A stretch of DNA of 64,000 bases from Gemmatimonadota bacterium (lineage in GTDB: Bacteria > Gemmatimonadota > Gemmatimonadetes > Gemmatimonadales > GWC2-71-9): NCBI GenBank assembly GCA_003222055.1, contig QHUT01000060.1:9662-73661 (forward strand), given 5' to 3'. Positions 1 through 64,000 of the stretch are shown piece by piece. How positions within the stretch are numbered: position 1 is the stretch's first letter; each line of letters starts with the position of its first letter. A program made the position numbers and the translations under genes. A model generated the notes under the pieces. That model was not told where the DNA came from and ran no database searches. It saw nothing but the letters and a program-made list of their open reading frames with translations.

Positions 1-530
1 TGCGCGGCGGTCTCCCCGCACGTCGTGCCACGCGAGATCTTGCACGTCTCGAGACGCAGCGGGATGCTCGCGCGGGCCACGAGTCGGGGATCCACGCCGA
101 CCCGCTGGAGCCGGACCACCGTCAGGGCCTCGCCGACGGGGCGCTGCAGAGCTCCCTTGCCCGCAAAGACGTTGGAGCCGCGGTACTCCACTTTGCCCGA
201 GTCGAGCGCGGCGTCCGTGACGATCAAAAACCCGTCAAGGTGCTTGGCCCGGACCTGCGCGGTCAGGGAGTCCACGACGCCGACGGCCGCGGGCACGCGG
301 ATCGCCCAGTCCCCACTCCGCCCGAGCTGCTCGGCTATACGGGCACCCAGCTGCGTCGTCGTGCCGTCGACGATCGCGATCCGCTTCAGTCCGCCGCCGC
401 GCCCCAGCTGTCCGGAGAGGAAGAAGACGGCGCCGAACAGGACGGGGCCGAGCAGCGCTCCGATCCAGAACCACCGGGTCCGTACCCGCTCCACGAATTC
501 GCGCCGTACGATCGCCCAGATCTTACGCAT
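1..530 (-). CDS. ABC-2 type transporter permease, N-terminal part (gene runs off the left edge)
   Basis: My own minus-strand translation from the ATG at 530..528 gives MRKIWAIVRREFVERVRTRWFWIGALLGPVLFGAVFFLSG... and stays open to position 1. An N-terminal TM helix is followed by a long soluble loop, as in NatB-like ABC-2 permeases. The start overlaps the stop of the upstream ATPase gene (ATGCGTAA). It is absent from the ORF track because it has no stop inside the window. Confidence 0.6.
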   Translation of the reverse strand, partial: MRKIWAIVRREFVERVRTRWFWIGALLGPVLFGAVFFLSGQLGRGGGLKRIAIVDGTTTQLGARIAEQLGRSGDWAIRVPAAVGVVDSLTAQVRAKHLDGFLIVTDAALDSGKVEYRGSNVFAGKGALQRPVGEALTVVRLQRVGVDPRLVARASIPLRLETCKISRGTTCGETAA

Positions 531-1497
531 CGGGGCGCACGCCGGCCTGTACCGCCTCCGGGCCTACCAGGTCGATGAAAATTTTCAGCAGCGAAGGCTC
601 GCGCAGTTCGAAGCGCGCCAGCCGCGCGCCCGACCCGACCAGGTCGCGCAGCACGCGCTGGGGGTCGGCCCCGGGGGCGAGCTCGACTTCGGCGTACTGA
701 CCGTAGTCATCGACCTTTTTCACGAGCGATGCGTCGGCAAAGACCTGCGCCGCCGCCCCGACGCTGCCGTCGAACCCGACCACGAGATGGTGTCCGCCCC
801 GGGTCCGCTTGATGTCGCCGAGCGGGCCGTCCACCAGCTTGCGGCCGCGCGCGATGATACACACATGCTCGCACAGCTTTTCGGCCTGTTCCATGATGTG
901 GGTCGAGAACAGGATGGTGGCACCGCGGGCGCGCAGCTCGAGGACCGTGTCCTTCATCACCTGGGCGTTGACCGGATCGAGGCCGGCGAACGCCTCGTCC
1001 AGTATCACGAGCGCCGGCTCGTGCAGGATGGTGGAGATGAACTGCACCTTCTGCTGCATCCCCTTCGACAGCTCGTCGATGCGGCGCAGGCGCCATTGCG
1101 CCAGGCCGAGCCGCTCGAGCCATTCGCCGGCGCGGTGGCGCGCGCGCCGCCGCTCCATCCCCTTCATCTCGCCGAGGAACACCAGCACGTCGAGCACGCG
1201 CATCTTGCGGTACAAGCCGCGCTCCTCGGGGAGGTAGCCGATCCGCTCGGCGTGCATCCGGCCCCCGGCCGCCCCGCCGAACAGGCGCACTGAGCCGGCA
1301 TCGGGCTGGAGGATGTCCATGATCATGCGGATGGTGGTCGTCTTGCCGGCCCCGTTGGGACCGAGCAGCCCGTAGATCACCCCTGGGGGCACGGCGAGCG
1401 ACAGGTCGTCGACGGCGGTGTGGCCCGCAAACGCTTTGCGGACCCGGTCGAGCACCAGGATCGGTTTCGGGGAGGAGGCGGGGGCAGGGGACGTCAT
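523..1497 (-). CDS. ABC transporter ATP-binding protein (ABC-2/NatA-like)
   Basis: 324-aa ORF with Walker A GPNGAGKTT, ABC signature LSKGMQQK and Walker B LVILDEAFAGLD. Confidence 0.9.
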   Translation of the reverse strand: MTSPAPASSPKPILVLDRVRKAFAGHTAVDDLSLAVPPGVIYGLLGPNGAGKTTTIRMIMDILQPDAGSVRLFGGAAGGRMHAERIGYLPEERGLYRKMRVLDVLVFLGEMKGMERRRARHRAGEWLERLGLAQWRLRRIDELSKGMQQKVQFISTILHEPALVILDEAFAGLDPVNAQVMKDTVLELRARGATILFSTHIMEQAEKLCEHVCIIARGRKLVDGPLGDIKRTRGGHHLVVGFDGSVGAAAQVFADASLVKKVDDYGQYAEVELAPGADPQRVLRDLVGSGARLARFELREPSLLKIFIDLVGPEAVQAGVRPDA

Positions 1498-1521
1498 GGG
1501 TGCGAGGCTAATGTAGCCTCG

Positions 1522-1965
1522 TCAACCCTTGAGCGCGTCCGTCAACGCATTCCAGGGGAGGAGTGCGCACTTGATGCGGACGGGAAACTTGGAGACCCCG
1601 GCGAGCGCGCGCAGGTCGCCCAGCGTCTTGTCCTGCGCGGCAGCCTGGTCGCCGCGCATCATGGCGCTCATCCGGTCGGCCAGCGCCAAAGCCTGAGGGA
1701 TCGACCTGTCCTTGAGGAGCTGCGTCATCATCGACGCGGCCGCCTGGCTGATCGAGCAGCCCCGGCCGATGAAACGCGCCTCCCGGATAACCTCGCCGTC
1801 CACCCGAAGCTGCAGATCGATCTCGTCGCCGCACAGCGGGTTGTTGAGCGATACCGAATGCGTCGCGTCGTCGAGGGCACCCTTGTTACGCGGGCGCCGG
1901 TAGTGATCGAGGATCAGCTCCTGGTAGAGGGCGCTGAGCTGCGGATCAGGCGGGGACGTATCCAA
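1522..1965 (-). CDS. sufU: SUF system NifU/SufU-type Fe-S cluster assembly scaffold / sulfur acceptor
   Basis: 147 aa with three conserved Cys contexts (NPLCGDEI, GRGCSISQAAASMM, KCALLPW). It is the last gene of the suf operon and overlaps sufS by 20 nt. Confidence 0.85.
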   Translation of the reverse strand: MDTSPPDPQLSALYQELILDHYRRPRNKGALDDATHSVSLNNPLCGDEIDLQLRVDGEVIREARFIGRGCSISQAAASMMTQLLKDRSIPQALALADRMSAMMRGDQAAAQDKTLGDLRALAGVSKFPVRIKCALLPWNALTDALKG

Positions 1966-3178
1966 ACAGGGCTCCCGCCTTCACGAGCGCACCGGCGAGC
2001 GCGTCGACCTCGTCCAATCCGTTGTAGAGATAGAACGAGGCGCGCGCCGTGGCGGGGACGTTGAGTCTTCGCATCAGCGGCTGGGCGCAGTGGTGCCCGG
2101 CGCGGATGCAGATGCCGTCCTGGTCGAGGATGGTCGCGATGTCGTGCGGGTGGATGTCGCCGTAGGTGAACGAGACGACGCCCGCCCGGTGGTCGCGCGG
2201 GCCGTACACCGTGACGCCTTCGATCTGCGTGAGGCGCTCGATCGCGGCGGCGGCGAGCGCCTGCTCGTGCTCCGCGATCCGCTCGAGGCCCACTCGCTCC
2301 AGGTAGGCGACCGCCGCCGCCAGCCCCACCGCCCCTTCCACGTTCGGGGTGCCGGCTTCGAACTTGTGGGGAATGTTGTTGTAGGTCGAGCGGTCGTCCC
2401 ACACGCGGGAGATCATTTCTCCGCCGCCGTGATAGGGCGGCATCGCATCGAGCAGCTCGGGTTTCGCCACCAGCGCGCCCGAGCCCATGGGCCCGAGCAT
2501 CTTGTGACCCGAGAGGGCGTAGAAGTCGCAGTCGAGCCCCTGTACGTCGACCCGCAGGTGCGGCGTCGACTGTGCCCCGTCGACCACCACGACCGCGCCC
2601 ACCGCGTGCGCCAGCCGGGCGAGCTGCGCCGCGGGGTTGACCGTGCCGAGGGCGTTCGAGACGTACGGGAACGCGACGATCTTGGGTCGCGGCTCGAGCG
2701 CGCGCCCGTAGTCGGACAGGTCGATCCGTCCGTCCTCGCTGATCTCCACCATGCGCAGGGTGGCGCCCTTTTCCTGACACAGGATCTGCCACGGCACGAG
2801 GTTCGAATGGTGGTCCATGGCGGTGACGACCACGGTGTCACCCGCGCGAACATGGGCACGGCCGTAGGCGCCCGCGACCAGGTTGATCGCCTCGGTGGTG
2901 CCGCGCGTGAACACCACACCCTCCGGCGCCCAAGCGTTGACGAAGCCGGCCAGCTGCGCGCGCGCCGCCTCGTACGCCTCGGTGGCGCGGATCGCCAGGC
3001 CGTACGCCCCGCGGTGCACGTTGGCGTTGGTGGTCCGGTAGTACTCGGCGATGGCGTCGAGCACGGCCTGCGGCTTCTGGGTCGTCGCCGCATTGTCGAG
3101 ATAGACGAGCGGGTGACCGTTCTCCCGCTGCGCCAGCAGCGGAAAATCGCCCCGGAGGCGGGCGGCGTCGAGCATCAC
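1946..3178 (-). CDS. sufS: Cysteine desulfurase SufS (class V aminotransferase)
   Basis: 410 aa with the PLP-lysine motif SGHKMLGP and the catalytic Cys in RAGHHCAQPL. It has a 4-nt overlap with sufD. Confidence 0.92.
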   Translation of the reverse strand: MMLDAARLRGDFPLLAQRENGHPLVYLDNAATTQKPQAVLDAIAEYYRTTNANVHRGAYGLAIRATEAYEAARAQLAGFVNAWAPEGVVFTRGTTEAINLVAGAYGRAHVRAGDTVVVTAMDHHSNLVPWQILCQEKGATLRMVEISEDGRIDLSDYGRALEPRPKIVAFPYVSNALGTVNPAAQLARLAHAVGAVVVVDGAQSTPHLRVDVQGLDCDFYALSGHKMLGPMGSGALVAKPELLDAMPPYHGGGEMISRVWDDRSTYNNIPHKFEAGTPNVEGAVGLAAAVAYLERVGLERIAEHEQALAAAAIERLTQIEGVTVYGPRDHRAGVVSFTYGDIHPHDIATILDQDGICIRAGHHCAQPLMRRLNVPATARASFYLYNGLDEVDALAGALVKAGALFGYVPA

Positions 3179-4484
3179 CCGAGCCGCTCCCGCACCAGCC
3201 GGTCGAGCTCCTCCCGCACCGCCGGTTGCCGCATGCGGTCCAGGATCTCGGCGCCGAATCCGTAGGTGAGGATGCCGCGGGCCGCCTCGGCGGACAGCCC
3301 GCGGCTACGGAGATAGTACAGCTGGGTCTGGTCGATCGGCCCCACCGTGGAGCCGTGGGTGCACTTCACGTCGTCGGCGTAGATCTCGAGCTGCGGTTGG
3401 CTGTCGGCGCGCGCTTCGGTCGAGAGCAGCAGGTTGTTGTTGGTCTGCTTCGAGTCGGTGCGCTGCGCCCCCGGCCGCACGATGATGCGCCCGTTGAACA
3501 CGCCGTGCGCCCGCTCCGCGAGCACACCATTGAAGTACTCGTGGCTGGCACAGTGCGGCTGGGCGTGGTCGATCACCGTGTGGTGGTCGGCATGCTGCGC
3601 ATCGCTCAACAAGTACAGCCCGTTGAGAATGAGCTCAGCGCCAGTGCCGGCCAGGACGGAGGTGATGTCGTGGCGGGCCAGGGCCGCGCCCAACGTCACG
3701 ACGTGCACTCCCAGAGTGGTGTCGCGTTCCTGTCGCGAATGTGTCGTTGCGACTTGGAGGCCGCGCGGGCCCTCTCGCTGCACCCGGTACAACTCGGCCC
3801 GCGCGCCTTCGCCCACCACGATCTCGGTGACCGCGTTGCTCCAGTACACAGCGTCTCCGAGGCCGGCGTACGTCTCCACCACCGCGGCCTCCGCGCCCCG
3901 CTCGATCACGATGAGGCTGCGGGGATGTGACACGGTCGGGCCGTCGGTGCCGGACGCGCCGCTCGACAGGAACAGCAACTCGAGCGGCTGCTCGAGCGCG
4001 ACGCCGGCGGGCACGTGCACGAACGCGCCGTCCGCGAGGAACGCCGTGTTGAGCGCCGCAAAGGCGCTGTCGCGCCAGCGGGCGTGGCGCGCGAGGTGCT
4101 CACGCGCGAGGTCGCCGCTTGGACCGTTCCTGATCGCCGACGCCAGGCTGCCAACCTGTACGCCGCCCGGCTGGCCAGCGGGCGACGATAACTCCGGCGC
4201 GTACCGGCCATCGACCAGAACGACGCGCGGGCCGGCTCCGATGAGTAACGACCTGATCTCGGAAAGCCCGGGATGCGGGATGGGGGAGGCCAGATGCGAA
4301 AACCGCGTGTCCACGATGGGCGCGACGCTGGTGAAGCGCCACTCCTCCTGCTTCGTGGTGGGGAAGCCCAGCTCGGCGAACCGCGCGATCGCACCTTCGC
4401 GGATCTGCTTGAGCCATGGGGGCGCGCCGGCGGCGCCGTTCCCCGCGAACGACTTGTAATCGGCGACGTAGCGGTCTGCGACGT

Positions 4485-4488
<4 letters not shown>
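3175..4488 (-). CDS. sufD: Fe-S cluster assembly protein SufD
   Basis: 437 aa. The C-terminal beta-helix region resembles SufB/SufD (DSKQTNNNLLLS, DDVKCTHGSTVGPID). It sits between sufC and sufS. Confidence 0.88.
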
Positions 4489-5272
<784 letters not shown>

Positions 5273-5276
<4 letters not shown>

Positions 5277-6715
5277 CCCACGCTCCCCTCGAGGCTGATC
5301 CCGAGCAGCCGCTGCGCTTCGACCGCGAACTCCATCGGGAGCTCCTTGAAGACTTCCTTGCAGAAGCCGTTCACGATCATCGACACGGCGTCTTCGGCGG
5401 AGAGGCCCCGCTGCTTGGCGTAGAAAATCTGGTCCTCGCCGATCTTGGACGTCGAGGCCTCGTGCTCCATGATGGCGCTGCTGTTGCGCACGTCGATGTA
5501 GGGAAACGTGTGCGCGCCGCACCGGTCTCCGATCAGCATCGAGTCGCACTGCGAGTAGTTGCGGGCCTGCTCCGCGCCCTTGAGGATCTTCACGAGCCCG
5601 CGGTAGGTGTTCTGGCCGCGGCCCGCCGAGATCCCCTTCGACACGATGGTCGAGCGGGTGTTCTTGCCCATGTGTATCATCTTGGTGCCCGTGTCCGCCT
5701 GCTGCCGGTGGTTGGTCACCGCCACCGAATAGAACTCGCCGATCGAATCGTCGCCCTGCAGGATGCAGCCGGGATACTTCCAGGTGATCGCGGAGCCGGT
5801 CTCCACCTGAGTCCACGATATCTTGGAGCCCCGGCCGCGGCAGGCGCCGCGCTTGGTCACGAAGTTGTAGATCCCGCCCCGCCCCTCTTCGTCGCCGGGG
5901 TACCAGTTCTGAATCGTGGAATACTTGATCGTCGCGTGGTCGAGCGCCACCAGCTCCACCACGGCCGCGTGCAGCTGGTTCTGGTCCCGCACCGGTGCGG
6001 AGCAGCCCTCCAGGTAGCTCACGTGGCTCCCCTCGTCCGCGACGATCAGCGTGCGCTCGAACTGGCCGGTCGACTCGGCATTGATCCGGAAGTAGGTGGA
6101 CAACTCCATGGGGCAGCGCACCCCCTTCGGCACGTACACGAACGAGCCGTCCGTGAACACCGCCGAATTGAGCGCCGCGAAGAAGTTGTCGTTGTACGGG
6201 ACCACGGAGCCCACGTACTGCTGCACCAGCTCGGGATACTCCCGGATCGCTTCCGAGATCGCGCAGAAGATCACGCCGTGCTTCTTCAGCTCCTCGCGGA
6301 ACGTGGTCGCGACGGACACCGAATCGAACACCGCGTCCACCGCGACGCCGGCGAGTCGCTTCCGCTCCTCGAGCGGAATGCCGAGCTTCTCGAATGTCTC
6401 GAGCAGCTTGGGATCCACCTGATCGAGGCTTTCGAGCTTGGGTCGCTGCTTGGGGGCGGCGTAATAACTGATGGCCTGATAGTCGACCGGGCCGTACTGC
6501 ACGTTGGCCCAGTGTGGCTCCGGCAGCTTCAGCCAGTTGCGATACGCCTTGAGCCGCCACTCGAGCATCCAGGCCGGCTCGCCTTTCTTCTGCGAGATCA
6601 GCCGGATAACCTCCTCGCTCAAGCCGGGGGGGACGGTCTCCGACTCGATATCCGTGACGAAGCCGTACTTGTAGGGCTGGAGGACCTGGGCTTCGATTCC
6701 ACTACTCATAGACAC
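5273..6715 (-). CDS. sufB: Fe-S cluster assembly protein SufB
   Basis: 480 aa with typical SufB sequence throughout ([39 protein letters not shown]). Confidence 0.95.
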
Positions 6716-6852
6716 TCCCGAAGTCCTTTGCGCGTCGCAAGTTGCAGACAGCTACCGGAGCGACTGGAATCCTACAGGAATTACTCGGGATTGTCAACCA
6801 AAGGCGATGGTCGAGTTGCACCTGGGCGACAAATCGCCAAATTGGCGCTCCC

Positions 6853-7398
6853 ATGGCCGTCCGGCGCATTCGCCTGTTGGGCGATCCGATCCTGCGGGTC
6901 CGCTGCGAGCGGGTCCAGAACGCCAAGTCCGCCGCGACCCGGTTGGTCGCGGATGACCTGCGGGACACGCTGCGGGTGGCCAAGGAGAAGTACAAGATGG
7001 GCCGGGCCTTGGCCGCGCCCCAAATCGGCGCGCCGGTGCGGATCGTGTTCGTGGCCGTGGACAAGCAGCGCTGGACGATGATCAACCCGGAGATCGCGGA
7101 TGTCGGGCCGGACGACTTCCTGGTGTGGGACGACTGTTTTTCGTTCCCCAATCTCTACGTGCGGGTCAGCCGCGCTTACCAGCTCACGGTGAGCTACACC
7201 GACCTGAAGGGCAAGCCGCGCACGCTGCCGGTGCAGGGTCCGATGGCGGAGCTGCTGCAGCACGAGATCGACCACCTGGACGGCATCCTGGCGCTCGATC
7301 GCCCCAGCGGGGTGGACCCGTTCGCCTTGCGCTCGGAGTGGGAGAAGCTGCACGAGCCCGGCGACCGGTACGGCCCCCCCACGCCGCGGGAGGTGTAA
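6853..7398 (+). CDS. def: Peptide deformylase
   Basis: I placed the start at the internal ATG (residue 38 of ORF 6742..7398), giving MAVRRIRLLGDPIL. PDF motifs are present: GRALAAPQIG, a DDCFS variant of EGCLS, and QHEIDHLDG. Confidence 0.8.
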   Translation: MAVRRIRLLGDPILRVRCERVQNAKSAATRLVADDLRDTLRVAKEKYKMGRALAAPQIGAPVRIVFVAVDKQRWTMINPEIADVGPDDFLVWDDCFSFPNLYVRVSRAYQLTVSYTDLKGKPRTLPVQGPMAELLQHEIDHLDGILALDRPSGVDPFALRSEWEKLHEPGDRYGPPTPREV

Positions 7399-7421
7399 CC
7401 GACCCGGCCGGCTGGTTAGAT

Positions 7422-8839
<1,418 letters not shown>

Positions 8840-8858
8840 GGTGGGGGTGGCTGGCAGC

Positions 8859-11800
8859 TCAGGGACCGCGCTTGACGAAGAACTCGTAGGGCGCGGTAGT
8901 GAGTTCGTCGCCAAACGTCCCGCTCCCCCGCACGCGGATGAGGAAACCTCCCCCCGCTGGAACGGCAAAGGAGCCGACAGGGTTGAACGCCTGACCGAAG
9001 AACTGCGCGCCCGTCCCAATCAGGGTATTGCCCGTCGCGGGATCGATGACTTCCAATGTCAGGCCGTGGAACTGTTCACCGACGGGGGGAGCCGTCAGGC
9101 GGATGTACGCCGTGAGCGTCTCACCCGGCACTGCGGTCGCGGTGAACTCGTCGATATCACCGGCCGGGTAGATCGCTTCGCCACGAACGGTATCGCCCAC
9201 CGTGTACGCCGCGGGCACGCTTTCCGGAGCGCGGTTGATGGGAATCACGCGGAACGAGTATGGCCCAACGAATCCATACACGCCCCCGCAGGTGGCGTCG
9301 TAGCAGAACCGAAAAAAGCCGTCGGGTTGATACACGGCGATACCGACCTCTCCGCTCGCCGGCACGCGGAAGGGACCCGTAAGGTGGTCGCCGTAGAGGA
9401 CCGTCACCAAGCTGTCACCTGTCATACGATCGAAGATGCGCAGGTACGGATACAGGAAATCCGTCCGGGTCGAGTGGACGATGACGCCCAGGTCCTGGCC
9501 GGGTGTGGCGCTCACCGTGTATTCATCCCAGTCTCCGGGGCTATCGATGGCTTCCGTCGTCACGGAATCCCCCGGCACGAGTGCGCTGCCCACGCGCTCA
9601 GGGGCGGCGCCCAGCGGCTCCACGGCGAAGCGGTAGGGGCCGCGCTCGGCGAGTTCGTCCGACCAGCCCGCCCCGCTCACGTCGATTTCGTACCAGCCCG
9701 TGGCGGGCAGATCGACACGCAGCGTCTGGTGGTCCCCAAGCGCCGCCGCCGACGTCCCGCTGAACACAATCGAATAGCCGGTCGGACCGGTGATGAAGGC
9801 CTGGAACCCCCCGCCTGACGGGGCGGCCAGTCCCTGAAGCGCGATGTTGACGTGCTGGCCCTTCAATCCGTGGAAGTGAAATTGGTCGATATCGCCGGGG
9901 GGATCGATCGCCTCGCCACTGACCGTGTCGCCGATCGCGAAGGTGTCGCGGACCATCTCCGGCCCGAAGCTGAACCGATAGAACCAGAGGCGATAGGGGC
10001 CGTATACTGCGCGCAGCTGATAGCGCGGGATGTCGATCTGCACGATGTAATCGCCCGGCGCCAGGTGAAGGCGGCCACTGGCCACTCGAACCCCGGATGC
10101 ATATACGGACATTTCGGCAATCTTTTGACGAGTGTGGGCGTCGAGGAGCCGCACAAGAGCCCAGGCGCCCTGGTCGATCTGTCCGTCGAATTCGAACACG
10201 AGATTTGCGCCGCTCGTGTCGGGAACGGTGACGCGGAACTCGTCTGCATCCCCAGGCACCTCCATGGCCTCGTTGCCCACGCTGTCACCGAAGGCGAACG
10301 TAGCAGGTGCCGTCTCGGGGGCACGATTGATCCGGTGGAGAAACAGGCGATATGGGCCCCGGTCGGATGCATTCCGCGACTGCGCTCCACTGACCCGCAG
10401 CCGGTACGTTCCGCTGCCGGCAAGCGTGAACCGGTCCGTAAACTGTCGCAGCAGGCTCGTGTCCGAGCCCACGCTCTCCACCGCTGCGAGTACCGTGTCG
10501 CGGCTATCGAGCACCTCGAGTCGCAGGGTAGACTCTGAGGATCCATTCAAGGCCTGGAGAAAGGCATTGTATTCTTCCCCCGCTGTCCCGCTGAAGCTGT
10601 ACTCGTCGGCGTCCCCGGGAACACCGATCTCTTCGCCAGAAACGGTGTCTCCCGCCGCGATCGTCGGAGGCACGTGCTCGGGGCGGTTGTCGACCGCATA
10701 GAGATACAGACGATAGGCTCCGGTATCCGCAATCTGATGGGAACCCGTGCCGGTCACCCGGACTAGATACGTTCCGGCCCGCGTAATCCGGAAACGCCCG
10801 GTGGCCCGCCCGAAGAGCGCCGTGTCGGACGGGTCGGCGGTAGCAATTGCGAAGGGAGGACCGCCTTGCGGGGCGACCTCGATTTGGAAAGCGCGTGACG
10901 CTTGCACGAAGGCATTGAACTCGTCGCCGACATTCGCGCTAAACGTGAACTCATCCACGTCCCCTTCCCGGTCGATGTGTTCGCCGGTGAGCTCCACATT
11001 GCGGGGGATGGGGGCGGGCCGGTGCTCAGGCGCCCGATCGATGAGGTAGGACCAGAACCGGTAGGGGCCCCGGTAGCGCGGGTACACGTTGCTCGTGACC
11101 GACCAGACGGAAAACAGGTAGTCGTGCGAAGCGGGGAGACGCAAGCGGCCCGTGGTCAACGTCGGCGTTCCGGCATCGCCGAACACGTAGCCGAGCAACG
11201 TGGGCGTCACCGTGTCCACGACGGTGAGACTCACCGAACCGGACCCCTGCGGACCCAGCGTTTCCATCACGAGCACCACGTCTTGCCCGGCAGTTCCGTG
11301 AGCGAAGAATCTGTCCCCGTCGACGCTCGGATCGATCGTTTCGCCGCTCACGGTGTCGCCGATCGCGAACCGGGCCGGCACGTTTTCCGGCGCGGTGTTG
11401 ATCGCGTACACCTTGAACCGGAAGCGCGCGCTGGCGCCCCGCGGCAGTGTGCTCACTCTCAGCTGATAGACCGCCCCCGTCGGCGTCCCGAAGTTGTCCG
11501 TCGGGTTGTCCTCGAGCCGCGCGCCACCTTGACTCGCGCTGACGCTCGCGACGGGCGCGTGGTGTACGGAATCGACCACAACGAGGACGACGCTTCCCTG
11601 GAGGGCTTCGAGAAACACGGCGTACACGCCGTTCGCTCGGGCCGCGAACGTGTACTGGCGAGCCGAGTCGCCGGTCACTTCCTGCTCGATGACCTGCCCT
11701 ATCGGGACCCGCTCCCCCTCCCCACGGGGCTCGAAGGGCGAGTCGCAGCCGATAGCCACCCCGAGACCCAAAGCGGCCGCGAGCACAATGCTAGGGAAAG

Positions 11801-11873
11801 GGAGCAACGGCCGTATCGGGGGACGCACGGGTTCAGTGTGAAAGCAAGACCCGTGCGCGGGCGCAACACCCAT
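8859..11873 (-). CDS. Large lipoprotein with about 8 tandem PPC (pre-peptidase C-terminal)-like beta-sandwich repeats
   Basis: Start is set at the ATG at 11873 (residue 91 of the ORF); a GTG at 11828 is an alternative. The signal peptide and lipobox read LLPFPSIVLAAALGLGVAIGC. An approximately 110-125 aa unit recurs 8 times, with motifs (I/V)(N/D)RAPE..P, GD(T/S)V.GE.I, GD.DE(F/Y).F and GPYR(F/L). Assignment to the PPC family is by motif only. Confidence 0.75.
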   Translation of the reverse strand: MGVAPAHGSCFHTEPVRPPIRPLLPFPSIVLAAALGLGVAIGCDSPFEPRGEGERVPIGQVIEQEVTGDSARQYTFAARANGVYAVFLEALQGSVVLVVVDSVHHAPVASVSASQGGARLEDNPTDNFGTPTGAVYQLRVSTLPRGASARFRFKVYAINTAPENVPARFAIGDTVSGETIDPSVDGDRFFAHGTAGQDVVLVMETLGPQGSGSVSLTVVDTVTPTLLGYVFGDAGTPTLTTGRLRLPASHDYLFSVWSVTSNVYPRYRGPYRFWSYLIDRAPEHRPAPIPRNVELTGEHIDREGDVDEFTFSANVGDEFNAFVQASRAFQIEVAPQGGPPFAIATADPSDTALFGRATGRFRITRAGTYLVRVTGTGSHQIADTGAYRLYLYAVDNRPEHVPPTIAAGDTVSGEEIGVPGDADEYSFSGTAGEEYNAFLQALNGSSESTLRLEVLDSRDTVLAAVESVGSDTSLLRQFTDRFTLAGSGTYRLRVSGAQSRNASDRGPYRLFLHRINRAPETAPATFAFGDSVGNEAMEVPGDADEFRVTVPDTSGANLVFEFDGQIDQGAWALVRLLDAHTRQKIAEMSVYASGVRVASGRLHLAPGDYIVQIDIPRYQLRAVYGPYRLWFYRFSFGPEMVRDTFAIGDTVSGEAIDPPGDIDQFHFHGLKGQHVNIALQGLAAPSGGGFQAFITGPTGYSIVFSGTSAAALGDHQTLRVDLPATGWYEIDVSGAGWSDELAERGPYRFAVEPLGAAPERVGSALVPGDSVTTEAIDSPGDWDEYTVSATPGQDLGVIVHSTRTDFLYPYLRIFDRMTGDSLVTVLYGDHLTGPFRVPASGEVGIAVYQPDGFFRFCYDATCGGVYGFVGPYSFRVIPINRAPESVPAAYTVGDTVRGEAIYPAGDIDEFTATAVPGETLTAYIRLTAPPVGEQFHGLTLEVIDPATGNTLIGTGAQFFGQAFNPVGSFAVPAGGGFLIRVRGSGTFGDELTTAPYEFFVKRGP

Positions 11874-11937
11874 CCAACCAGCCCCACAATGGGCACTGGT
11901 CCTTCGGCGAAGTGTGGCGACTATGCAACAACTCGTG

Positions 11938-13812
11938 TCACCACGCGATCCCGTAATCCTCCCCGTGGTTCGAGGAGCCGCCCCAGAACGAGCCGTGCTT
12001 CCAGTCGAAGAAGATGGCGTTGATGGGGCCCGACGTGCGCTCCTGGAACTCGAGCCGGTAGCCCATGTCGCGCAGGTCACGGCGCACCCAGGGCGGCGTG
12101 TCGGACCGCAGGGTGAGCCGGCCGGGCTGGGACTCGTGCTCACCGAACGAGTTCCGCATCTGGTAGCTCGTGATGTTCGCCGCCTCGACCGCCTCCTGCA
12201 CCGTCATCCCGAACTCGACCATGTCGAGAAAGCACTGCAGCAGGTTCTGGTCCTGGGTGTCGCCCCCCTGCACCGCAGACGCCAGGAACGGCTTCCCGTC
12301 CTTGAGCGCGAGGCCCGGCGTCAGCGTGACCCGCGGGCGCTTGCCCGGCGCGATCACATTGAATGGATTGTCGAGCGAATCGACGACGAACTGTTGTGCC
12401 CGTTGGCTCACGCCGATGCCGGTGTGGCCCGCGATGACGGCCGGAATCCACCCTCCTGACGGCGTGACCGACACGACCCATCCTGAAGTGTCCGCGGCCT
12501 CGATGGACGTGGTGCCGCGAGTGAACGCTTCGTCGAACGCCGCCAGCGCGGCGCCCTCCAGCTGCCGCTGCTCCGTCTGGCTCCCGCCACCCGATGTCGT
12601 TGGAGGGCGCGCCGACGGGGGCCAGCTGCGCAGCAGGTCCAGATACGGATTCGTCTCTCCCTGGAAGGGATAGGGGTCCCCCGGCTTGATGCCGGGATCG
12701 TTGCGGTCCGGATTGATCAGCCGTGCCCGCTGCCGCGCGTAGTCCTTCGAGAGCAGGCCCCGGATCGGCTCCTCCGGCGCGAACGCGGGGTCGCCGTAGT
12801 AGAAGTCGCGGTCCGCGAACGCGAGGCTCATTGCCTGGTACACCGTGTGGATGTAACGCGCGCTGTTGTAGCCCATCGCCTTGAGATCGACGGTCTCGAG
12901 GATATTCAGCGCCTCGAGCATCGCGGGACCTTGTGACCAGGGTTGCAGCTTGTAGACGTCGATGCCGCGATAGGTCGTCATGACGGGCTCTTCGATCTTC
13001 ACCTTCCAGCCCGCCAGGTCCGACAGCGTGATGAGTCCTCCTTCCTCTCGTAATCCACGAACGAACTCCTGCGCGATGTCGCCCCTGTAGAATCGGTCGT
13101 AGGCGGCCATGATCGCGTCGCGCCGGCTCTTTCCCTGGCGCAACGCCTGCTGCTCGGCGTCGACCAGCTTCCGCAGCGTGGCGGCGAGGTCCGCCTGCTT
13201 GAAGATCTCACCCGCCTCGGGCGCTTCGCGGGCCTCCCCGGCATGCGGCAGCATCACGGCACTCGAGTAGCGCCAGCGCTTGAGCCACGCTTTGCTCCGC
13301 TCGATCGAGTTGGCCGTCTCTTCTTCGATGGGGTAGCCGTCGGCCATCCGGATCGCCGGCTCGAGTACCTCGCGCAGACTCAGTTTCCCGTACTCGGCGA
13401 GCATCGTCATGAGGCCGCCGGGCGTGCCGGGCGTGATGGCGGCGAGCGGGCCGTACTCGGGCGGGAAGCGCATGCCCTTGGAGCGGTAGAAGGCCGGCGT
13501 CGCGCCGGTGGGTGCGACGCCGAGGGCGTTGATCGCGATGACCTTCTTGGTGTGCGGGTTGTAGATCAGCGCCTGGGTTTCGCCGCCCCACGAGAGCACA
13601 TCCCACATCGTCGTGACGGCGGCGAGCATGGCGCACGCCGCGTCGATGGGATTGCCGCCCTTCTGGAACGTCATGGCGCCGGCGGTGGCGGCGAGCGGCT
13701 TGCCGGTGATCGCGACCCAGTGTCGACCGTGCAGCGGAGGCTTTTGAGTGCGCTGGCCCGCGAGCCTGACCGGCAAGAGAAGGAGAACGAGCGCCAGGAA
13801 ACGAACGGTCAT
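11938..13812 (-). CDS. ggt: Gamma-glutamyltransferase family protein
   Basis: 624 aa with a signal peptide. The autoprocessing/catalytic Thr lies in the context FTRGTTSIEAAD. The sequence looks GGT-like throughout. Confidence 0.88.
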   Translation of the reverse strand: MTVRFLALVLLLLPVRLAGQRTQKPPLHGRHWVAITGKPLAATAGAMTFQKGGNPIDAACAMLAAVTTMWDVLSWGGETQALIYNPHTKKVIAINALGVAPTGATPAFYRSKGMRFPPEYGPLAAITPGTPGGLMTMLAEYGKLSLREVLEPAIRMADGYPIEEETANSIERSKAWLKRWRYSSAVMLPHAGEAREAPEAGEIFKQADLAATLRKLVDAEQQALRQGKSRRDAIMAAYDRFYRGDIAQEFVRGLREEGGLITLSDLAGWKVKIEEPVMTTYRGIDVYKLQPWSQGPAMLEALNILETVDLKAMGYNSARYIHTVYQAMSLAFADRDFYYGDPAFAPEEPIRGLLSKDYARQRARLINPDRNDPGIKPGDPYPFQGETNPYLDLLRSWPPSARPPTTSGGGSQTEQRQLEGAALAAFDEAFTRGTTSIEAADTSGWVVSVTPSGGWIPAVIAGHTGIGVSQRAQQFVVDSLDNPFNVIAPGKRPRVTLTPGLALKDGKPFLASAVQGGDTQDQNLLQCFLDMVEFGMTVQEAVEAANITSYQMRNSFGEHESQPGRLTLRSDTPPWVRRDLRDMGYRLEFQERTSGPINAIFFDWKHGSFWGGSSNHGEDYGIAW

Positions 13813-13876
13813 GACGTGCTCCGACCGAGAGCGAATCGGGGAACATATCGTGCCCTGCTGCGGCTCGCCATCGTGT

Positions 13877-14551
13877 CTAGCTGTCCGCGATCGCGAATGC
13901 CCGCACCGGAAAGCTCCCCATCCCCCGCACCTTCACGGGCACGGCGAAGAACCGAAATCCGGCGTCGGGCAGGTCCCCCAACCCGCACAGGTGCTCCACG
14001 ATCGGGATACCGGCGCCGAGCAGCAGCGTGTGAGCGGGCCGCGCGCCGTCGCTCGCGTCGTCGATGTTGAGCGAGTCGATGCCGACCAGGGCGGCGCCGG
14101 CGGCGACGAGATGCTCCGCGGCCGCACGCGTCAGGAAGGGATGGCCGGTGCCGTACCGCTCGGTGCGCCAGTGCACGTCCCAGCCCGTGTGGACGAGCAC
14201 GGCCTTGCCGTTCACGTCTCGCCCGCGGAAGACGCCCGAGTCGAGCGCCCGACCGTCGCGCTCCGTGGCCCGGACGACGACGCCCTCCAGATCGGCGACC
14301 GCGGCGAGTGGAAAATCGGCGACGTCCTTCCCGTGTTCGTAGCGATGGGACGGCGCGTCGATGTAGGTCCCGGTGTTGGCGACGAGCTCGATCTTGCCGA
14401 TCTGAAATGTCGTGCCGGGGGCATAGCGCGTACTGGACGCCGCGCGCGACAGCCAGTCGCCGATCACGGGCGCCGGGAGCCCGGGGTAGGTCACCATGGC
14501 GTGCTCGATCGTGTGGCTCAGGTCGATCAAGCGGCCCTGTGACCGCGTCAC
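13877..14551 (-). CDS. Cyclase family protein (arylformamidase-like fold)
   Basis: 224 aa. LIDLSH and NTGTYIDAPSH resemble the cyclase HxGTHxDxPxH motif, but two of the His residues are replaced. It has a 4-nt overlap with the upstream M90 peptidase gene. Confidence 0.75.
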   Translation of the reverse strand: MTRSQGRLIDLSHTIEHAMVTYPGLPAPVIGDWLSRAASSTRYAPGTTFQIGKIELVANTGTYIDAPSHRYEHGKDVADFPLAAVADLEGVVVRATERDGRALDSGVFRGRDVNGKAVLVHTGWDVHWRTERYGTGHPFLTRAAAEHLVAAGAALVGIDSLNIDDASDGARPAHTLLLGAGIPIVEHLCGLGDLPDAGFRFFAVPVKVRGMGSFPVRAFAIADS

Positions 14552-15396
14552 GAGGGGGGCGGCGGCGTCCGCCGCGCGGGGTCCTGCCGGTAGAACCGCT
14601 TCAGCTGCTCGTACAGCTCCGGATGCTCCCGCTCCAGCTGCACAGGCTTCTCGAAGAAGGTTTCGGTCGCGACCGCGAAGAACTCCGCCTTGTTGCTTGC
14701 TCCGTAGGGGTCGAGCGCGGAGGGTCGGTCCGCCGCCGCGTCCTGCCGCAGGCGTTCGAACTCGTCCGACAGCACGCGGCCCCAGGCACGGAGCGCGCCG
14801 CCGGAGAGCACCGGCGCGCCGTCGGCGCTGCCGTCTTCATCATCGAGCTGGTGCGCGAACTCGTGCAGCACGACGTTCACGCCGTCCCCCGGATCGCGCG
14901 CGCTGTTGAGCGTGTCGTCCCACGAGATCACCACCACGCCATCGCCCCACGACTCGCCCAAGAGCGGAGCCGGAGGCTGCACGATGCCGCCGGCCGTCGG
15001 GGGGCTGGCGAACTTCGGAACGAAGGCGTGGGGATAGACGAGCACCGTGCGCAGCGTCGGATAGCAGGGACCCTCCAGATGCAGCAACAGCAGGCACGCC
15101 CCGGCCGCGATCGTGACCTTCATCTCTTCGGTGAGCGTCAGGCCGCCGCATCCCTCGAAGTGCTTGTCCGCGAGAAACACCCGCACGAGCCGCAGCAGGC
15201 GCTCCCGCTCCTCCGACGTCAAGCGGCGCGCGACGGGGACGTTCCGCTCCACGATCCTGTCCCATGCGTCCGGCACCGGGTCGCTCGACAACGGGGGCGC
15301 ACTCACACGGATGCGGGGCACCAGCCAGGAGAGCACGACGTATGCCGCGGCGAGCAAGGCCGCCGCCGCCAGTAGCACCTCGACGAGGTCGATCAT
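14548..15396 (-). CDS. MtfA-like zinc-dependent peptidase (M90 family) with N-terminal TM helix
   Basis: 282 aa with the HEFAHQLD zinc motif and the NKAEFFAVATETFF motif typical of MtfA/DUF980. It has an ATGA overlap with the tetR stop. Confidence 0.8.
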   Translation of the reverse strand: MIDLVEVLLAAAALLAAAYVVLSWLVPRIRVSAPPLSSDPVPDAWDRIVERNVPVARRLTSEERERLLRLVRVFLADKHFEGCGGLTLTEEMKVTIAAGACLLLLHLEGPCYPTLRTVLVYPHAFVPKFASPPTAGGIVQPPAPLLGESWGDGVVVISWDDTLNSARDPGDGVNVVLHEFAHQLDDEDGSADGAPVLSGGALRAWGRVLSDEFERLRQDAAADRPSALDPYGASNKAEFFAVATETFFEKPVQLEREHPELYEQLKRFYRQDPARRTPPPPS

Positions 15397-15803
15397 CGGA
15401 TTGCCGGGTGCGCCGCCGGCAGCACGCGGCCGAGCGCCTTGAGGAGCTGCCCGTCCGGCGAGCCGCCGTCAGGCGCCTCGGCCAGGACCACGCTGAACCG
15501 GCGGCGCAGCAGTGGGTCCCGCATCGCCTGCGCCGCAAACTGGATGGTGAGGGGGATGAACCACGGGGCCTGACGGGCCCCGGTGCCGGCGCGCGCCACC
15601 GCGGCGTACTGCTCGAACAAGGCGAGCAAGAAGCCGCCTTTCGAAGGAAACTGCCGGTAGATGGCCCCCTTGGTGAACCCCGCCGCCTGGGCAACCTCGT
15701 CGAGCGTGGCGAGCTCGATGCCATGCTCCGCGAACACACTGAGACCGGCCTGCAGCAGCAGCGCGCGGGTTTCGGCCTTGCGCCGCTGTCGTACGATACC
15801 CAT
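15393..15803 (-). CDS. TetR/AcrR family transcriptional regulator
   Basis: The N-terminal HTH reads TLDEVAQAAGFTKGAIYRQFPSK. I prefer the ATG at 15803 (MGIVRQRRK...) over the TTG at 15812 used in the track. Confidence 0.85.
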   Translation of the reverse strand: MGIVRQRRKAETRALLLQAGLSVFAEHGIELATLDEVAQAAGFTKGAIYRQFPSKGGFLLALFEQYAAVARAGTGARQAPWFIPLTIQFAAQAMRDPLLRRRFSVVLAEAPDGGSPDGQLLKALGRVLPAAHPAIR

Positions 15804-15812
15804 GGGAATCAA

Positions 15813-15885
15813 TGATACCGATAAGAATCCGTATTGGCAAACGATCGCTTGAATCGACCGATAAGATACCCGTGAGTATCGATCC
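15813..15885. promoter_or_regulatory. AT-rich divergent control region with a repeated ACCGATAAGA motif and short inverted repeats (candidate TetR operators)
   Basis: A perfect 10-nt direct repeat ACCGATAAGA occurs at about 15817..15826 and 15857..15866. The inverted repeat GATAC-N6-GTATC lies at about 15865..15880. The region sits between tetR and the divergent gene at 15977. Confidence 0.4.
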
Positions 15886-15976
15886 CAGCCTTAGAACCCG
15901 TTTCTGATTGCGTCAGGCGATTCGACTCCCAAAGATTGGGCCCTCGGCCACCACCCTGTCCCGAGGAGGCAAGCCC

Positions 15977-16750
15977 GTGACCGACCCAGCCGCCGGGAAT
16001 CCCGCCGACCGGAGCCTGCAGTTCGATCGCGTCGAGCGCGCAGACCAGGCTCCCGGTCTGACGTGCTCGATCTGCCAGCAGCCGATTGCCGGCTCGTACT
16101 ACGAGATCAACGCCAAGGTCACGTGCCTTCGCTGCCGCGGCCAGATCCTGGCGACGTGGAATCGTGGCTCCCCCGCCCGGCGTTTCGCCAAAGCGTTGGG
16201 ATTGGGCGCCGCGGCCGCGGCGCTCGGCGCCGGCGTCTACTTCGGCATCGAAGCACTGACTGGCTACGAATTTGGCCTCGTCGCGGTGGTGGTCGGCCTG
16301 CTCGTGGGAACGGCGGTCCGCAAGGGGTCGAGCGGCCGGGGTGGGTGGCGCTACCAGCTGCTGGCGATGTTCCTCACCTACAGCGCGGTCGTGGCGACGG
16401 ACTCGACGCTCATCGCGCGCGAGCTGCGGAAGGAAATCCAAGCGCGCGCGGACTCCGGCAGCGTGGCGCCCGACTCGAGCGGCCGTCGTGCCGGCTCCCC
16501 CGCCGCGACACGGGCCGCCGGCACCACGGCAGCGACGACCGGCCACGCGCGGCCGGGACCGCTCGCCCTGCTCCTCGGGGTTGTCGTCCTTCTCGCGCTC
16601 GCGTACGCCGCCCCCGTCATGATCGGTATCAGCAGCCCGCTTCACCTGCTCATCGCCGGGTTTGCGTTGTACGAGGCCTGGAAGCTGAACCGGGGCGTCG
16701 CGCTGAGGGTGACGGGACCGTATCAGGCTTCACGGACGGCGTCCGGCTGA
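15977..16750 (+). CDS. Membrane protein with N-terminal zinc ribbon (unknown function)
   Basis: The GTG at 15977 is preceded by GAGGAGG 7 nt upstream. A CxxC...CxxC motif (CSICQQ...CLRCRG) is followed by several TM helices. Confidence 0.6.
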   Translation: MTDPAAGNPADRSLQFDRVERADQAPGLTCSICQQPIAGSYYEINAKVTCLRCRGQILATWNRGSPARRFAKALGLGAAAAALGAGVYFGIEALTGYEFGLVAVVVGLLVGTAVRKGSSGRGGWRYQLLAMFLTYSAVVATDSTLIARELRKEIQARADSGSVAPDSSGRRAGSPAATRAAGTTAATTGHARPGPLALLLGVVVLLALAYAAPVMIGISSPLHLLIAGFALYEAWKLNRGVALRVTGPYQASRTASG

Positions 16751-16760
16751 TCCTCCCGCT

Positions 16761-17789
16761 GTGAGCGACGCTCCTCGGGGGACCCCGGCGATGTGCCCCC
16801 AATGCGGCACGGACGTGGCGCCGGCACTGCTCGCGTGCCCGTCCTGCCACCGCCTCGTCCATGCGGACGAACTCAAGCGCCTGGCCGCCGCGGCAGAGCG
16901 CGCCACCCAGTCCGGCGACCGGAGCTCGGCGCTGGCCGCCTGGCGCGACGCGCTCGACCTGCTGCCCGGAGACTCGACCCAGCATCAGGTGGTGTCCGCC
17001 CGCATCCTCGAGCTGAGTCGCGCCATCGATCGGGAGCCGCGGCTCGCCAAGCCGACCTCGCGCGTAGGCAAGAGCGCCGCGGGACTGGGCGCGCTTGGCG
17101 CGCTGCTGCTCAAGTTCAAGTTCGCCCTCATCTTTCTCCTCACGAAGGCCAAGCTGCTCCTCCTCGGGCTCACCAAGGCGAGCACGTTCTTCACGATGCT
17201 GCTGTCGGCCGGCGTGTACTGGACCATCTGGGGATGGAAGTTCGCGCTGGGCGTGGTGCTGTCCATCTACGTACACGAGATGGGCCACGTCCAGGCGCTG
17301 CAGCGTTACGGCATCAAGGCCACGGCGCCAATGTTCATCCCGGGTGTGGGCGCTGTGGTCCGGCTGAAACAGTACCCGGCCGACCGACGCGAGGACGCGC
17401 GCGTCGGACTGGCGGGCCCGATCTGGGGCCTCGGCGCCGCAGCGGTGGCGTACGGTGTGTACCGCGCGACCGGGAGCGGGATCTGGGGCGCCATTGCGCA
17501 CTTCGGCGCCTGGGTGAACCTCTTCAACCTGCTTCCCGTGTGGCAGCTCGACGGAGGACGGGGATTCCGGGCGCTCACCCGGAGCCAGCGTTGGATCGCC
17601 GCGGCGCTGATCGGCTCGGTGTGGCTCCTCACCGGCGAGGGGCTGCTGGTCCTGCTCGGCATCGCCGCCGCGGCGAGCGCCGGCTTCGCCGAAGCGGCGG
17701 ATCAACCCGATCCGACCATCCTCGTCCAGTACGGGTTGCTCGTGATCGTCCTGTCGCTCCTGAGCGCCGTGCCGACAGCCGCCCGTTAG
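16761..17789 (+). CDS. Site-2 protease (M50) family metalloprotease with N-terminal zinc ribbon
   Basis: 342 aa with CPQCG...CPSCH, then TM helices carrying HEMGH and NLLPVWQLDGG (the S2P NxxPxxxLDG motif). Confidence 0.75.
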   Translation: MSDAPRGTPAMCPQCGTDVAPALLACPSCHRLVHADELKRLAAAAERATQSGDRSSALAAWRDALDLLPGDSTQHQVVSARILELSRAIDREPRLAKPTSRVGKSAAGLGALGALLLKFKFALIFLLTKAKLLLLGLTKASTFFTMLLSAGVYWTIWGWKFALGVVLSIYVHEMGHVQALQRYGIKATAPMFIPGVGAVVRLKQYPADRREDARVGLAGPIWGLGAAAVAYGVYRATGSGIWGAIAHFGAWVNLFNLLPVWQLDGGRGFRALTRSQRWIAAALIGSVWLLTGEGLLVLLGIAAAASAGFAEAADQPDPTILVQYGLLVIVLSLLSAVPTAAR

Positions 17790-17877
17790 GCAACTGAATG
17801 CTCGCGCGGGACTTGACTCGAGGGGCCCCCAATTGACTATGTTTGCCGTTCGGCCGTGAATGCATTGGAGCGCCGGG

Positions 17878-18150
17878 ATGACGTACATCATTGCAGAGCC
17901 GTGCATCAACCTGAAGGACCGCTCGTGCGTCGATGTGTGTCCCGTGGACTGCATCTACGAGGGGGAAGACCAGCTGTACATCCACCCGGACGAGTGCATC
18001 GACTGCGGCGCCTGCGAGCCGGAATGCCCCGTCACGGCAATTTTCCCCGAAGAGGACACGCCGCCCCAGTGGAAGTCCTACATCGCGAAGAACCGGGACG
18101 TGTTCCAGGGCGCGAGCCCGCCCGGTAAGCCGCAGCGCAAGGGATCGTAG
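17878..18150 (+). CDS. fdxA: 7Fe-type ferredoxin (3Fe-4S plus 4Fe-4S)
   Basis: Begins [27 protein letters not shown] and continues with [12 protein letters not shown]. The start is at the internal ATG (residue 7 of the ORF). Confidence 0.9.
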
Positions 18151-18157
18151 GACCGCT

Positions 18158-18190
18158 CCCCGGGCGCGACAGCCCGGGGTCTCGTTTCTC
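18158..18190. terminator. GC hairpin between convergent fdxA and the hydrolase gene (candidate bidirectional terminator)
   Basis: CCCCGGGC-gcgaca-GCCCGGGG (8-bp stem) is followed by TCTCGTTTCTC. Confidence 0.45.
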
Positions 18191-19400
18191 AGGACAGCCC
18201 GCTCAGAAAATCGGCCAGGAGCCGACCGGTGGCGAGTGGCTGCTCGAGCGGCGCGAGGTGGCCCGCCGCGGGGATCACGTGACATTGGGCGCCGGGGATG
18301 AGCGCCGCCATGGTGTGGGCAGCCTCGGGGGGCGACACCTGGTCATCCTGGCCCGCCACGATGAGCGTCGGCACGCGCACGGCACGGAGCGTCGCGGTCG
18401 AATCGGGCCGGTCGCGCAACACGCGCAGCGCGCCGACCAACCCGGGCACGGTCCAGCGGCGCGCCATCTCGCGCACCTGTGTCGCGACCTCCGGCTGCGT
18501 GGCCAGCGTGGCGGGGGCGAGCAAGCGCGGCAGCAGTCGATCGGTCACGGCGTCCTGCCCCTGCTGCTCGGCGAGCGCGGCGAGCTCGTCCCGGCCGCGC
18601 TTCCCTTCCTCGGAGTCCGCCTCCGCTTTCGTGTCCGCCAGAACGATCGCCCGTACTCGCTCGGGATGACGCCGCAGCAGCTCGAAGACGACGTACCCAC
18701 CCATCGACAGGCCGCACACCACTGCCGCCCGGATGCCGAGCGCGTCGAGCACGGCCACGAGGTCGTCCGCGTAGTGCGCCAGGGTATAGCCGTTGCTCGC
18801 CGGCGCGCCCGAGGCACCCACGCCGCGCAGATCGGGCGCGATGCGCTTGACGCGCGACAGCGTAGCGAGCTGATGACGCCACACGGTGTGGTCGAACGGG
18901 AAGCCGTGCACGAACAGCACGGCCTCACCATCGCCTCGCGCGTCGACGCCGAGCTCCACGTCACCCGCGGTCACCCGGATGGCAGCGTGGCCGCCCGAAG
19001 ACCGGGGCCCGAGAAGCCGGACGATCTCCTCCGGGATCGGGGTCGCGCGCCCAACGCGGTCGATGCAGACGAAGACCATCTCCGCTTCGGCGACGAGCAC
19101 GTCGTCCGCGAGACGCCGGACGGCGTGACGCAGTGTAATGCTGGTCGTGCCCCGGTGCGTGACCGTCGTCTCGATGCGTAGCACGTCGCGAGACAAGACC
19201 GCCGCCTTGTACTCGACGACCGCCTTGCGCACGGCCGGCCAAACGCCGTTGCGCTCGAACAGATCCATCCCGGGTCCGCGGGCCAGCGCATCCCAACGGG
19301 CCCGCTCGAGCAGCGTCAGCAGGGCGGCCTGGTTCAGATGACCGAACGCGTCGCATTCGTACGGATAGACGGTCAGGTCGACGGTCGGGAACGGAGTCAC
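18189..19400 (-). CDS. Fusion protein: 4HBT-type acyl-CoA thioesterase (N-terminal) plus alpha/beta hydrolase (C-terminal)
   Basis: The GTG at 19400 forms a GTGA overlap with the upstream stop. The N-terminal part reads YECDAFGHLNQAALLTLLERARW (hotdog thioesterase). The C-terminal part reads FVHGFPFD...GLSMGG (GxSxG nucleophile elbow). The N-terminal 162 aa of the track ORF were rejected. Confidence 0.75.
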   Translation of the reverse strand: MTPFPTVDLTVYPYECDAFGHLNQAALLTLLERARWDALARGPGMDLFERNGVWPAVRKAVVEYKAAVLSRDVLRIETTVTHRGTTSITLRHAVRRLADDVLVAEAEMVFVCIDRVGRATPIPEEIVRLLGPRSSGGHAAIRVTAGDVELGVDARGDGEAVLFVHGFPFDHTVWRHQLATLSRVKRIAPDLRGVGASGAPASNGYTLAHYADDLVAVLDALGIRAAVVCGLSMGGYVVFELLRRHPERVRAIVLADTKAEADSEEGKRGRDELAALAEQQGQDAVTDRLLPRLLAPATLATQPEVATQVREMARRWTVPGLVGALRVLRDRPDSTATLRAVRVPTLIVAGQDDQVSPPEAAHTMAALIPGAQCHVIPAAGHLAPLEQPLATGRLLADFLSGLS

Positions 19401-20386
19401 GGGACTGCAAACGTATGCCAAAAGACCACTCGTTGCACGTTCCACGTTCCACGTTCCATGAGAAGGGCGAGCGCCTTGGCGCCGTACGTCGGATCGAGCG
19501 TCAGGCCGTGCTCGGCCGCGAGCCGACACGCCGCTTCCCCCTCCGGCGTGGGGTGCCCGTAGCCTGGCCCCAACCCGTTCACGATCTCGGGAGAGCGGGG
19601 AGCGGGGAGCCGTACCCCCTGGTCCGCCAGCAGGTGCCTGGCCGCGCGAGCTAGTCGCATGGTACGCCAGCCGTTGGCGACCAACCGTGGCGCTACGCGA
19701 ACGCCCACCACGCGTGTGCCCCACCCGAGTGCGGCGACCGCGAGACCGAGCCCGGCGGCCGTACCGCCTGTGCCGAGCGGGAGGACGATGGTGTCCGGGG
19801 GCTCGGCCACCTGGGCGGCGAGCTCCAGGCCCGCGAGAAACTGTCCCACTACCGCTCGCGGATGGGCCCCGCCGCCGGGAATCCAACGCCGCACGCCCAG
19901 CGTGCCGGCGCGCCGCCAGGCGGCCAGCACGGCGAGCGGGAGGGTCGCGGGTCCGCGCGCGTGCACGATCAGCGCGGCCCGCCGGGCGCAGGCCGCGGCC
20001 ACGGCGCGGCTCTCGGCGGTGTCGGGCTGACGGAACTGCGCGAGCACGGTGCGGTGTCCCAGGGCGGCCGCGTGCACCGCGGTGCCGAGGCAGTGGGTCG
20101 AGCCCGTGCCGCCCGCCGTGACGAACACCGTTCCCGGGGGGACGCCGGCCAGCAGGAACTCGAGCCCGCGCACTTTATTGCCGCCGCCCCGCGCCGATGC
20201 CCGGTCTTCGCGCTTGAGGTAGAGCGCGGCCACACCGAGCGCGCGGGCCAGTGCGGGCGCCGGCTCGAGCGGCGTGGGCCATTGGCCCAGGCGACACGGC
20301 GCGAGCGCCGCGCGTATCTTTTCGCTCAGCAGCACCGGATCAGACACCTGGACCCCGATCCCGAGGATGCCGATGCAGGTTGCCAC
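19397..20386 (-). CDS. PLP-dependent D-cysteine desulfhydrase / ACC deaminase family protein
   Basis: 329 aa with the PLP-lysine context GGNKVRGLEF and a glycine-rich GTGGTAAG loop. The start codon is uncertain. Confidence 0.8.
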   Translation of the reverse strand: MATCIGILGIGVQVSDPVLLSEKIRAALAPCRLGQWPTPLEPAPALARALGVAALYLKREDRASARGGGNKVRGLEFLLAGVPPGTVFVTAGGTGSTHCLGTAVHAAALGHRTVLAQFRQPDTAESRAVAAACARRAALIVHARGPATLPLAVLAAWRRAGTLGVRRWIPGGGAHPRAVVGQFLAGLELAAQVAEPPDTIVLPLGTGGTAAGLGLAVAALGWGTRVVGVRVAPRLVANGWRTMRLARAARHLLADQGVRLPAPRSPEIVNGLGPGYGHPTPEGEAACRLAAEHGLTLDPTYGAKALALLMERGTWNVQRVVFWHTFAVP

Positions 20387-20549
20387 CGATTACATCCGTC
20401 ACGCCGCGCGCGCCGCCCGCAAGTACGCGGGCGACCCGCTCGGCGGCCCGCCCCCCGCCCAGCCGCCGGACTCCGAATTCTACAAGACCCTCGCCAAGGC
20501 GCTCGAGGAGATCGCCGCGGGCCTGGACGCGCTCAGCAAGCAAGAGTGA
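20367..20549 (+). CDS. Small hypothetical protein (60 aa)
   Basis: MPMQVATDYIRHAARAARKY...LDALSKQE. Its stop forms a GTGA overlap with the rnd start, which suggests translational coupling. No recognisable family. Confidence 0.4.
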   Translation: MPMQVATDYIRHAARAARKYAGDPLGGPPPAQPPDSEFYKTLAKALEEIAAGLDALSKQE

Positions 20550-21676
20550 ACTACATCCGCACGCCTGCGGCGCTCGCCGACGCCGTCGCGGCGTTGCGGC
20601 GCGAGCCGCTCGTTGCCGCCGATACCGAGGCGGCGAGCTTCCATCGCTACCGCGACCGCATCTTTCTGGTCCAGCTCTCGAGCCCGACGCTGACGGCGAT
20701 CATCGACCCGCTGGCGATCGCCGACCTCTCGCCCGTGGGCGGGCTGCTCGACGACCCGCAGGTCGAGAAGATCTTCCACGATGCCGACTACGACCTGCGG
20801 ATCCTGGACCGCGATTACGGCTTCCGGGCGCGCCGGCTGTTCGACACCCGGATCGCCGCTCAGCTCGCGGGCGAGCCGGCGGTCGGGCTCGCCGCCCTGC
20901 TCGCAAAGTACGTGGGCGTGACGCTCGCCAAGGAGCACCAGAAGGCCGACTGGTCGCGCCGGCCGCTGCCCCCCGCGATGCTCGCGTACGCCGCCGCCGA
21001 CACGCAGCACCTGCCGGCGCTGCGCGAGGCGCTGCGCTCCCGCCTCGCGGCCCTGCAGCGCCTCGCGTGGGCCGAAGAGGAGTTCACCCGTCTCGAGGAC
21101 TTGCGCTGGACCGCGACGCCGGACGGCGGCGGCCCGGACGCGTTTCTCCGGGTCAAAGGTGCCAAGGCGCTGCCGCCGCGCCCGATGGCCGCCCTGCGGG
21201 AGCTGTATCGCTGGCGCGAGGCGGTGGCCGCGGAGCAGGACCGGGCGACGTTCCGCATCATCGGGAACGACGCGCTGCTCGCGGTGGCTCGCGCCCTGCC
21301 GCGATCGCGCGCGGAGCTCGAGCGCGTGGACCAGGTGCCCCCCGCGCTCGGCACGCGCCACGGCGGGGCCCTGCTGGATTGCGTGCGCCGGGCACTCGCA
21401 CTCGACGAGGTGGACCTGCCGCACGTGGAGCGCCCCCCGCGAACGCCGCGCGACCCGAGCTTCGAGGCGCGCGTCGAGCGTCTCAAGGCCGCCCGCAACC
21501 GCGTCGCCCAGGAGCTCGGGCTCGAGCCCGGCGTGCTGTGCGGGCGCTCGACCCTCGAGGCCGTCGCGCGCGCCGCGCCCCTTCCAAACGACCGCGCCGG
21601 GCTCGCCCGAATCGGGGAGCTCCGGCGGTGGCAGATAGAAGCGCTGGGAGACGCGCTGTTGGCGGCGCTCGTCTAG
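20546..21676 (+). CDS. rnd: Ribonuclease D (DEDD 3'-5' exonuclease plus HRDC domain)
   Basis: GTG start at 20546. Exo motifs are ADTEAASF, HDADYDLRIL and AYAAADTQHL. The C-terminal region is HRDC-like. Confidence 0.85.
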   Translation: MNYIRTPAALADAVAALRREPLVAADTEAASFHRYRDRIFLVQLSSPTLTAIIDPLAIADLSPVGGLLDDPQVEKIFHDADYDLRILDRDYGFRARRLFDTRIAAQLAGEPAVGLAALLAKYVGVTLAKEHQKADWSRRPLPPAMLAYAAADTQHLPALREALRSRLAALQRLAWAEEEFTRLEDLRWTATPDGGGPDAFLRVKGAKALPPRPMAALRELYRWREAVAAEQDRATFRIIGNDALLAVARALPRSRAELERVDQVPPALGTRHGGALLDCVRRALALDEVDLPHVERPPRTPRDPSFEARVERLKAARNRVAQELGLEPGVLCGRSTLEAVARAAPLPNDRAGLARIGELRRWQIEALGDALLAALV

Positions 21677-21984
21677 AGACCCATCAGCGCCCGCACTTTG
21701 GGATCCATCCGCTCGGGCGTCCAGTACGGCTCCCACACGATCTCGATGTCCACATCCTTCACCCCCTCGAGCCCGCGGAGCACGCGGTAGGCGTCGTTCG
21801 TGATCATCGGACCGGCGGGGCAGCCGGGGGAGGTGAGGGTCATGTTCACGCGCACGTCGCCCCCGGCGATCTCGACGTCGTACACCAGGCCGAGGTCGAT
21901 GATGTTCATGTCGAGCTCGGGATCTTTCACCTGGCGCAGCGCCTGGCGCACCGCCTCTTCCGTGAGTTCCGCCGGCACGGTCAT
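21673..21984 (-). CDS. DUF59 / SufT-like Fe-S assembly protein
   Basis: These are the last 103 aa of ORF 21673..22350: MTVPAELTEEAVRQALRQVKDPELDMNIIDLGLVY...LTSPGCPAG, a typical MIP18/DUF59 sequence. Confidence 0.85.
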   Translation of the reverse strand: MTVPAELTEEAVRQALRQVKDPELDMNIIDLGLVYDVEIAGGDVRVNMTLTSPGCPAGPMITNDAYRVLRGLEGVKDVDIEIVWEPYWTPERMDPKVRALMGL

Positions 21985-22016
21985 CAACCAGCTCCTTCCG
22001 TCTCCTCGTTCCGAAC

Positions 22017-22388
22017 CTAGCGGGCCGCGTCGCCGCGCACCAGGCAGCGGCGGCGGCGCGCGATCCAAGCGTACGCCCGCCGCGCGATCGGCAGCACGCC
22101 CGGCAGCCGGAATGGCCACGCCAGCCAGCGGCGCCGCGGCAGCAACCTGAGGATCTCCGGCGCCGCGTCCGCGCCGGCGAACACCCGGCCGTCCGGCGGC
22201 GGAAGCACCAGATGCATCGCCGCCGCGAGGGCCGGAAGCGGAATGTCGAACGCCGCGACCCGCGCCTGATCCTGGAACGGGACCAGCGCAATCCGCTGTT
22301 CCCGGTCCCAGCGCCGCACCAGGTCCGCCGCCTCCCGACAGAAGCCGCACTCGCCGTCGTAAATCAGGGTCGCCTGGTCAGGGCGCAT
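22017..22388 (-). CDS. Thiol-disulfide oxidoreductase DCC family protein (DUF393)
   Basis: MRPDQATLIYDGECGFCREAADLVRRWD carries the DCC motif. The start is at the internal ATG and overlaps the upstream gene by 11 nt. Confidence 0.8.
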   Translation of the reverse strand: MRPDQATLIYDGECGFCREAADLVRRWDREQRIALVPFQDQARVAAFDIPLPALAAAMHLVLPPPDGRVFAGADAAPEILRLLPRRRWLAWPFRLPGVLPIARRAYAWIARRRRCLVRGDAAR

Positions 22389-23529
22389 CGGAGGCTCGAG
22401 CCGCCGCGTCCGCGACGCGTCCACGCACGCCCTTCAGGATCGTGAACGGGCGACGGGCGCGCGGCGCGTAGGCGCGGTTGGTGAGGAGGACGACGAACAG
22501 ATCGCGGTCCGGATCGATCCACAACGACGTGCCGGTCCACCCGGTGTGGCCGTAGCTGCGTGGCCCGAAGAGCGTTCCCGCGCTCGAGACGTTCTCCCCG
22601 GTCGGCAGCGCCTGCCAGCCGAGGGCACGCGCCTCGCTGCCGCGCCCGAAGTCGGCGGTTTTCGTCGTAAACAGCCGGACGGTTTCCCGCTCGAGCAGCC
22701 GCCGCCCGTCCGGCAGCGCGCCCGCGCGCAGCATGAACTGCGCGAAGCGCGCGACGTCCATCGCGGTCGCGAACAGGCCCGCATTACCCGACACGCCCCG
22801 CAGTTTAAACGCACTGCCGTCGTTCACGACGCCCGCCACCGGATGCCCCCGCCACACGCCGGTCGGGGCGATCCGGGGCCTGAGGCGCCCGGGGGGGCGG
22901 AACATCGTGGCCGCGAGGCCCAGCGGCGCGAAGACCTCGCGCGCGGCGAAGACGTCCAACGGCTCCCCGGTGACGCGGTGCACCACGGCGCCCAGCAGGA
23001 TCGCGTTCAAGTCGCTGTAGATCACGCGCGTCCCGGGCGCCACTCGAGGCGGTTCGGACAAGACGCGTCGCATCACGGCCGCGCTGTCGGGGAGCGCCTT
23101 GAGCTCGCGGTCGGGGATGTCCGCCCGCAGACCGGACGTGTGGGTGAGCAGCTGGCGGGCGGTGACGCGAGCGGTCGGCGTTCCCCGGAGCTCCGGCAGA
23201 TAGGTCGCGACCGGCGCATCCAGGCGCACACGCCCGCGCTCGACGAGGAGCATCAGGGCGGGGGTCGTCGCGATCACCTTGGTGAGCGACGCCAGGTCGT
23301 ACATCGTGCTCTCGGGATCGACGGCACGACTCGTCGCCGACCAGGTGAGGTGCCCGTAGCCCTTGGCGAACAGCACCGTGTCGCGCCGCCCCACGACCAG
23401 CGCGGCGCCGGGATAAGCCCCCTGGCGCATGCCGTCCAACACGAGCGGATCGAAGCTCGCGGCGTCGAAGGAGGGCCGCGCGGGTGCCGCCGACGCCGTT
23501 TGTAGGAGGAAAACCAGTCCTAGCACCAC
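22378..23529 (-). CDS. Secreted serine hydrolase of the beta-lactamase / PBP4* fold
   Basis: A GTG start at 23529 or 23526 gives the signal peptide VVLGLVFLLQTASAAPA. The SxxK motif is ASLTKV. The sequence is class C beta-lactamase-like overall. Confidence 0.85.
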   Translation of the reverse strand: MVLGLVFLLQTASAAPARPSFDAASFDPLVLDGMRQGAYPGAALVVGRRDTVLFAKGYGHLTWSATSRAVDPESTMYDLASLTKVIATTPALMLLVERGRVRLDAPVATYLPELRGTPTARVTARQLLTHTSGLRADIPDRELKALPDSAAVMRRVLSEPPRVAPGTRVIYSDLNAILLGAVVHRVTGEPLDVFAAREVFAPLGLAATMFRPPGRLRPRIAPTGVWRGHPVAGVVNDGSAFKLRGVSGNAGLFATAMDVARFAQFMLRAGALPDGRRLLERETVRLFTTKTADFGRGSEARALGWQALPTGENVSSAGTLFGPRSYGHTGWTGTSLWIDPDRDLFVVLLTNRAYAPRARRPFTILKGVRGRVADAAARASDAP

Positions 23530-24623
23530 ACGCCCGGGATGCGCCGCCCGCAGGCAGGGCAGCGGCCGTCCGCGCCGACCCGCTGCCGCGTGATCACGTA
23601 CCCGGTCCGCTCGATCAGCAGATCGCCGCAATCGGGACACCAGGTGTTCTCCCAGCGGCCCACCCGGCCCGGGGCGTTCCCGGCGTACACGAACTTGAGG
23701 CCCGCCGCCGCCCCGATCTCACAGGCCCGGACGAGCATCTCCGGCGTGGTGTTGTCCGGGTCGGTCATGCGGTAGTCCTTGTGGAACGCGGTGACGTGCC
23801 ATGGGATCTCGGGGCTCACCGAGGCGATATAGGCGGCGGCGCGCTCGAGCTGGTCGGTGTCGTCGTTGAAGCCGGGCACGACGAGCGTCACGAGCTCGAG
23901 CCAGAAGCCGCGCTCGTACACTAGGCGGATCGCGTCGAGCACGTGCTGGAGCACGCCGCCGAGCTCGCGGTAGCGCCGGTCGTCCATCGCCTTGAAGTCG
24001 ATCTTGTAACAGTCGGTCCAGGGACGGATGTAGTCGAGCACCGCGGACGTGGCGTTGCCGTTGGAGATGAACGCCGTCTTCAAGCCACTTGCCTTCGCGA
24101 CCTTGAACACGTCCACCGCCCATTCCGCGGTGATGAGCGGCTCGTTGTACGACGAGCCGACGAGCCGAGCCCCGTGGCGCAGCGCCAGTCGCACCAGGCC
24201 GTCGGGGGTTACGTCCGTCGGGAGCACTCCCGCGGCGGCGTCGCGCAACGCCTGGCTGGTGAGCCAGTTCTGGCAATAGCCGCAGTGGAAGTCGCACCCC
24301 AGCATCCCGAAGGTGAGCGTGTCCGACCCGGGGAGGGCATGGAAAAACGGCTTCTTCTCGGTGGGATCGCACTGCAACGCGGCGACGTATCCGGCGGGCA
24401 CGTACAGCGTGCCGTCCTTATTGAAGCGCACCTTGCAGATACCGCGCCGGCCGGGTTTGACGAGACAGCGATGCCCGCAGGCGAAGCAGCGAACCGCTCC
24501 GTCCGGCAGCCGTTCGACCAGCTCGCCCTCGCGCACCCTGGCGTCGAGGGCCTGGGAGAGCGTGGCGGCCCCCCCGTCGGGTGCAGCGTGTGTGAGCAGC
24601 GAGACGATGCCGCGGTGCGTCAT
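23520..24623 (-). CDS. AmmeMemoRadiSam-system-type radical SAM enzyme (PflA-like activase fold)
   Basis: 367 aa beginning MTHRGIV. N-terminal CFACGHRC, PTEKKPFFH and the radical SAM motif CDFHCGYCQNW are present, with a C-terminal zinc ribbon CPDCG...CPACG. Confidence 0.85.
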   Translation of the reverse strand: MTHRGIVSLLTHAAPDGGAATLSQALDARVREGELVERLPDGAVRCFACGHRCLVKPGRRGICKVRFNKDGTLYVPAGYVAALQCDPTEKKPFFHALPGSDTLTFGMLGCDFHCGYCQNWLTSQALRDAAAGVLPTDVTPDGLVRLALRHGARLVGSSYNEPLITAEWAVDVFKVAKASGLKTAFISNGNATSAVLDYIRPWTDCYKIDFKAMDDRRYRELGGVLQHVLDAIRLVYERGFWLELVTLVVPGFNDDTDQLERAAAYIASVSPEIPWHVTAFHKDYRMTDPDNTTPEMLVRACEIGAAAGLKFVYAGNAPGRVGRWENTWCPDCGDLLIERTGYVITRQRVGADGRCPACGRRIPGVWC

Positions 24624-24673
24624 GGACCTGCCGCCTGCCTCCCTTTCATCAATATAGCCCGATCGGCGCGGAC

Positions 24674-25540
24674 TCAGCCGCCCACGCGTAGCGGACCGGG
24701 CGCGAGCTGGTACAGCAGCAAGGCCGTGGCGATGTCTCGCGGCGACAGCTCCCGCACCTTCGGTGCGGCATACATGAGGTCGCCGGGATCGTGGGAATGA
24801 TCGAGGCCGATCAGGTGTCCGATCTCGTGCATCGCCATCACGCGCAGGTCGTCCGGGCCGAGGGGCTGCCCCTTGGGATCGAACGTCGCGAGCGTCACCA
24901 CGCCGCCCGTCAGCCGCCCGTCCTCGTCCCACTCGAGGTCGGTCTGCCCCGTTCGCTCGCCTTCGAACTGGATGCGCCACTGGAACCGCACTTCGGCGGA
25001 AGCCGAATCGGCGTCGAGCGCGAAGCGCACGGGCACGCCCGCCTGCTCCCAGCGCTCGAATGCGCCACGGACCGCAGCGAGAAACGCGGGCTGGAAGTTC
25101 GCGACCGTGGCCGCGGGCAGGAACACCCGCACCGGAGGCGTCGTGCGGTTGTCCCAGCGATGCAACGCCGAGTCCGAGCTGGCGGCCACGATGTCGTTCA
25201 AGTAAGTGAGCCCGGCGCTCGCCCGGATGCGGCGGCGGATCTCGGAGCGTGCGAGCAGCACCATGTAGCTCGGGCCACCGGGGTCGGTCGGGGACGGCGT
25301 GGCGGGCGACAGGGTCGTGGGTGCCGCAGGGGCGGGGCCGGGCGGGGGCGACGTCGCGCGGGCCGCACTGTCGCGCGCGGCAGCGGCGCTGTCCGTAGGA
25401 ACGAGGACCAGGGGCGCGTCGGGCGCGGGACCGGCACGCACGCGATGTGTCGGCCGCACGAAGGCATTCCACAGCACGGTCAACAACGCGAACGCCACGG
25501 CTGCGGAGACGATGATGGATAGGCGACGCTCGACGACCAT
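24674..25540 (-). CDS. Matrixin (M10) family zinc metalloprotease, membrane-anchored
   Basis: 288 aa with an N-terminal TM helix, a Pro/Ala-rich linker and HEIGHLIGLDHS (HExxHxxGxxH). Confidence 0.8.
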   Translation of the reverse strand: MVVERRLSIIVSAAVAFALLTVLWNAFVRPTHRVRAGPAPDAPLVLVPTDSAAAARDSAARATSPPPGPAPAAPTTLSPATPSPTDPGGPSYMVLLARSEIRRRIRASAGLTYLNDIVAASSDSALHRWDNRTTPPVRVFLPAATVANFQPAFLAAVRGAFERWEQAGVPVRFALDADSASAEVRFQWRIQFEGERTGQTDLEWDEDGRLTGGVVTLATFDPKGQPLGPDDLRVMAMHEIGHLIGLDHSHDPGDLMYAAPKVRELSPRDIATALLLYQLAPGPLRVGG

Positions 25541-25630
25541 GCGCGCAATATGCGAACGGCCGGCGTCGCGCCGCTAGCTTTGCCTCGCCGGCGTCTCTAT
25601 GATTGTGACCTGCTTATGCTTGGCCGGTAA

Positions 25631-27904
25631 GTGATCGCGTTACCCGCGACCCCCATCATCCGCTGGCGCGGGTGGGTGCTCGCGGCGTGGGCGGCTCTGT
25701 TTGTGCTGTTCGCGCCGCGGGCGTGCCGTGTCCAACAGGTCCTGGCACTTCGGGGAGGCACGAGCGAGGCGACCGAGGCGAGCCGCGGGACGGAGCTCCT
25801 CAAGGGGGCGTTCCGGACCCCGTTCGCCGACTATGTCGGGATCGTCGTGCACGGTCCCGTCCGCTGGACGAGCCCGCGGTTCGAGGCGGTGCTCGACTCA
25901 CTCACGGCCGCGGTCGAGCGCCGCAGCTACGTGAGTCAGGTGATCTCCGTCCGCTCCATCGGCGAGTCGAGCTTCGTGAGTCAGGACCGCCGCACGACGT
26001 TCCTGATCGCGGCGCTCACGCCGCAATCGAGCCGCGACCTGAGCAGCAGCTACGTACCCGACCTGCGCACCACGATCAGCGACGCGCTGGCGCGCGTGCC
26101 GGGCGCCGCGGACTTCGACGTGATGGTCACGGGGTTCCCCGCCCTGGATCACGACGTGCGCACGGTCAGCACGGAAGACACCGAGCGCGGGGAGCAGCGG
26201 GCGTTGCCCCTCACGCTCCTGGTGCTGATCGTCGCGTTCGGAGCGCTCGTCGCCGCCGCGCTGCCGGTGATCGTGGGCGTGTTGGCGATCACCATCGCCC
26301 TGGGACTGGTGACCATCGCCGCCCGGTACATGGCGATGTCGGTGTTCGTGCTGAACATCACCACCATGGTGGGCCTGGGCGTCGGGATCGATTACTCCCT
26401 GCTCATCGTCACGCGATTTCGCGAGGAGCTGAACCGCGGGCTATCGTCGGTCGACGCCGCGATCCGCACGGTCGAGACCGCCGGCTCGGCGGTCGTGACG
26501 TCGGGCCTGACGGTGGTCGTCGGGTTCGCGGCGCTCGTGGCCACGCCGCTCTCCGACACTCGATCGGTAGGCGTCGGCGGCTTACTGGTCGTCGCCATGG
26601 CGGTCCTGCTCGCGACCACGTTCCTCCCCGCGGCGCTGGCCATGCTCGGACGCGGGATCGACCGCCCGCGGTGGCTGGCGCGCCCGCTCGCACGGTTTCA
26701 CGCGCCTACGGGGTGGGAGCGGTGGGCCCGCTGGCTGGGGCATCGCCCGTGGCGCGCCGTCGCGGTGGGCGGCGCGGCGATCGCGCTCCTCACTTTTCCC
26801 CTCACGCAGATCCGTCTCGGCCTCCCCGCCACCAACTGGTTCCCCCCCGAGTCGGAGTCGGCCCGGGGACTCGAGGCCCTCCGCGAAATGGGCGCGAGCG
26901 GCGTGATTCAGCCGGTGCGCGTCGTGGTACAGCTCCCCGAAGGCGAGTCCGCCCTGTCCGCGCGCCGTCTGCCCGGCCTCAAGGCCCTCACCGACTCGAT
27001 CCGCAAGGACCCGCGGGTGCGCGAAGTGCGTGGCGTGGCGAGCGTGAAGACCGCCCTGTCGTCGTTGCAGCTCGCCATCTACTACAGTGATCCCGAGCAG
27101 GTCCGGGCCAAGAACCCGAAGTTCTTCGACGCATACTTGAGCGGCGACAATCGCGTCACGCTGCTGGACGTGATCCCGGCCGACACGGTCTCCCTCACCG
27201 GGCTGATGGACGTCGTGCGGCGCGTGCGGGGCATCGTGGGGCACAGCATCCGGGGTCTCGCCGGTGCGGAGATCCTGGTCGCGGGCTTCGCCGCGTCGAA
27301 CGTCGACACGCAACACCAGTTGATGCGCCAGTTCCCGAAGACTGTGGGCCTGGTGCTCGGCATCACCGCGTTCATGCTGTTCTGGGCCTTCCGCTCCCTG
27401 CTCGTCCCTGTGAAAGCGGTCCTCTTGAACCTGCTCTCCGTGGGGGGCGCCTTCGGGCTCACCGTGCTGGTGTTTCAGCACGGCTACGGCGGACGGTTCT
27501 TCGGACTGGAGGGGCCGACCGAGGCGATCTGGGCCGTCGTGCCGGTGCTGGTGTTCGCCATCGTGTTCGGCCTGTCGATGGACTACGAGGTGTTTCTGCT
27601 CACGCGCGTGAAAGAGGTGTTCGACAAGACCGGCCGGAACGACCACGCCACCATGGAAGGCCTGTCCGCCACGGCGTCCACCATCACGAGCGCGGCCCTG
27701 ATCATGATCCTCGTGTTCGGGACGTTCGCGTTCACGCGCGTGCTCGCGGTGCAACTGATTGGGTTCGGCCTGGCCGCGGCCGTGCTGCTCGACGCCACCT
27801 TGATCCGCATGGTGCTGGTGCCGGCGATCATGCACATTGCCGGAAGGTGGAATTGGTGGCCGGGCGTGCGCGCACCGAAACTGGAGCGGCCAGCTGACGA
27901 CTAG
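25631..27904 (+). CDS. MMPL family (RND superfamily) transporter
   Basis: 757 aa made of two 6-TM bundles, each followed by a soluble loop. The sequence is typical of MMPL proteins (GIDYSLLIVTRFREEL, GLSMDYEVFLLTRVKE). Confidence 0.9.
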   Translation: MIALPATPIIRWRGWVLAAWAALFVLFAPRACRVQQVLALRGGTSEATEASRGTELLKGAFRTPFADYVGIVVHGPVRWTSPRFEAVLDSLTAAVERRSYVSQVISVRSIGESSFVSQDRRTTFLIAALTPQSSRDLSSSYVPDLRTTISDALARVPGAADFDVMVTGFPALDHDVRTVSTEDTERGEQRALPLTLLVLIVAFGALVAAALPVIVGVLAITIALGLVTIAARYMAMSVFVLNITTMVGLGVGIDYSLLIVTRFREELNRGLSSVDAAIRTVETAGSAVVTSGLTVVVGFAALVATPLSDTRSVGVGGLLVVAMAVLLATTFLPAALAMLGRGIDRPRWLARPLARFHAPTGWERWARWLGHRPWRAVAVGGAAIALLTFPLTQIRLGLPATNWFPPESESARGLEALREMGASGVIQPVRVVVQLPEGESALSARRLPGLKALTDSIRKDPRVREVRGVASVKTALSSLQLAIYYSDPEQVRAKNPKFFDAYLSGDNRVTLLDVIPADTVSLTGLMDVVRRVRGIVGHSIRGLAGAEILVAGFAASNVDTQHQLMRQFPKTVGLVLGITAFMLFWAFRSLLVPVKAVLLNLLSVGGAFGLTVLVFQHGYGGRFFGLEGPTEAIWAVVPVLVFAIVFGLSMDYEVFLLTRVKEVFDKTGRNDHATMEGLSATASTITSAALIMILVFGTFAFTRVLAVQLIGFGLAAAVLLDATLIRMVLVPAIMHIAGRWNWWPGVRAPKLERPADD

Positions 27905-28131
27905 ACCAGCCGTCTCAGTCTTTCCCCCCACACATCCCAATGCCACGCCGGCACCCGGACGCCCGTCCTGGGATCTTTCAGCGGCTTGTACTGCAGCCAG
28001 GCCGGTTGGAGCCCGAGGGCCTCGCTGAGCGCCAGCAACCGTTCCTTGTCGGCGCTCACAAGGTGAACCATCGGCTCGCCACGGATGGTGTGGCGGTGAA
28101 GCCACACGCCGCCGTCGAGGGCAAAGCACAT
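27901..28131 (-). CDS. DUF4031 domain protein
   Basis: The C-terminal 76 aa of ORF 27901..28284 read MCFALDGGVW...MVHLVSADKERLLALSEALGLQPAWLQ...HWDVWGERL, which matches the DUF4031 pattern. The start codon is uncertain. Confidence 0.55.
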   Translation of the reverse strand: MCFALDGGVWLHRHTIRGEPMVHLVSADKERLLALSEALGLQPAWLQYKPLKDPRTGVRVPAWHWDVWGERLRRLV

Positions 28132-28169
28132 CCCCTCGCGGCGGCGTGTGAATTCCCGATAAGGCGGCG

Positions 28170-28550
28170 CTACTGGCAGCTGATACGCCCCTCCGCCGTG
28201 GCAGGTGGCACCGGTGTCGCGGACCCGGAATACAGCGCGCAGAGCCGGCCGGGAGCGTACAGGCTGGTCGTGGTGGCAGACCACCCCGACCCTGTCGCCT
28301 GAACGACGAGCAGATTCACGCCGCTCGAGGGCGCGAAGTTGTTCAGGAGGGCGAAACTGTTCGTGTACTTCGAGCTGTCGTAAAAGAAGGCCTCTTCCGC
28401 CGTCGCCAGGTTGCGCAGGTCGGACTTCATGGCAGCGATATATGCCTTCTCCTTCGTGTTGGAGAACTTCGGGATGGCAATGGCCGCCAACAGCCCGATG
28501 ATCACCACCACGATGAGCAGTTCGATCAGCGTAAAGCCGCGTCGAGACAT
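28170..28550 (-). CDS. Type IV pilin (prepilin-type N-terminal cleavage/methylation domain)
   Basis: MSRRGFTLIELLIVVVIIGLLAAIAIPKF. There is a C-terminal Cys pair (RLCALY...RISCQ). The start is at residue 39 of the track ORF. Confidence 0.85.
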   Translation of the reverse strand: MSRRGFTLIELLIVVVIIGLLAAIAIPKFSNTKEKAYIAAMKSDLRNLATAEEAFFYDSSKYTNSFALLNNFAPSSGVNLLVVQATGSGWSATTTSLYAPGRLCALYSGSATPVPPATAEGRISCQ

Positions 28551-28650
28551 CACCTGCGTACCCCCCGGGCGCGAAGGGGCGCCGAGCGGTTCAGACCACC
28601 CGGTGCCCCAGAATAGTGAGCCCAGACGGCTGTTCCTGCAAGAGCCATGC

Positions 28651-31461
28651 TTATCCCTTGGCATCGACCCAATTCATTCCAACGCCGACGGTTACGACGA
28701 GTGGCACGCGCAGATCGGCGGCGCTCTCCATATGGCGTTTTACCAGCTCAGTGGCGATTGCCGCCTCCTCGGCTGGCACCTCAAGTACAAGCTCATCATG
28801 CACTTGTAGGATCATGCGGGACGCGAGACCACCCTGTTTTAGAGCGGCCGCGATGCGGACCATGGCGATCTTGATCAAGTCCGCCGCCGATCCCTGTAGC
28901 GGAGAATTGGTGGCCGTGCGCTCGCCGAACGCCCGGATGTTGTAGTTGCGATCCTTGAGCTCCGGAACGTAGCGGCGTCTTCCGAACAGTGTCTCGACAT
29001 AGCCCTTCTCGCGGGCCTCCACCACGGTGCGGTCGAGCCAGGTACGCACGCCGGCGAAGCGCGTGAAGTACTCTTGAATGAAGGCGCGCGCTTCCTCCTG
29101 GGTGATGCCCAGCTGGCGGGCGAGCGCGAACGGTCCCTGCCCGTAGATGGTGCCGAAGTTGATCGTCTTGGCGCGCGCCCGCATCTCGGGTGTCACCTGC
29201 CCTTGCGGCACGCCGAAGATGATCGCCGCGGTCTGACGATGGATGTCACCGCCTTGTTCGAAGGCCTGGACGAAGGCCGGGTCGCCCGAGAGGTGGGCGA
29301 GCAAGCGCAGCTCGATCTGGGAGTAGTCGGCCGTGAGGAGGAGCGAGCCCGGGGGTGCGACGAACGCGCGCCGGATGGCCTCGCCGCGCTGGGTGCGCAC
29401 GGGGATGTTCTGGAGGTTCGGGTCCGAGGACGACAGCCGTCCCGTTGCGGCGCCGGTCTGGTTGAAGCTCGTGTGGATGCGCCCGGTGCTCGGATTGATG
29501 AAGCCGGGCAGCGCGTCCACGTAGGTGGATTTCAGCTTGGAGAGCTCGCGGTACTCGATCAGCAGCCGGGGCACGTCGTGTCCCGCGGCCGCGAGCTGCT
29601 CCAGGACCTCGTAGTCGGTCGAGGGACCGGTCTTGGTCTTCTTCAGCACGGGGAGCTGGATCTTTTCGAACAGGACGTGGCGCAGCTGAGGCGTGGAGTT
29701 GATGTTGAACTCGGTGCCCGCTGCGCGGTAGATCGATTGCTCGAGCTCCGCGAGCTCACGGGTGAAGCTGCGGGAAATCTCGCCCAGGCGTGCGACGTCG
29801 ATCCGCACCCCACGCCACTCCATATCCACCAGCACGGGGAGGAGCGGCAACTCGATCGTCTCGAGCAGCCGGATGAGCTGGTGATCCTCGAGCTCCGGTT
29901 GGAACGCCGCGCGCAGCCGCAGCACCGTCTCGCTGTCGGCGGCGCAGTAGCGCGCCGCGTCCACCAACGGCACCGCCGCGAACGGCCGTTCTGCCTTGCC
30001 CCGCCCCACGAGCTCCGGGTAGGTCCGCATGACGAGCGACAGGCGGTCGCGGGCCAGGTCGTCGATCGCGTGCGAGCGCCGCCCGGGGTCGAGGACGAAG
30101 CTCGCGAGCATGGAATCGTAGGCGACGCCCGCGAGCTCCACTCCCGCGCGACGCAGCACCAGCGCGTCGTACTTCACGTTGTGTCCGGCCTTGGGCACGC
30201 GAGGGTCGCTCAGCAACTCGCGGAGGGGGGCGAGGCCCGCGCTCGCGAGCGGCGGCAGGTTGCGCGGCGGCGTTCCGCCGGCCAGCTCACCGTCGGGCGC
30301 GACATGCGCGAACGGGAGGTACCAGGAGCGTCCCGGCGCGACCGCCAGTGACATCCCCACCAGGTCGGCGCGCATCGCGTCGAGCGACGTGGTCTCGGTG
30401 TCGAGCGCGACGAGCGGCGCGCCGCGGCACTCCGCCACGACGGCCGCGACGAGCGCCGGATCGTCCACGATCGCGGGCTCCGCAGGCGCCACCGTGAGGG
30501 TCGCGGGCGCCGGGGGTGCCGCGACGGCGGGCGCCCGCTGGGCTGGCGGAGCGGGATCCCCGGCGCCCGCAACGTCCAATGACGAGAGCTTCGGGATCAG
30601 CGACCGGAACTCGAGCTCCGTGAAGAGCTCCGTGAGCCGCGCGACATCGGGAGCGCGGACCCGCAGCGCCTCGAACTCGAGCGGCAGCGGGACGTCGCGA
30701 CGGATGGTCACCAGCTCGCGCGACAGACGGGCGAGCTCCGCGTGCTGCTGCACCGCCTCGCGTGCCCGTTTGCCGGAGATCCGCTCGGCGCCGGCCAGAA
30801 TGGCGTCGAGATCGCCGAACGTCTTCAGCAGCTCCAGGGCGGTCTTTTCGCCGACGCCCTTCACCCCGGGGACGTTGTCCGACGTGTCCCCCACAAGCGC
30901 GAGGTAGTCCACCACGCGCTCGGGGGGGACGCCCAACCGCTCAGCGGCGTTCGCCTGATCCACCCAATGCTCCTCGACGGCTGCCGGACCGCCTCGTCCG
31001 GGATTGAGGAGCGCGATACGCGGCGCGATGAGCTGGTAAAAGTCCTTGTCGCCGGACACGATCACCACCTGCAGGTCGCGGGCGCTCGCGGCGGTCGCGA
31101 GCGTGCCGATCACGTCGTCCGCCTCGAAGCCTTCGACCCCCACGACCGGGACGCGGAACGCCTCGAGAATCTGCTCGATCCGCTCCACCGAGCGGTCGAA
31201 GTCCTGCTGCAGCTCGGCGGTGAGCTTTTCGCGCGTGGCCTTGTACGCCGGATAGGTCCGGTGCCGGAACGATTCCCCGACGTCGTGCACCCAGGCGAGA
31301 TAGTCGGGACGCCGGCGCTCGAGCAGGCGCAATAGGAAGTTGGTGACGCCCCAGGCGGCCGAGGTGTTCTCGCCGCGGCGCGTGGTGAGCGGCCGCGCGA
31401 TCATCGCGAAGAACGCGCGGTAGATGAGGGCGTACCCGTCGACGAGATAGAGCGTCGGCAT
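28651..31461 (-). CDS. polA: DNA polymerase I
   Basis: 936 aa with a 5'-nuclease N-terminus (MPTLYLVDGYALIYRAFFA), a 3'-5' exo-like domain and pol motifs (QVHDELVLEV). Confidence 0.97.
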   Translation of the reverse strand: MPTLYLVDGYALIYRAFFAMIARPLTTRRGENTSAAWGVTNFLLRLLERRRPDYLAWVHDVGESFRHRTYPAYKATREKLTAELQQDFDRSVERIEQILEAFRVPVVGVEGFEADDVIGTLATAASARDLQVVIVSGDKDFYQLIAPRIALLNPGRGGPAAVEEHWVDQANAAERLGVPPERVVDYLALVGDTSDNVPGVKGVGEKTALELLKTFGDLDAILAGAERISGKRAREAVQQHAELARLSRELVTIRRDVPLPLEFEALRVRAPDVARLTELFTELEFRSLIPKLSSLDVAGAGDPAPPAQRAPAVAAPPAPATLTVAPAEPAIVDDPALVAAVVAECRGAPLVALDTETTSLDAMRADLVGMSLAVAPGRSWYLPFAHVAPDGELAGGTPPRNLPPLASAGLAPLRELLSDPRVPKAGHNVKYDALVLRRAGVELAGVAYDSMLASFVLDPGRRSHAIDDLARDRLSLVMRTYPELVGRGKAERPFAAVPLVDAARYCAADSETVLRLRAAFQPELEDHQLIRLLETIELPLLPVLVDMEWRGVRIDVARLGEISRSFTRELAELEQSIYRAAGTEFNINSTPQLRHVLFEKIQLPVLKKTKTGPSTDYEVLEQLAAAGHDVPRLLIEYRELSKLKSTYVDALPGFINPSTGRIHTSFNQTGAATGRLSSSDPNLQNIPVRTQRGEAIRRAFVAPPGSLLLTADYSQIELRLLAHLSGDPAFVQAFEQGGDIHRQTAAIIFGVPQGQVTPEMRARAKTINFGTIYGQGPFALARQLGITQEEARAFIQEYFTRFAGVRTWLDRTVVEAREKGYVETLFGRRRYVPELKDRNYNIRAFGERTATNSPLQGSAADLIKIAMVRIAAALKQGGLASRMILQVHDELVLEVPAEEAAIATELVKRHMESAADLRVPLVVTVGVGMNWVDAKG

Positions 31462-31494
31462 GGGGCGAAGAATAACGCGGCGGGAAGCTCGCGA

Positions 31495-31531
31495 GAAACA
31501 AAAACCCCGCCCGGCGAGCGCGCGGGCGGGG
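31495..31531 (-). terminator. Rho-independent terminator downstream of cspA
   Basis: On the minus strand, CCCCGCCCG-N9-CGGGCGGGG (9-bp GC stem) is followed by TTTTTGTTTCTC. Confidence 0.7.
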
Positions 31532-31557
31532 GTGACGCCGAATGGCGCGGAGGCCGA

Positions 31558-31758
31558 CTAGACGCGAACCACGTTCGCGGCGTGCAACCCTTTGTCGCCA
31601 GCCTTCACCTCGAACTCCACCACTTGCCCTTCAGCGAGCGTCTTGAAGCCGTCCATCTGGATGGCCGAGAAGTGCACGAACACATCCTCGCCGCCCTCCT
31701 GTTCAATGAAGCCGTAGCCCTTGGCATCATTGAACCACTTCACCTTTCCCTTAGCCAT
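31558..31758 (-). CDS. cspA: Cold-shock protein (CspA family)
   Basis: [31 protein letters not shown] carries RNP1 and RNP2. An AGGAGG Shine-Dalgarno sequence lies upstream. The leader after the slt stop is long, about 150 nt. Confidence 0.95.
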
Positions 31759-31911
31759 TCGTTCTGCCTCCTGCGGAGTCATCCTTTTCCCTTGGGGCGC
31801 TGTGGCACCCGGCCCGGCACCGATGTCGGGCGCGCTATGAAATGACGCGCTACGGAAACGTTGTCAAGCAACCCGACGGCAGCGCGGGCGAGGTCGCTAA
31901 GTCTCAGGCCG

Positions 31912-34152
31912 TCAATTGGTTGGGACGACGTACAGGGCGCGATACAGCTCGCGATTGCGCAGCACCGAACGAACGTAGCCGCGCGTCTCCTGGTACGGAA
32001 TCGATTCGATGAACTGGTCGGGGTCCTCGGCTCCCGGACGCGCGAGCCACCGCATCACCGGCGTGGTGCCCGCGTTGTACGCGGCCACGGCTGCGTCGAC
32101 CCGACCGGCAAAGCGCTCCAGCAGCTCCTGCAGGTGCGCCGCGCCGAGGTGGAGATTCAAGTCGGGGACGGTGATCCACTCCGGATAGAACGTCACGTCG
32201 AGCCCGCGCGCCGTGAGCGCCGCCGTGCCGGGAAGCAGCTGCGCGAGCCCCCGGGCGCCGGCGGGCGAGAGCGCCTCGGCATCGAACACGCTCTCCTGGC
32301 GCACGATCGCGACGAGCAGCAGTGGGTCGACGCGGAACTCCGCCGCCTCGGCCTCGACGGCGCGGCGGTTCGGCCACGGAAAGATGGCGCGCAGGACGCG
32401 TGGGTCGTTGGGTGCCTTGAGCGCGGCCTGCCATCCGAGCCGCACGGCCGCCGGCCCGAACCCGCGGCGCGCGAGCCCGTCACTCCACGCCAGCAGGGCG
32501 TCGAGCTCCTGCTGCGGCGCCCGCCCGAGGATGGTGCGGACCTCGGCCTGCGCCGCCGTGTCGAGGCCGGCGAGCAGCAGCGTGTCGACGCGGCCGAGCG
32601 CGGCCGCGATCGCGGCGGAGGGCGCGGGCGCCGGCGCCGGCGCCGGTGCGAAACGCAGCGGCGGCAGGTCGACCTCGCGCCGGGCGCGCAGGCCGTAATA
32701 ACCGATCGAATCCTCGCGCGCGAGCGTGAGCCAGGCGGTGCGCGCGCCGGCGGTGTCACCGGACAGGAGGGCGAGCTTGCCGAGCCAGAACCGCGCGCTC
32801 ATACGCTGCGGGGCCCCCGCCGCGACCTCGGCCCGGAACAACGCGCTGGCGCTGTCCCGCAGGCTGTCGCGCAACGCCTGCGCGGCGAGGCGGTAGCGGG
32901 CCAGCGACGCACGCAGGTCCGCAGGATAGCGGGCGATCAGCTCGTCGAACCAGCGCGCGGCCCCTGCCCAGTCGCCCCGGTCGGCGAACATGTCGCCCAG
33001 CACGTACAGGGCGGTGGGCGCCGCGGTATCGGCCGGGAACGACTGCGCGAAGCCGGACAGCGCCTGGGGTGCCCCGGCGTCGCCGATCCGCGCGAGGATG
33101 CGCGCGCGGCGGTAGATCGCGAGCGCCCCGAGAGCGGAGTCGCGGGCGGCGGCGCGATACGCCCGTTCCGCGTCGCGGTAGCGGCCCGCGCCGGCCAAGA
33201 GCTCGCCTGCGAGCACCAGCGTGGCGGCGCTCGAATCACCCTGGCGGAGCGCGCGCTCGACCTCGAGCCGGGCATCGGCGGCCCCGCCGTGCGACTTCAT
33301 GGCGCGCGCGACCGCGACATACTCGGGAGGCGTGCGCGGCGCCAGCCCGGCGAGCGCCACGCCGACTGCGGCTGCGGCGTCGTCCGACTCGGGCGCCCGC
33401 GCCATCAGCGCGTACAGGGCGTCGCGCGCGCGAGTCGAGTCGCCCAACGCCCGGGCGAGCCGCGCCACGTCCAGTGAGCGACCCGCTTGGGCCAAGGCCT
33501 CGAGCGCGGCGGCGGAGTCACCCGCCGCGAGCAACGCCTGGGCCCGCGCCGCGCCGGCCTCGCGTGCTACGGGGGCCGGCAGGTCCGCGAGCAGCCGGAA
33601 CGCGGTGGCCGTGTCGCGCGTGACCCGCGCCTGCCGCACCCGCAGCCACGGGTCGATCGCCGACAGACCCGCCGCACGCGCCGCGGCGTACGCGGCTGCC
33701 GCCGAGTCGCGCTCCCCTGCCGCCTCCCACGCCAGCCCCTCACGCACGGCGAGTAATGCCGCGCGCACGCCGCCCGTGCGCGCGCGCGCCGCTGCGTAGT
33801 GCGCGGCGGCAGTGGGCAGCCCGAGCCGCGCCTCCGCCTCGGCGAGCACGGCGAGGGCCTCACCGTCGGCGTAGTCCTCCAGCCAGGGCTGCCCCATGAG
33901 CAGGCTGCGCGCGCGATCGTAGCGGCGGGCGTGCAGCTCGGCCTTGGCCCCTTCCACGATGAACGTGGCGTTAAGACGCGGTTCCCGCGCCGCGGCAGCC
34001 AGCAACGTCTCCGCCGCGTGCCACGGCCGGCCGGAGAGCCGCAGCGACTCGGCGCGCTGAGTGGCGAGGTCGGGATCGGTCTGCGCAGCCGCAGCGGGGG
34101 ACACGCAGAGCAGGACCGCGGCGCCGAGGACGAGGACCGCCCCCCGGGTCAC
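31912..34152 (-). CDS. slt: Soluble lytic murein transglycosylase (Slt70-like: superhelical repeat domain plus SLT domain)
   Basis: The GTG at 34152 forms a GTGA overlap with the upstream stop. A signal peptide and an Ala-rich helical repeat region precede a C-terminal SLT domain (VRQESVFDAEALSPAGARGLAQLLPGTA, AYNAG). Confidence 0.85.
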   Translation of the reverse strand: MTRGAVLVLGAAVLLCVSPAAAAQTDPDLATQRAESLRLSGRPWHAAETLLAAAAREPRLNATFIVEGAKAELHARRYDRARSLLMGQPWLEDYADGEALAVLAEAEARLGLPTAAAHYAAARARTGGVRAALLAVREGLAWEAAGERDSAAAAYAAARAAGLSAIDPWLRVRQARVTRDTATAFRLLADLPAPVAREAGAARAQALLAAGDSAAALEALAQAGRSLDVARLARALGDSTRARDALYALMARAPESDDAAAAVGVALAGLAPRTPPEYVAVARAMKSHGGAADARLEVERALRQGDSSAATLVLAGELLAGAGRYRDAERAYRAAARDSALGALAIYRRARILARIGDAGAPQALSGFAQSFPADTAAPTALYVLGDMFADRGDWAGAARWFDELIARYPADLRASLARYRLAAQALRDSLRDSASALFRAEVAAGAPQRMSARFWLGKLALLSGDTAGARTAWLTLAREDSIGYYGLRARREVDLPPLRFAPAPAPAPAPSAAIAAALGRVDTLLLAGLDTAAQAEVRTILGRAPQQELDALLAWSDGLARRGFGPAAVRLGWQAALKAPNDPRVLRAIFPWPNRRAVEAEAAEFRVDPLLLVAIVRQESVFDAEALSPAGARGLAQLLPGTAALTARGLDVTFYPEWITVPDLNLHLGAAHLQELLERFAGRVDAAVAAYNAGTTPVMRWLARPGAEDPDQFIESIPYQETRGYVRSVLRNRELYRALYVVPTN

Positions 34153-35504
34153 TGGCGGCGACGCACCTGCGCCGCGGCACGCTGGAATTCGGCCCGCGAC
34201 AGGGGTGTCAGACGGAAGCGGCCAAAGCCGTTCGGATCCTGAAAGAAGAGCGTCAAGCGTAGCGAGTTGTAGGTCCACCGGATGCCGCGCACGCCGGCGC
34301 GCGAGACATCCGTGCTGAAATCGAAAACGTCATCCGGCTCACCCAGCGTGACGTACACCTCGCCGCGGTCGGTGAGCCAGCCGGGGTCGCCCGATTCGCG
34401 AAACCGCTGGTTGGCAAACTGGACCCGCCGGAAATACGCCTCCAGCGCCTCGTTCTCCGGCGTCGCCTCGACCGGGTCGGTCGCCGTATAGAACTCGCGC
34501 CACACTGCGGGACGCTGCTCGGCCGGGGCCTGGCGCAGCTTATCCACCCAGTCCTGGCGCTCGAAGTAGCGCAGCAGGCTGATCATCTGGTCGTAATTGG
34601 TGATCGCCCATTGGTCCGAGAAGCTGACGAGGAAGGGCGTGGAGCGCGCCGCCGCGCCGGCGCCGACCGTGCTCACCTCGAATCGGCCCTGCCCCACGGG
34701 CAAGTCGCCCGGGCGCAGCACGGCGAGCGCGCTGGCGAAGGAGTCCGTCCCGGTCAGCGCCACCGTGTCGTGCCACACCTCGTGCCCGGTCTGATCGAGG
34801 GCGCGCGCGGCGAGGCGCGCCCCGCGGGGCATGCCGTACGCCTCCACGTAGAAGCGCATCGAGTCGGCGCCGTAGGAGAGCGCGGCGCGGGGGTTGGCGA
34901 GGAACTTGGGCACGTCGGCGAGCCTGGTCCGCCCGGGGCCCTGATACACGGCGAGCGGCTCGCTCATCCCCTGCCCTGCCAACCGCGGCACGGTGTCGGC
35001 GCGCTGGCCGTGCGCCACCGCCGGTGCGTTGCGGTCGCGGACGGTCACGTCGACGTGATAGATGCCGGGGCGCACGGCGATGAATTGCTGGTAGATCACG
35101 CTCTCGTCGGCTCGGACCGTCTCCTGCAGGGTGCGGACGCGCACCGTCTCGTCGGTGGCGAACTGTCGCGGAGTGCCGCTGTCGCCACGGAACGCCACTT
35201 CGACGTGATATTGAGCGGCGAAGCCACTGCCGTCGCGCTGGAAGGTGAGCGCGTGGTTGGCGAGCGACAGCGCGAACATCGCCAGGGTGGAGTCCGGCGC
35301 GGCATCGGCGAGGTAGCGCACGGTGGCAACGAACGGGAGCGAGGGACCGCCGACCAGGAGTCCCATGGATCCGTACACGCTGCCCGCGTCGAACAACGTG
35401 GGAGCATTTACACCGGGATCCGGGCGCACTCCCGTCCCCGGCCGCGGCACGGAGCTGCACGCCGCTGCGCCGCACAGGAGAACTGCCACCACCGCTGGTC
35501 TCAC
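34149..35504 (-). CDS. GWxTD domain-containing lipoprotein
   Basis: 451 aa with the lipobox LLCGAAAC and the C-terminal motif GWLTDRGEVYVTLGEPD. Confidence 0.8.
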   Translation of the reverse strand: MRPAVVAVLLCGAAACSSVPRPGTGVRPDPGVNAPTLFDAGSVYGSMGLLVGGPSLPFVATVRYLADAAPDSTLAMFALSLANHALTFQRDGSGFAAQYHVEVAFRGDSGTPRQFATDETVRVRTLQETVRADESVIYQQFIAVRPGIYHVDVTVRDRNAPAVAHGQRADTVPRLAGQGMSEPLAVYQGPGRTRLADVPKFLANPRAALSYGADSMRFYVEAYGMPRGARLAARALDQTGHEVWHDTVALTGTDSFASALAVLRPGDLPVGQGRFEVSTVGAGAAARSTPFLVSFSDQWAITNYDQMISLLRYFERQDWVDKLRQAPAEQRPAVWREFYTATDPVEATPENEALEAYFRRVQFANQRFRESGDPGWLTDRGEVYVTLGEPDDVFDFSTDVSRAGVRGIRWTYNSLRLTLFFQDPNGFGRFRLTPLSRAEFQRAAAQVRRRQ

Positions 35505-35545
35505 TTGCTCAACCTCAAATCCGAGCGTTAGTTTCGCGCGTTCCC

Positions 35546-36463
35546 ATGCCCAGCGAGAACCTCGCCGGTCGAACCATCGCCGGCTACCGCCTCCTCGAGC
35601 GCGTCGGCGAGGGAGGCACCGCCGAAGTGTACCGCGCCGAGCACCCCGAGCGCGGGGCCTGTGCGTTCAAGGTATTGCGGTCGCGGCTCGCGAGCGACCC
35701 CACGGTGGTCAAGCGCTTCCTGCGCGAGGCGGGGTATGGCTCGCGCGTGCAGCACCCGGGGGTGGTCCGCACCTACGACTACGGGGAAGCGGACGGCCTG
35801 TATTACCTCGCCCTCGAGTGGGCCGACGGCAAGTCGCTGGCGGACTACGTACACCGCGCGGGTCCGCTGGCTCCGCCGTTGGTCGCCGGCGTGGTGCGGC
35901 AACTGGCCGCCGCGCTGATGGCGGCACACCAGGCGGGGATCATCCATCGAGACTTGAAGCCCGAGAACATCGTATACGACGCCGGGCGGCAGGCGGTGAA
36001 GCTGCTCGACTTCGGCATCGCCCGGGACGCCGAGCTGCCGCCGGAGGAGCGGCTCACGCGCACCGGGTTTTTCGTCGGGACGCTCAAGTACGTCGCACCG
36101 GAAGCCCTGTCGGGCGAGCTGGTGGACGGGCGGGCGGACATTTACAGCCTCGCGACGATCACCTATTGGCTCCTGACGGGCCAGCACCCCCACACGGGGC
36201 GTACGCCGCGGGAGTTGTTCCAGCAGCTGCTGACCCAGCCGCCCCTGCCCTTGAGCCAGGCGGCGCCGGACAGGCGCTTCCCGCCGGGCCTCGAGGCGGC
36301 CGTGATGCGCGGCCTGGAGCGCGATCCCGCGAGGCGGCAGCCCACGGTGGCGGCGTTCGCCGACGACGTGACGGCGGGCATCGCGGGGGGCTCGCCGGGA
36401 TCCGCTCCCAAGGTCGGCTTGCTCGACGCACTCAAGCGTGCGGTCAGGCGTGACCCACGTTAG
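35546..36463 (+). CDS. Ser/Thr protein kinase (kinase domain only)
   Basis: GEGGTAEVY, AFKVL, HRDLKPENI, DFGIA and VAPEAL are all present. I saw no TM segment or sensor domain. Confidence 0.88.
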   Translation: MPSENLAGRTIAGYRLLERVGEGGTAEVYRAEHPERGACAFKVLRSRLASDPTVVKRFLREAGYGSRVQHPGVVRTYDYGEADGLYYLALEWADGKSLADYVHRAGPLAPPLVAGVVRQLAAALMAAHQAGIIHRDLKPENIVYDAGRQAVKLLDFGIARDAELPPEERLTRTGFFVGTLKYVAPEALSGELVDGRADIYSLATITYWLLTGQHPHTGRTPRELFQQLLTQPPLPLSQAAPDRRFPPGLEAAVMRGLERDPARRQPTVAAFADDVTAGIAGGSPGSAPKVGLLDALKRAVRRDPR

Positions 36464-36486
36464 TAGTAGCATATACTACTACTAAC
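36459..36486. repeat. Perfect AT-rich palindrome GTTAGTAGTAG-catata-CTACTACTAAC
   Basis: It has 11-bp perfect arms and a 6-nt loop. It contains the kinase stop as the first of three in-frame TAG codons, and it lies 7 nt before the pyrE ATG. Confidence 0.9.
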
Positions 36487-36492
36487 ACCCTC

Positions 36493-37053
36493 ATGACCAA
36501 GACTGGAGACCTCCAGCGGCGCCTCCGCGAACTCCTGCGGGAGCGATCGGTCGCGCACGGCGACTTCATGCTCGCGTCTGGGCGCCGATCCAGTTTCTAC
36601 ATCGATGCGCGTCGCACCACCATGTCGGGCGAAGGCTTCGCCCTCATCGGCGCCCTGGGGCTCGAGCGCCTCGACGCCCGGGGCTGGGCGCCCGCCCTGG
36701 TCGGGGGCCTCACCCTCGGCGCCGATCCCGTGGCCTACGCCATCGTCGCTGCCGCGCACGCCCGGGGCCGACCGCTCGACGCCTTCACCGTCCGCAAACA
36801 AGCGAAAGCTCACGGGACCGGACAGCGCATCGAAGGGTGTTTCACGCCCGGAGCCGCCGTCGTCGTCGTCGAAGACGTGATCACCACGGGCCACTCGGCG
36901 GCGGACGCGATCGCCGCCGTCGCCGCGGCGGGGGGCCGCGTGCTGGGCGTCCTCGCCGTGGTGGACCGGGAGGAGGGGGGCCGGGCGGCGCTGGAGCAGG
37001 CCGGCCATGCCGTCGAAGTCCTCGTCACTGCCATGGACCTGGGCGTGCGATGA
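36493..37053 (+). CDS. pyrE: Orotate phosphoribosyltransferase
   Basis: 186 aa with the PRPP-binding loop [13 protein letters not shown]. The sequence is OPRTase-like overall. Confidence 0.92.
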
Positions 37054-37087
37054 CCGCGTCCGGCTTGTGGCGGAGCAGGCCGGGTGT

Positions 37088-38842
37088 ATGATGCTCATCG
37101 ATGTGCGCGATTATACGGCAGGAGGGGCTGACCAGGTGACCGTCCAAGCGGGCGCGGGGGAGCGGGCGTCACTGGCGTCGAAGATTCGCGGCTGGAAAGA
37201 CGACGCTACGGGTCTCGAGCAGCGCCTCAAGGATCTCGAGACCATTGCGCGCAGCCTGCGCCGCCGCTGGTGGCTCGTGGGCACTGGCCTCGTCCTCGGT
37301 CTGATCGGGTGGGCGGTCGGAGCGGTCCGGACGCGACCCGGGACGATGGTCCTCGTGGCGGGCGCCGGTCTGATTCTCAACGCCCTGCTCGGGATGATCA
37401 ACGAGCGCGGCTGGTACCGCTGGTGGCTGATCTACGCGCTCGCGCTGCTCGACGTCGGCCTGGTCGCCGTTCTGATCGTCTGGTTCGGCCACGGCGGCTT
37501 CGTGGTCGCCTTCCTCATCGCGGTGCTGCCGTACGCCTTCGATCAAGGGCATACGGTGGGGAACTTCCTCGTCCTCACGGCCGCACTGGCGTACCTTGGC
37601 GCCGTTCAGACACACTACGCGCTGTACGGCGGCGAGGCCGCGCTGGCCACGGCGCCGGTGCTCGAAACAGTCACGTTGATGGTCGTGGCGATGACGCTGA
37701 AGGAGATCCCGGCCACGTTGATCCAGCGCATTCGCCGCACGCGCAGCATCATGGGAGAGGCCGAGCACGGGCTGCTCGCCGTGCGCGCGGCGGCGCAGGA
37801 GTCCGACGAACTGGGTTTCCTGGAGAGGAGCTTCAACAAGATGATCGAGGAGATCGGGGGCACGATCTCCACGGTGCAGCGTGAAGCGGACGAGGTGGCG
37901 GCGTTCGCGGAAGAGCTGGCGGCATCGGCAGAGGAGCTGCACGCGACATCGGAGACGGTGACCCACACGGCCCAACGGCTCGCGGGGGACTTGGGCAAGC
38001 AGCGCGACATGGCCGAGGGTGCGCGAGGCGAGAGTGCCAAGGCCGCCGACCAGGCCGAGGCGCTGCGCGTGCGGGCGGAGCTGATGCAGGTGGATGCCGC
38101 GCGCCTGGTGGCGGCGGCGGAGCGGGGCCGGGAGCGCGTGGCCCGGGCCAGCCAGACGCTGCGCACGGTGGGGGAGGAAGTGCGCGCCACGGCGTCGACG
38201 GTGGCGGGCCTGTCGGGGATGTCCGAGCGGATCGGCGTGTTCGCGCAGACCATCGCGCGGATCGCGCGCCAGACGCATCTACTCGCGCTCAACGCCGCCA
38301 TCGAGGCGGCGCGGGCCGAGGAGCACGGGGAAGGATTCGCCGTGGTGGCGGACGAGGTGCGTGCCCTCGCGGCGGAGGCGGGGAAGTCAGCGCGCGAGGT
38401 GGCCGAGCTCGTCTCCGAGCTGCGTGCCGGCATCGACGCCGCGGCGCGGGCCATGCAATCGGGGGAGGCGAAGGTGCGCGACATCGGGGCCGTCGCGGCC
38501 GAGGCGGACAGCGCCCTCCAGGAGCTGCACCAGGGCATCGAGCTGGTGGGTGATCTGGTTAACGCGACGGCGGAGGTGTCGCGCAGCCAGGCGCAGCGCC
38601 TGGCGCAGCTGGCGCAGTCGCTGCAGGAGGTCGCGGCCATCTCCAGCGCCTCGTCGCAGAGCGCCGACGGGGCCGCCGCCGCGACGCAGGCCGAGATCAC
38701 GTCGATGGGCGACTTGACGGCGACGTCTCAGCAGCTGGCACAGCTGGCGGAGCGGCTGCGCGCGAGCATCGCGCGGTTCTCGGTGCTCAGCCGTGAGCAG
38801 CCGACCCCGGAGCGCCCGGTGCGACGCGCCGCCGCGGACTGA
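37088..38842 (+). CDS. Methyl-accepting chemotaxis protein with multi-TM N-terminal domain and HAMP
   Basis: Start is at the ATG at 37088 (MMLIDV...). About 6 predicted TM helices and a HAMP-like linker precede the conserved signalling hairpin [38 protein letters not shown]. Confidence 0.88.
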
Positions 38843-38863
38843 CCCCGGGGCGCCGCCCCGGGG
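38843..38863. terminator. GC hairpin between the convergent MCP and AraC genes
   Basis: CCCCGGGGC-gcc-GCCCCGGGG forms a 9-bp stem. There is no clear U-tract. Confidence 0.35.
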
Positions 38864-38864
38864 T

Positions 38865-39728
38865 TCACCCCGCCCGGGACACGCGAGTCACGTTCGGTCC
38901 TTGGTCCCACAGGCCCGCATTGAGTGGGCAGAACGCGCGCAGGGTGTCCCGGTACGGGATGATCAAGAGATCGACGTAGCGCTCGAGCGCCACGTCGAAG
39001 GGAAAGCGGCGGCGGAACTCGCCGGCAGTGACGCCGAGCATCGCCTTCAAGTGGCGCCCCAGGCTCTGCGGCGACGAGTAATCGAGCCGATACGCCACGT
39101 CGCTCACCGACAACCCGGGGTTGCCGAACAGATACGCCGCGTGCACGAGCCGCATGCCGGCCAGGTAGGTTTTCGGAGACGGGAGGCTCTCCCGGTAGAA
39201 GCGAGACATGAGCGTGCTCGGGCAGATGCGGAGATGGCGCGCCAGTCGGCGCACGGTGGCGACCACCGGCGCCAGCCGCGCGATCGCCTCGAAGAAGGCG
39301 CGCACGTCGCCCGTCGCCTCGGCGAGCGCCGGCACGACGCGGGCGAGGATGCGCGCCGCCACCGGCGACGCAGGGTGGCCGACGAGATCGCGCAGGCGCC
39401 GCCACCCCGCCGGCTCCGAGCAGTCCACGGCGGAGCGAATGCCGGTGGCGCCCAGACGCAACAGCGTCTCGGAGGCATCGCGATCGTGGCGCGACACGAG
39501 GGCCACCGCGGGGATCGCCGGGAACTCGCGCACGAAACGGGCGACCGCCGGCAGCTCCTCGCCACGGCACGCATGTACCGAGAGGACCAGCGCGTCCACT
39601 CGTTTCCGCCGCGCGGCGCGCAACGCATCGCGCAACGACGCGGCGTGGAACGTCGCGAAGCAGCCGTCCGCGGCGGCGTCGAGGCGGGGCCGCTCGGGCG
39701 GCGGCAGGACGGTACACACGGTCACCAT
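38865..39728 (-). CDS. AraC family transcriptional regulator with receiver-like N-terminal domain
   Basis: The C-terminal AraC HTH reads LSVSDVAYRLDYSSPQSLGRHLKAMLGVTAGEFRR. The N-terminal ~120 aa look like a CheY-like or pseudo-receiver domain. Confidence 0.8.
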   Translation of the reverse strand: MVTVCTVLPPPERPRLDAAADGCFATFHAASLRDALRAARRKRVDALVLSVHACRGEELPAVARFVREFPAIPAVALVSRHDRDASETLLRLGATGIRSAVDCSEPAGWRRLRDLVGHPASPVAARILARVVPALAEATGDVRAFFEAIARLAPVVATVRRLARHLRICPSTLMSRFYRESLPSPKTYLAGMRLVHAAYLFGNPGLSVSDVAYRLDYSSPQSLGRHLKAMLGVTAGEFRRRFPFDVALERYVDLLIIPYRDTLRAFCPLNAGLWDQGPNVTRVSRAG

Positions 39729-39745
39729 GCGGGCACGACGCTAAC

Positions 39746-40711
39746 ATGGACCGGTCAACGTCGGCTCAAGCCGGGTCGGGGCAGGGGGGCACGGGCCCCG
39801 ATGCACGCGGCGCCGCCTCAACCCTCGGTCAACGGGCGGCCCTCGCCGAGCGGCTGCAGCGTCACGTGCTCGCGCTCGAAGGCGTGCGGCACCCCGTCGC
39901 GGCGCCGGAGCGCCACCGCGCGGCCCGCGACTACATCGCGCGCGAGCTCGCCGCGCTCGGCCTCGGCGTTGAGCTCGCCCCGTTCTCGTTCCGGCGAGGC
40001 ACCTATCACAACGTGGTGGGCGTCGTCCCCGGCCGCGACCCGCGCCGTCCCCGTCTGGTGGTGGGAGCCCATTTCGACTCGACGCCGCACACGCCCGGGG
40101 CGGACGACAACGCCAGCGGCGTCGCCGCGCTCGTGGAGTGCGCCCGGCTCGTGGCCGAGCAGACGCCGCGCGCGGGCGTCGAATTCGTGGGCTTTGACCT
40201 GGAGGAGCTCCAGACCATCACCGGCCGCTACCGCGTCGGGAGTCACGCGTTCGCCCGCGCGAAGCGGGCACGGGGCGACGAGCTCGCCGGGGCCCTGATC
40301 CTCGAGATGGTCGGCTACCGCGACCCCGCGCCCGGCGCGCAGACCGTCCCACCGCTCCTCGGGATCGACGTCCCGCGCACGGGCGACTTCCTCGCCGCCG
40401 TGGGCGACGGGCGCTCGCGGGAGCTGCTCGATGGATTCGTCGCGGCAGCCCGGGCCGCCGCGCCCGAGCTGCCGCTCGTTCCTTACTGCACGCGACTCTG
40501 CGGCTGGCTCATGCCGCTCACCCGGTTGTCTGATAACGCATCCTTCTGGGATGCCCGCTACCCATCGCTCATGCTCACCGATACCGCGTTCCTCCGGAAC
40601 CCACACTACCACCAGCAACGCGACACCAGCGCGACACTGGACTACGAGTTCATGGCCCTGGTGACGGAGGCGACGGCAGGCGCCGTGATGCACGCGACGG
40701 ATGCCACCTGA
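39746..40711 (+). CDS. M28 family zinc peptidase
   Basis: Metal-ligand contexts VVGAHFDS, GADDNASGVAALVE and LEMVG are present. Confidence 0.8.
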   Translation: MDRSTSAQAGSGQGGTGPDARGAASTLGQRAALAERLQRHVLALEGVRHPVAAPERHRAARDYIARELAALGLGVELAPFSFRRGTYHNVVGVVPGRDPRRPRLVVGAHFDSTPHTPGADDNASGVAALVECARLVAEQTPRAGVEFVGFDLEELQTITGRYRVGSHAFARAKRARGDELAGALILEMVGYRDPAPGAQTVPPLLGIDVPRTGDFLAAVGDGRSRELLDGFVAAARAAAPELPLVPYCTRLCGWLMPLTRLSDNASFWDARYPSLMLTDTAFLRNPHYHQQRDTSATLDYEFMALVTEATAGAVMHATDAT

Positions 40712-41069
40712 CCGCCTTCCCCCGCTCACGGCCACAGGTCCGCGCCGGGCGCGACGAGTCGCTTTGCTGCTCGCCGGCGTGACGCTCGCCCTGGTGGCCG
40801 GCGGCGGGTGGTGGTTCGGGCGATTCGCGTCGCATCTAGGGCGCGATCCCGGTGTGGTCTACCGTGATCCGACCACGCTCGACGCGCTGCTCAAGCGGGC
40901 GGGCGACGCCGAGCGTGCAGGCGACCGCGCCACGGCCATCACGACCTACCGTTTCGTCGCGTCCGTCGGCGACGGGGCGGGGGCCGAGTGGGCGCCGTAC
41001 GCCGCCGCCGCGCGGACAGCGCTCAAGCGCCTAGGAGTCGCCGATACACTTCCAGGTCCGCCGCGCTGA
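40701..41069 (+). CDS. Hypothetical membrane-anchored protein
   Basis: 122 aa with one TM helix ([20 protein letters not shown]) and a helical tail. Its start overlaps the end of the M28 gene. Its 3' end overlaps the convergent macro-domain gene by 47 nt, which lowers confidence. Confidence 0.4.
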
Positions 41070-41529
41070 AGCACACGAACCGCACCAGCTCGACCGGACC
41101 CGGCTCGCGCAGCTCCCGACGCACTGCCTCCACGGCGACGCTCGCCGCCTGCTCCATGGGATAGCGATAGGCGCCCGTGCTGATGGACGGGAATGCGACC
41201 GACGCAAGGCCGTGGCCGCGGGCGAGCCGGAGCGCGTGCTCATAGCAACCGCGCAGCAGCTCCGGCTCACCGCGCCCGCCGCCACTCCAGACGGGCCCCA
41301 CCGTGTGGATCACGTAGCGCGCCGGCAGCCGGTACCCTCGCGTGATGCGTGCCTCCCCGGTGGGGCAGCCGCCAATCTGGCGGCATTCCTCCAGGAGCTC
41401 GGGCCCTGCGGCGCGGTGAATCGCACCATCCACGCCGCCTCCGCCCAGCAGGGTGGTGTTCGCGGCGTTGACGATCGCGTCCACCGCCTGTCGGGTGATG
41501 TCTCCCTGGACCGCCTCGAGCCTGGGCAT
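41023..41529 (-). CDS. Macro domain protein (O-acetyl-ADP-ribose deacetylase, YmdB-like)
   Basis: [35 protein letters not shown] and [15 protein letters not shown] are present. Confidence 0.9.
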
Positions 41530-41621
41530 TCGGGGGCAATCTAGCGCGCGCCCGCAGGGCCCGTATTGTTAGCGCACCCACAGCCGGTGCGTGCGGCGTC
41601 GGGGGAAGGGGACGGTACGCC

Positions 41622-42470
41622 ATGACGGGACGCGACCTGATCGAGCGGGTCCGCAAGGCCCTGCGCGATCGCTACACCGTGATCGCAGCGGTGGGCCGGG
41701 GCGGTAACGCGTGCATCTTCTCGGGTCGGGATGCGAGCGGCGCCGACGTGGCCATCAAAGTGCTGCATCCCGAGCTGGTCGTTTCGGTCGCCGCCGACCG
41801 CTTCCTGCGTGAAATCCGCTACGCCTCGCAGCTCAACCACCCGCACATCGCCCGCGTGATCGACAGCGGAGAGGCGGACTATCTCCTCTGGTACGTGATG
41901 CCGTATGTAGCCGGCGACAATCTGCGCCAGGCGCTGCGCCGGGAGCCCCGGCTCCGCGTCCCGGACGTCGGGCGGGTCGCCGTGGAAGTGCTGGGCGCGC
42001 TCGAGCACGCGCACGCGCACGGCATCGCGCACCGCGACATCAAGCCCGACAACATCGTGCTCTCGCCCACGGGCGCGGTTCTCATCGACCTGGGGATCGC
42101 GCGCGCGATCGCGAGCTCGGGCGACGACCGTGTGACCCGGAGCGGATTTGTGGTCGGCACCGAGGAATACATGAGCCCGGAGCAGGCCGAGGGCGCCCCG
42201 GACGTGGACGGGCGCACCGACCTGTATTCGCTCGGCGTGGTGCTGTTCGAGTGCCTGGCGGGCCGGCCGCCGTTCTCTTCGGCCAGCGCCGCGGCCGTGC
42301 TGGACATGCATCAGCACCGGCCCGCCCCCGACGTGCGCAGCATCCGGCGCGACGTGCCCAAGGAGCTCGCCGCCGTGCTGGCGCGCGCGCTCGTCAAGCC
42401 GCGTGCCGAGCGCTGGCAACGGGCGCGCGACATGCGCGACGCGCTGGCCTCGTTCGTCGCCGCCGGGTGA
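41622..42470 (+). CDS. Ser/Thr protein kinase (kinase domain only)
   Basis: GRGGNACIF, AIKVL, HRDIKPDNI, DLGIA (a DFG variant) and MSPEQA are present. 282 aa with no extra domains. Confidence 0.88.
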   Translation: MTGRDLIERVRKALRDRYTVIAAVGRGGNACIFSGRDASGADVAIKVLHPELVVSVAADRFLREIRYASQLNHPHIARVIDSGEADYLLWYVMPYVAGDNLRQALRREPRLRVPDVGRVAVEVLGALEHAHAHGIAHRDIKPDNIVLSPTGAVLIDLGIARAIASSGDDRVTRSGFVVGTEEYMSPEQAEGAPDVDGRTDLYSLGVVLFECLAGRPPFSSASAAAVLDMHQHRPAPDVRSIRRDVPKELAAVLARALVKPRAERWQRARDMRDALASFVAAG

Positions 42471-42509
42471 CAGCTGGCCCGGGCGCGCCGCGCCCGCTAC
42501 ACTGACGCG

Positions 42510-44522
42510 ATGCGATCCGGTTGTCTCACCGTCGTGCTCCTCCTGTCCGCCTGCCAACCCCAGGCGCGGCGCCTTCTAGTGCTCGATCTCGCCCTGTCGG
42601 AGCCCGCCCTGTTGAACGGCACCGTCCAGCCTTGGCGCGACGAAGGGTACCACGTCGAATACCGCCGGTTCTATCCGCACCTGGCGCGTGCCGATCTCGA
42701 CCGCTATCGGGTGCTCCTGTTCCTGCTGGGCCGCGAGCCCGAGGCGCCGTCCGACGCGATCACGGCCGGCGACCTCGCGCTGCTCACCGAGTGGGTGTTG
42801 CGCGGCGGCGTGGCCGTGCTGGGCTATGATGCCGACGGCGAAGGGTACCTCGACCGCTGGACCGCGAACCGCTGGCTCGAGTTCTTGGGGACGGGGATTT
42901 CGATCGGCGACCGACTGCTGGAAGACACGACCGTCCGGGCGCTGACGACCACCGGCCGGCCGCAACCCTGGGTGGAGGCGCGCACCGTCGGCGACGAGCC
43001 GCTGGGCTCGCCGCTCGGCGAAGTGTACGAGGCCTTCCCGCTGGACCGGAATAACGTCGTCACGGTGAGCGATCATGCGGCGCTCCTCGCCGTGACGTCA
43101 CGCCACGCCTTCGTGCGCGCGCCGCGCCCCCCTCGCACCCCGTCGCCCCGCGGCGCCGCCGGCGTCGTGGCCGCGGCGCGCGTTGGGGACGGGCTGGTGC
43201 TCGTCATCAGCCGCCACGCCCTCGGAGCCCTCGGCCCCCAGTTCCGGCCGACGACCGCCCCGCTCCAGCAACCCGACGCCCTCCAACGCACGCGGGGGTT
43301 CCTCACCGCGCTGGCACGCTGGACGCGCCGGCCGGCGGAGTGGGCGCACGTCCCCCCCGCGGCGCGCGGCGTGCCGGTCGCGCTGCAGCAGGCGCCCGTC
43401 CCGGTCGAGCTTGTCCCCCCGCCACTCCTGCCGCCGGTCGGTGTGGATACGATCGCCCTTCCGCTCATCGCCGATCCCAAACTCAACCGCGCAACCAGCG
43501 TTCCCGAGTGGCTGCGCCAGCAGGGGATGCGGGTCCTCTGGGCACCGCTCCTCCCCGCGCGCGACGGGCACCACGTCGTGCGGCCGGGAGCCTCGCTCGA
43601 TTCGCTCGTCACGCTGCTCGACGTCGGCGGGTTCAATCTCCTGGGCGGCGACGCCGACCCCGCGGGGGCGGACTCGCTGCACGCGCGCTGGGAGGAGCGC
43701 GACGCCGTGCGGCGTGCCTGGGCCGCCGCCGTGGGCCGGCTCGAGCCGACCAGCGTCGCGTGGATACCCGTGCTCGATTACGGGCACGCACGCCGCACTC
43801 CCGCCGACTCGTCACGCGGGACACGAGGCGAGGGGCTCGCGGCGCCGTGCGCACTCGATTCGGTGCTCTGGGCGGAGGGGCTCTCCGGCGCGTACGGTGC
43901 CCTCGGCCGGCTGGCCGCGGAGCAGCGCACGCTGGTCATCGCCCTCGGCCTGGACATCGACGGCCCGCGCGGCTACTCGATGGGCCAGGAGTTCTGCGAC
44001 GCGGCGTGGCGGCGCGGGATCGCCGGCTTCGGCACCGGGGCGAGGCTGGACTCGCTGCCCCCCGGGGCCCGCTACGCGGCGCTGCGGGAGGCCGGCCTGC
44101 TGTCTCGCTACTACCGCGCCCTCGAGGACGAGATCGCCGCGCGGGCGGCGGCCTTGCGCGACCGGATCTTGAAAGAGCGGCGGGATGTCTATTTCGCGTT
44201 CCGGCTGCCCCAGCCGCCGGCCGACTGGTTCACGCTGGGCCTGTTGCGCGGGTTCGGGCTGCCCGACCGGCCGCTGCTCTTGTTCACACCCGAGCTGCGC
44301 ACGCGTCAGCTGCTGTCGCTGTACCGCACCGGCGGCCTGAACCTCGCCCACGCGGTGGCCCTGCCTCCGGCCTCCCTGGCGGCGCGCGACTGGACCAGCC
44401 TGAGGCACCTGGTGTTCGAGGAGAACGACGGCTTCTGGCTGGCCGCCGACGAGGCGCCCAGCCTCGGCAAGCGCGTGTCGCTCGACAGCTTGGGCCGTCT
44501 GCTGCGGCGGCTCGCGCGGTAG
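42510..44522 (+). CDS. Large lipoprotein of unknown function
   Basis: 670 aa with the lipobox VVLLLSAC. I recognised no family motif. Confidence 0.7.
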   Translation: MRSGCLTVVLLLSACQPQARRLLVLDLALSEPALLNGTVQPWRDEGYHVEYRRFYPHLARADLDRYRVLLFLLGREPEAPSDAITAGDLALLTEWVLRGGVAVLGYDADGEGYLDRWTANRWLEFLGTGISIGDRLLEDTTVRALTTTGRPQPWVEARTVGDEPLGSPLGEVYEAFPLDRNNVVTVSDHAALLAVTSRHAFVRAPRPPRTPSPRGAAGVVAAARVGDGLVLVISRHALGALGPQFRPTTAPLQQPDALQRTRGFLTALARWTRRPAEWAHVPPAARGVPVALQQAPVPVELVPPPLLPPVGVDTIALPLIADPKLNRATSVPEWLRQQGMRVLWAPLLPARDGHHVVRPGASLDSLVTLLDVGGFNLLGGDADPAGADSLHARWEERDAVRRAWAAAVGRLEPTSVAWIPVLDYGHARRTPADSSRGTRGEGLAAPCALDSVLWAEGLSGAYGALGRLAAEQRTLVIALGLDIDGPRGYSMGQEFCDAAWRRGIAGFGTGARLDSLPPGARYAALREAGLLSRYYRALEDEIAARAAALRDRILKERRDVYFAFRLPQPPADWFTLGLLRGFGLPDRPLLLFTPELRTRQLLSLYRTGGLNLAHAVALPPASLAARDWTSLRHLVFEENDGFWLAADEAPSLGKRVSLDSLGRLLRRLAR

Positions 44523-44561
44523 CCTTGCCCTGACCCTTCCACAGCCCGTAGTTTTGGTGCT

Positions 44562-44938
44562 GGGTGGCGGTAGGGCGTGATGGTCGCGGCATGTCGGCTG
44601 GAGTGGCGTGCCGAGGAAAGTCCGAGCTCCACAGGGCAGACTGCCAGGTAACTCCTGGGCGCCGCGAGGCGACGGAAAGGGCCACAGAGAACAGACCGCC
44701 CTTTATCCAAGGGTAAGGGTGAAACGGTGGGGTAAGAGCCCACCGCGCGCCTGGCAACAGGCGTGGCACGGTAACCCCCAGTCGGAGCAAGGCCAAGTAA
44801 GCAGCGAGACCCGGCCCGGGTCGCTTGAGCTGCGGGTAGGCCGCGTGAGGTGGCTGGCGACAGCCGCCCCAGAGAGATGACCATCTGCCCCGCTACGGCG
44901 GGCAAACAGAACTCGGCTTATGGCCCTACCGCCCTCCT
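44562..44938 (+). ncRNA. rnpB: RNase P RNA, bacterial type A
   Basis: Conserved blocks GAGGAAAGTCCGAGCTCCACAGGGCA, GGGTGAAACGGTGGGGTAAGAGCCCACC and ACAGAACTCGGCTTAT are present. P1 pairing joins GGCGGTAGGGC (5') with GCCCTACCGCC (3'). The ends are approximate. Confidence 0.92.
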
Positions 44939-44942
44939 CCCT

Positions 44943-45152
44943 ATGAGTTCGCCTTCGAGGCCCTACCCGGCGCAATGGGAGCAGGTGGCGGACCTGCGCG
45001 TGTTCCGGACCACCAGCCAAGAGTGGGAGAAGCTCATCGGATGGCGCGCCGACATGCGCAAACGCGGGTGGAAGCTGCTGCGCGTCGCGAGTGAAGGCAG
45101 CGAGATGGTCGCGGTGTTCGGCCGCACCAAGGGCGAGCGCGCCTCGCCATGA
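44943..45152 (+). CDS. Small hypothetical protein (69 aa)
   Basis: MSSPSRPYPAQWEQVADLRVF... It has an ATGA overlap with the next gene. Confidence 0.5.
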   Translation: MSSPSRPYPAQWEQVADLRVFRTTSQEWEKLIGWRADMRKRGWKLLRVASEGSEMVAVFGRTKGERASP

Positions 45153-46027
45153 CGCCCCGGCTGTTGCTCGTGGTCACCGCGCTCGCCGGCGGTTGCGCCT
45201 CGGGCAGGGCCGGAACGGTGGTGGCCACATCGCCTGCGGCGCCGGCCCAGCCCCCTGCGATGCCCACGACGCCCCCATCGCCGCCGCCCACGAGCGTGCA
45301 CTACGGGCCGGGAGCGCTCCGCTATCTGCTGCATCGGCAGCTGCACATCCAGCAGACCTTGGGCGACCACGTGCAAGCGCAGAGCCTCGGCGCCCGGATC
45401 TTCGTCACCATGGCGATCACCGGCCCCGCAGACAGCGTGGGTTACCCGACGACCTTCAGCATCGATTCGATCGTGGCCGACTCCGGCACGCCCGCGCCCG
45501 TCGCGGACAACATCGTCAAGGTGCGGAAGCTGGTGTTCGCGGGTCGCGTGGCGCGGCGCGGCGAGTTTGTGAACGTCGTGCCGTCCGACAGCGCGCTCGC
45601 CCAGTCCGTGGCCCAGCTGCTCGGCAACTTCCGGGATTTCCTGCCGCGTCTGCCGGCGGACGGCGTGAAGCCCGGCGCAGCGTGGACGGACACGGTGGAG
45701 ACCACGCAAAAGGGCAGCGACGCCACGAGCTCCCGGCGCGCGACCATACACGCGACTGCGACGCCGTGGGAGCGCGCGGGCGTGTCCGGTCTGCGCGTGG
45801 AGACCAGCCAGACCTACCACGTCACCGGGAGTGGAAAGAACGCGGGTCAACCCTACGAGCTGTCCGGCGACGGGACTGCCACCGGGACCGCCTTCCTCGC
45901 CGCCGACGGCCGGTACATGGCCGGCGAGGTGCGTGATTCGACGGCCCTCACCATCCGTCTGCCGGTGCAGGGCGTCTCAGTGCCCGTGATCCAGGTCGCC
46001 CAGACCGCGATCTCGGTGCTGCCGTAG
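45149..46027 (+). CDS. Hypothetical lipoprotein
   Basis: The lipobox is LLLVVTALAGGC, followed by a Pro-rich linker. No recognisable family. Confidence 0.65.
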   Translation: MTPRLLLVVTALAGGCASGRAGTVVATSPAAPAQPPAMPTTPPSPPPTSVHYGPGALRYLLHRQLHIQQTLGDHVQAQSLGARIFVTMAITGPADSVGYPTTFSIDSIVADSGTPAPVADNIVKVRKLVFAGRVARRGEFVNVVPSDSALAQSVAQLLGNFRDFLPRLPADGVKPGAAWTDTVETTQKGSDATSSRRATIHATATPWERAGVSGLRVETSQTYHVTGSGKNAGQPYELSGDGTATGTAFLAADGRYMAGEVRDSTALTIRLPVQGVSVPVIQVAQTAISVLP

Positions 46028-46896
46028 TGGGCGGGCCGGAGGACCTTCAAGGCCTCCGCCGCGGTCGCCGGCGGACAGTCGGACTGTCGCTGCTGCAGGT
46101 CGTGGTTCCCGCCGTCGTCGCGGCCCAGGTCGTGCCGAATCGGGCCACGCTCTACCTGTATCCGAGCGACGTAACCGACGCGCGCGCGGTGTGGGTGAAC
46201 CCCGCAGGGTCCGGGCGCTTCGAGGAGGCATCGCTCAATCTCGACCTCACGGTGGGGGACCCCGGGGCGGCCGGCCGCCTGCGACAGCTCACGCTGGGAC
46301 TGAGCTCACGCGGGTTGTCGTTCGGCTATCAGCGCGATGTGTTCGACCCCGGCGGGCGGGGCCACACGTATCGCATCGGCTACGCCGCCGGACGCGCGGG
46401 CCTGGCGGTCGGGTTCGCCACGGCTCTGTACCGCGGCGGTACGTCGAGCAGCGGTTGGGACCTGGGGATCCTGTACGACTGGAGGCCGTCGTTGTCCCTG
46501 GGTGGCGTGATCGAGAACGTCGGGCGCCCCAGCGTGCGGGGCACGACGCTCCCCGTCACCTACGTGCCGAGCGCGACGCTGCGGCTGTTCGAGGCGCGCG
46601 CAGCAGTCTCGGCCGACGGCCGGTTCACCTCGGCGGGCGTGCTGGGCTATGCCTTCGGCCTGCGGGCCAGCCTGGGAGCAACCACCCGTGCCCCCGTGGG
46701 ACTGCTCGCGCGCCTCGACACCGACGGCGCGCTCAGGCGCGCCGGACTCGCCTTCGGGGTCTCGCTCGGATCGCAGGACCTGGCCGGCCTAGTGGCCACG
46801 GCACCCAGTGACGCCGGGGGGATCGACGCGCTCGACTTGTACGGCGTCTCCACCCGGCGCTTCGCCCCGTCCCGGCGGGGGGCCGTCAGGGACTGA
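46027..46896 (+). CDS. Hypothetical secreted protein, possibly an outer-membrane beta-barrel
   Basis: A GTG start overlaps the upstream stop. The N-terminus is Arg-rich and signal-like. Alternating hydrophobic beta-strand patterns are present (GLSFGYQRD, YRIGYAAG, LAVGFATALYR, LGILYDW). Confidence 0.5.
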   Translation: MGGPEDLQGLRRGRRRTVGLSLLQVVVPAVVAAQVVPNRATLYLYPSDVTDARAVWVNPAGSGRFEEASLNLDLTVGDPGAAGRLRQLTLGLSSRGLSFGYQRDVFDPGGRGHTYRIGYAAGRAGLAVGFATALYRGGTSSSGWDLGILYDWRPSLSLGGVIENVGRPSVRGTTLPVTYVPSATLRLFEARAAVSADGRFTSAGVLGYAFGLRASLGATTRAPVGLLARLDTDGALRRAGLAFGVSLGSQDLAGLVATAPSDAGGIDALDLYGVSTRRFAPSRRGAVRD

Positions 46897-48220
46897 GCCG
46901 GAGCTGCCGCAGGCGGGGCGACATCTCGTAGACGTCGCGGATCGACAGGCTGCGAAACGCCGTGTCCTCCCGCGCCCGCTGCACGCTGAGGATCATCCGG
47001 AACGCGAGCCCGTCGCGCAGGCTCAGCCGGTAGCGCGCGCGCACGCTGTCCCGGGGATACACCCGCACGCGGTGGGGCGTCACGATGCTCACGACCCGGC
47101 GTGCCACCAGCAGCACCGTCGTATCCTCGACGCCGCTAGGCGCGAACACGTACAGCGCCACGTCGCCGGGCGGCAGGGCCCGCTGGCGCCGCAGCGCCTG
47201 TGTCACGCTGTCGGGCACCGGAGCGCTTACGGAGAGGCGAGGCGCCCCCGAGAGGACGACAAACGCCACGAACCCCAGACCGGCCAGCGCACCCAGACCC
47301 ACGACCGCCCGCGCCATTCCGGCCGCGAGGCCGCGTCCCGCGCGCAGGCCGTCGCGCGCGGCGCCCGGCAGCGCGGCGATCAGCGCCTGGCTCAGCTCTT
47401 CCGCCGTCTGGTAGCGGTCGGCGGGATCCTTGGCGAGCATCCGCTCGATCACGCCGGCGAGGGCCGCCGGCACGTCGCCGCGCAGCTCGCGGATCGGCAC
47501 CGGGTCGACCGTCGCCTGCTTCATGAGCACCGACTGGGCCGATTCGCCCTCGAACGGCGGCGCGCCGGCGAGCATCTGGTACAGCACCACGCCGAGGGCG
47601 TAGATGTCCGAGCGCCCGTCCACCCGCTCGCCCGTCGCCTGCTCCGGGCTCATGTAGTGCGGCGTCCCGACCACCATGCCTTCGGTCGTGAGCTGGCTGG
47701 CCGAGGCTTCCTGCGCTGCCTTGGCGATGCCGAAGTCGGTGACGAGCGCGTGACCGGAGCCGTCGAGCAGCACGTTGTCGGGCTTCACGTCGCGGTGCAC
47801 GATACCGCGGCCGTGCGCGTAGGCCAGGGCGTCCGCGACCTGGCGCGCGATCCGGGCGGCGTCGACCACGGAGAGCCGCTGATCCCGCTCGAGTAGCTGC
47901 CGCACCGACGGGCCGTCGACGCAGCGCATGACGATGTAGAGAACTTCGTTCTTGTAGCCGCCGACCTTGTAGATCGGCACGATGTGCGGGTGCTCGAGCT
48001 GCCCGCTGGTGCGCGCCTCGCGCACGAAGCGTTCCGCCAGCCCCGGCGACGGCATCAGGCCCAGGTCGAGCACCTTTACCGCGACGTCCCGGTCCTGCGC
48101 CTTGTCGCGCACGCGGAACACGGCGGCGAAACCGCCTTCGCCGAGCAGATCCCCGACGCTAAATTCCTTGCCGAGCGCTTTTTGGAGGCGACGACGCAGT
48201 GTGGCGAGATCGAGCGACAT
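46886..48220 (-). CDS. Ser/Thr protein kinase with TM helix and ~130-aa C-terminal extracytoplasmic domain
   Basis: GEGGFAAVF, AVKVL, HRDVKPDNV, DFGIA and MSPEQA are present, followed by a TM helix (VVGLGALAGLGFVAFVVL). Confidence 0.88.
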   Translation of the reverse strand: MSLDLATLRRRLQKALGKEFSVGDLLGEGGFAAVFRVRDKAQDRDVAVKVLDLGLMPSPGLAERFVREARTSGQLEHPHIVPIYKVGGYKNEVLYIVMRCVDGPSVRQLLERDQRLSVVDAARIARQVADALAYAHGRGIVHRDVKPDNVLLDGSGHALVTDFGIAKAAQEASASQLTTEGMVVGTPHYMSPEQATGERVDGRSDIYALGVVLYQMLAGAPPFEGESAQSVLMKQATVDPVPIRELRGDVPAALAGVIERMLAKDPADRYQTAEELSQALIAALPGAARDGLRAGRGLAAGMARAVVGLGALAGLGFVAFVVLSGAPRLSVSAPVPDSVTQALRRQRALPPGDVALYVFAPSGVEDTTVLLVARRVVSIVTPHRVRVYPRDSVRARYRLSLRDGLAFRMILSVQRAREDTAFRSLSIRDVYEMSPRLRQLRLSP

Positions 48221-49190
48221 GGCGGACGCGAAACCTAGGAACGCACGTCGCTGGGCGCTAGGGACCGCCGGGCTCGCCCTCGCCTGGGTGCTCGGCGTGT
48301 GGCCCCCGCCGCTGTGGTGGCGCGATCACTCGCCCCGGGCGACGGCGATGATGCGCGAGCAGTGGGACTGGGCGACAGGCGGTCGGCCGGTCGGCGGTTC
48401 CGAGTCCGCCCGTCCGGCGGTCCGCCCGACCCGCCTCGAGAACATCTCGCTCGTGCTCCAGCGCATGGTGATCATCGGCGAGGACTCGCGCTTCCGGACG
48501 CATCACGGCATCGACCCCACAGAGATCGCCGATGCGCTGGGTGCAGATCGGGGGGGCGGTCGCGGATTCCCGCGCGTACTCGTCGCGGCGTGGCGGCAGC
48601 GCGACAAGGTGCGGGGCGCGAGCACGATCACGCAGCAGCTCGCGAAGAACCTGTATCTCTCCTCGTCGCGCAACCCGCTCCGCAAAGTGAAGGAAGCGGT
48701 GACGGCCCTGCGGCTCGAGCTGGCGCTGTCGAAGGACCGGATCCTCGAGCTGTACCTCAACCTGGCGGAGTGGGGTCCGGGGATCTGGGGAGTCGACGCC
48801 GCGAGCCGCGCCTACTTTGGCGTGCCGGCGTCGCGGCTCACCGATGAGCAGTCAGCCGAGCTTGCGGCGACGCTGCCGCATCCCCGCACGTCCAACCCGA
48901 CGTTTCGCCCGGAGCGCACGCTCGAGCGTCGCAACCTGATCCTGGCGAGGTACCACGGGGTCGAGGTGTACATCCCACCGGAAGAGGAAACGGACACGAC
49001 GCCGCTGGTCCTACCGGAGCCGGTGATTACGCCCGCACTCGAGTCGCTCCAGGTCGCGGTGCCGATACCAGGAGACAGCGTGCTGGACAGCCTCACTACG
49101 AGACGCACAGACGCGCAAACGACTAGACGCACAGACGCAACAGACGCACAGGGGAGAACAGCGGACAGCAGTCGGGACAGCCTCCCCTGA
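48219..49190 (+). CDS. mtgA: Monofunctional peptidoglycan glycosyltransferase (GT51)
   Basis: Start is at the ATG at 48219 (MADAKPRNARRWALG...). GT51 motifs are IIGEDSRFRTHHGID, GASTITQQLAKN and RILELYLNLAEWG. The C-terminal ~70 aa are non-conserved. Confidence 0.85.
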   Translation: MADAKPRNARRWALGTAGLALAWVLGVWPPPLWWRDHSPRATAMMREQWDWATGGRPVGGSESARPAVRPTRLENISLVLQRMVIIGEDSRFRTHHGIDPTEIADALGADRGGGRGFPRVLVAAWRQRDKVRGASTITQQLAKNLYLSSSRNPLRKVKEAVTALRLELALSKDRILELYLNLAEWGPGIWGVDAASRAYFGVPASRLTDEQSAELAATLPHPRTSNPTFRPERTLERRNLILARYHGVEVYIPPEEETDTTPLVLPEPVITPALESLQVAVPIPGDSVLDSLTTRRTDAQTTRRTDATDAQGRTADSSRDSLP

Positions 49191-49231
49191 CTCCTGTCGT
49201 CTGTTCACCCCTGTGCGTCTGTGCGTCTAGT
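49122..49231. repeat. Long imperfect inverted repeat built from (C/T)AGACGCA octamers
   Basis: The left arm ACTAGACGCACAGACGCA(ACAGACGCA)CAGGGGAGAACAGCGGACAGCAG pairs with the right arm CTCCTGTCGTCTGTTCACCCCTGTGCGTCTGTGCGTCTAGT. The arms are about 41 bp with a few mismatches and one 9-nt bulge, and the loop is 19 nt. It spans the mtgA stop and ends 17 nt before the dnaN stop. Confidence 0.85.
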
Positions 49232-49247
49232 AGGGTAGGTCCCCGTC

Positions 49248-50354
49248 TTAGTCAACCAGCCGCAATGGCATCACCAGCGCCATATAGCTCGCCGGATCGT
49301 CCCATCCCACCGGCTCCACCGTCGCCGCGCGCTCCGGGGCCTTGAAGGTGATCCGCACTTCGTCGGTCGGCATGTACTTGAGGATCTCGAGCAGGTACGT
49401 GGCGTTGAATCCGATCTCGAGCGGCTCGCCCTCGTAGGTGACGGCGAGCTCGTCCTGCGCCTCCCCCAGGTCGGGCGTCTGCACCGAAAACTTGACGGCC
49501 CCGCCGGAGAACGCGAGCCGGATGCGATGCGTCTGGTCGCTGGCGACCACGCTCATGCGGCGCAGCGCCGCCGCCATGCCCGCCTTGTCGACGGTGGCGA
49601 CCTTGTCGTTCTCGCGCGGGATCACCTGCTCGTAGTTCGGATACGGCCCCTCGATGAGGCGCGAGAAAACCAGCGTGCCGCCGGCGCGGAACCCGATGTG
49701 GTTGTCGCTGCGCGCGACCTCGAGCGCCTCGTCGGCTGCGAACAGGCGGCGGATCTGCTCCAGCGCCTTGGGTGGGACGATCAAATCCGCCGTCGACCCG
49801 CCCTTCGCCGGCACGTCCATCTTGGCGAGGCGGTGCCCGTTGGTCGCCACCATCCGCATGTGGTCGGGCCGGAGCTCCCAGAGCACGCCGTTCAAGATCG
49901 GGCGGCTTTCCTCCGTGGACGCGGCGAAGGCGACATGCCCGACCAGCTTGTGCACGACGCCCGCCGCCGCCTTCCACGCCCCGTCGAACTTGACGGCGGG
50001 GAACGATGGAAACTCCTCGCGCGGCAGCCCCAGCAACTTGAACTTGGACCGACCGCATTCGATGCCCACGCGGGACTCGCCGGCCGCGGTGATGCGAACC
50101 GGACCCGAGGGCAGCTCGCGGGCGATGTCCACCAGCTTCTTGGCGGGGAGCGTCACCGCGCCCTCGGCGTCCACCTCCGCGGGCACGGTGGTGCTGACGG
50201 CGATGTCGAGATCGGTGCCCGAAAGACGCAGGCCTTGCTTGGTGACTTCCACCAGGACGTTCGCAAGGACGGGCAGGGTGGTTTTGGCGGGGATCGCCGC
50301 GGCGACCGCGCTGAGCCCTTCCTGCAGCTGCTCTCGAGTGATCGTGAACTTCAT
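49248..50354 (-). CDS. dnaN: DNA polymerase III beta subunit (sliding clamp)
   Basis: 368 aa beginning MKFTITREQLQEGL, with typical DnaN sequence and its usual position downstream of dnaA. Confidence 0.96.
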   Translation of the reverse strand: MKFTITREQLQEGLSAVAAAIPAKTTLPVLANVLVEVTKQGLRLSGTDLDIAVSTTVPAEVDAEGAVTLPAKKLVDIARELPSGPVRITAAGESRVGIECGRSKFKLLGLPREEFPSFPAVKFDGAWKAAAGVVHKLVGHVAFAASTEESRPILNGVLWELRPDHMRMVATNGHRLAKMDVPAKGGSTADLIVPPKALEQIRRLFAADEALEVARSDNHIGFRAGGTLVFSRLIEGPYPNYEQVIPRENDKVATVDKAGMAAALRRMSVVASDQTHRIRLAFSGGAVKFSVQTPDLGEAQDELAVTYEGEPLEIGFNATYLLEILKYMPTDEVRITFKAPERAATVEPVGWDDPASYMALVMPLRLVD

Positions 50355-50605
50355 CCGCTCCGCCGCCTCGCCCAGTGTGGAGATTGTGAACGTAAGAATC
50401 TACTACCTATACCTAATAGAACTACTAGTAGTAGTAGTAGGCTGCGGGGAAATGTTGGCGTTTCGGGCTAACGTCCGCGTGGCGCAGCGTACTGCCCGTC
50501 CACCGCGCTGTGGGGGCCGTGTTGGGAGTGTGGGCAACCCCGCCCCTTTTCCCACGGCCCCGCGGCGCGTCCACACCCGCCCACATGTCCCCGCGCACAT
50601 GTTGG
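50355..50605. other. Candidate chromosomal replication origin (oriC) in the dnaA-dnaN spacer
   Basis: This 251-nt non-coding spacer has a ~55-nt AT-rich island (about 50384..40) in otherwise GC-rich DNA. Several DnaA-box-like 9-mers are present: TGTGGAGAT at 50376, TGTGGGCAA at 50529 (reverse complement TTGCCCACA), GCGTCCACA at 50567 and CCGTCCACC at 50496. Confidence 0.65.
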
Positions 50606-51988
50606 CTACAGTGCGGACAACTCTTGACGCGCCATTTCGACGCGCTCCTTGAACGTCCGGTCCCGCACCATTTGCCGCTCCACCTTGTCCACCGAGTGAA
50701 TCACGGTCGAGTGATCCCGGCCCCCGAACGCCTGGCCGATCTCGACGAGCTGCATGCCCAGCATGTCGCGCGCGAGGTACATCGCCACCTGACGCGGGAT
50801 GGTGAGCGTCTTGGTCCGGGCTTTGGACCGGAGGCCTTCCGGCGTGACGCCCCAGCGGCGCGCCACGACCTCCTGCACGCGATCGATGCTCGGCGTCGCC
50901 TGGCCGCCATAGCCCCCCGCCTCCTCGCCCTGGCGGATCTTGTCCGACAGCGCCTCGCGCGCCAGCTCGATGGTCACCTCGCGATTCTTGAGCGACGCGA
51001 ACAGCAGCAACTTGATGATGCAGCCCTCGAGCTCCCGCACGCTCGAGCGGATGTGCTCGGCGATGAAGCGCAGCACGTCGTCGGGGATGGTGAGCTCGAG
51101 GTGATCCTGCTCCGCCTTCTTGCGCAGGATGGCGATCCGGTGCTCGAGATCGGGGTGCCCGATGTCGGCCACGAGCCCCCACTCGAACCGCGAGATCAGC
51201 CGGTCCTCGAGGCCCGGGATCTCCTTGGGCGGGCGGTCCGACGTGAGCACGATCTGCTTGTGCCCCTCGAACAGCGCGTTGAAGGTGTGGAAGAACTCTT
51301 CCTGCGTCATTTCCTTGCCCTCGAGGAAATGCACGTCGTCGACGAGGAAGAGGTCCACATCGTTGCGGTAGCGCCGCCGGAACTCGGACATCGTGCGCGC
51401 GTGAATCGATTCGATGACCTCGTTGATGAACTGCTCGGCCCCGAAGTAGTGGACCCGCGTGCCGGGGTACTTCGTCAGCACGGCGTGGGCGACGGCCTGC
51501 ATCAGGTGCGTCTTGCCGAGGCCGGTCGCGCCGTAGATGAAGAGCGGGTTATACGTCTTGCCGGGCGCTTCTGCGACCGCGTGCGCGGCGGCGGCGGCCA
51601 GCTCGTTCGACTTGCCGATGACGAAGGTCTGGAACGTGTAGCGCTCGTTGAGGGGCGTCGTGAGGACGCCGGTCTTGTCGAGCGCGACCGCCTCGCGTGG
51701 TGCCACGAAGAAATCCATCTGGGGGCGCTGCTGACGATCCTCCTGCACGCGGAACACCACGGCCGTCGGACGTCCGAACACGCGCTCCGCGGCGCGCGCC
51801 AGCACGCCGGCGTGCTTGGACTCGTTCCACTCCACCGCGAATTGATCCGGGGCCCCGACGATCAGGCGACCGTCGTCCAGCGCGATCGGTTCCGCCGGCT
51901 CGAGCCACGTTCGCACGGTGGCGTCGGGGAGTTCCCGCCGTGCTTCGTCGAGGAGGCGTTTCCAAGCTTCTTTAGTAGACTGCTCCAT
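50606..51988 (-). CDS. dnaA: Chromosomal replication initiator protein DnaA
   Basis: 460 aa with Walker A GATGLGKTHL, a sensor/box VII region and the C-terminal DNA-binding domain (HSTVIHSVDKV). Confidence 0.97.
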   Translation of the reverse strand: MEQSTKEAWKRLLDEARRELPDATVRTWLEPAEPIALDDGRLIVGAPDQFAVEWNESKHAGVLARAAERVFGRPTAVVFRVQEDRQQRPQMDFFVAPREAVALDKTGVLTTPLNERYTFQTFVIGKSNELAAAAAHAVAEAPGKTYNPLFIYGATGLGKTHLMQAVAHAVLTKYPGTRVHYFGAEQFINEVIESIHARTMSEFRRRYRNDVDLFLVDDVHFLEGKEMTQEEFFHTFNALFEGHKQIVLTSDRPPKEIPGLEDRLISRFEWGLVADIGHPDLEHRIAILRKKAEQDHLELTIPDDVLRFIAEHIRSSVRELEGCIIKLLLFASLKNREVTIELAREALSDKIRQGEEAGGYGGQATPSIDRVQEVVARRWGVTPEGLRSKARTKTLTIPRQVAMYLARDMLGMQLVEIGQAFGGRDHSTVIHSVDKVERQMVRDRTFKERVEMARQELSAL

Positions 51989-52045
51989 CCGCGATAGACG
52001 AAAGGTGGGACGTCCAGCAAGGGCGGCCCGAAACTACGGCTGGCT

Positions 52046-52054
52046 TGTGGAAAA
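52046..52054. promoter_or_regulatory. Near-consensus DnaA box in the dnaA/rpmH divergent promoter region
   Basis: TGTGGAAAA matches TGTGGATAA at 8 of 9 positions. It lies 58 nt upstream of the dnaA ATG. Confidence 0.5.
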
Positions 52055-52113
52055 GTCAACCTTGACCGCCGCGCTCGCGACAGTGTACGTTTCCCGCCTC
52101 CCGAGAGGAATGT

Positions 52114-52275
52114 ATGGGTCCGACGTATCGCCCGCGCAATCGGCGGCGCATCAACAAGCATGGATTCCGCGCGCGGATGAAGGATGTGTGGGGCCGCGCG
52201 GTCCTGTCCCGCCGGCGGAAGAAGGGGCGCAAGCGCCTCACGGTCCGCCTGCCCTCCAAGCACCGGAGTCGCTAA
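52114..52275 (+). CDS. rpmH: 50S ribosomal protein L34
   Basis: My own translation (too short for the ORF track) is [62 protein letters not shown] Shine-Dalgarno sequence lies upstream. The rpmH-rnpA order is the classical one. Confidence 0.9.
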
Positions 52276-52298
52276 CGGGAGAGCGGTATCCGCGTCGC

Positions 52299-52613
52299 GT
52301 GCGTCTGGCGCGCGGCTCGGAGCTCACTGCCTGCTGGGAAGAGGGTCGCCGCTTGCGCACCTCGCATCTCGACCTGGCGTGGCGTCCCAATCCGATGGGC
52401 CACCCGCGCTTGGGCATCGTCGTTCCCCGCTTTCAGTTCACCGCGGTGGCCCGCAACCGTCTGCGCCGTCGCGTGAAAGAAATTCTGAGACGCGACGCGC
52501 TCGCGACGCTGCCCGCCGTCGATCTCGTGGTGCGCGCGAAGCGGGCCGCGTACGCGGCCTCCTTTGCCGTGCTGCGCGCCGAGTTGGCGGACCTGGTGCG
52601 CCGGGTCACATGA
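52299..52613 (+). CDS. rnpA: Ribonuclease P protein component
   Basis: A GTG start at 52299 is in the frame of ORF 51918..52613. The protein is basic ([13 protein letters not shown]) and sits between rpmH and yidD. The start codon is uncertain. Confidence 0.8.
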
Positions 52614-52837
52614 GCCTGGGTCGCTGGCCGCGAGGCGCGGTGCTGGCGTTGATTCGCGTCTATCAGCTGACACTGTCGCACCTGGTGTTCACGCAGTGCC
52701 GCTTCGAGCCGTCGTGCTCGCGGTACAGCTACGAAGCGGTGGAGCGCTATGGCGTGGTGCGGGGAGGGTGGCTCGGCCTGCGCCGGATCCTGCGGTGCCA
52801 CCCGCTGCACCCCGGCGGCTACGATCCGGTGCCCTAA
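52610..52837 (+). CDS. yidD: Membrane protein insertion efficiency factor YidD
   Basis: [23 protein letters not shown]...[19 protein letters not shown]...RILRCHP. It has an ATGA overlap with rnpA. Confidence 0.9.
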
Positions 52838-52870
52838 CGACTAGACGCATAGACGCGTAGACGCACAGAG
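52836..52870. repeat. Period-8 repeat AACGAC-TAGACGCA-TAGACGCG-TAGACGCA-CAGAGG in the yidD-yidC spacer
   Basis: Three TAG triplets lie 8 nt apart (52842, 52850, 52858), so there is one in each reading frame. It shares the 14-mer AACGACTAGACGCA with the repeat at about 49118. Confidence 0.8.
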
Positions 52871-52882
52871 GCGAAAGACCCA

Positions 52883-54556
52883 GTGGAACGACGCGTGATT
52901 TTGGCGATTTTCCTCATGCTCATCGTGGCCGTGCTGCCGAGCATCCTGTTTCCGCCGAAGAAGACGGTCGGGCGGACGGGCGGACAGGCGGTCGGCGACA
53001 CCGGTGTGGGCAAACCGGCGTCTGCGCCCGCCGCGGAGTCCCTCACCGCCCGTCCGCCCGTCTCTCCGTCCGTCGCCGCTGCCGCGGAAACGGTGTGGGT
53101 CACGTCTCCCACGTATCGGCTGGGCTTCAGCACGCGGGGGGCGGCGCTGGTGAGCGCGGAGCTCCTGGAGTATCGCTCGTTCGCCGGCGCGGACGCGGGG
53201 CGTCCCGTGCAGCTCGTGCCCGTCGGTCGCCCGTGGCTGCGCTACGCCTTGACCGCCGGCGGCGACACCGCGGCGCTCGCCGACTGGACCTTCACGCCGG
53301 GCGCCACGCGCGTACGTGTCGGCGAGGGCCGTGACAGCGCGCTGCTGGGCTTCACGGCCGAGCGGGGTGGGGCCAGGATCGCGCTGGAGTACCGCTTTTA
53401 CGCCGCGGAGTATCGTTTCGTGGTGCAGGGCCGCCTTGCGGGCTTCGGCTCGGGCGGCGCGACCCTGCTGGTGGGGATGGGGGACGGGCTCCGTTCGGTC
53501 GAGGCGGACTCGATGGACGACTTCCGGCACTACGCGGTCGTCACCAAGGCCACGAAGACGCAGAGCACGGACTTCCAATCGCTCAAGCCGGGCGATCGCA
53601 AAATCCTGGACGGGCCGTTCGAGTGGGCCGGCGTCAAGTCCAAGTACTTTTTCCTCGCGGGGCTCGCCTTCGAGGAGAACCAGCCGCGCTTCGGCGCCGC
53701 CATCGTGGAGGGCGGGCCGCGCACCGCGACGGCCTCGTCGCTGTTCGGTCGCTCGGCCGTGGCGACCCGGGCGCCGGTCACGCTCACCCTGCCCGTCCCT
53801 CCGGCAGGGGATTTCCGCTACCAGCTCTACGTCGGCCCGCTCGAGTATCGCCGCCTGGCGCAGCTCGGTCACGACCTGGACGACGCCAATCCGTACGGTG
53901 GGTTCCTGCGACCGATCATCCAACCGGTATCGGCGCTGGTGGTGAACATCCTGATCTGGATGCACGACCGGCTCAAGCTTGCGTACGGCTGGGTGCTCAT
54001 CATCTTCGGCGTCTTGGTGCGTGGGCTGCTGTGGCCCTTGAACCAGAAGGCGATGGAATCGAGCATCCGGATGCAGGCGGTCGCGCCGCTCCTGAAGCAG
54101 GTCCAGGATCGCTACAAGAACGAGCCCGAGCGGCTGCAGCGCGAGATGATGAAGCTGTACAAGGAGCACAACGTCAACCCCTTCGGCGGCTGCCTGCCGA
54201 TGCTCCTGCCGATGCCGGTGCTGTTCGCGCTGTTCTTCGTGTTCGCGAACACGATCGAGTTCCGTGGCGTCCCGTTCCTGTGGCTGCCCGACCTGGCGCG
54301 CTCCGACCCGTTCTACATCATCCCGATCGTCATGGGGCTCTCGATGTTCGTGTTGTCCAAGGTCGGCCAGATCGGCGTACCGCCGAATCCCCAGGCGAAG
54401 ACCATGCTGTACTTCATGCCGGCGTTCATGACACTGCTGTTCCTCCGATTTGCCTCGGGGTTGAACCTCTACTACGCCGTGAGCAACATCTTCAGCATCC
54501 CGCAGCAGTACATGATCGCGCGGCGCCGCCTGCGGGAGCAGGGGAAGAGGACGTAG
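52883..54556 (+). CDS. yidC: Membrane protein insertase YidC
   Basis: 557 aa with an N-terminal TM helix, a large periplasmic domain and a conserved C-terminal 5-TM core (GCLPMLLPMPVLFALF, YYAVSNIFSIPQQ). Confidence 0.93.
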   Translation: MERRVILAIFLMLIVAVLPSILFPPKKTVGRTGGQAVGDTGVGKPASAPAAESLTARPPVSPSVAAAAETVWVTSPTYRLGFSTRGAALVSAELLEYRSFAGADAGRPVQLVPVGRPWLRYALTAGGDTAALADWTFTPGATRVRVGEGRDSALLGFTAERGGARIALEYRFYAAEYRFVVQGRLAGFGSGGATLLVGMGDGLRSVEADSMDDFRHYAVVTKATKTQSTDFQSLKPGDRKILDGPFEWAGVKSKYFFLAGLAFEENQPRFGAAIVEGGPRTATASSLFGRSAVATRAPVTLTLPVPPAGDFRYQLYVGPLEYRRLAQLGHDLDDANPYGGFLRPIIQPVSALVVNILIWMHDRLKLAYGWVLIIFGVLVRGLLWPLNQKAMESSIRMQAVAPLLKQVQDRYKNEPERLQREMMKLYKEHNVNPFGGCLPMLLPMPVLFALFFVFANTIEFRGVPFLWLPDLARSDPFYIIPIVMGLSMFVLSKVGQIGVPPNPQAKTMLYFMPAFMTLLFLRFASGLNLYYAVSNIFSIPQQYMIARRRLREQGKRT

Positions 54557-54582
54557 GGAGAGGGACGAGGGAAGGGGGAAGG

Positions 54583-55941
54583 GTGCTGTCGGACCCCATC
54601 GTCGCGCTCGCCACGCCGCCCGGTCGCTCGGCCATCGCGCTGATCCGGCTCTCGGGCAGGGGCGCGTTCGACGTCGCGGCGCGCGTACTCCATCCCTTCC
54701 GGCCGGCTCCACCCCGTGCCGTCCGCCGAGTGCGCGTGATGCACCCCGCGACGGGAGAGCCCGTGGACGACGCGCTCGTCGCCTGCTTCCCCGCGCCGCG
54801 CTCCTACACCGGAGACGATCTGGTCGAGCTGTCGACGCACGGCGGCCTGCTCGTTCCGGCGGCCGCCGTCGCGGCGCTGCTGGCCGCCGGGGCCCGGCCC
54901 GCGGCGCCGGGGGAGTTCAGCCGTCGCGCCGTGCTGAACGGCAAGCTCGACCTGCTGCAGGCGGAGGCGACGGCCGACATGATCGACGCCGGCTCGCCCG
55001 CACAGGCGCGCCGCGCGCTGCAGCAGCTCGACCGCGGGTTGTCCCAGCGGCTCGAGCAGTTGCGGGCCGAGCTGATCGAGCTCGAGGCCCTGATCGCGTA
55101 CGAGATCGATTTTCCCGAGGAGGACGAGGGTCCGGTGGCGCCCGAGCGGGTCGAGCGCGCCTGGGGCGCGGCACGCGAGCGGATCGCGCAGCTCATCGCC
55201 ACGGCCCCGGAGGGGGAGCGGCTGCGCGAAGGGGCGCTGCTGGTCATCGCCGGGCGTCCCAACGCCGGCAAATCGTCTCTGTTCAACGCCCTGCTCGGCC
55301 GGGAGCGCGCCATCGTGACCGAGGTCCCGGGCACGACCCGGGACGCGATCGAGGCGTACGCGGTGCTCGAAGGCTTTCCGTTCCGGCTCGTCGACACGGC
55401 CGGGTTGCGGGAGAGCGACGACCGGGTCGAGCGGCTGGGGATCGACGTCGCGCGACGCTATCTCGACGCAGCGGACCTGATCCTCTTCTGCGAGGACGCG
55501 GGGGACGAGGGACGGGGGACGGGGGACGGGACTGATCGCGCTGCGTTCCTGGCCGCGTGTCGCGCGCCGGTGGTGGCCGTGCGGACCAAGGCGGACCTGT
55601 TACCCGTCCCCCGTCCCTCGTCCCCCGTCCCCGTGGTTTCGGTCGTGACTGGCGAGGGCCTCGCCGAGCTGCGTCGCAAGCTCGCCGAGGTCGCCTACGG
55701 CCGGCTGCTCGCGCTGGGCGACGTGGAGCCGGTCGTCACGCGGGCGCGCCACCGCGAGGCACTGGAGCGCGCCTTCGCCGAGGTCAACGCGTTCCGGGAG
55801 GCGCGGGAGAGTGGGGTGGATGCCGCGGCCGCGGCCACCCATCTGCGCGCCGCCCTGGGGGCGCTCGACGACCTGATCGGCGTTGTGACGCCGGACGCCG
55901 TCCTCGATCGCGTGTTCGCCACGTTCTGCGTCGGGAAGTGA
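54583..55941 (+). CDS. mnmE: tRNA modification GTPase MnmE
   Basis: GTG start at 54583. G1 is GRPNAGKSSLFNAL, G2 is PGTTRD, G3 is DTAGLR and G4 is the variant TKAD. The C-terminal CVGK motif is present. Confidence 0.93.
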   Translation: MLSDPIVALATPPGRSAIALIRLSGRGAFDVAARVLHPFRPAPPRAVRRVRVMHPATGEPVDDALVACFPAPRSYTGDDLVELSTHGGLLVPAAAVAALLAAGARPAAPGEFSRRAVLNGKLDLLQAEATADMIDAGSPAQARRALQQLDRGLSQRLEQLRAELIELEALIAYEIDFPEEDEGPVAPERVERAWGAARERIAQLIATAPEGERLREGALLVIAGRPNAGKSSLFNALLGRERAIVTEVPGTTRDAIEAYAVLEGFPFRLVDTAGLRESDDRVERLGIDVARRYLDAADLILFCEDAGDEGRGTGDGTDRAAFLAACRAPVVAVRTKADLLPVPRPSSPVPVVSVVTGEGLAELRRKLAEVAYGRLLALGDVEPVVTRARHREALERAFAEVNAFREARESGVDAAAAATHLRAALGALDDLIGVVTPDAVLDRVFATFCVGK

Positions 55942-56028
55942 CGCATCCCTTCGCTCGATGTAGATTGCGTGCCGCCCGCTGGTTGCGGGCGCCACCACAC
56001 CGATCGGGCGCGCGCGAGGGTACGGCCC

Positions 56029-56571
56029 ATGGATGACCACGCAGGAGCGGGTCCCGCGATGCGCTCGCCCGAGCGCTGGCTCGCCGTGCTGCGCATCGGA
56101 GTCGGCGTGTGGTTCGCCAAGGCGATCTTCACCAAGCTCAGTATCACGCTGGCCTGGGGCTTCCTGCCCGTCCCTACGGCTTCGGACCGATGGGTCCACC
56201 TGATGCCGACGCTCGTCGGCAAGTACGCCGAGGGCAACCCGGTGGGGTTCTTTCGGGAGTTCCTCCAGCACACCGTGGTGATTCATGGTCCGCTGTTCGC
56301 CCAGCTCACGGCGTTCGGGGAGGCCGTCGTGGGTCTGGGCCTGGTGCTCGGTTGCCTCACGACCCTCGCGGCGGGGGTCGGTCTGTTCCTAGTGCTGAAC
56401 TACGGTCTTGCGGTGCAGTGGCAGGGTTCGGCGCAGCAGGGGTTCCATTACATGTTGATCAGCACCCTCGTGGTGATTCTCGCGACCCGGGCGGGGCGGG
56501 TGTGGGGCGTGGACGGGTGGGTGCGTGCCCACCGGCCGGGGTCGTGGCTCGCGCGCCTGCCCTTCGGTTAG
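56029..56571 (+). CDS. DoxX family membrane protein
   Basis: Start is at the internal ATG (MDDHAGAGPAMRSPERWLAVLRIGVGVWFAKA...). It has 4 TM helices in the DoxX pattern. Confidence 0.7.
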   Translation: MDDHAGAGPAMRSPERWLAVLRIGVGVWFAKAIFTKLSITLAWGFLPVPTASDRWVHLMPTLVGKYAEGNPVGFFREFLQHTVVIHGPLFAQLTAFGEAVVGLGLVLGCLTTLAAGVGLFLVLNYGLAVQWQGSAQQGFHYMLISTLVVILATRAGRVWGVDGWVRAHRPGSWLARLPFG

Positions 56572-57542
56572 GGGAGGTACAGCAGGTCGTTCGGCCGCTC
56601 CCCCACGGGGATGGCGGTGAGGACCTTCCGCGTCGCCGTATCGATCACCGACACGGTGTTGGAGCGGCCGTCCGCGGTGTAGAGGCGGTTCCCGTCCGCT
56701 GCGAGCGCGATCCCCCACGGCCGGCGCCCGACGGCGATCGAGTCGACCACCCGGTGCGTGGCCATGTCCACCACGCTCACGGTCCCGGCCGCGCCTTCCG
56801 TAAGGTAGGCCCAGCGCTCGTCGGCGGTGAACGCGATGCGCACCGGCTTGGTCTTGCCGTCGCGGATCGGGAACTGCTCAAGCACGCTGTCGCTCGCGAC
56901 GTCGATGATCGTCACGTTGCCGCCCGCCTCCGCGGACACCCACGCGCGTCGCCCGCCCGGCGTGAACGCGATGGTGCGGGGGTTCTCGCCCACGTGAATC
57001 GTGCGCAACAGCCGGCCCGTCTTGGCGTCGAGCACCGACACACTGTTACTGGTCTCCGCGGTCACGTACACCTTCTTGCCGTCGGGCGTCACCGCGATTC
57101 CCTCGGGCTCGACACCGACGGCGGTCGAGAACACGATCTTGCCGGTCGCCACGTCGATCGCGCTGGCGTGGGCGACCTCCTCGTTGGACACGTAGGCGGT
57201 CTTGCCGTCGGGGCTCACGACCACCAGCTCGGGGTCGCGGCCCGCGGGGAGGGTGCGGGTCATCTTGCCGCTCGCGACGTCGATCACGCCGAGTGCGTCG
57301 TCCTGCCCGAGGGCGACGTAGACGGTGCGCCGGTCGGGGCTCGCGGCCAGACCGCGGGGCCGCCTCCCCACGACGATCGTCGCGACCACGCTGTTCGTTT
57401 GGGGCGAGATGACCGCGACGGTGTTGTCGACCTCGTTGCTGACATACAGCGAGGGGCCGGCGGTGCGCGCCGGGAGGGACAGGACGATTGCAACAAGGAA
57501 GGGCAGGGCCGGGATGCGCCTCGGGGATCTCGCGGGACTCAT
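56568..57542 (-). CDS. YVTN-family beta-propeller protein (PQQ-dependent catabolism-associated type)
   Basis: These are the last 324 aa of ORF 56568..58094. A signal peptide is followed by about 7 repeats of the pattern P.G(I/L)A.(S/T)PDG...YV(S/T)N....V(S/T)VID. Confidence 0.85.
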   Translation of the reverse strand: MSPARSPRRIPALPFLVAIVLSLPARTAGPSLYVSNEVDNTVAVISPQTNSVVATIVVGRRPRGLAASPDRRTVYVALGQDDALGVIDVASGKMTRTLPAGRDPELVVVSPDGKTAYVSNEEVAHASAIDVATGKIVFSTAVGVEPEGIAVTPDGKKVYVTAETSNSVSVLDAKTGRLLRTIHVGENPRTIAFTPGGRRAWVSAEAGGNVTIIDVASDSVLEQFPIRDGKTKPVRIAFTADERWAYLTEGAAGTVSVVDMATHRVVDSIAVGRRPWGIALAADGNRLYTADGRSNTVSVIDTATRKVLTAIPVGERPNDLLYLP

Positions 57543-57556
57543 GGGGTCCGTCCGAT

Positions 57557-58312
57557 TCAGTCGTTGAAAATGGCCTGGTCGACGTGCAGCGCCTGGTCGA
57601 GCCCGTGCAGGCGGTCGCGCCCCCGGATGCCTCTCAGGATCGCCCCGGTGAAGTCCGCGCCCGTGACGTCCGCGTCCGTGAGCTCGACGCCGGTGAGGTC
57701 GGCCCACGCGAACAGCACCTTCCGCAGGTTCGCGCCGGTGAGGTCGGCTTCCGTGAAATCGGCCGACGTGGCATCCGTCCGCAACACGCCCATCGACTGC
57801 GTCCCCGGGTCCACGCCGAGGCTCGTATGGACGAGCTTGGCGCGGACGAACTTGGCGCGCGCCATGGGCGAGACGATCTTGGCACGCGACAGATCGGCCC
57901 CGGAGAGGTTGGCGTCGGGCATGATGACGGCGAACAGGCTCGCGTCGCGCAGCACGGCGCGGCGCAGATCGGCGCGATACATCACGACCATGTCGAGCGT
58001 CGCGCCCGTGAAGTCCGCGTCCGTCGCCACCGCGTCGGTCAACGTCGTGGCGAAGAGTTGCGCCTTGGTGAAGTTCGTCCCCACGAGGCGGCATCGTGTG
58101 AGGTTGGCGCGCTTGAAGTCGACGCCCGTGAGATCGAGCCCCGAGAGATCCTGGCCGGTGAAGTCGGCGGGCGTCTGCGCGCTGGCGCCGGCGAGGGCGG
58201 CGAGCACCTGCTCGCGCGTGAGACGCTGCTGCGCGGAGAGGGGCGCCGCGATGACGCTCGTGGCCAGCAGCGCGACGGCGACACGCCCGATGACGCCCGC
58301 GCCGGCGGTCAC
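57557..58312 (-). CDS. Secreted pentapeptide-repeat protein
   Basis: The GTG at 58312 forms a GTGA overlap with the cytochrome gene stop. The signal peptide ends AAPLSAQQ. Long runs of A(D/N)LxX pentapeptides follow (ADFTGQDLSGLDLTGVDFKRANLTRCRLVGTNF...). Confidence 0.8.
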   Translation of the reverse strand: MTAGAGVIGRVAVALLATSVIAAPLSAQQRLTREQVLAALAGASAQTPADFTGQDLSGLDLTGVDFKRANLTRCRLVGTNFTKAQLFATTLTDAVATDADFTGATLDMVVMYRADLRRAVLRDASLFAVIMPDANLSGADLSRAKIVSPMARAKFVRAKLVHTSLGVDPGTQSMGVLRTDATSADFTEADLTGANLRKVLFAWADLTGVELTDADVTGADFTGAILRGIRGRDRLHGLDQALHVDQAIFND

Positions 58313-58782
58313 TGACGCTTGGTTTGCAGGTCCGAGGCCCGGTGCGGACGGCCCGGTTTGAGCCAGCCGTCGCTCCGCGCCTTCACGTACAGGTACAGCT
58401 CGGCAATCGCCGACGTGTCGAGCAGCACGTTCCAGGCGGGCATGCCCTTGGCCAGACGCCCGTTCAAGGCCGTGTTGACGAAGCTGTCGCGCGGGAAGTT
58501 GGCGCCGCTGGGACTCAGGGCCCAGCGCAGGTCGGGCGCGGCCGGATTGATCCCACCGATGGCGTCCTCGCCGTGGCAGCGATAACAATACACGTGCCAC
58601 CACTTCCACCCCTGGTAGACCGATTCGGATACGAGCAGGCTGTCACGCAGCGTGTCCCTGTCCCCGATCGCCGCCGCCGCGGCGACGCTGCCCGGCAAGA
58701 CGTGCGGGGCCCACAGGACCGACCCGGCGATGGCGAGCCACAACCCGACGACACCACCCCGCACGACATGCTTGTGTCTCAC
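58309..58782 (-). CDS. xoxG: c-type cytochrome, methanol-metabolism-related (XoxG-like)
   Basis: The GTG at 58782 is preceded by GGGAGAG. An N-terminal TM/signal segment precedes a single heme motif CYRCH in the context YQGWKWWHVYCYRCHGEDAIGG. It sits directly after xoxJ. Confidence 0.7.
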   Translation of the reverse strand: MRHKHVVRGGVVGLWLAIAGSVLWAPHVLPGSVAAAAAIGDRDTLRDSLLVSESVYQGWKWWHVYCYRCHGEDAIGGINPAAPDLRWALSPSGANFPRDSFVNTALNGRLAKGMPAWNVLLDTSAIAELYLYVKARSDGWLKPGRPHRASDLQTKRQ

Positions 58783-58832
58783 GCCTGGTCTCTCCCGGTC
58801 AGCGGTGGACGTGCCGTTCGGCTCGAGCGCCG

Positions 58833-59660
58833 CTACGGGTGCATCTCGATCATCGGCACGTTGAATTCCTGCAACACGCCGACGATCTCGGCGTGGCGGC
58901 GGTCGATCACGGAGTCGAGTGTAGCCTTGAGCTCCTTGTCGCGGTGCCGCACGCCCATGGCCATGCTCCACGCGAACGGCATGCCCGACACGGGGTCGGA
59001 GTCCGGCAGCGCCACCATGGTGAGCGGGACGGCCGCTCGCTTGACCCAGTACCCGACCTTCGGCCCCCACGCGATCGCGACGTCGATCGAGTCCTTCACG
59101 ACGGCGTCGACGATGTCCTGCGGGTGGTCCGCCTTCGGATCGGGGTTGAGGAAGTTGCCGAAGCCGACCAACCCGACGATGCCCCGGGGGCCGAGCGCGT
59201 GGGCCGGCGGGGTGTTGGTGTAATCGTAGCCGATCAGGTTGACGCCGATTTTGAGGTGCTTCAGGACCGTGTCGTCGAGCGACTTGATCGCCAGGCCCCG
59301 ATCGGCGCGGTACACGAAATAGTAGGTCGAGCGGTAGTAGGGCTTGGTCGTGGCCACCGGGTCGAACCCCACCGGTGCCTCGATCATGACGTCACAGAAC
59401 CCCGCGAGGATGGTGCTGCGCAGAAACCCCCGCCGCTGGGGCCACCAGAAGTTGACGACGCCGGCGTTGAGATCGCGCGCGACCACGTGCGCGATCTTGT
59501 TCTCGAACCCCTCTTCCTTGTCGTTCGAGAAGGGCATGTCGTACGGGTCGACGCACACCCGCAGCTCGGTAGGCGCGCGTCGTGCCGCGCCCGCCATGAG
59601 GACGACCGCAGCGGCGGCGCCGAGCCACGCCGCGGCACGCGTGAGCCGAGTGCGATGCAT
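58833..59660 (-). CDS. xoxJ: MoxJ/XoxJ-like periplasmic binding protein associated with quinoprotein dehydrogenases
   Basis: 275 aa with a signal peptide and LRVCVDPYDMPFSN, as in MxaJ/XoxJ (family 3 SBP fold). Confidence 0.85.
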   Translation of the reverse strand: MHRTRLTRAAAWLGAAAAVVLMAGAARRAPTELRVCVDPYDMPFSNDKEEGFENKIAHVVARDLNAGVVNFWWPQRRGFLRSTILAGFCDVMIEAPVGFDPVATTKPYYRSTYYFVYRADRGLAIKSLDDTVLKHLKIGVNLIGYDYTNTPPAHALGPRGIVGLVGFGNFLNPDPKADHPQDIVDAVVKDSIDVAIAWGPKVGYWVKRAAVPLTMVALPDSDPVSGMPFAWSMAMGVRHRDKELKATLDSVIDRRHAEIVGVLQEFNVPMIEMHP

Positions 59661-59707
59661 AGTGCTCCCTGCAGATGCGAAGAGGTGATCCGGTGCAACA
59701 CGTACTA

Positions 59708-59745
59708 CACCCGGCGCCGAAGCGCGTTCGCCGCGGCGCCGGGTG
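59708..59745 (-). promoter_or_regulatory. Strong GC hairpin in the xoxF-xoxJ intercistronic spacer
   Basis: CACCCGGCGCCG-N14-CGGCGCCGGGTG forms a 12-bp perfect stem. No U-tract follows. Confidence 0.45.
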
Positions 59746-59783
59746 CACCTGCCTCCTGCGAGTGATCCTACGCCGTCACGACC

Positions 59784-61562
59784 TCACGGCAGGGCGAACA
59801 CCATCAGGGTGCCGCCCGCGTTGCTGATGTTCGTGTAGTCGCCGAAAGCGCCAATCGCGCCGAGCGCGGCGGTCGGATCCTCCGGGCTGATCCCCAGAGC
59901 GACGCCCGCTCCCGCCCAGCCGCCCACGCCGGAGAGCACGGCGACGTACTGCTTGCCGTCGGGCCCCAGGTACGTCATCGGGTTCCCGATGATGCCGGAG
60001 GGCGTCTTGAACTTCCACAGCTCGGTGCCGGTCGTGGCATCGACTGCCTTGAGCCAGCCTTCCATCGTGCCGTAGAACACGATACCGCCGGCCGTCGCCA
60101 GCGCGCCGCCGTAGGCCGCGAGGTTCTCCTTGATTTCCCACTTCTTGGCCCCCGTGGTCGGGTCCCACGCGACGAACGCGCCCCGGATCTGATCGGGCCC
60201 GGGGTACATCCGCACGATGGCGCCCACGTACCACTGGCCGGCGGAGTACTTCACATCCACGCCCTCATAGTCCATGCAGATGTTGTTCGTGGGGACGTAG
60301 AAGAGCTTCGTCGTCGGTGAATACGCGGAGGGTTGCTGATCCTTGAAGCCGATCGCGGCGGGACAGATGCCCTCGGTGTTCTTCTTCGAGGTGGTCCCGT
60401 ACTGCGGATTGCGGACCGGGACACCCGTCGTGAGATCGATCTTCGACGCCCAGTTCGGTGCGGCGTGCGCGTACGGCTGCGCCACGAGGACCTTGCCGTT
60501 CGTCCGGTCGAGCACGTACCCGAAACCGTTACGGTCGAAGTGCGCCAGCGCCTTGACCGGCTTCCCGCCGATCGTGGCGTCGAACAGCACCATTTCGTTG
60601 ACGCCGTCGTAGTCCCACTCGTCATGCGGCGTCATCTGGTACGCCCACTTCGCCTCCCCGTTGTCGGGGTTGCGGGCGAAGATCGTCATGGACCACTTGT
60701 TGTCGCCCGGGCGCTGATCGGGATTCCACGACCCCGGGTTGCCCGAGCCGTAGTAGAACAGGTTCAGCTGCGGGTCGTAGGAGTACCAGCCCCACGTCGT
60801 GCCGCCGCCGCGCTGCCACTCGTCCCCTTGCCACGTCGACACGCCCAGGTCCTTGCCGCGGTGCGACGGGTAGTTGGGGTTCGCGTCACCGACGATCTTC
60901 ACGTCGGCGTCGGGGCCCGTCGAATAGGCCCGCCACACTTCCTTGCCGGTGTTGACGTCGTACGCCGTCACCCGCCCCCGCACGCCGAACTCGCCGCCCG
61001 AGATGCCCGCGATCACGATGTCCTTGATCACGATGGGGGCGTTCGTCATGGTCGAGCCGGTCTTGTAGTCGGCGTTCGGCACCCGCCACACCTGCTTCCC
61101 GCTCTTCGCGTCGAGCGCGAGCAGGTCGCCCTGCAGCAACTCGATGAACAGCCGGTTGGTGCCCGCATGGTAGGCGAGGCCGCGGTTCACGAGGTCGCAG
61201 CAGGCGATCGCCTTGGCCTCGGGCGGCTGGGCGGGCTGGTGCCGCCAGATCATGGGCGCGCCCGGCTTCGTCAGATCGAGCGCGAACACGACGTTCGGAA
61301 ACGCGCTGTGCACGTACATCACGGTGCCAATCACCAGCGGGTTGCCCTCATGGCCGCTGAGCACACCCGTGGAGAACGACCACGCGGCCTTGAGGTTCTT
61401 CACGTTCGCCCGACTGATTTGGGTGAGCGGGCTGTAACGCTGCAGGTCGTACGTCCGACCCGCCATCGTCCACTCGCCCGCACCCTGGGCGACGGCAGAC
61501 GCCGTGGCGAGCACCATCAGACTCGCCGCGAATCCGCCGGAACACAGTTTGATGCGGTTCAT
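59784..61562 (-). CDS. xoxF: PQQ-dependent methanol dehydrogenase, XoxF (lanthanide) type
   Basis: The ATG at 61562 is preceded by TGAGG. A signal peptide is present. The vicinal disulfide is AIACCD. The WDYDGVN motif carries the extra Asp that distinguishes XoxF/lanthanide enzymes from MxaF (WDYAG). Eight-bladed PQQ propeller sequence runs throughout. No mxaI-like small subunit gene is nearby. Confidence 0.92.
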   Translation of the reverse strand: MNRIKLCSGGFAASLMVLATASAVAQGAGEWTMAGRTYDLQRYSPLTQISRANVKNLKAAWSFSTGVLSGHEGNPLVIGTVMYVHSAFPNVVFALDLTKPGAPMIWRHQPAQPPEAKAIACCDLVNRGLAYHAGTNRLFIELLQGDLLALDAKSGKQVWRVPNADYKTGSTMTNAPIVIKDIVIAGISGGEFGVRGRVTAYDVNTGKEVWRAYSTGPDADVKIVGDANPNYPSHRGKDLGVSTWQGDEWQRGGGTTWGWYSYDPQLNLFYYGSGNPGSWNPDQRPGDNKWSMTIFARNPDNGEAKWAYQMTPHDEWDYDGVNEMVLFDATIGGKPVKALAHFDRNGFGYVLDRTNGKVLVAQPYAHAAPNWASKIDLTTGVPVRNPQYGTTSKKNTEGICPAAIGFKDQQPSAYSPTTKLFYVPTNNICMDYEGVDVKYSAGQWYVGAIVRMYPGPDQIRGAFVAWDPTTGAKKWEIKENLAAYGGALATAGGIVFYGTMEGWLKAVDATTGTELWKFKTPSGIIGNPMTYLGPDGKQYVAVLSGVGGWAGAGVALGISPEDPTAALGAIGAFGDYTNISNAGGTLMVFALP

Positions 61563-61721
61563 AGCTGACCTCATGTTGAGGATGAGGATGAGGAAGAAAC
61601 CATCTACGCCACAGATGCCCGTCGGTCGCCCAACGCTCCGCACGGAGCGGGGGGCCACGTTCCCAACGAGCCACAGCCATCGTCCAACTCCTCCGCACTG
61701 AGCTTGCTGTCAGGGATAGTG

Positions 61722-61750
61722 GTTATATCCCGCGGTCCAGCGACTGTCAA
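61722..61750 (-). promoter_or_regulatory. Near-consensus sigma70-type promoter upstream of xoxF
   Basis: On the minus strand, TTGACA-17 nt-TATAAC begins 23 nt after the mptG stop. It predicts a leader of about 150 nt. Confidence 0.5.
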
Positions 61751-61772
61751 TCAGCCCGGCAAGACCCGCCTT

Positions 61773-62747
61773 TCAGCCTGAAACGGACGGCTCGCCCCGC
61801 CACACGCGGGCGCCGCCCGGACTGAATCCCCCTTCATACACGGCCCCACCCGGCCCGAGCGCGCCCTGTACGCGCCCCGCCAGCGCCCGCGACGCGGCCG
61901 CATCACCCACGATCCCGTACACGGCTGGCCCCCACGAGCTCTGCCCCACCCCCACTGCCCCCCACGCCCGCAGCCGCTCCACCAGCTCCCGCGTCTCGCC
62001 GGGCGCGAACACGCCCCCCTGGGCCGGCGCGAACCAGCCGCCCGTGATACGCTGCACCTCCCCGAGGGCGGTCCCGAACCCCATCAGGTCCGCTTCGGCG
62101 AGCGCCGGGAGGAGTTGCATCAGCACGAGATGGGCGACGCGCTCCACCTCGTGCGCGTCCGGGGGAGGTAGTCGCGCGAACGCCGCCGCCTCCTGGTCGC
62201 CGGCGAGCCCGGGCTTGCCCCGAGGCACCGCCACGACACAGCGCCAGGGCGCCGGGAACGGCAGCCGCGCGAGCAGCGGGGCGACGCGGTCGGCGTGATC
62301 CACCCGCCCGCCCTCGAGCACGAACCCGCCGTGGGCGAACGTCCAGGTGCCCACGCCCGAGCGCAAGCCGCGATCGACCGCCCGGGCCAGCGCGGTGACC
62401 TCCGTCGGCAGGCCGGCCAGCTCGGCGGCGGCGCGCGCCACCGCGAGCGCGAGCTGCGTGCCCGAGCCGAGGCCCGCGTGCGACGGGATGGCGCGATGGA
62501 CACGAAAGCTGACCGGCAGCTCGACGCCGTGGTGCTCCGCGAACCGGCGGGCGAACGCGAGCACCCGCGCCGCGTCGGGCCCCTGCGCCGCGAGGCCCGA
62601 GGCCGGGCGGGCTTCGAGGAGGAGCGACGGCGCCGGGACCGCGGCCCCGATGCCGCCGAAGCGGCGACCGAGGTCGCCCCGCAGGTCGAGCACGCCGAAA
62701 TGGAGCCGCGCGGGCGCCTCGACGAGCAGGGCCGGCTCGCCCGTCAT
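61773..62747 (-). CDS. mptG: Beta-ribofuranosylaminobenzene 5'-phosphate synthase (GHMP kinase fold; tetrahydromethanopterin biosynthesis)
   Basis: These are the last 324 aa of ORF 61773..63242, starting MTGEPALLVEAPARLHFGVLDL. The GHMP motif is IPSHAGLGSGTQLALA. It has an ATGA overlap with the upstream gene. Confidence 0.78.
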   Translation of the reverse strand: MTGEPALLVEAPARLHFGVLDLRGDLGRRFGGIGAAVPAPSLLLEARPASGLAAQGPDAARVLAFARRFAEHHGVELPVSFRVHRAIPSHAGLGSGTQLALAVARAAAELAGLPTEVTALARAVDRGLRSGVGTWTFAHGGFVLEGGRVDHADRVAPLLARLPFPAPWRCVVAVPRGKPGLAGDQEAAAFARLPPPDAHEVERVAHLVLMQLLPALAEADLMGFGTALGEVQRITGGWFAPAQGGVFAPGETRELVERLRAWGAVGVGQSSWGPAVYGIVGDAAASRALAGRVQGALGPGGAVYEGGFSPGGARVWRGEPSVSG

Positions 62748-63313
62748 CGCGCCGCGGACTGCTCGGGGCGGGTCCGGCGCACGTAGTCGGTGAGCAGCGC
62801 CATCGCGTCCCGCTCCCGCGGGCCGGCGGTCTTGTCGACGATCACCTGCAGCCGCGCGAATTCGTCGCGGATCTGCTCGGGCGGGAGGAGATGGGTGCGG
62901 GTGGCGAGAATCGCGGCTTCGAGCACGGCGTGCCGGGCACGGTTGAAGCCCAGGAATTCGCGCTGGAACCCGCGGTGCACCACCCGGGTCACGACCCGCG
63001 CGCGCGGTGGCGTCGCGTCCACCGCCTCCACTCGGACTTCGCGCCAGGAGCAGGCCGCCTCGAGCACGACCCCGCGCACCACGGCGGCAGCCCGGGCGGG
63101 GAGCTGGACATCGGAGATCGCGCCCCGCGCGAACAGCATGACATCGTCCGTGAGGTTCACAACCGCGGCGCGCGTCGCCTCGAGGTTCTTGAACGTGGTG
63201 GTTTCGAGGAACGGCTTGATGACGATCTCGTCCTCCTCCCACTCGACGCCCATCGGGGCGAAGTTCGCCGCCCCGCGCTCGTTCACGGTGGTAAGAATGG
63301 ATTCGATGATCAC
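62744..63313 (-). CDS. DUF447 family protein (FMN-binding split-barrel-like; found in methanopterin gene islands)
   Basis: The GTG at 63313 forms a GTGA overlap with the pabA stop. The sequence is VIIESILTTVNERGAANFAPMGV... Confidence 0.7.
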   Translation of the reverse strand: MIIESILTTVNERGAANFAPMGVEWEEDEIVIKPFLETTTFKNLEATRAAVVNLTDDVMLFARGAISDVQLPARAAAVVRGVVLEAACSWREVRVEAVDATPPRARVVTRVVHRGFQREFLGFNRARHAVLEAAILATRTHLLPPEQIRDEFARLQVIVDKTAGPRERDAMALLTDYVRRTRPEQSAAR

Positions 63314-63948
63314 CGCACCAGCGCCATCGGGGCCGCCGAGCGCGCGCCGTCGGCGCGGTCGGGGAGCGCGTCGCGGCAGGAGGTGGCCCCGTGCAGGAAA
63401 CGATCCAGCAGCACGTAGCCGTGCTCCGTGAGCACGGACTCGGGGTGGAATTGCACGCCGATTACCGGGTGGCGCACGTGCTCGACGGCCATGACCTCCC
63501 CGTCGTCCGCGGTCGCGGTGATGCGGAGCGCGGCGGGCAGGCCGGTCCGCGCGATCACGAGGGAGTGGTAGCGCGCCGCCGCGAACGGATTGGGAAGACC
63601 CGCGAACAGGCCACGCCCGTCGTGGTGGATCCGGGCCGCCTTGCCGTGGACGGGTCGTCCGGCGCGCACGATGCCGGCGCCGTAGGCCGCGCCGATGCAC
63701 TGGTGGCCGAGGCACACGCCCAAGATCGGGATCGTGGGCCCGAACCGCCGCACGACGTCCGTCGAAATCCCCGCCTCGCCTGGAGAACAGGGCCCCGGGG
63801 AGAGGATGATATGCGAAGGCCCGAGTCGCTCGATCTCCTCGTGCGACGTGGCGTCGTGGCGCCGTACAACGGTCTCTTCTCCCAGCTCGCGCACGTAACG
63901 GGCCAGGTTGAACACGAAGGAATCGTAATTGTCGATCAACAGGATCAT
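63310..63948 (-). CDS. pabA: Glutamine amidotransferase component II of aminodeoxychorismate/anthranilate synthase
   Basis: MILLIDNYDSFVFNLARYV, the catalytic Cys in GVCLGHQ, and FHPES are all present. Confidence 0.88.
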   Translation of the reverse strand: MILLIDNYDSFVFNLARYVRELGEETVVRRHDATSHEEIERLGPSHIILSPGPCSPGEAGISTDVVRRFGPTIPILGVCLGHQCIGAAYGAGIVRAGRPVHGKAARIHHDGRGLFAGLPNPFAAARYHSLVIARTGLPAALRITATADDGEVMAVEHVRHPVIGVQFHPESVLTEHGYVLLDRFLHGATSCRDALPDRADGARSAAPMALVR

Positions 63949-64000
63949 GGGCTCACACGTTCAAAACGTCACGCGATCCTTCTTGGCTTCAATGACCGCA

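Follow-up and report, generated by a model that had tools for sequence, protein, structure and literature searches.

A five-gene cluster on the minus strand of the 64-kb window (the whole stretch of DNA analysed here) raises two questions: which alcohol its PQQ-type dehydrogenase oxidizes, and how the expression of that enzyme is set. The cluster (56568-61562; all features described below lie on the same strand) comprises xoxF, a xoxJ-like gene, and genes for a cytochrome c, a pentapeptide-repeat protein and a YVTN propeller, and we consider it very probable that it serves methanol oxidation in the periplasm of a Gemmatimonadota bacterium from soil. The cluster itself is known from soil metagenomes. 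The original prediction was thus right in its reading but did not describe anything new: it had called the module little studied, but an ortholog has been in print since 2016 with proteomic evidence (PMC5103831). The sole new element is a conserved upstream ORF in the xoxF leader with an RGPP end; this uORF, the promoter and the hairpin after xoxF are not mentioned in the available passages of Butterfield et al. 2016 and Diamond et al. 2019.

Gene content and source

The five genes on one strand, as originally claimed, were borne out by profile matches and direct reading. The stop of the cytochrome gene overlaps the start of the pentapeptide-repeat gene in a GTGA (58312-58309), and 14 nt separate the TGA of the latter (57559-57557) from the ATG of the propeller gene (57542), both as first described. 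XoxF of the window is 98% identical to that of Gemmatimonadota MAG AG20 (QHUU01000054), and an identical XoxF is found on a JGI soil contig, where an independent gene call gave the same five genes. The context had been suspected not to be proteobacterial, and the close homologs and 80 related loci indeed all belong to Gemmatimonadota MAGs. Across loci with 69-98% XoxF identity, the order pabA-DUF447-RFAP synthase-xoxF-xoxJ-cytochrome-pentapeptide-YVTN is kept. Inspection by eye of the GC3-filtered ORF translations of the window recognized no mxaI or mxaACKL, in agreement with the original description, and no pqq, fae, mtd, mch, fhc or lanthanide-uptake genes were seen among the window's ORF translations.

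Transcription of xoxF and its downstream genes

Direct reading identified a sigma-70-type promoter upstream of xoxF (61722-61750), with a -35 TTGACA (61750-61745), a 17-nt spacer and a -10 TATAAC (61727-61722). A consensus promoter scan missed it because that scan demands T at position 6 of the -10. Among the matches listed in a regular-expression search, 19 related loci have both hexamers in the same place, and the spacer varies freely. We infer that TTGACA-N17-TATAAC acts as a dedicated promoter from which xoxF would be transcribed. A palindrome, GGGATA-N7-TATCCC (61713-61731), overlaps the -10 and the likely transcription start; its half-sites are both conserved across the alignment of related leaders, and it is possibly an operator.

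At the other end of the gene, the xoxF-xoxJ intergenic region contains a very stable stem-loop (59707-59746), predicted to be an mRNA 3' stabiliser or a partial terminator. This region has a folding energy of -72.6 kcal/mol (z = -2.94), and none of 200 shuffles was equally stable. An equivalent hairpin of 16-19 bp, with compensatory changes, follows xoxF in 45 of 45 cases among the loci listed. The original prediction had proposed a single transcription unit; the conserved order and tight spacing speak for it, but the promoter and leader that xoxF has of its own and the stable hairpin behind it do not. Together, these last features suggest that xoxF is probably expressed at a far higher level than the four downstream genes, in that the hairpin would favour an abundant xoxF message and leave less read-through to the accessory genes.

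It is possible, although we think it somewhat unlikely, that the five genes do not form a single operon, with xoxF monocistronic and ending at the hairpin and the other four genes transcribed separately. Such a split would be consistent with the conservation and extreme stability of the hairpin, with the U-run that lies behind it in the group of ~74% identity, and with the 123-nt gap ahead of xoxJ. However, the U-tract is absent in the window, the scan gives no minus-strand terminator, the stretch from the hairpin to xoxJ has no promoter-like site, and the related loci keep both the gene order and the tight spacing.

A conserved mini-ORF in the xoxF leader

The xoxF leader carries a mini-ORF, MAVARWERGPP (61648-61694), with a Shine-Dalgarno (SD) sequence GGAGG (61694-61690), an ATG (61680-61678) and E-R-G-P-P codons at 61662-61648. 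It has 11 codons in the window and 9-11 across relatives. The pattern [ED]R[GSA]PP precedes xoxF in 62 of the 81 genome loci and in 81 of 88 distinct metagenome leaders, against a background of 0.036 matches per kb elsewhere. RGPP is a published ribosome-arrest motif, described as the most robust of the RAPP type and as resistant to EF-P (PMC12992588), and in the RAPP/RGPP literature a minimal RxPP motif is stated to be able to suffice for arrest. We propose that the mini-ORF would park a ribosome near the 5' end of the message, which may stabilise the mRNA or gate xoxF expression.

An alternative, which we regard as unlikely, is that the uORF goes untranslated, with the conserved bases belonging to an RNA structure or protein-binding site and ERGPP a coincidence of GC-rich DNA. 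The RGPP codons are indeed GC-rich, R[GA]PP occurs 55 times in the six-frame translation of the window, and point mutations break the motif in ~8% of the distinct metagenome leaders. Further, uORF codons 4-6, GCTCGTTGG (61671-61663), pair with CCGACGGGC (61625-61617) in a conserved helix, P1 (61617-61671), predicted by RNAalifold. In 19 sequences, P1 shows 92% pairing, against ~40% when slid, and three of its pairs are changed on both sides; it averages 8.3 of 9 pairs across 28 distinct arm pairs; support for P1 as a real helix is moderate. Folded in full, the leader does not exceed its shuffles in stability (z = 0.49), which is also in line with this alternative.

Four observations argue against it. 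Codon positions 1 and 2 of E-R-G/S-P-P are fixed, whereas the third positions are nearly free (0.51-0.66 vs ~0.7 in unconstrained flanks), with all synonymous bases used at the R, G, P and P codons; since the motif was picked by a regular expression, this third-position result alone is non-circular. The same motif is also kept by three families of leaders whose N-terminal codons are unrelated (MxxAC[WR]ERGPP, MLPTVERGPP and MV[GC][ST]ERSPP). In the group with at least 78% identity, SD and ATG stand at a proper distance. Finally, the strict pattern has 33 matches in leaders and a single one elsewhere across 1.41 Mb. Conservation ends after PP, and the leader sequence that follows is unconstrained.

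Like the RAPP/RGPP arrest peptides (ApdA, ApdP, SecM, S. lividans RGPP peptides, CruR and CutF), some of which are metal-linked, the mini-ORF is a short co-directional upstream ORF with R-G-P-P as its putative functional end. It differs from the characterised ones in being far shorter and in having neither a signal peptide nor a membrane segment, so that release by export is impossible. It also differs in the strongly conserved Glu before the Arg and in its putative target, as no periplasmic dehydrogenase is among the arrest-peptide targets named in the passages of PMC12992588 matched by search terms. Closer to the gene, a hairpin CCTCAT-N7-ATGAGG (61569-61587) is predicted to sequester the xoxF SD GAGG (61572-61569), for which the predicted unpaired probability is ~0.06. 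The hairpin is near-invariant in 19 leaders (96% paired) and shows no covariation, so the structure is a prediction only; it stays closed when folded under a stalled-ribosome constraint, which weighs against the leader mechanism proposed above.

Identity of the dehydrogenase

The gene xoxF (59784-61562) encodes a protein of 592 aa with an N-terminal signal peptide, and its start codon is backed by a GAGG 6 nt upstream and by an independent gene call. Profile and PDB matches identify it as a PQQ- and lanthanide-type methanol dehydrogenase: it scores 694.9 bits against TIGR03075 (cut-off 480) and also passes PF01011. Alignment with solved XoxF structures matches all lanthanide and PQQ ligands and predicts E191, N275, D317 and D319 as site ligands, a C121-C122 disulfide, and R344. 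The four lanthanide ligands of the SolV enzyme are all present, including the extra Asp (D319) on which the original prediction rested: HDEWDYDGVNE aligns column for column with D299-Y-D301 of SolV XoxF and with DFD of M. extorquens XoxF1, where MxaF has DYA. The vicinal disulfide claimed earlier was likewise recovered, as IACCDL aligns with the vicinal Cys pair. From these ligands and the gene context, lanthanide is the likely metal and methanol the likely substrate.

Phmmer against the PDB gave 727 bits to SolV XoxF, 709 to M. extorquens XoxF1, ~650 to MxaF, 366 to PedH and 334 to ExaA. In our tree, the protein falls outside XoxF1-5 in a clade of its own (100% bootstrap), which branches with XoxF5, XoxF4 and MxaF (85%). 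Assignment to XoxF3 was rejected, since the XoxF3 clade excludes the protein in 100% of bootstraps and identity to XoxF3 references is 52-53%. To our knowledge, no enzyme from this clade has been purified.

The placement outside XoxF1-5 could be taken to mean that the enzyme is of the ExaF/PedH type, a general alcohol dehydrogenase that depends on lanthanide and has ethanol or other alcohols as its substrate. The protein also has Tyr484 where SolV XoxF, MxaF, XoxF3 and XoxF5 have the conserved Trp, and its accessory set (pentapeptide, YVTN and MoxJ_2-type binding protein) is ped-like rather than classical xoxFGJ. We nevertheless consider this improbable. The bit scores to XoxF and MxaF are about twice those to PedH and ExaA, the tree groups the enzyme with the methanol branch, and the gene is tightly linked to tetrahydromethanopterin cofactor genes; in addition, published genomes of the clade are said to have the genes for PQQ synthesis, for the H4MPT pathway and for the serine cycle (PMC5103831). 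Thus, neither the alignment of the Asp nor clustering with ethanol dehydrogenases refuted the methanol dehydrogenase reading. A calcium-dependent MxaF-type enzyme is hardly credible despite ~51% identity to MxaF and the bit score above, given that Asp319 and Gly190 (the latter as in XoxF enzymes) stand where MxaF has Ala, that the cluster has no small-subunit or mxaACKL genes, and that MxaF forms a separate clade (100% bootstrap).

Partner proteins and the proposed pathway

The XoxJ-like periplasmic binding protein (275 aa; 58833-59660) scores 256 bits against TIGR03871 (cut-off 212), and the MoxJ equivalog TIGR03870 stays under its cut-off; the top PDB match is XoxJ 6ONP (E 1.9e-42). The mono-haem class I c-type cytochrome (157 aa; 58309-58782) has a single CYRCH motif and scores 30.6 bits against PF13442. 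It matches CcoP, cytochrome c552 and XoxG 6ONQ (E 3.5e-4) weakly and reaches 25.5 against the XoxG-related profile TIGR03874, under the cut-off of 161.75; by profile score, it is not a canonical member of the XoxG/cL family. The periplasmic pentapeptide-repeat protein (251 aa; 57557-58312; PF00805, 110 bits) is kept in most related loci. The YVTN beta-propeller (324 aa; 56568-57542) is of the "PQQ-dependent catabolism-associated" type, with TIGR02276 repeats (208.7 bits) and a score of 282.9 against TIGR03866, ~4 bits short of the cut-off (287.3).

In the methanol-oxidation module that we favour, XoxF would be exported via its Sec signal peptide, bind PQQ and a light lanthanide through the ligands above, and oxidize methanol to formaldehyde or formate. 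The adjacent cytochrome is presumed to be the electron acceptor and would pass electrons to a terminal oxidase. The XoxJ-like protein may help XoxF to mature or become active, a role already proposed for XoxJ and MxaJ, and the pentapeptide-repeat and propeller proteins may be periplasmic accessory factors. Formaldehyde would enter the tetrahydromethanopterin pathway. Profile matches place a separate unit for this cofactor upstream of xoxF (61773-63948), with PabA (63310-63948), DUF447 (62744-63313) and, directly upstream of xoxF, beta-RFAP synthase (61773-62747), coupled through GTGA and ATGA overlaps. Their presence there reinforces a C1 role of the cluster, and their order is kept in most of the related loci for which upstream flank is available.

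Comparison with known systems

SolV XoxF (4MAE, XoxF2) and M. extorquens XoxF1 (6OC5, XoxF5) belong to the same fold family (57% identity to each) and share the lanthanide ligands, catalytic Asp, vicinal disulfide and Arg with the window protein. Unlike these, it belongs to a clade outside XoxF1-5, has the Tyr484 noted above, and is accompanied by a cytochrome that is not closely homologous to XoxG. In SolV, XoxG and XoxJ are fused, and the M. extorquens system is limited to xoxFGJ. XoxF3 clusters of soil phyla (Acidobacteria, Gemmatimonadetes, Verrucomicrobia) contain XoxG, XoxJ and a YncE-type propeller (Voutsinos et al. 2024, PMC10875860). They resemble our cluster as soil-phylum xoxF clusters with XoxJ and a "PQQ-dependent catabolism-associated" propeller, but among the window ORFs no cox/ctaG or NRAMP genes adjoin the cluster.

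In the P. putida ped cluster (PedE/PedH, PedF, PedG, PedD, PedA2; PMC12997753), a PQQ alcohol dehydrogenase is likewise accompanied by a cytochrome c, a binding protein of the MoxJ kind, a pentapeptide-repeat protein and a beta-propeller of the PQQ-catabolism-associated type. By position, our pentapeptide-repeat protein is the counterpart of Pseudomonas PedD, and the propeller is likened to PedA2 (PP_2669) by its family name. Unlike in the ped cluster, the dehydrogenase is of the methanol rather than the ethanol branch, and no ABC transporter genes (PedA1, PedB, PedC) lie beside the propeller in the window and the two relatives inspected.

The closest system is the orthologous cluster of Butterfield et al. 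2016 (PMC5103831), whose XoxF is 87% identical and, as 13_1_20cm_4_scaffold_43_59, is reported from proteomics as a highly abundant soil protein. Tetrahydromethanopterin biosynthesis genes lie directly upstream there as in the window. This cluster and that of MAG AG20 (Diamond et al. 2019) share with the window the genes upstream of xoxF (trpG/pabA, the hypothetical DUF447 gene and the one for beta-RFAP synthase) as well as those downstream, with no material gene difference. In the 98%-identical MAG, the block extends further upstream with PabB, a DUF6513/pterin-binding protein and pterin-4a-carbinolamine dehydratase.

The methanol dehydrogenase and its gene cluster

All five genes of the methanol dehydrogenase operon put forward in the original prediction were recovered as co-directional genes on the minus strand of the window, with their families backed by profile searches: xoxF (59784-61562, 592 aa), followed by genes for a XoxJ-like protein (58833-59660, 275 aa), a c-type cytochrome (58309-58782, 157 aa), a pentapeptide-repeat protein (57557-58312, 251 aa) and a YVTN beta-propeller (56568-57542, 324 aa). 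Both junction features from which a single transcription unit had been proposed, the GTGA overlap and the gap of 14 nt, can be read directly in the sequence. An identical XoxF is carried by a 5.2-kb JGI soil contig, where independent gene calling gave this same set of five.

Our XoxF belongs to the PQQ methanol/ethanol dehydrogenase family, with scores above the curated cut-offs across the whole eight-bladed propeller (TIGR03075, 694.9 bits with a cut-off of 480; PF01011, 221 bits with a cut-off of 26.7). Alignment with reference enzymes showed that the metal ligands E191, N275, D317 and D319 are all present (E172, N256, D299 and D301 in SolV XoxF, the solved XoxF2 structure 4MAE), that Arg344 corresponds to SolV R326, and that the expected vicinal disulfide is in place as Cys121-Cys122. 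The additional lanthanide Asp lies where it had been predicted, as WDYDG aligns with SolV D299-Y-D301 and with WDFDG of M. extorquens XoxF1 (6OC5, clade XoxF5); D319 shares the column of SolV D301 and of the XoxF1 Asp, a position occupied by Ala in MxaF chains (WDYAG). A PDB sequence search gave the highest scores to SolV XoxF (727 bits), XoxF1 (709) and MxaF chains (640-650), and lower scores to 7O6Z (576; which we take to be a Methylacidimicrobium XoxF1-type enzyme) and the ethanol-type enzymes PedH (366) and ExaA (334). The window protein therefore falls in the methanol dehydrogenase branch and does not cluster with ethanol dehydrogenases. By its ligands and branch it is a XoxF-type methanol dehydrogenase, for which lanthanide dependence and a methanol substrate are predicted.

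The window XoxF shares 57% identity with representatives of both XoxF5 and XoxF2, 52-53% with XoxF3 and ~51% with XoxF4 and MxaF. Its close homologs, at 73-95% identity, come from Gemmatimonadales of soil metagenomes, and the nearest species genome by XoxF is that of Gemmatimonadetes MAG AG20 (98%). In a neighbour-joining tree (500 bootstraps; references from the Butterfield et al. supplementary alignment and from PDB alignments), the Gemmatimonadota XoxF sequences formed their own clade with 100% bootstrap. This clade was excluded by XoxF3 (100%), XoxF5 (90%), XoxF1 (100%) and the XoxF5+XoxF4+MxaF group (98%), and was sister to the latter group in 85% of replicates, these values coming from a distance method in which XoxF2 and XoxF4 were each represented by one or two references. 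The XoxF clade placement thus held for the methanol dehydrogenase branch, but the window XoxF lies inside none of the five named clades XoxF1 to XoxF5.

The reading of the cluster as a lanthanide methanol module stands with regard to identity but not with regard to its being little studied, as such clusters were already published (Butterfield et al. 2016, PMC5103831). In that paper, the most abundant protein of a grassland soil proteome is a PQQ methanol dehydrogenase from Gemmatimonadetes; its lanthanide Asp residues are noted, as are the THMPT biosynthesis genes immediately upstream, the genomes are said to encode the serine cycle and the H4MPT pathway as well as PQQ synthesis, and "a new clade" is described. 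One of its sequences, 13_1_20cm_4_scaffold_43_59, is an ortholog of our XoxF (87%). This picture was extended by Diamond et al. 2019 and by Voutsinos et al. 2024 (PMC10875860), who applied the XoxF3 label to Gemmatimonadetes. Our tree agrees with the "new clade" of 2016 and disagrees with the 2024 label, which it rejects for the window XoxF; it is possible that the label concerns paralogs. The original observation is confirmed and its interpretation supported, with the operon being a further example of a published kind. The operon itself adds little to the documented Gemmatimonadota XoxF clusters, whose proteins rank with the most abundant of grassland soil, other than one more example of a lanthanide-dependent route for soil methanol turnover. 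We found no biochemical data for this XoxF clade, and an abundant enzyme from a clade outside XoxF1-5 is a sensible target for metal and substrate characterisation.

Two further observations concern the clade. At position 484, our XoxF and two other clade members inspected have Tyr for a Trp (SolV W467) that is kept across the MxaF, XoxF2, XoxF3 and XoxF5 references; the equivalent Trp of MxaF contacts PQQ. Three contigs binned as "Deltaproteobacteria" (L048, L053 and L059) carry a Gemmatimonadota-clade XoxF at 76-77% identity, with neither the upstream cofactor genes nor the leader mini-ORF described below, and could reflect mis-binning, another phylum, or horizontal transfer.

Accessory proteins

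The XoxJ-like protein is of the XoxJ/MoxJ type (TIGR03871, 256.1 bits, cut-off 212.15) with XoxJ 6ONP as its best match (E 1.9e-42), and it scores below the MoxJ equivalog TIGR03870 (138, cut-off 258). The cytochrome lies outside the XoxG/methanol-related family TIGR03874 (25.5, cut-off 161.75) and matches XoxG 6ONQ (E 3.5e-4) no better than CcoP or cytochrome c552. It has a CxxCH motif and a candidate Met ligand, and may work like XoxG though outside the family. The YVTN beta-propeller reached 282.9 bits against TIGR03866 (cut-off 287.3), with the match covering 9-303 of the profile's 310 positions. The pentapeptide-repeat protein (PF00805, 110 bits) has an N-terminal hydrophobic signal by inspection and conserved adjacency to the PQQ dehydrogenase; in its repeats, putative export signal and position it is PedD-like. 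The same accessory types occur in the Pseudomonas ped cluster (PMC12997753) as the PedF cytochrome, the PedG binding protein, the PedD pentapeptide protein and the PedA2 propeller. Unlike the ped cluster, ours has no ABC transporter genes beside it, and none adjoin the YVTN gene in the window. PedB/PedC-like partners of the YVTN protein were sought in more distant loci, where the extra DNA of two relatives encodes unrelated proteins. A tblastn search of the pentapeptide protein against plasmids for a PQQ-ADH context gave Methylocella and Methylorubrum matches, none of which adjoin dehydrogenases.

A conserved leader mini-ORF upstream of xoxF

The one element that lifts the locus above the ordinary is a mini-ORF (uORF) in the ~150-nt xoxF leader, 85 nt upstream of xoxF, which the original prediction did not include. 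It reads MAVARWERGPP (ATG GCT GTG GCT CGT TGG GAA CGT GGC CCC CCG) behind a GGAGG Shine-Dalgarno (SD) sequence with a 9-nt spacer (61694-61648 with the SD, minus strand), and at 9-11 codons such uORFs are expected to be missed by ordinary gene callers. The motif [ED]R[GSA]PP was found upstream of xoxF in 62 of the 81 genome-derived loci (window counted), with N-terminal codons that define three leader families, MxxAC[WR]ERGPP, MLPTVERGPP and MV[GC][ST]ERSPP, besides a few RAPP variants.

Since the motif was chosen by pattern, its first- and second-position conservation is circular. At the third positions of the five motif codons all synonymous bases are in use, for E (GAA 26, GAG 36), R (CGT 16, CGC 37, CGG 4, CGA 5), G (GGC 11, GGT 4, GGA 5, GGG 29) or S (AGT 5, AGC 7), the first P (CCC 24, CCG 6, CCA 8, CCT 24) and the second P (CCG 38, CCC 8, CCA 12, CCT 4). 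Third-position diversity within the motif (0.51-0.66) nears that of the flanks, the 30 nt past PP are unconstrained (~0.7), and the uORF stop is either missing altogether or lies between 0 and 27 codons past PP. In AG20 (L002 9842-11779), the uORF is in frame with xoxF with no stop between, and gene callers could therefore over-extend the XoxF N-terminus. Database XoxF entries of 626-696 aa may be such over-extended models; the true XoxF start is the methionine of MNRIKL, which has its own SD.

Outside the leaders, the motif occurred at a background of 0.036 per kb in 1.41 Mb, and the strict SD-start-motif pattern was found 33 times in leaders and once elsewhere. An ERSPP mini-ORF match elsewhere in one related locus (L070) is antisense inside other ORFs and was taken as chance. 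In an independent sample of 88 distinct metagenome leaders, gathered by exact match of contigs to the xoxF ribosome-binding region, ER(G/A)PP was kept in 81, some of these starting with ATT, TTG or GTG, and was broken by single substitutions in the other seven. A similar uORF was absent from the ten proteobacterial plasmid xoxF/mxaF loci checked; on this comparison of ten loci, the uORF looks specific to the Gemmatimonadota clade.

Putative expression signals of xoxF

A putative promoter, TTGACA-N17-TATAAC (61750-61722, minus strand), was read from the sequence, and both hexamers have the same position in 19 related loci of a regex listing, with a spacer that varies. The palindrome GGGATA-N7-TATCCC (61713-61731, minus strand) overlaps the -10 element and the probable xoxF transcription start; it is kept in relatives as well and is a possible operator. 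At the other end of the leader, GAGG lies 6 nt before the xoxF start, and this SD sits within a nearly invariant predicted hairpin, CCTCAT-N7-ATGAGG. Between xoxF and xoxJ there is an extremely stable 40-nt hairpin (59707-59746, minus strand), in a region that folds to -72.6 kcal/mol (z = -2.94), and each of the 45 loci listed has its equivalent, of 16-19 bp and with compensatory changes. The window hairpin lacks a U-tract, but in the ~74%-identity group the hairpin is followed by a U-run. We infer that it raises xoxF over the downstream genes, as a stabiliser of the mRNA 3' end or as a partial terminator.

Possible function of the leader peptide

According to one study (PMC12992588), RGPP is the most robust RAPP-like arrest sequence: it resists EF-P, proteomes strongly avoid it, and in small ORFs that precede diverse genes, metal-related ones among them, it is enriched close to the C-terminus. 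For arrest, a minimal RxPP motif can be enough (PMC10951233), and CruR and CutF are copper-sensing precedents for arrest peptides. Our uORF has the arrangement of these RAPP/RGPP peptides, with R-(A/G)-P-P as the functional end of a small ORF that precedes a co-directional gene and with downstream sequence and stop position unconserved. It differs from the typical monitoring substrates in having no N-terminal localisation signal, with only 6 residues before ERGPP. We would give even weight, for and against, to the proposal that Gemmatimonadales xoxF is controlled by a 9-11-codon leader peptide whose sole conserved part, E-R-(G/S)-P-P, brings about ribosome arrest at the mRNA 5' end.

What a parked ribosome might do there can be considered in two ways. 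It may stabilise the exceptionally abundant xoxF message, together with the 3' hairpin; ermC is a precedent for a parked ribosome stabilising an mRNA 5' end. Alternatively, it may gate xoxF expression by remodelling a leader helix on a cytoplasmic cue. The candidate helix, P1, pairs uORF codons 4-6 with a conserved CYGACRGGC element that lies 45 nt downstream; it is 92% paired and shows some compensatory change. P1 is built from uORF codons, so that uORF translation and P1 would be mutually exclusive. Gating by simple unmasking of the xoxF SD is not supported, as the SD stays paired (0.07 free versus 0.06 stalled) in partition-function folding of 18 leaders with the ribosome footprint forced unpaired. 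No leader attenuator was evident: segments past the stall site have no consistent hairpin beside the T-rich run, and a terminator scan found none. With the SD masked in silico and no leader terminator evident, we weakly favour the 5' stabiliser, by analogy to ermC, over signal-dependent gating. Whole-leader stability was not above that of shuffles (z = 0.49), and an Rfam search of 55500-64000 (E-value mode) returned no family.

In a term search linking xoxF with arrest-peptide or uORF terms, xoxF goes unmentioned in all of the 15 top-ranked papers, and the RGPP leader ORF is unreported as far as the searched literature shows. The uORF offers a concrete hypothesis for how very high XoxF levels are reached or regulated in uncultured bacteria. 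If the leader peptide does arrest the ribosome, xoxF would be the first known case of a methanol dehydrogenase under arrest-peptide control, and the peptide an unusually minimal natural example of the RGPP type, without an export signal. It would also give RAPP/RGPP peptides a new target class.

Genomic context

Directly upstream of xoxF, on the same strand, are genes for PabA, DUF447 and beta-RFAP synthase. GTGA and ATGA overlaps link these genes, which end 25 nt before the xoxF -35 element. The order pabA-DUF447-RFAP synthase-xoxF-xoxJ-cytochrome-pentapeptide-YVTN is kept in most of the 80 related loci, as is a convergent gene for a DoxX/DoxD-family membrane protein (55969-56571, plus strand), whose end overlaps that of the YVTN gene by 4 nt. 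Further upstream, AG20 encodes a cytochrome c/HhH protein, two PQQ_2-type propellers, PabB, a DUF6513/pterin-binding protein and pterin-4a-carbinolamine dehydratase. The propellers and the cytochrome lie between pabB and pabA, within the cofactor block (L002 3370-7602, beyond the window end), as a DUF1080 (3-keto-disaccharide hydrolase)-PQQ_2-type propeller fusion, a second PQQ_2-type propeller and the cytochrome c/helix-hairpin-helix protein.

Inspection by eye of the 64-kb window gave no pqq genes (pqqABCDE or uptake) and no formaldehyde-oxidation genes. The remaining window contains housekeeping genes, of which dnaN, dnaA, rpmH/rnpA, yidD, yidC and mnmE (49248-55941) adjoin the xox cluster, which is therefore origin-proximal; this neighbourhood is also present in AG20. 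Such a location agrees with a very abundant protein being encoded at high gene dosage. The GWxTD-motif protein and Ser/Thr kinases, pointed out earlier as a non-proteobacterial context, agree with a Gemmatimonadota genome. The GWxTD-motif protein and three Ser/Thr protein kinases are at 34149-35666, 35249-36463, 41499-42470 and 46886-48325, and are unrelated to the xox operon.
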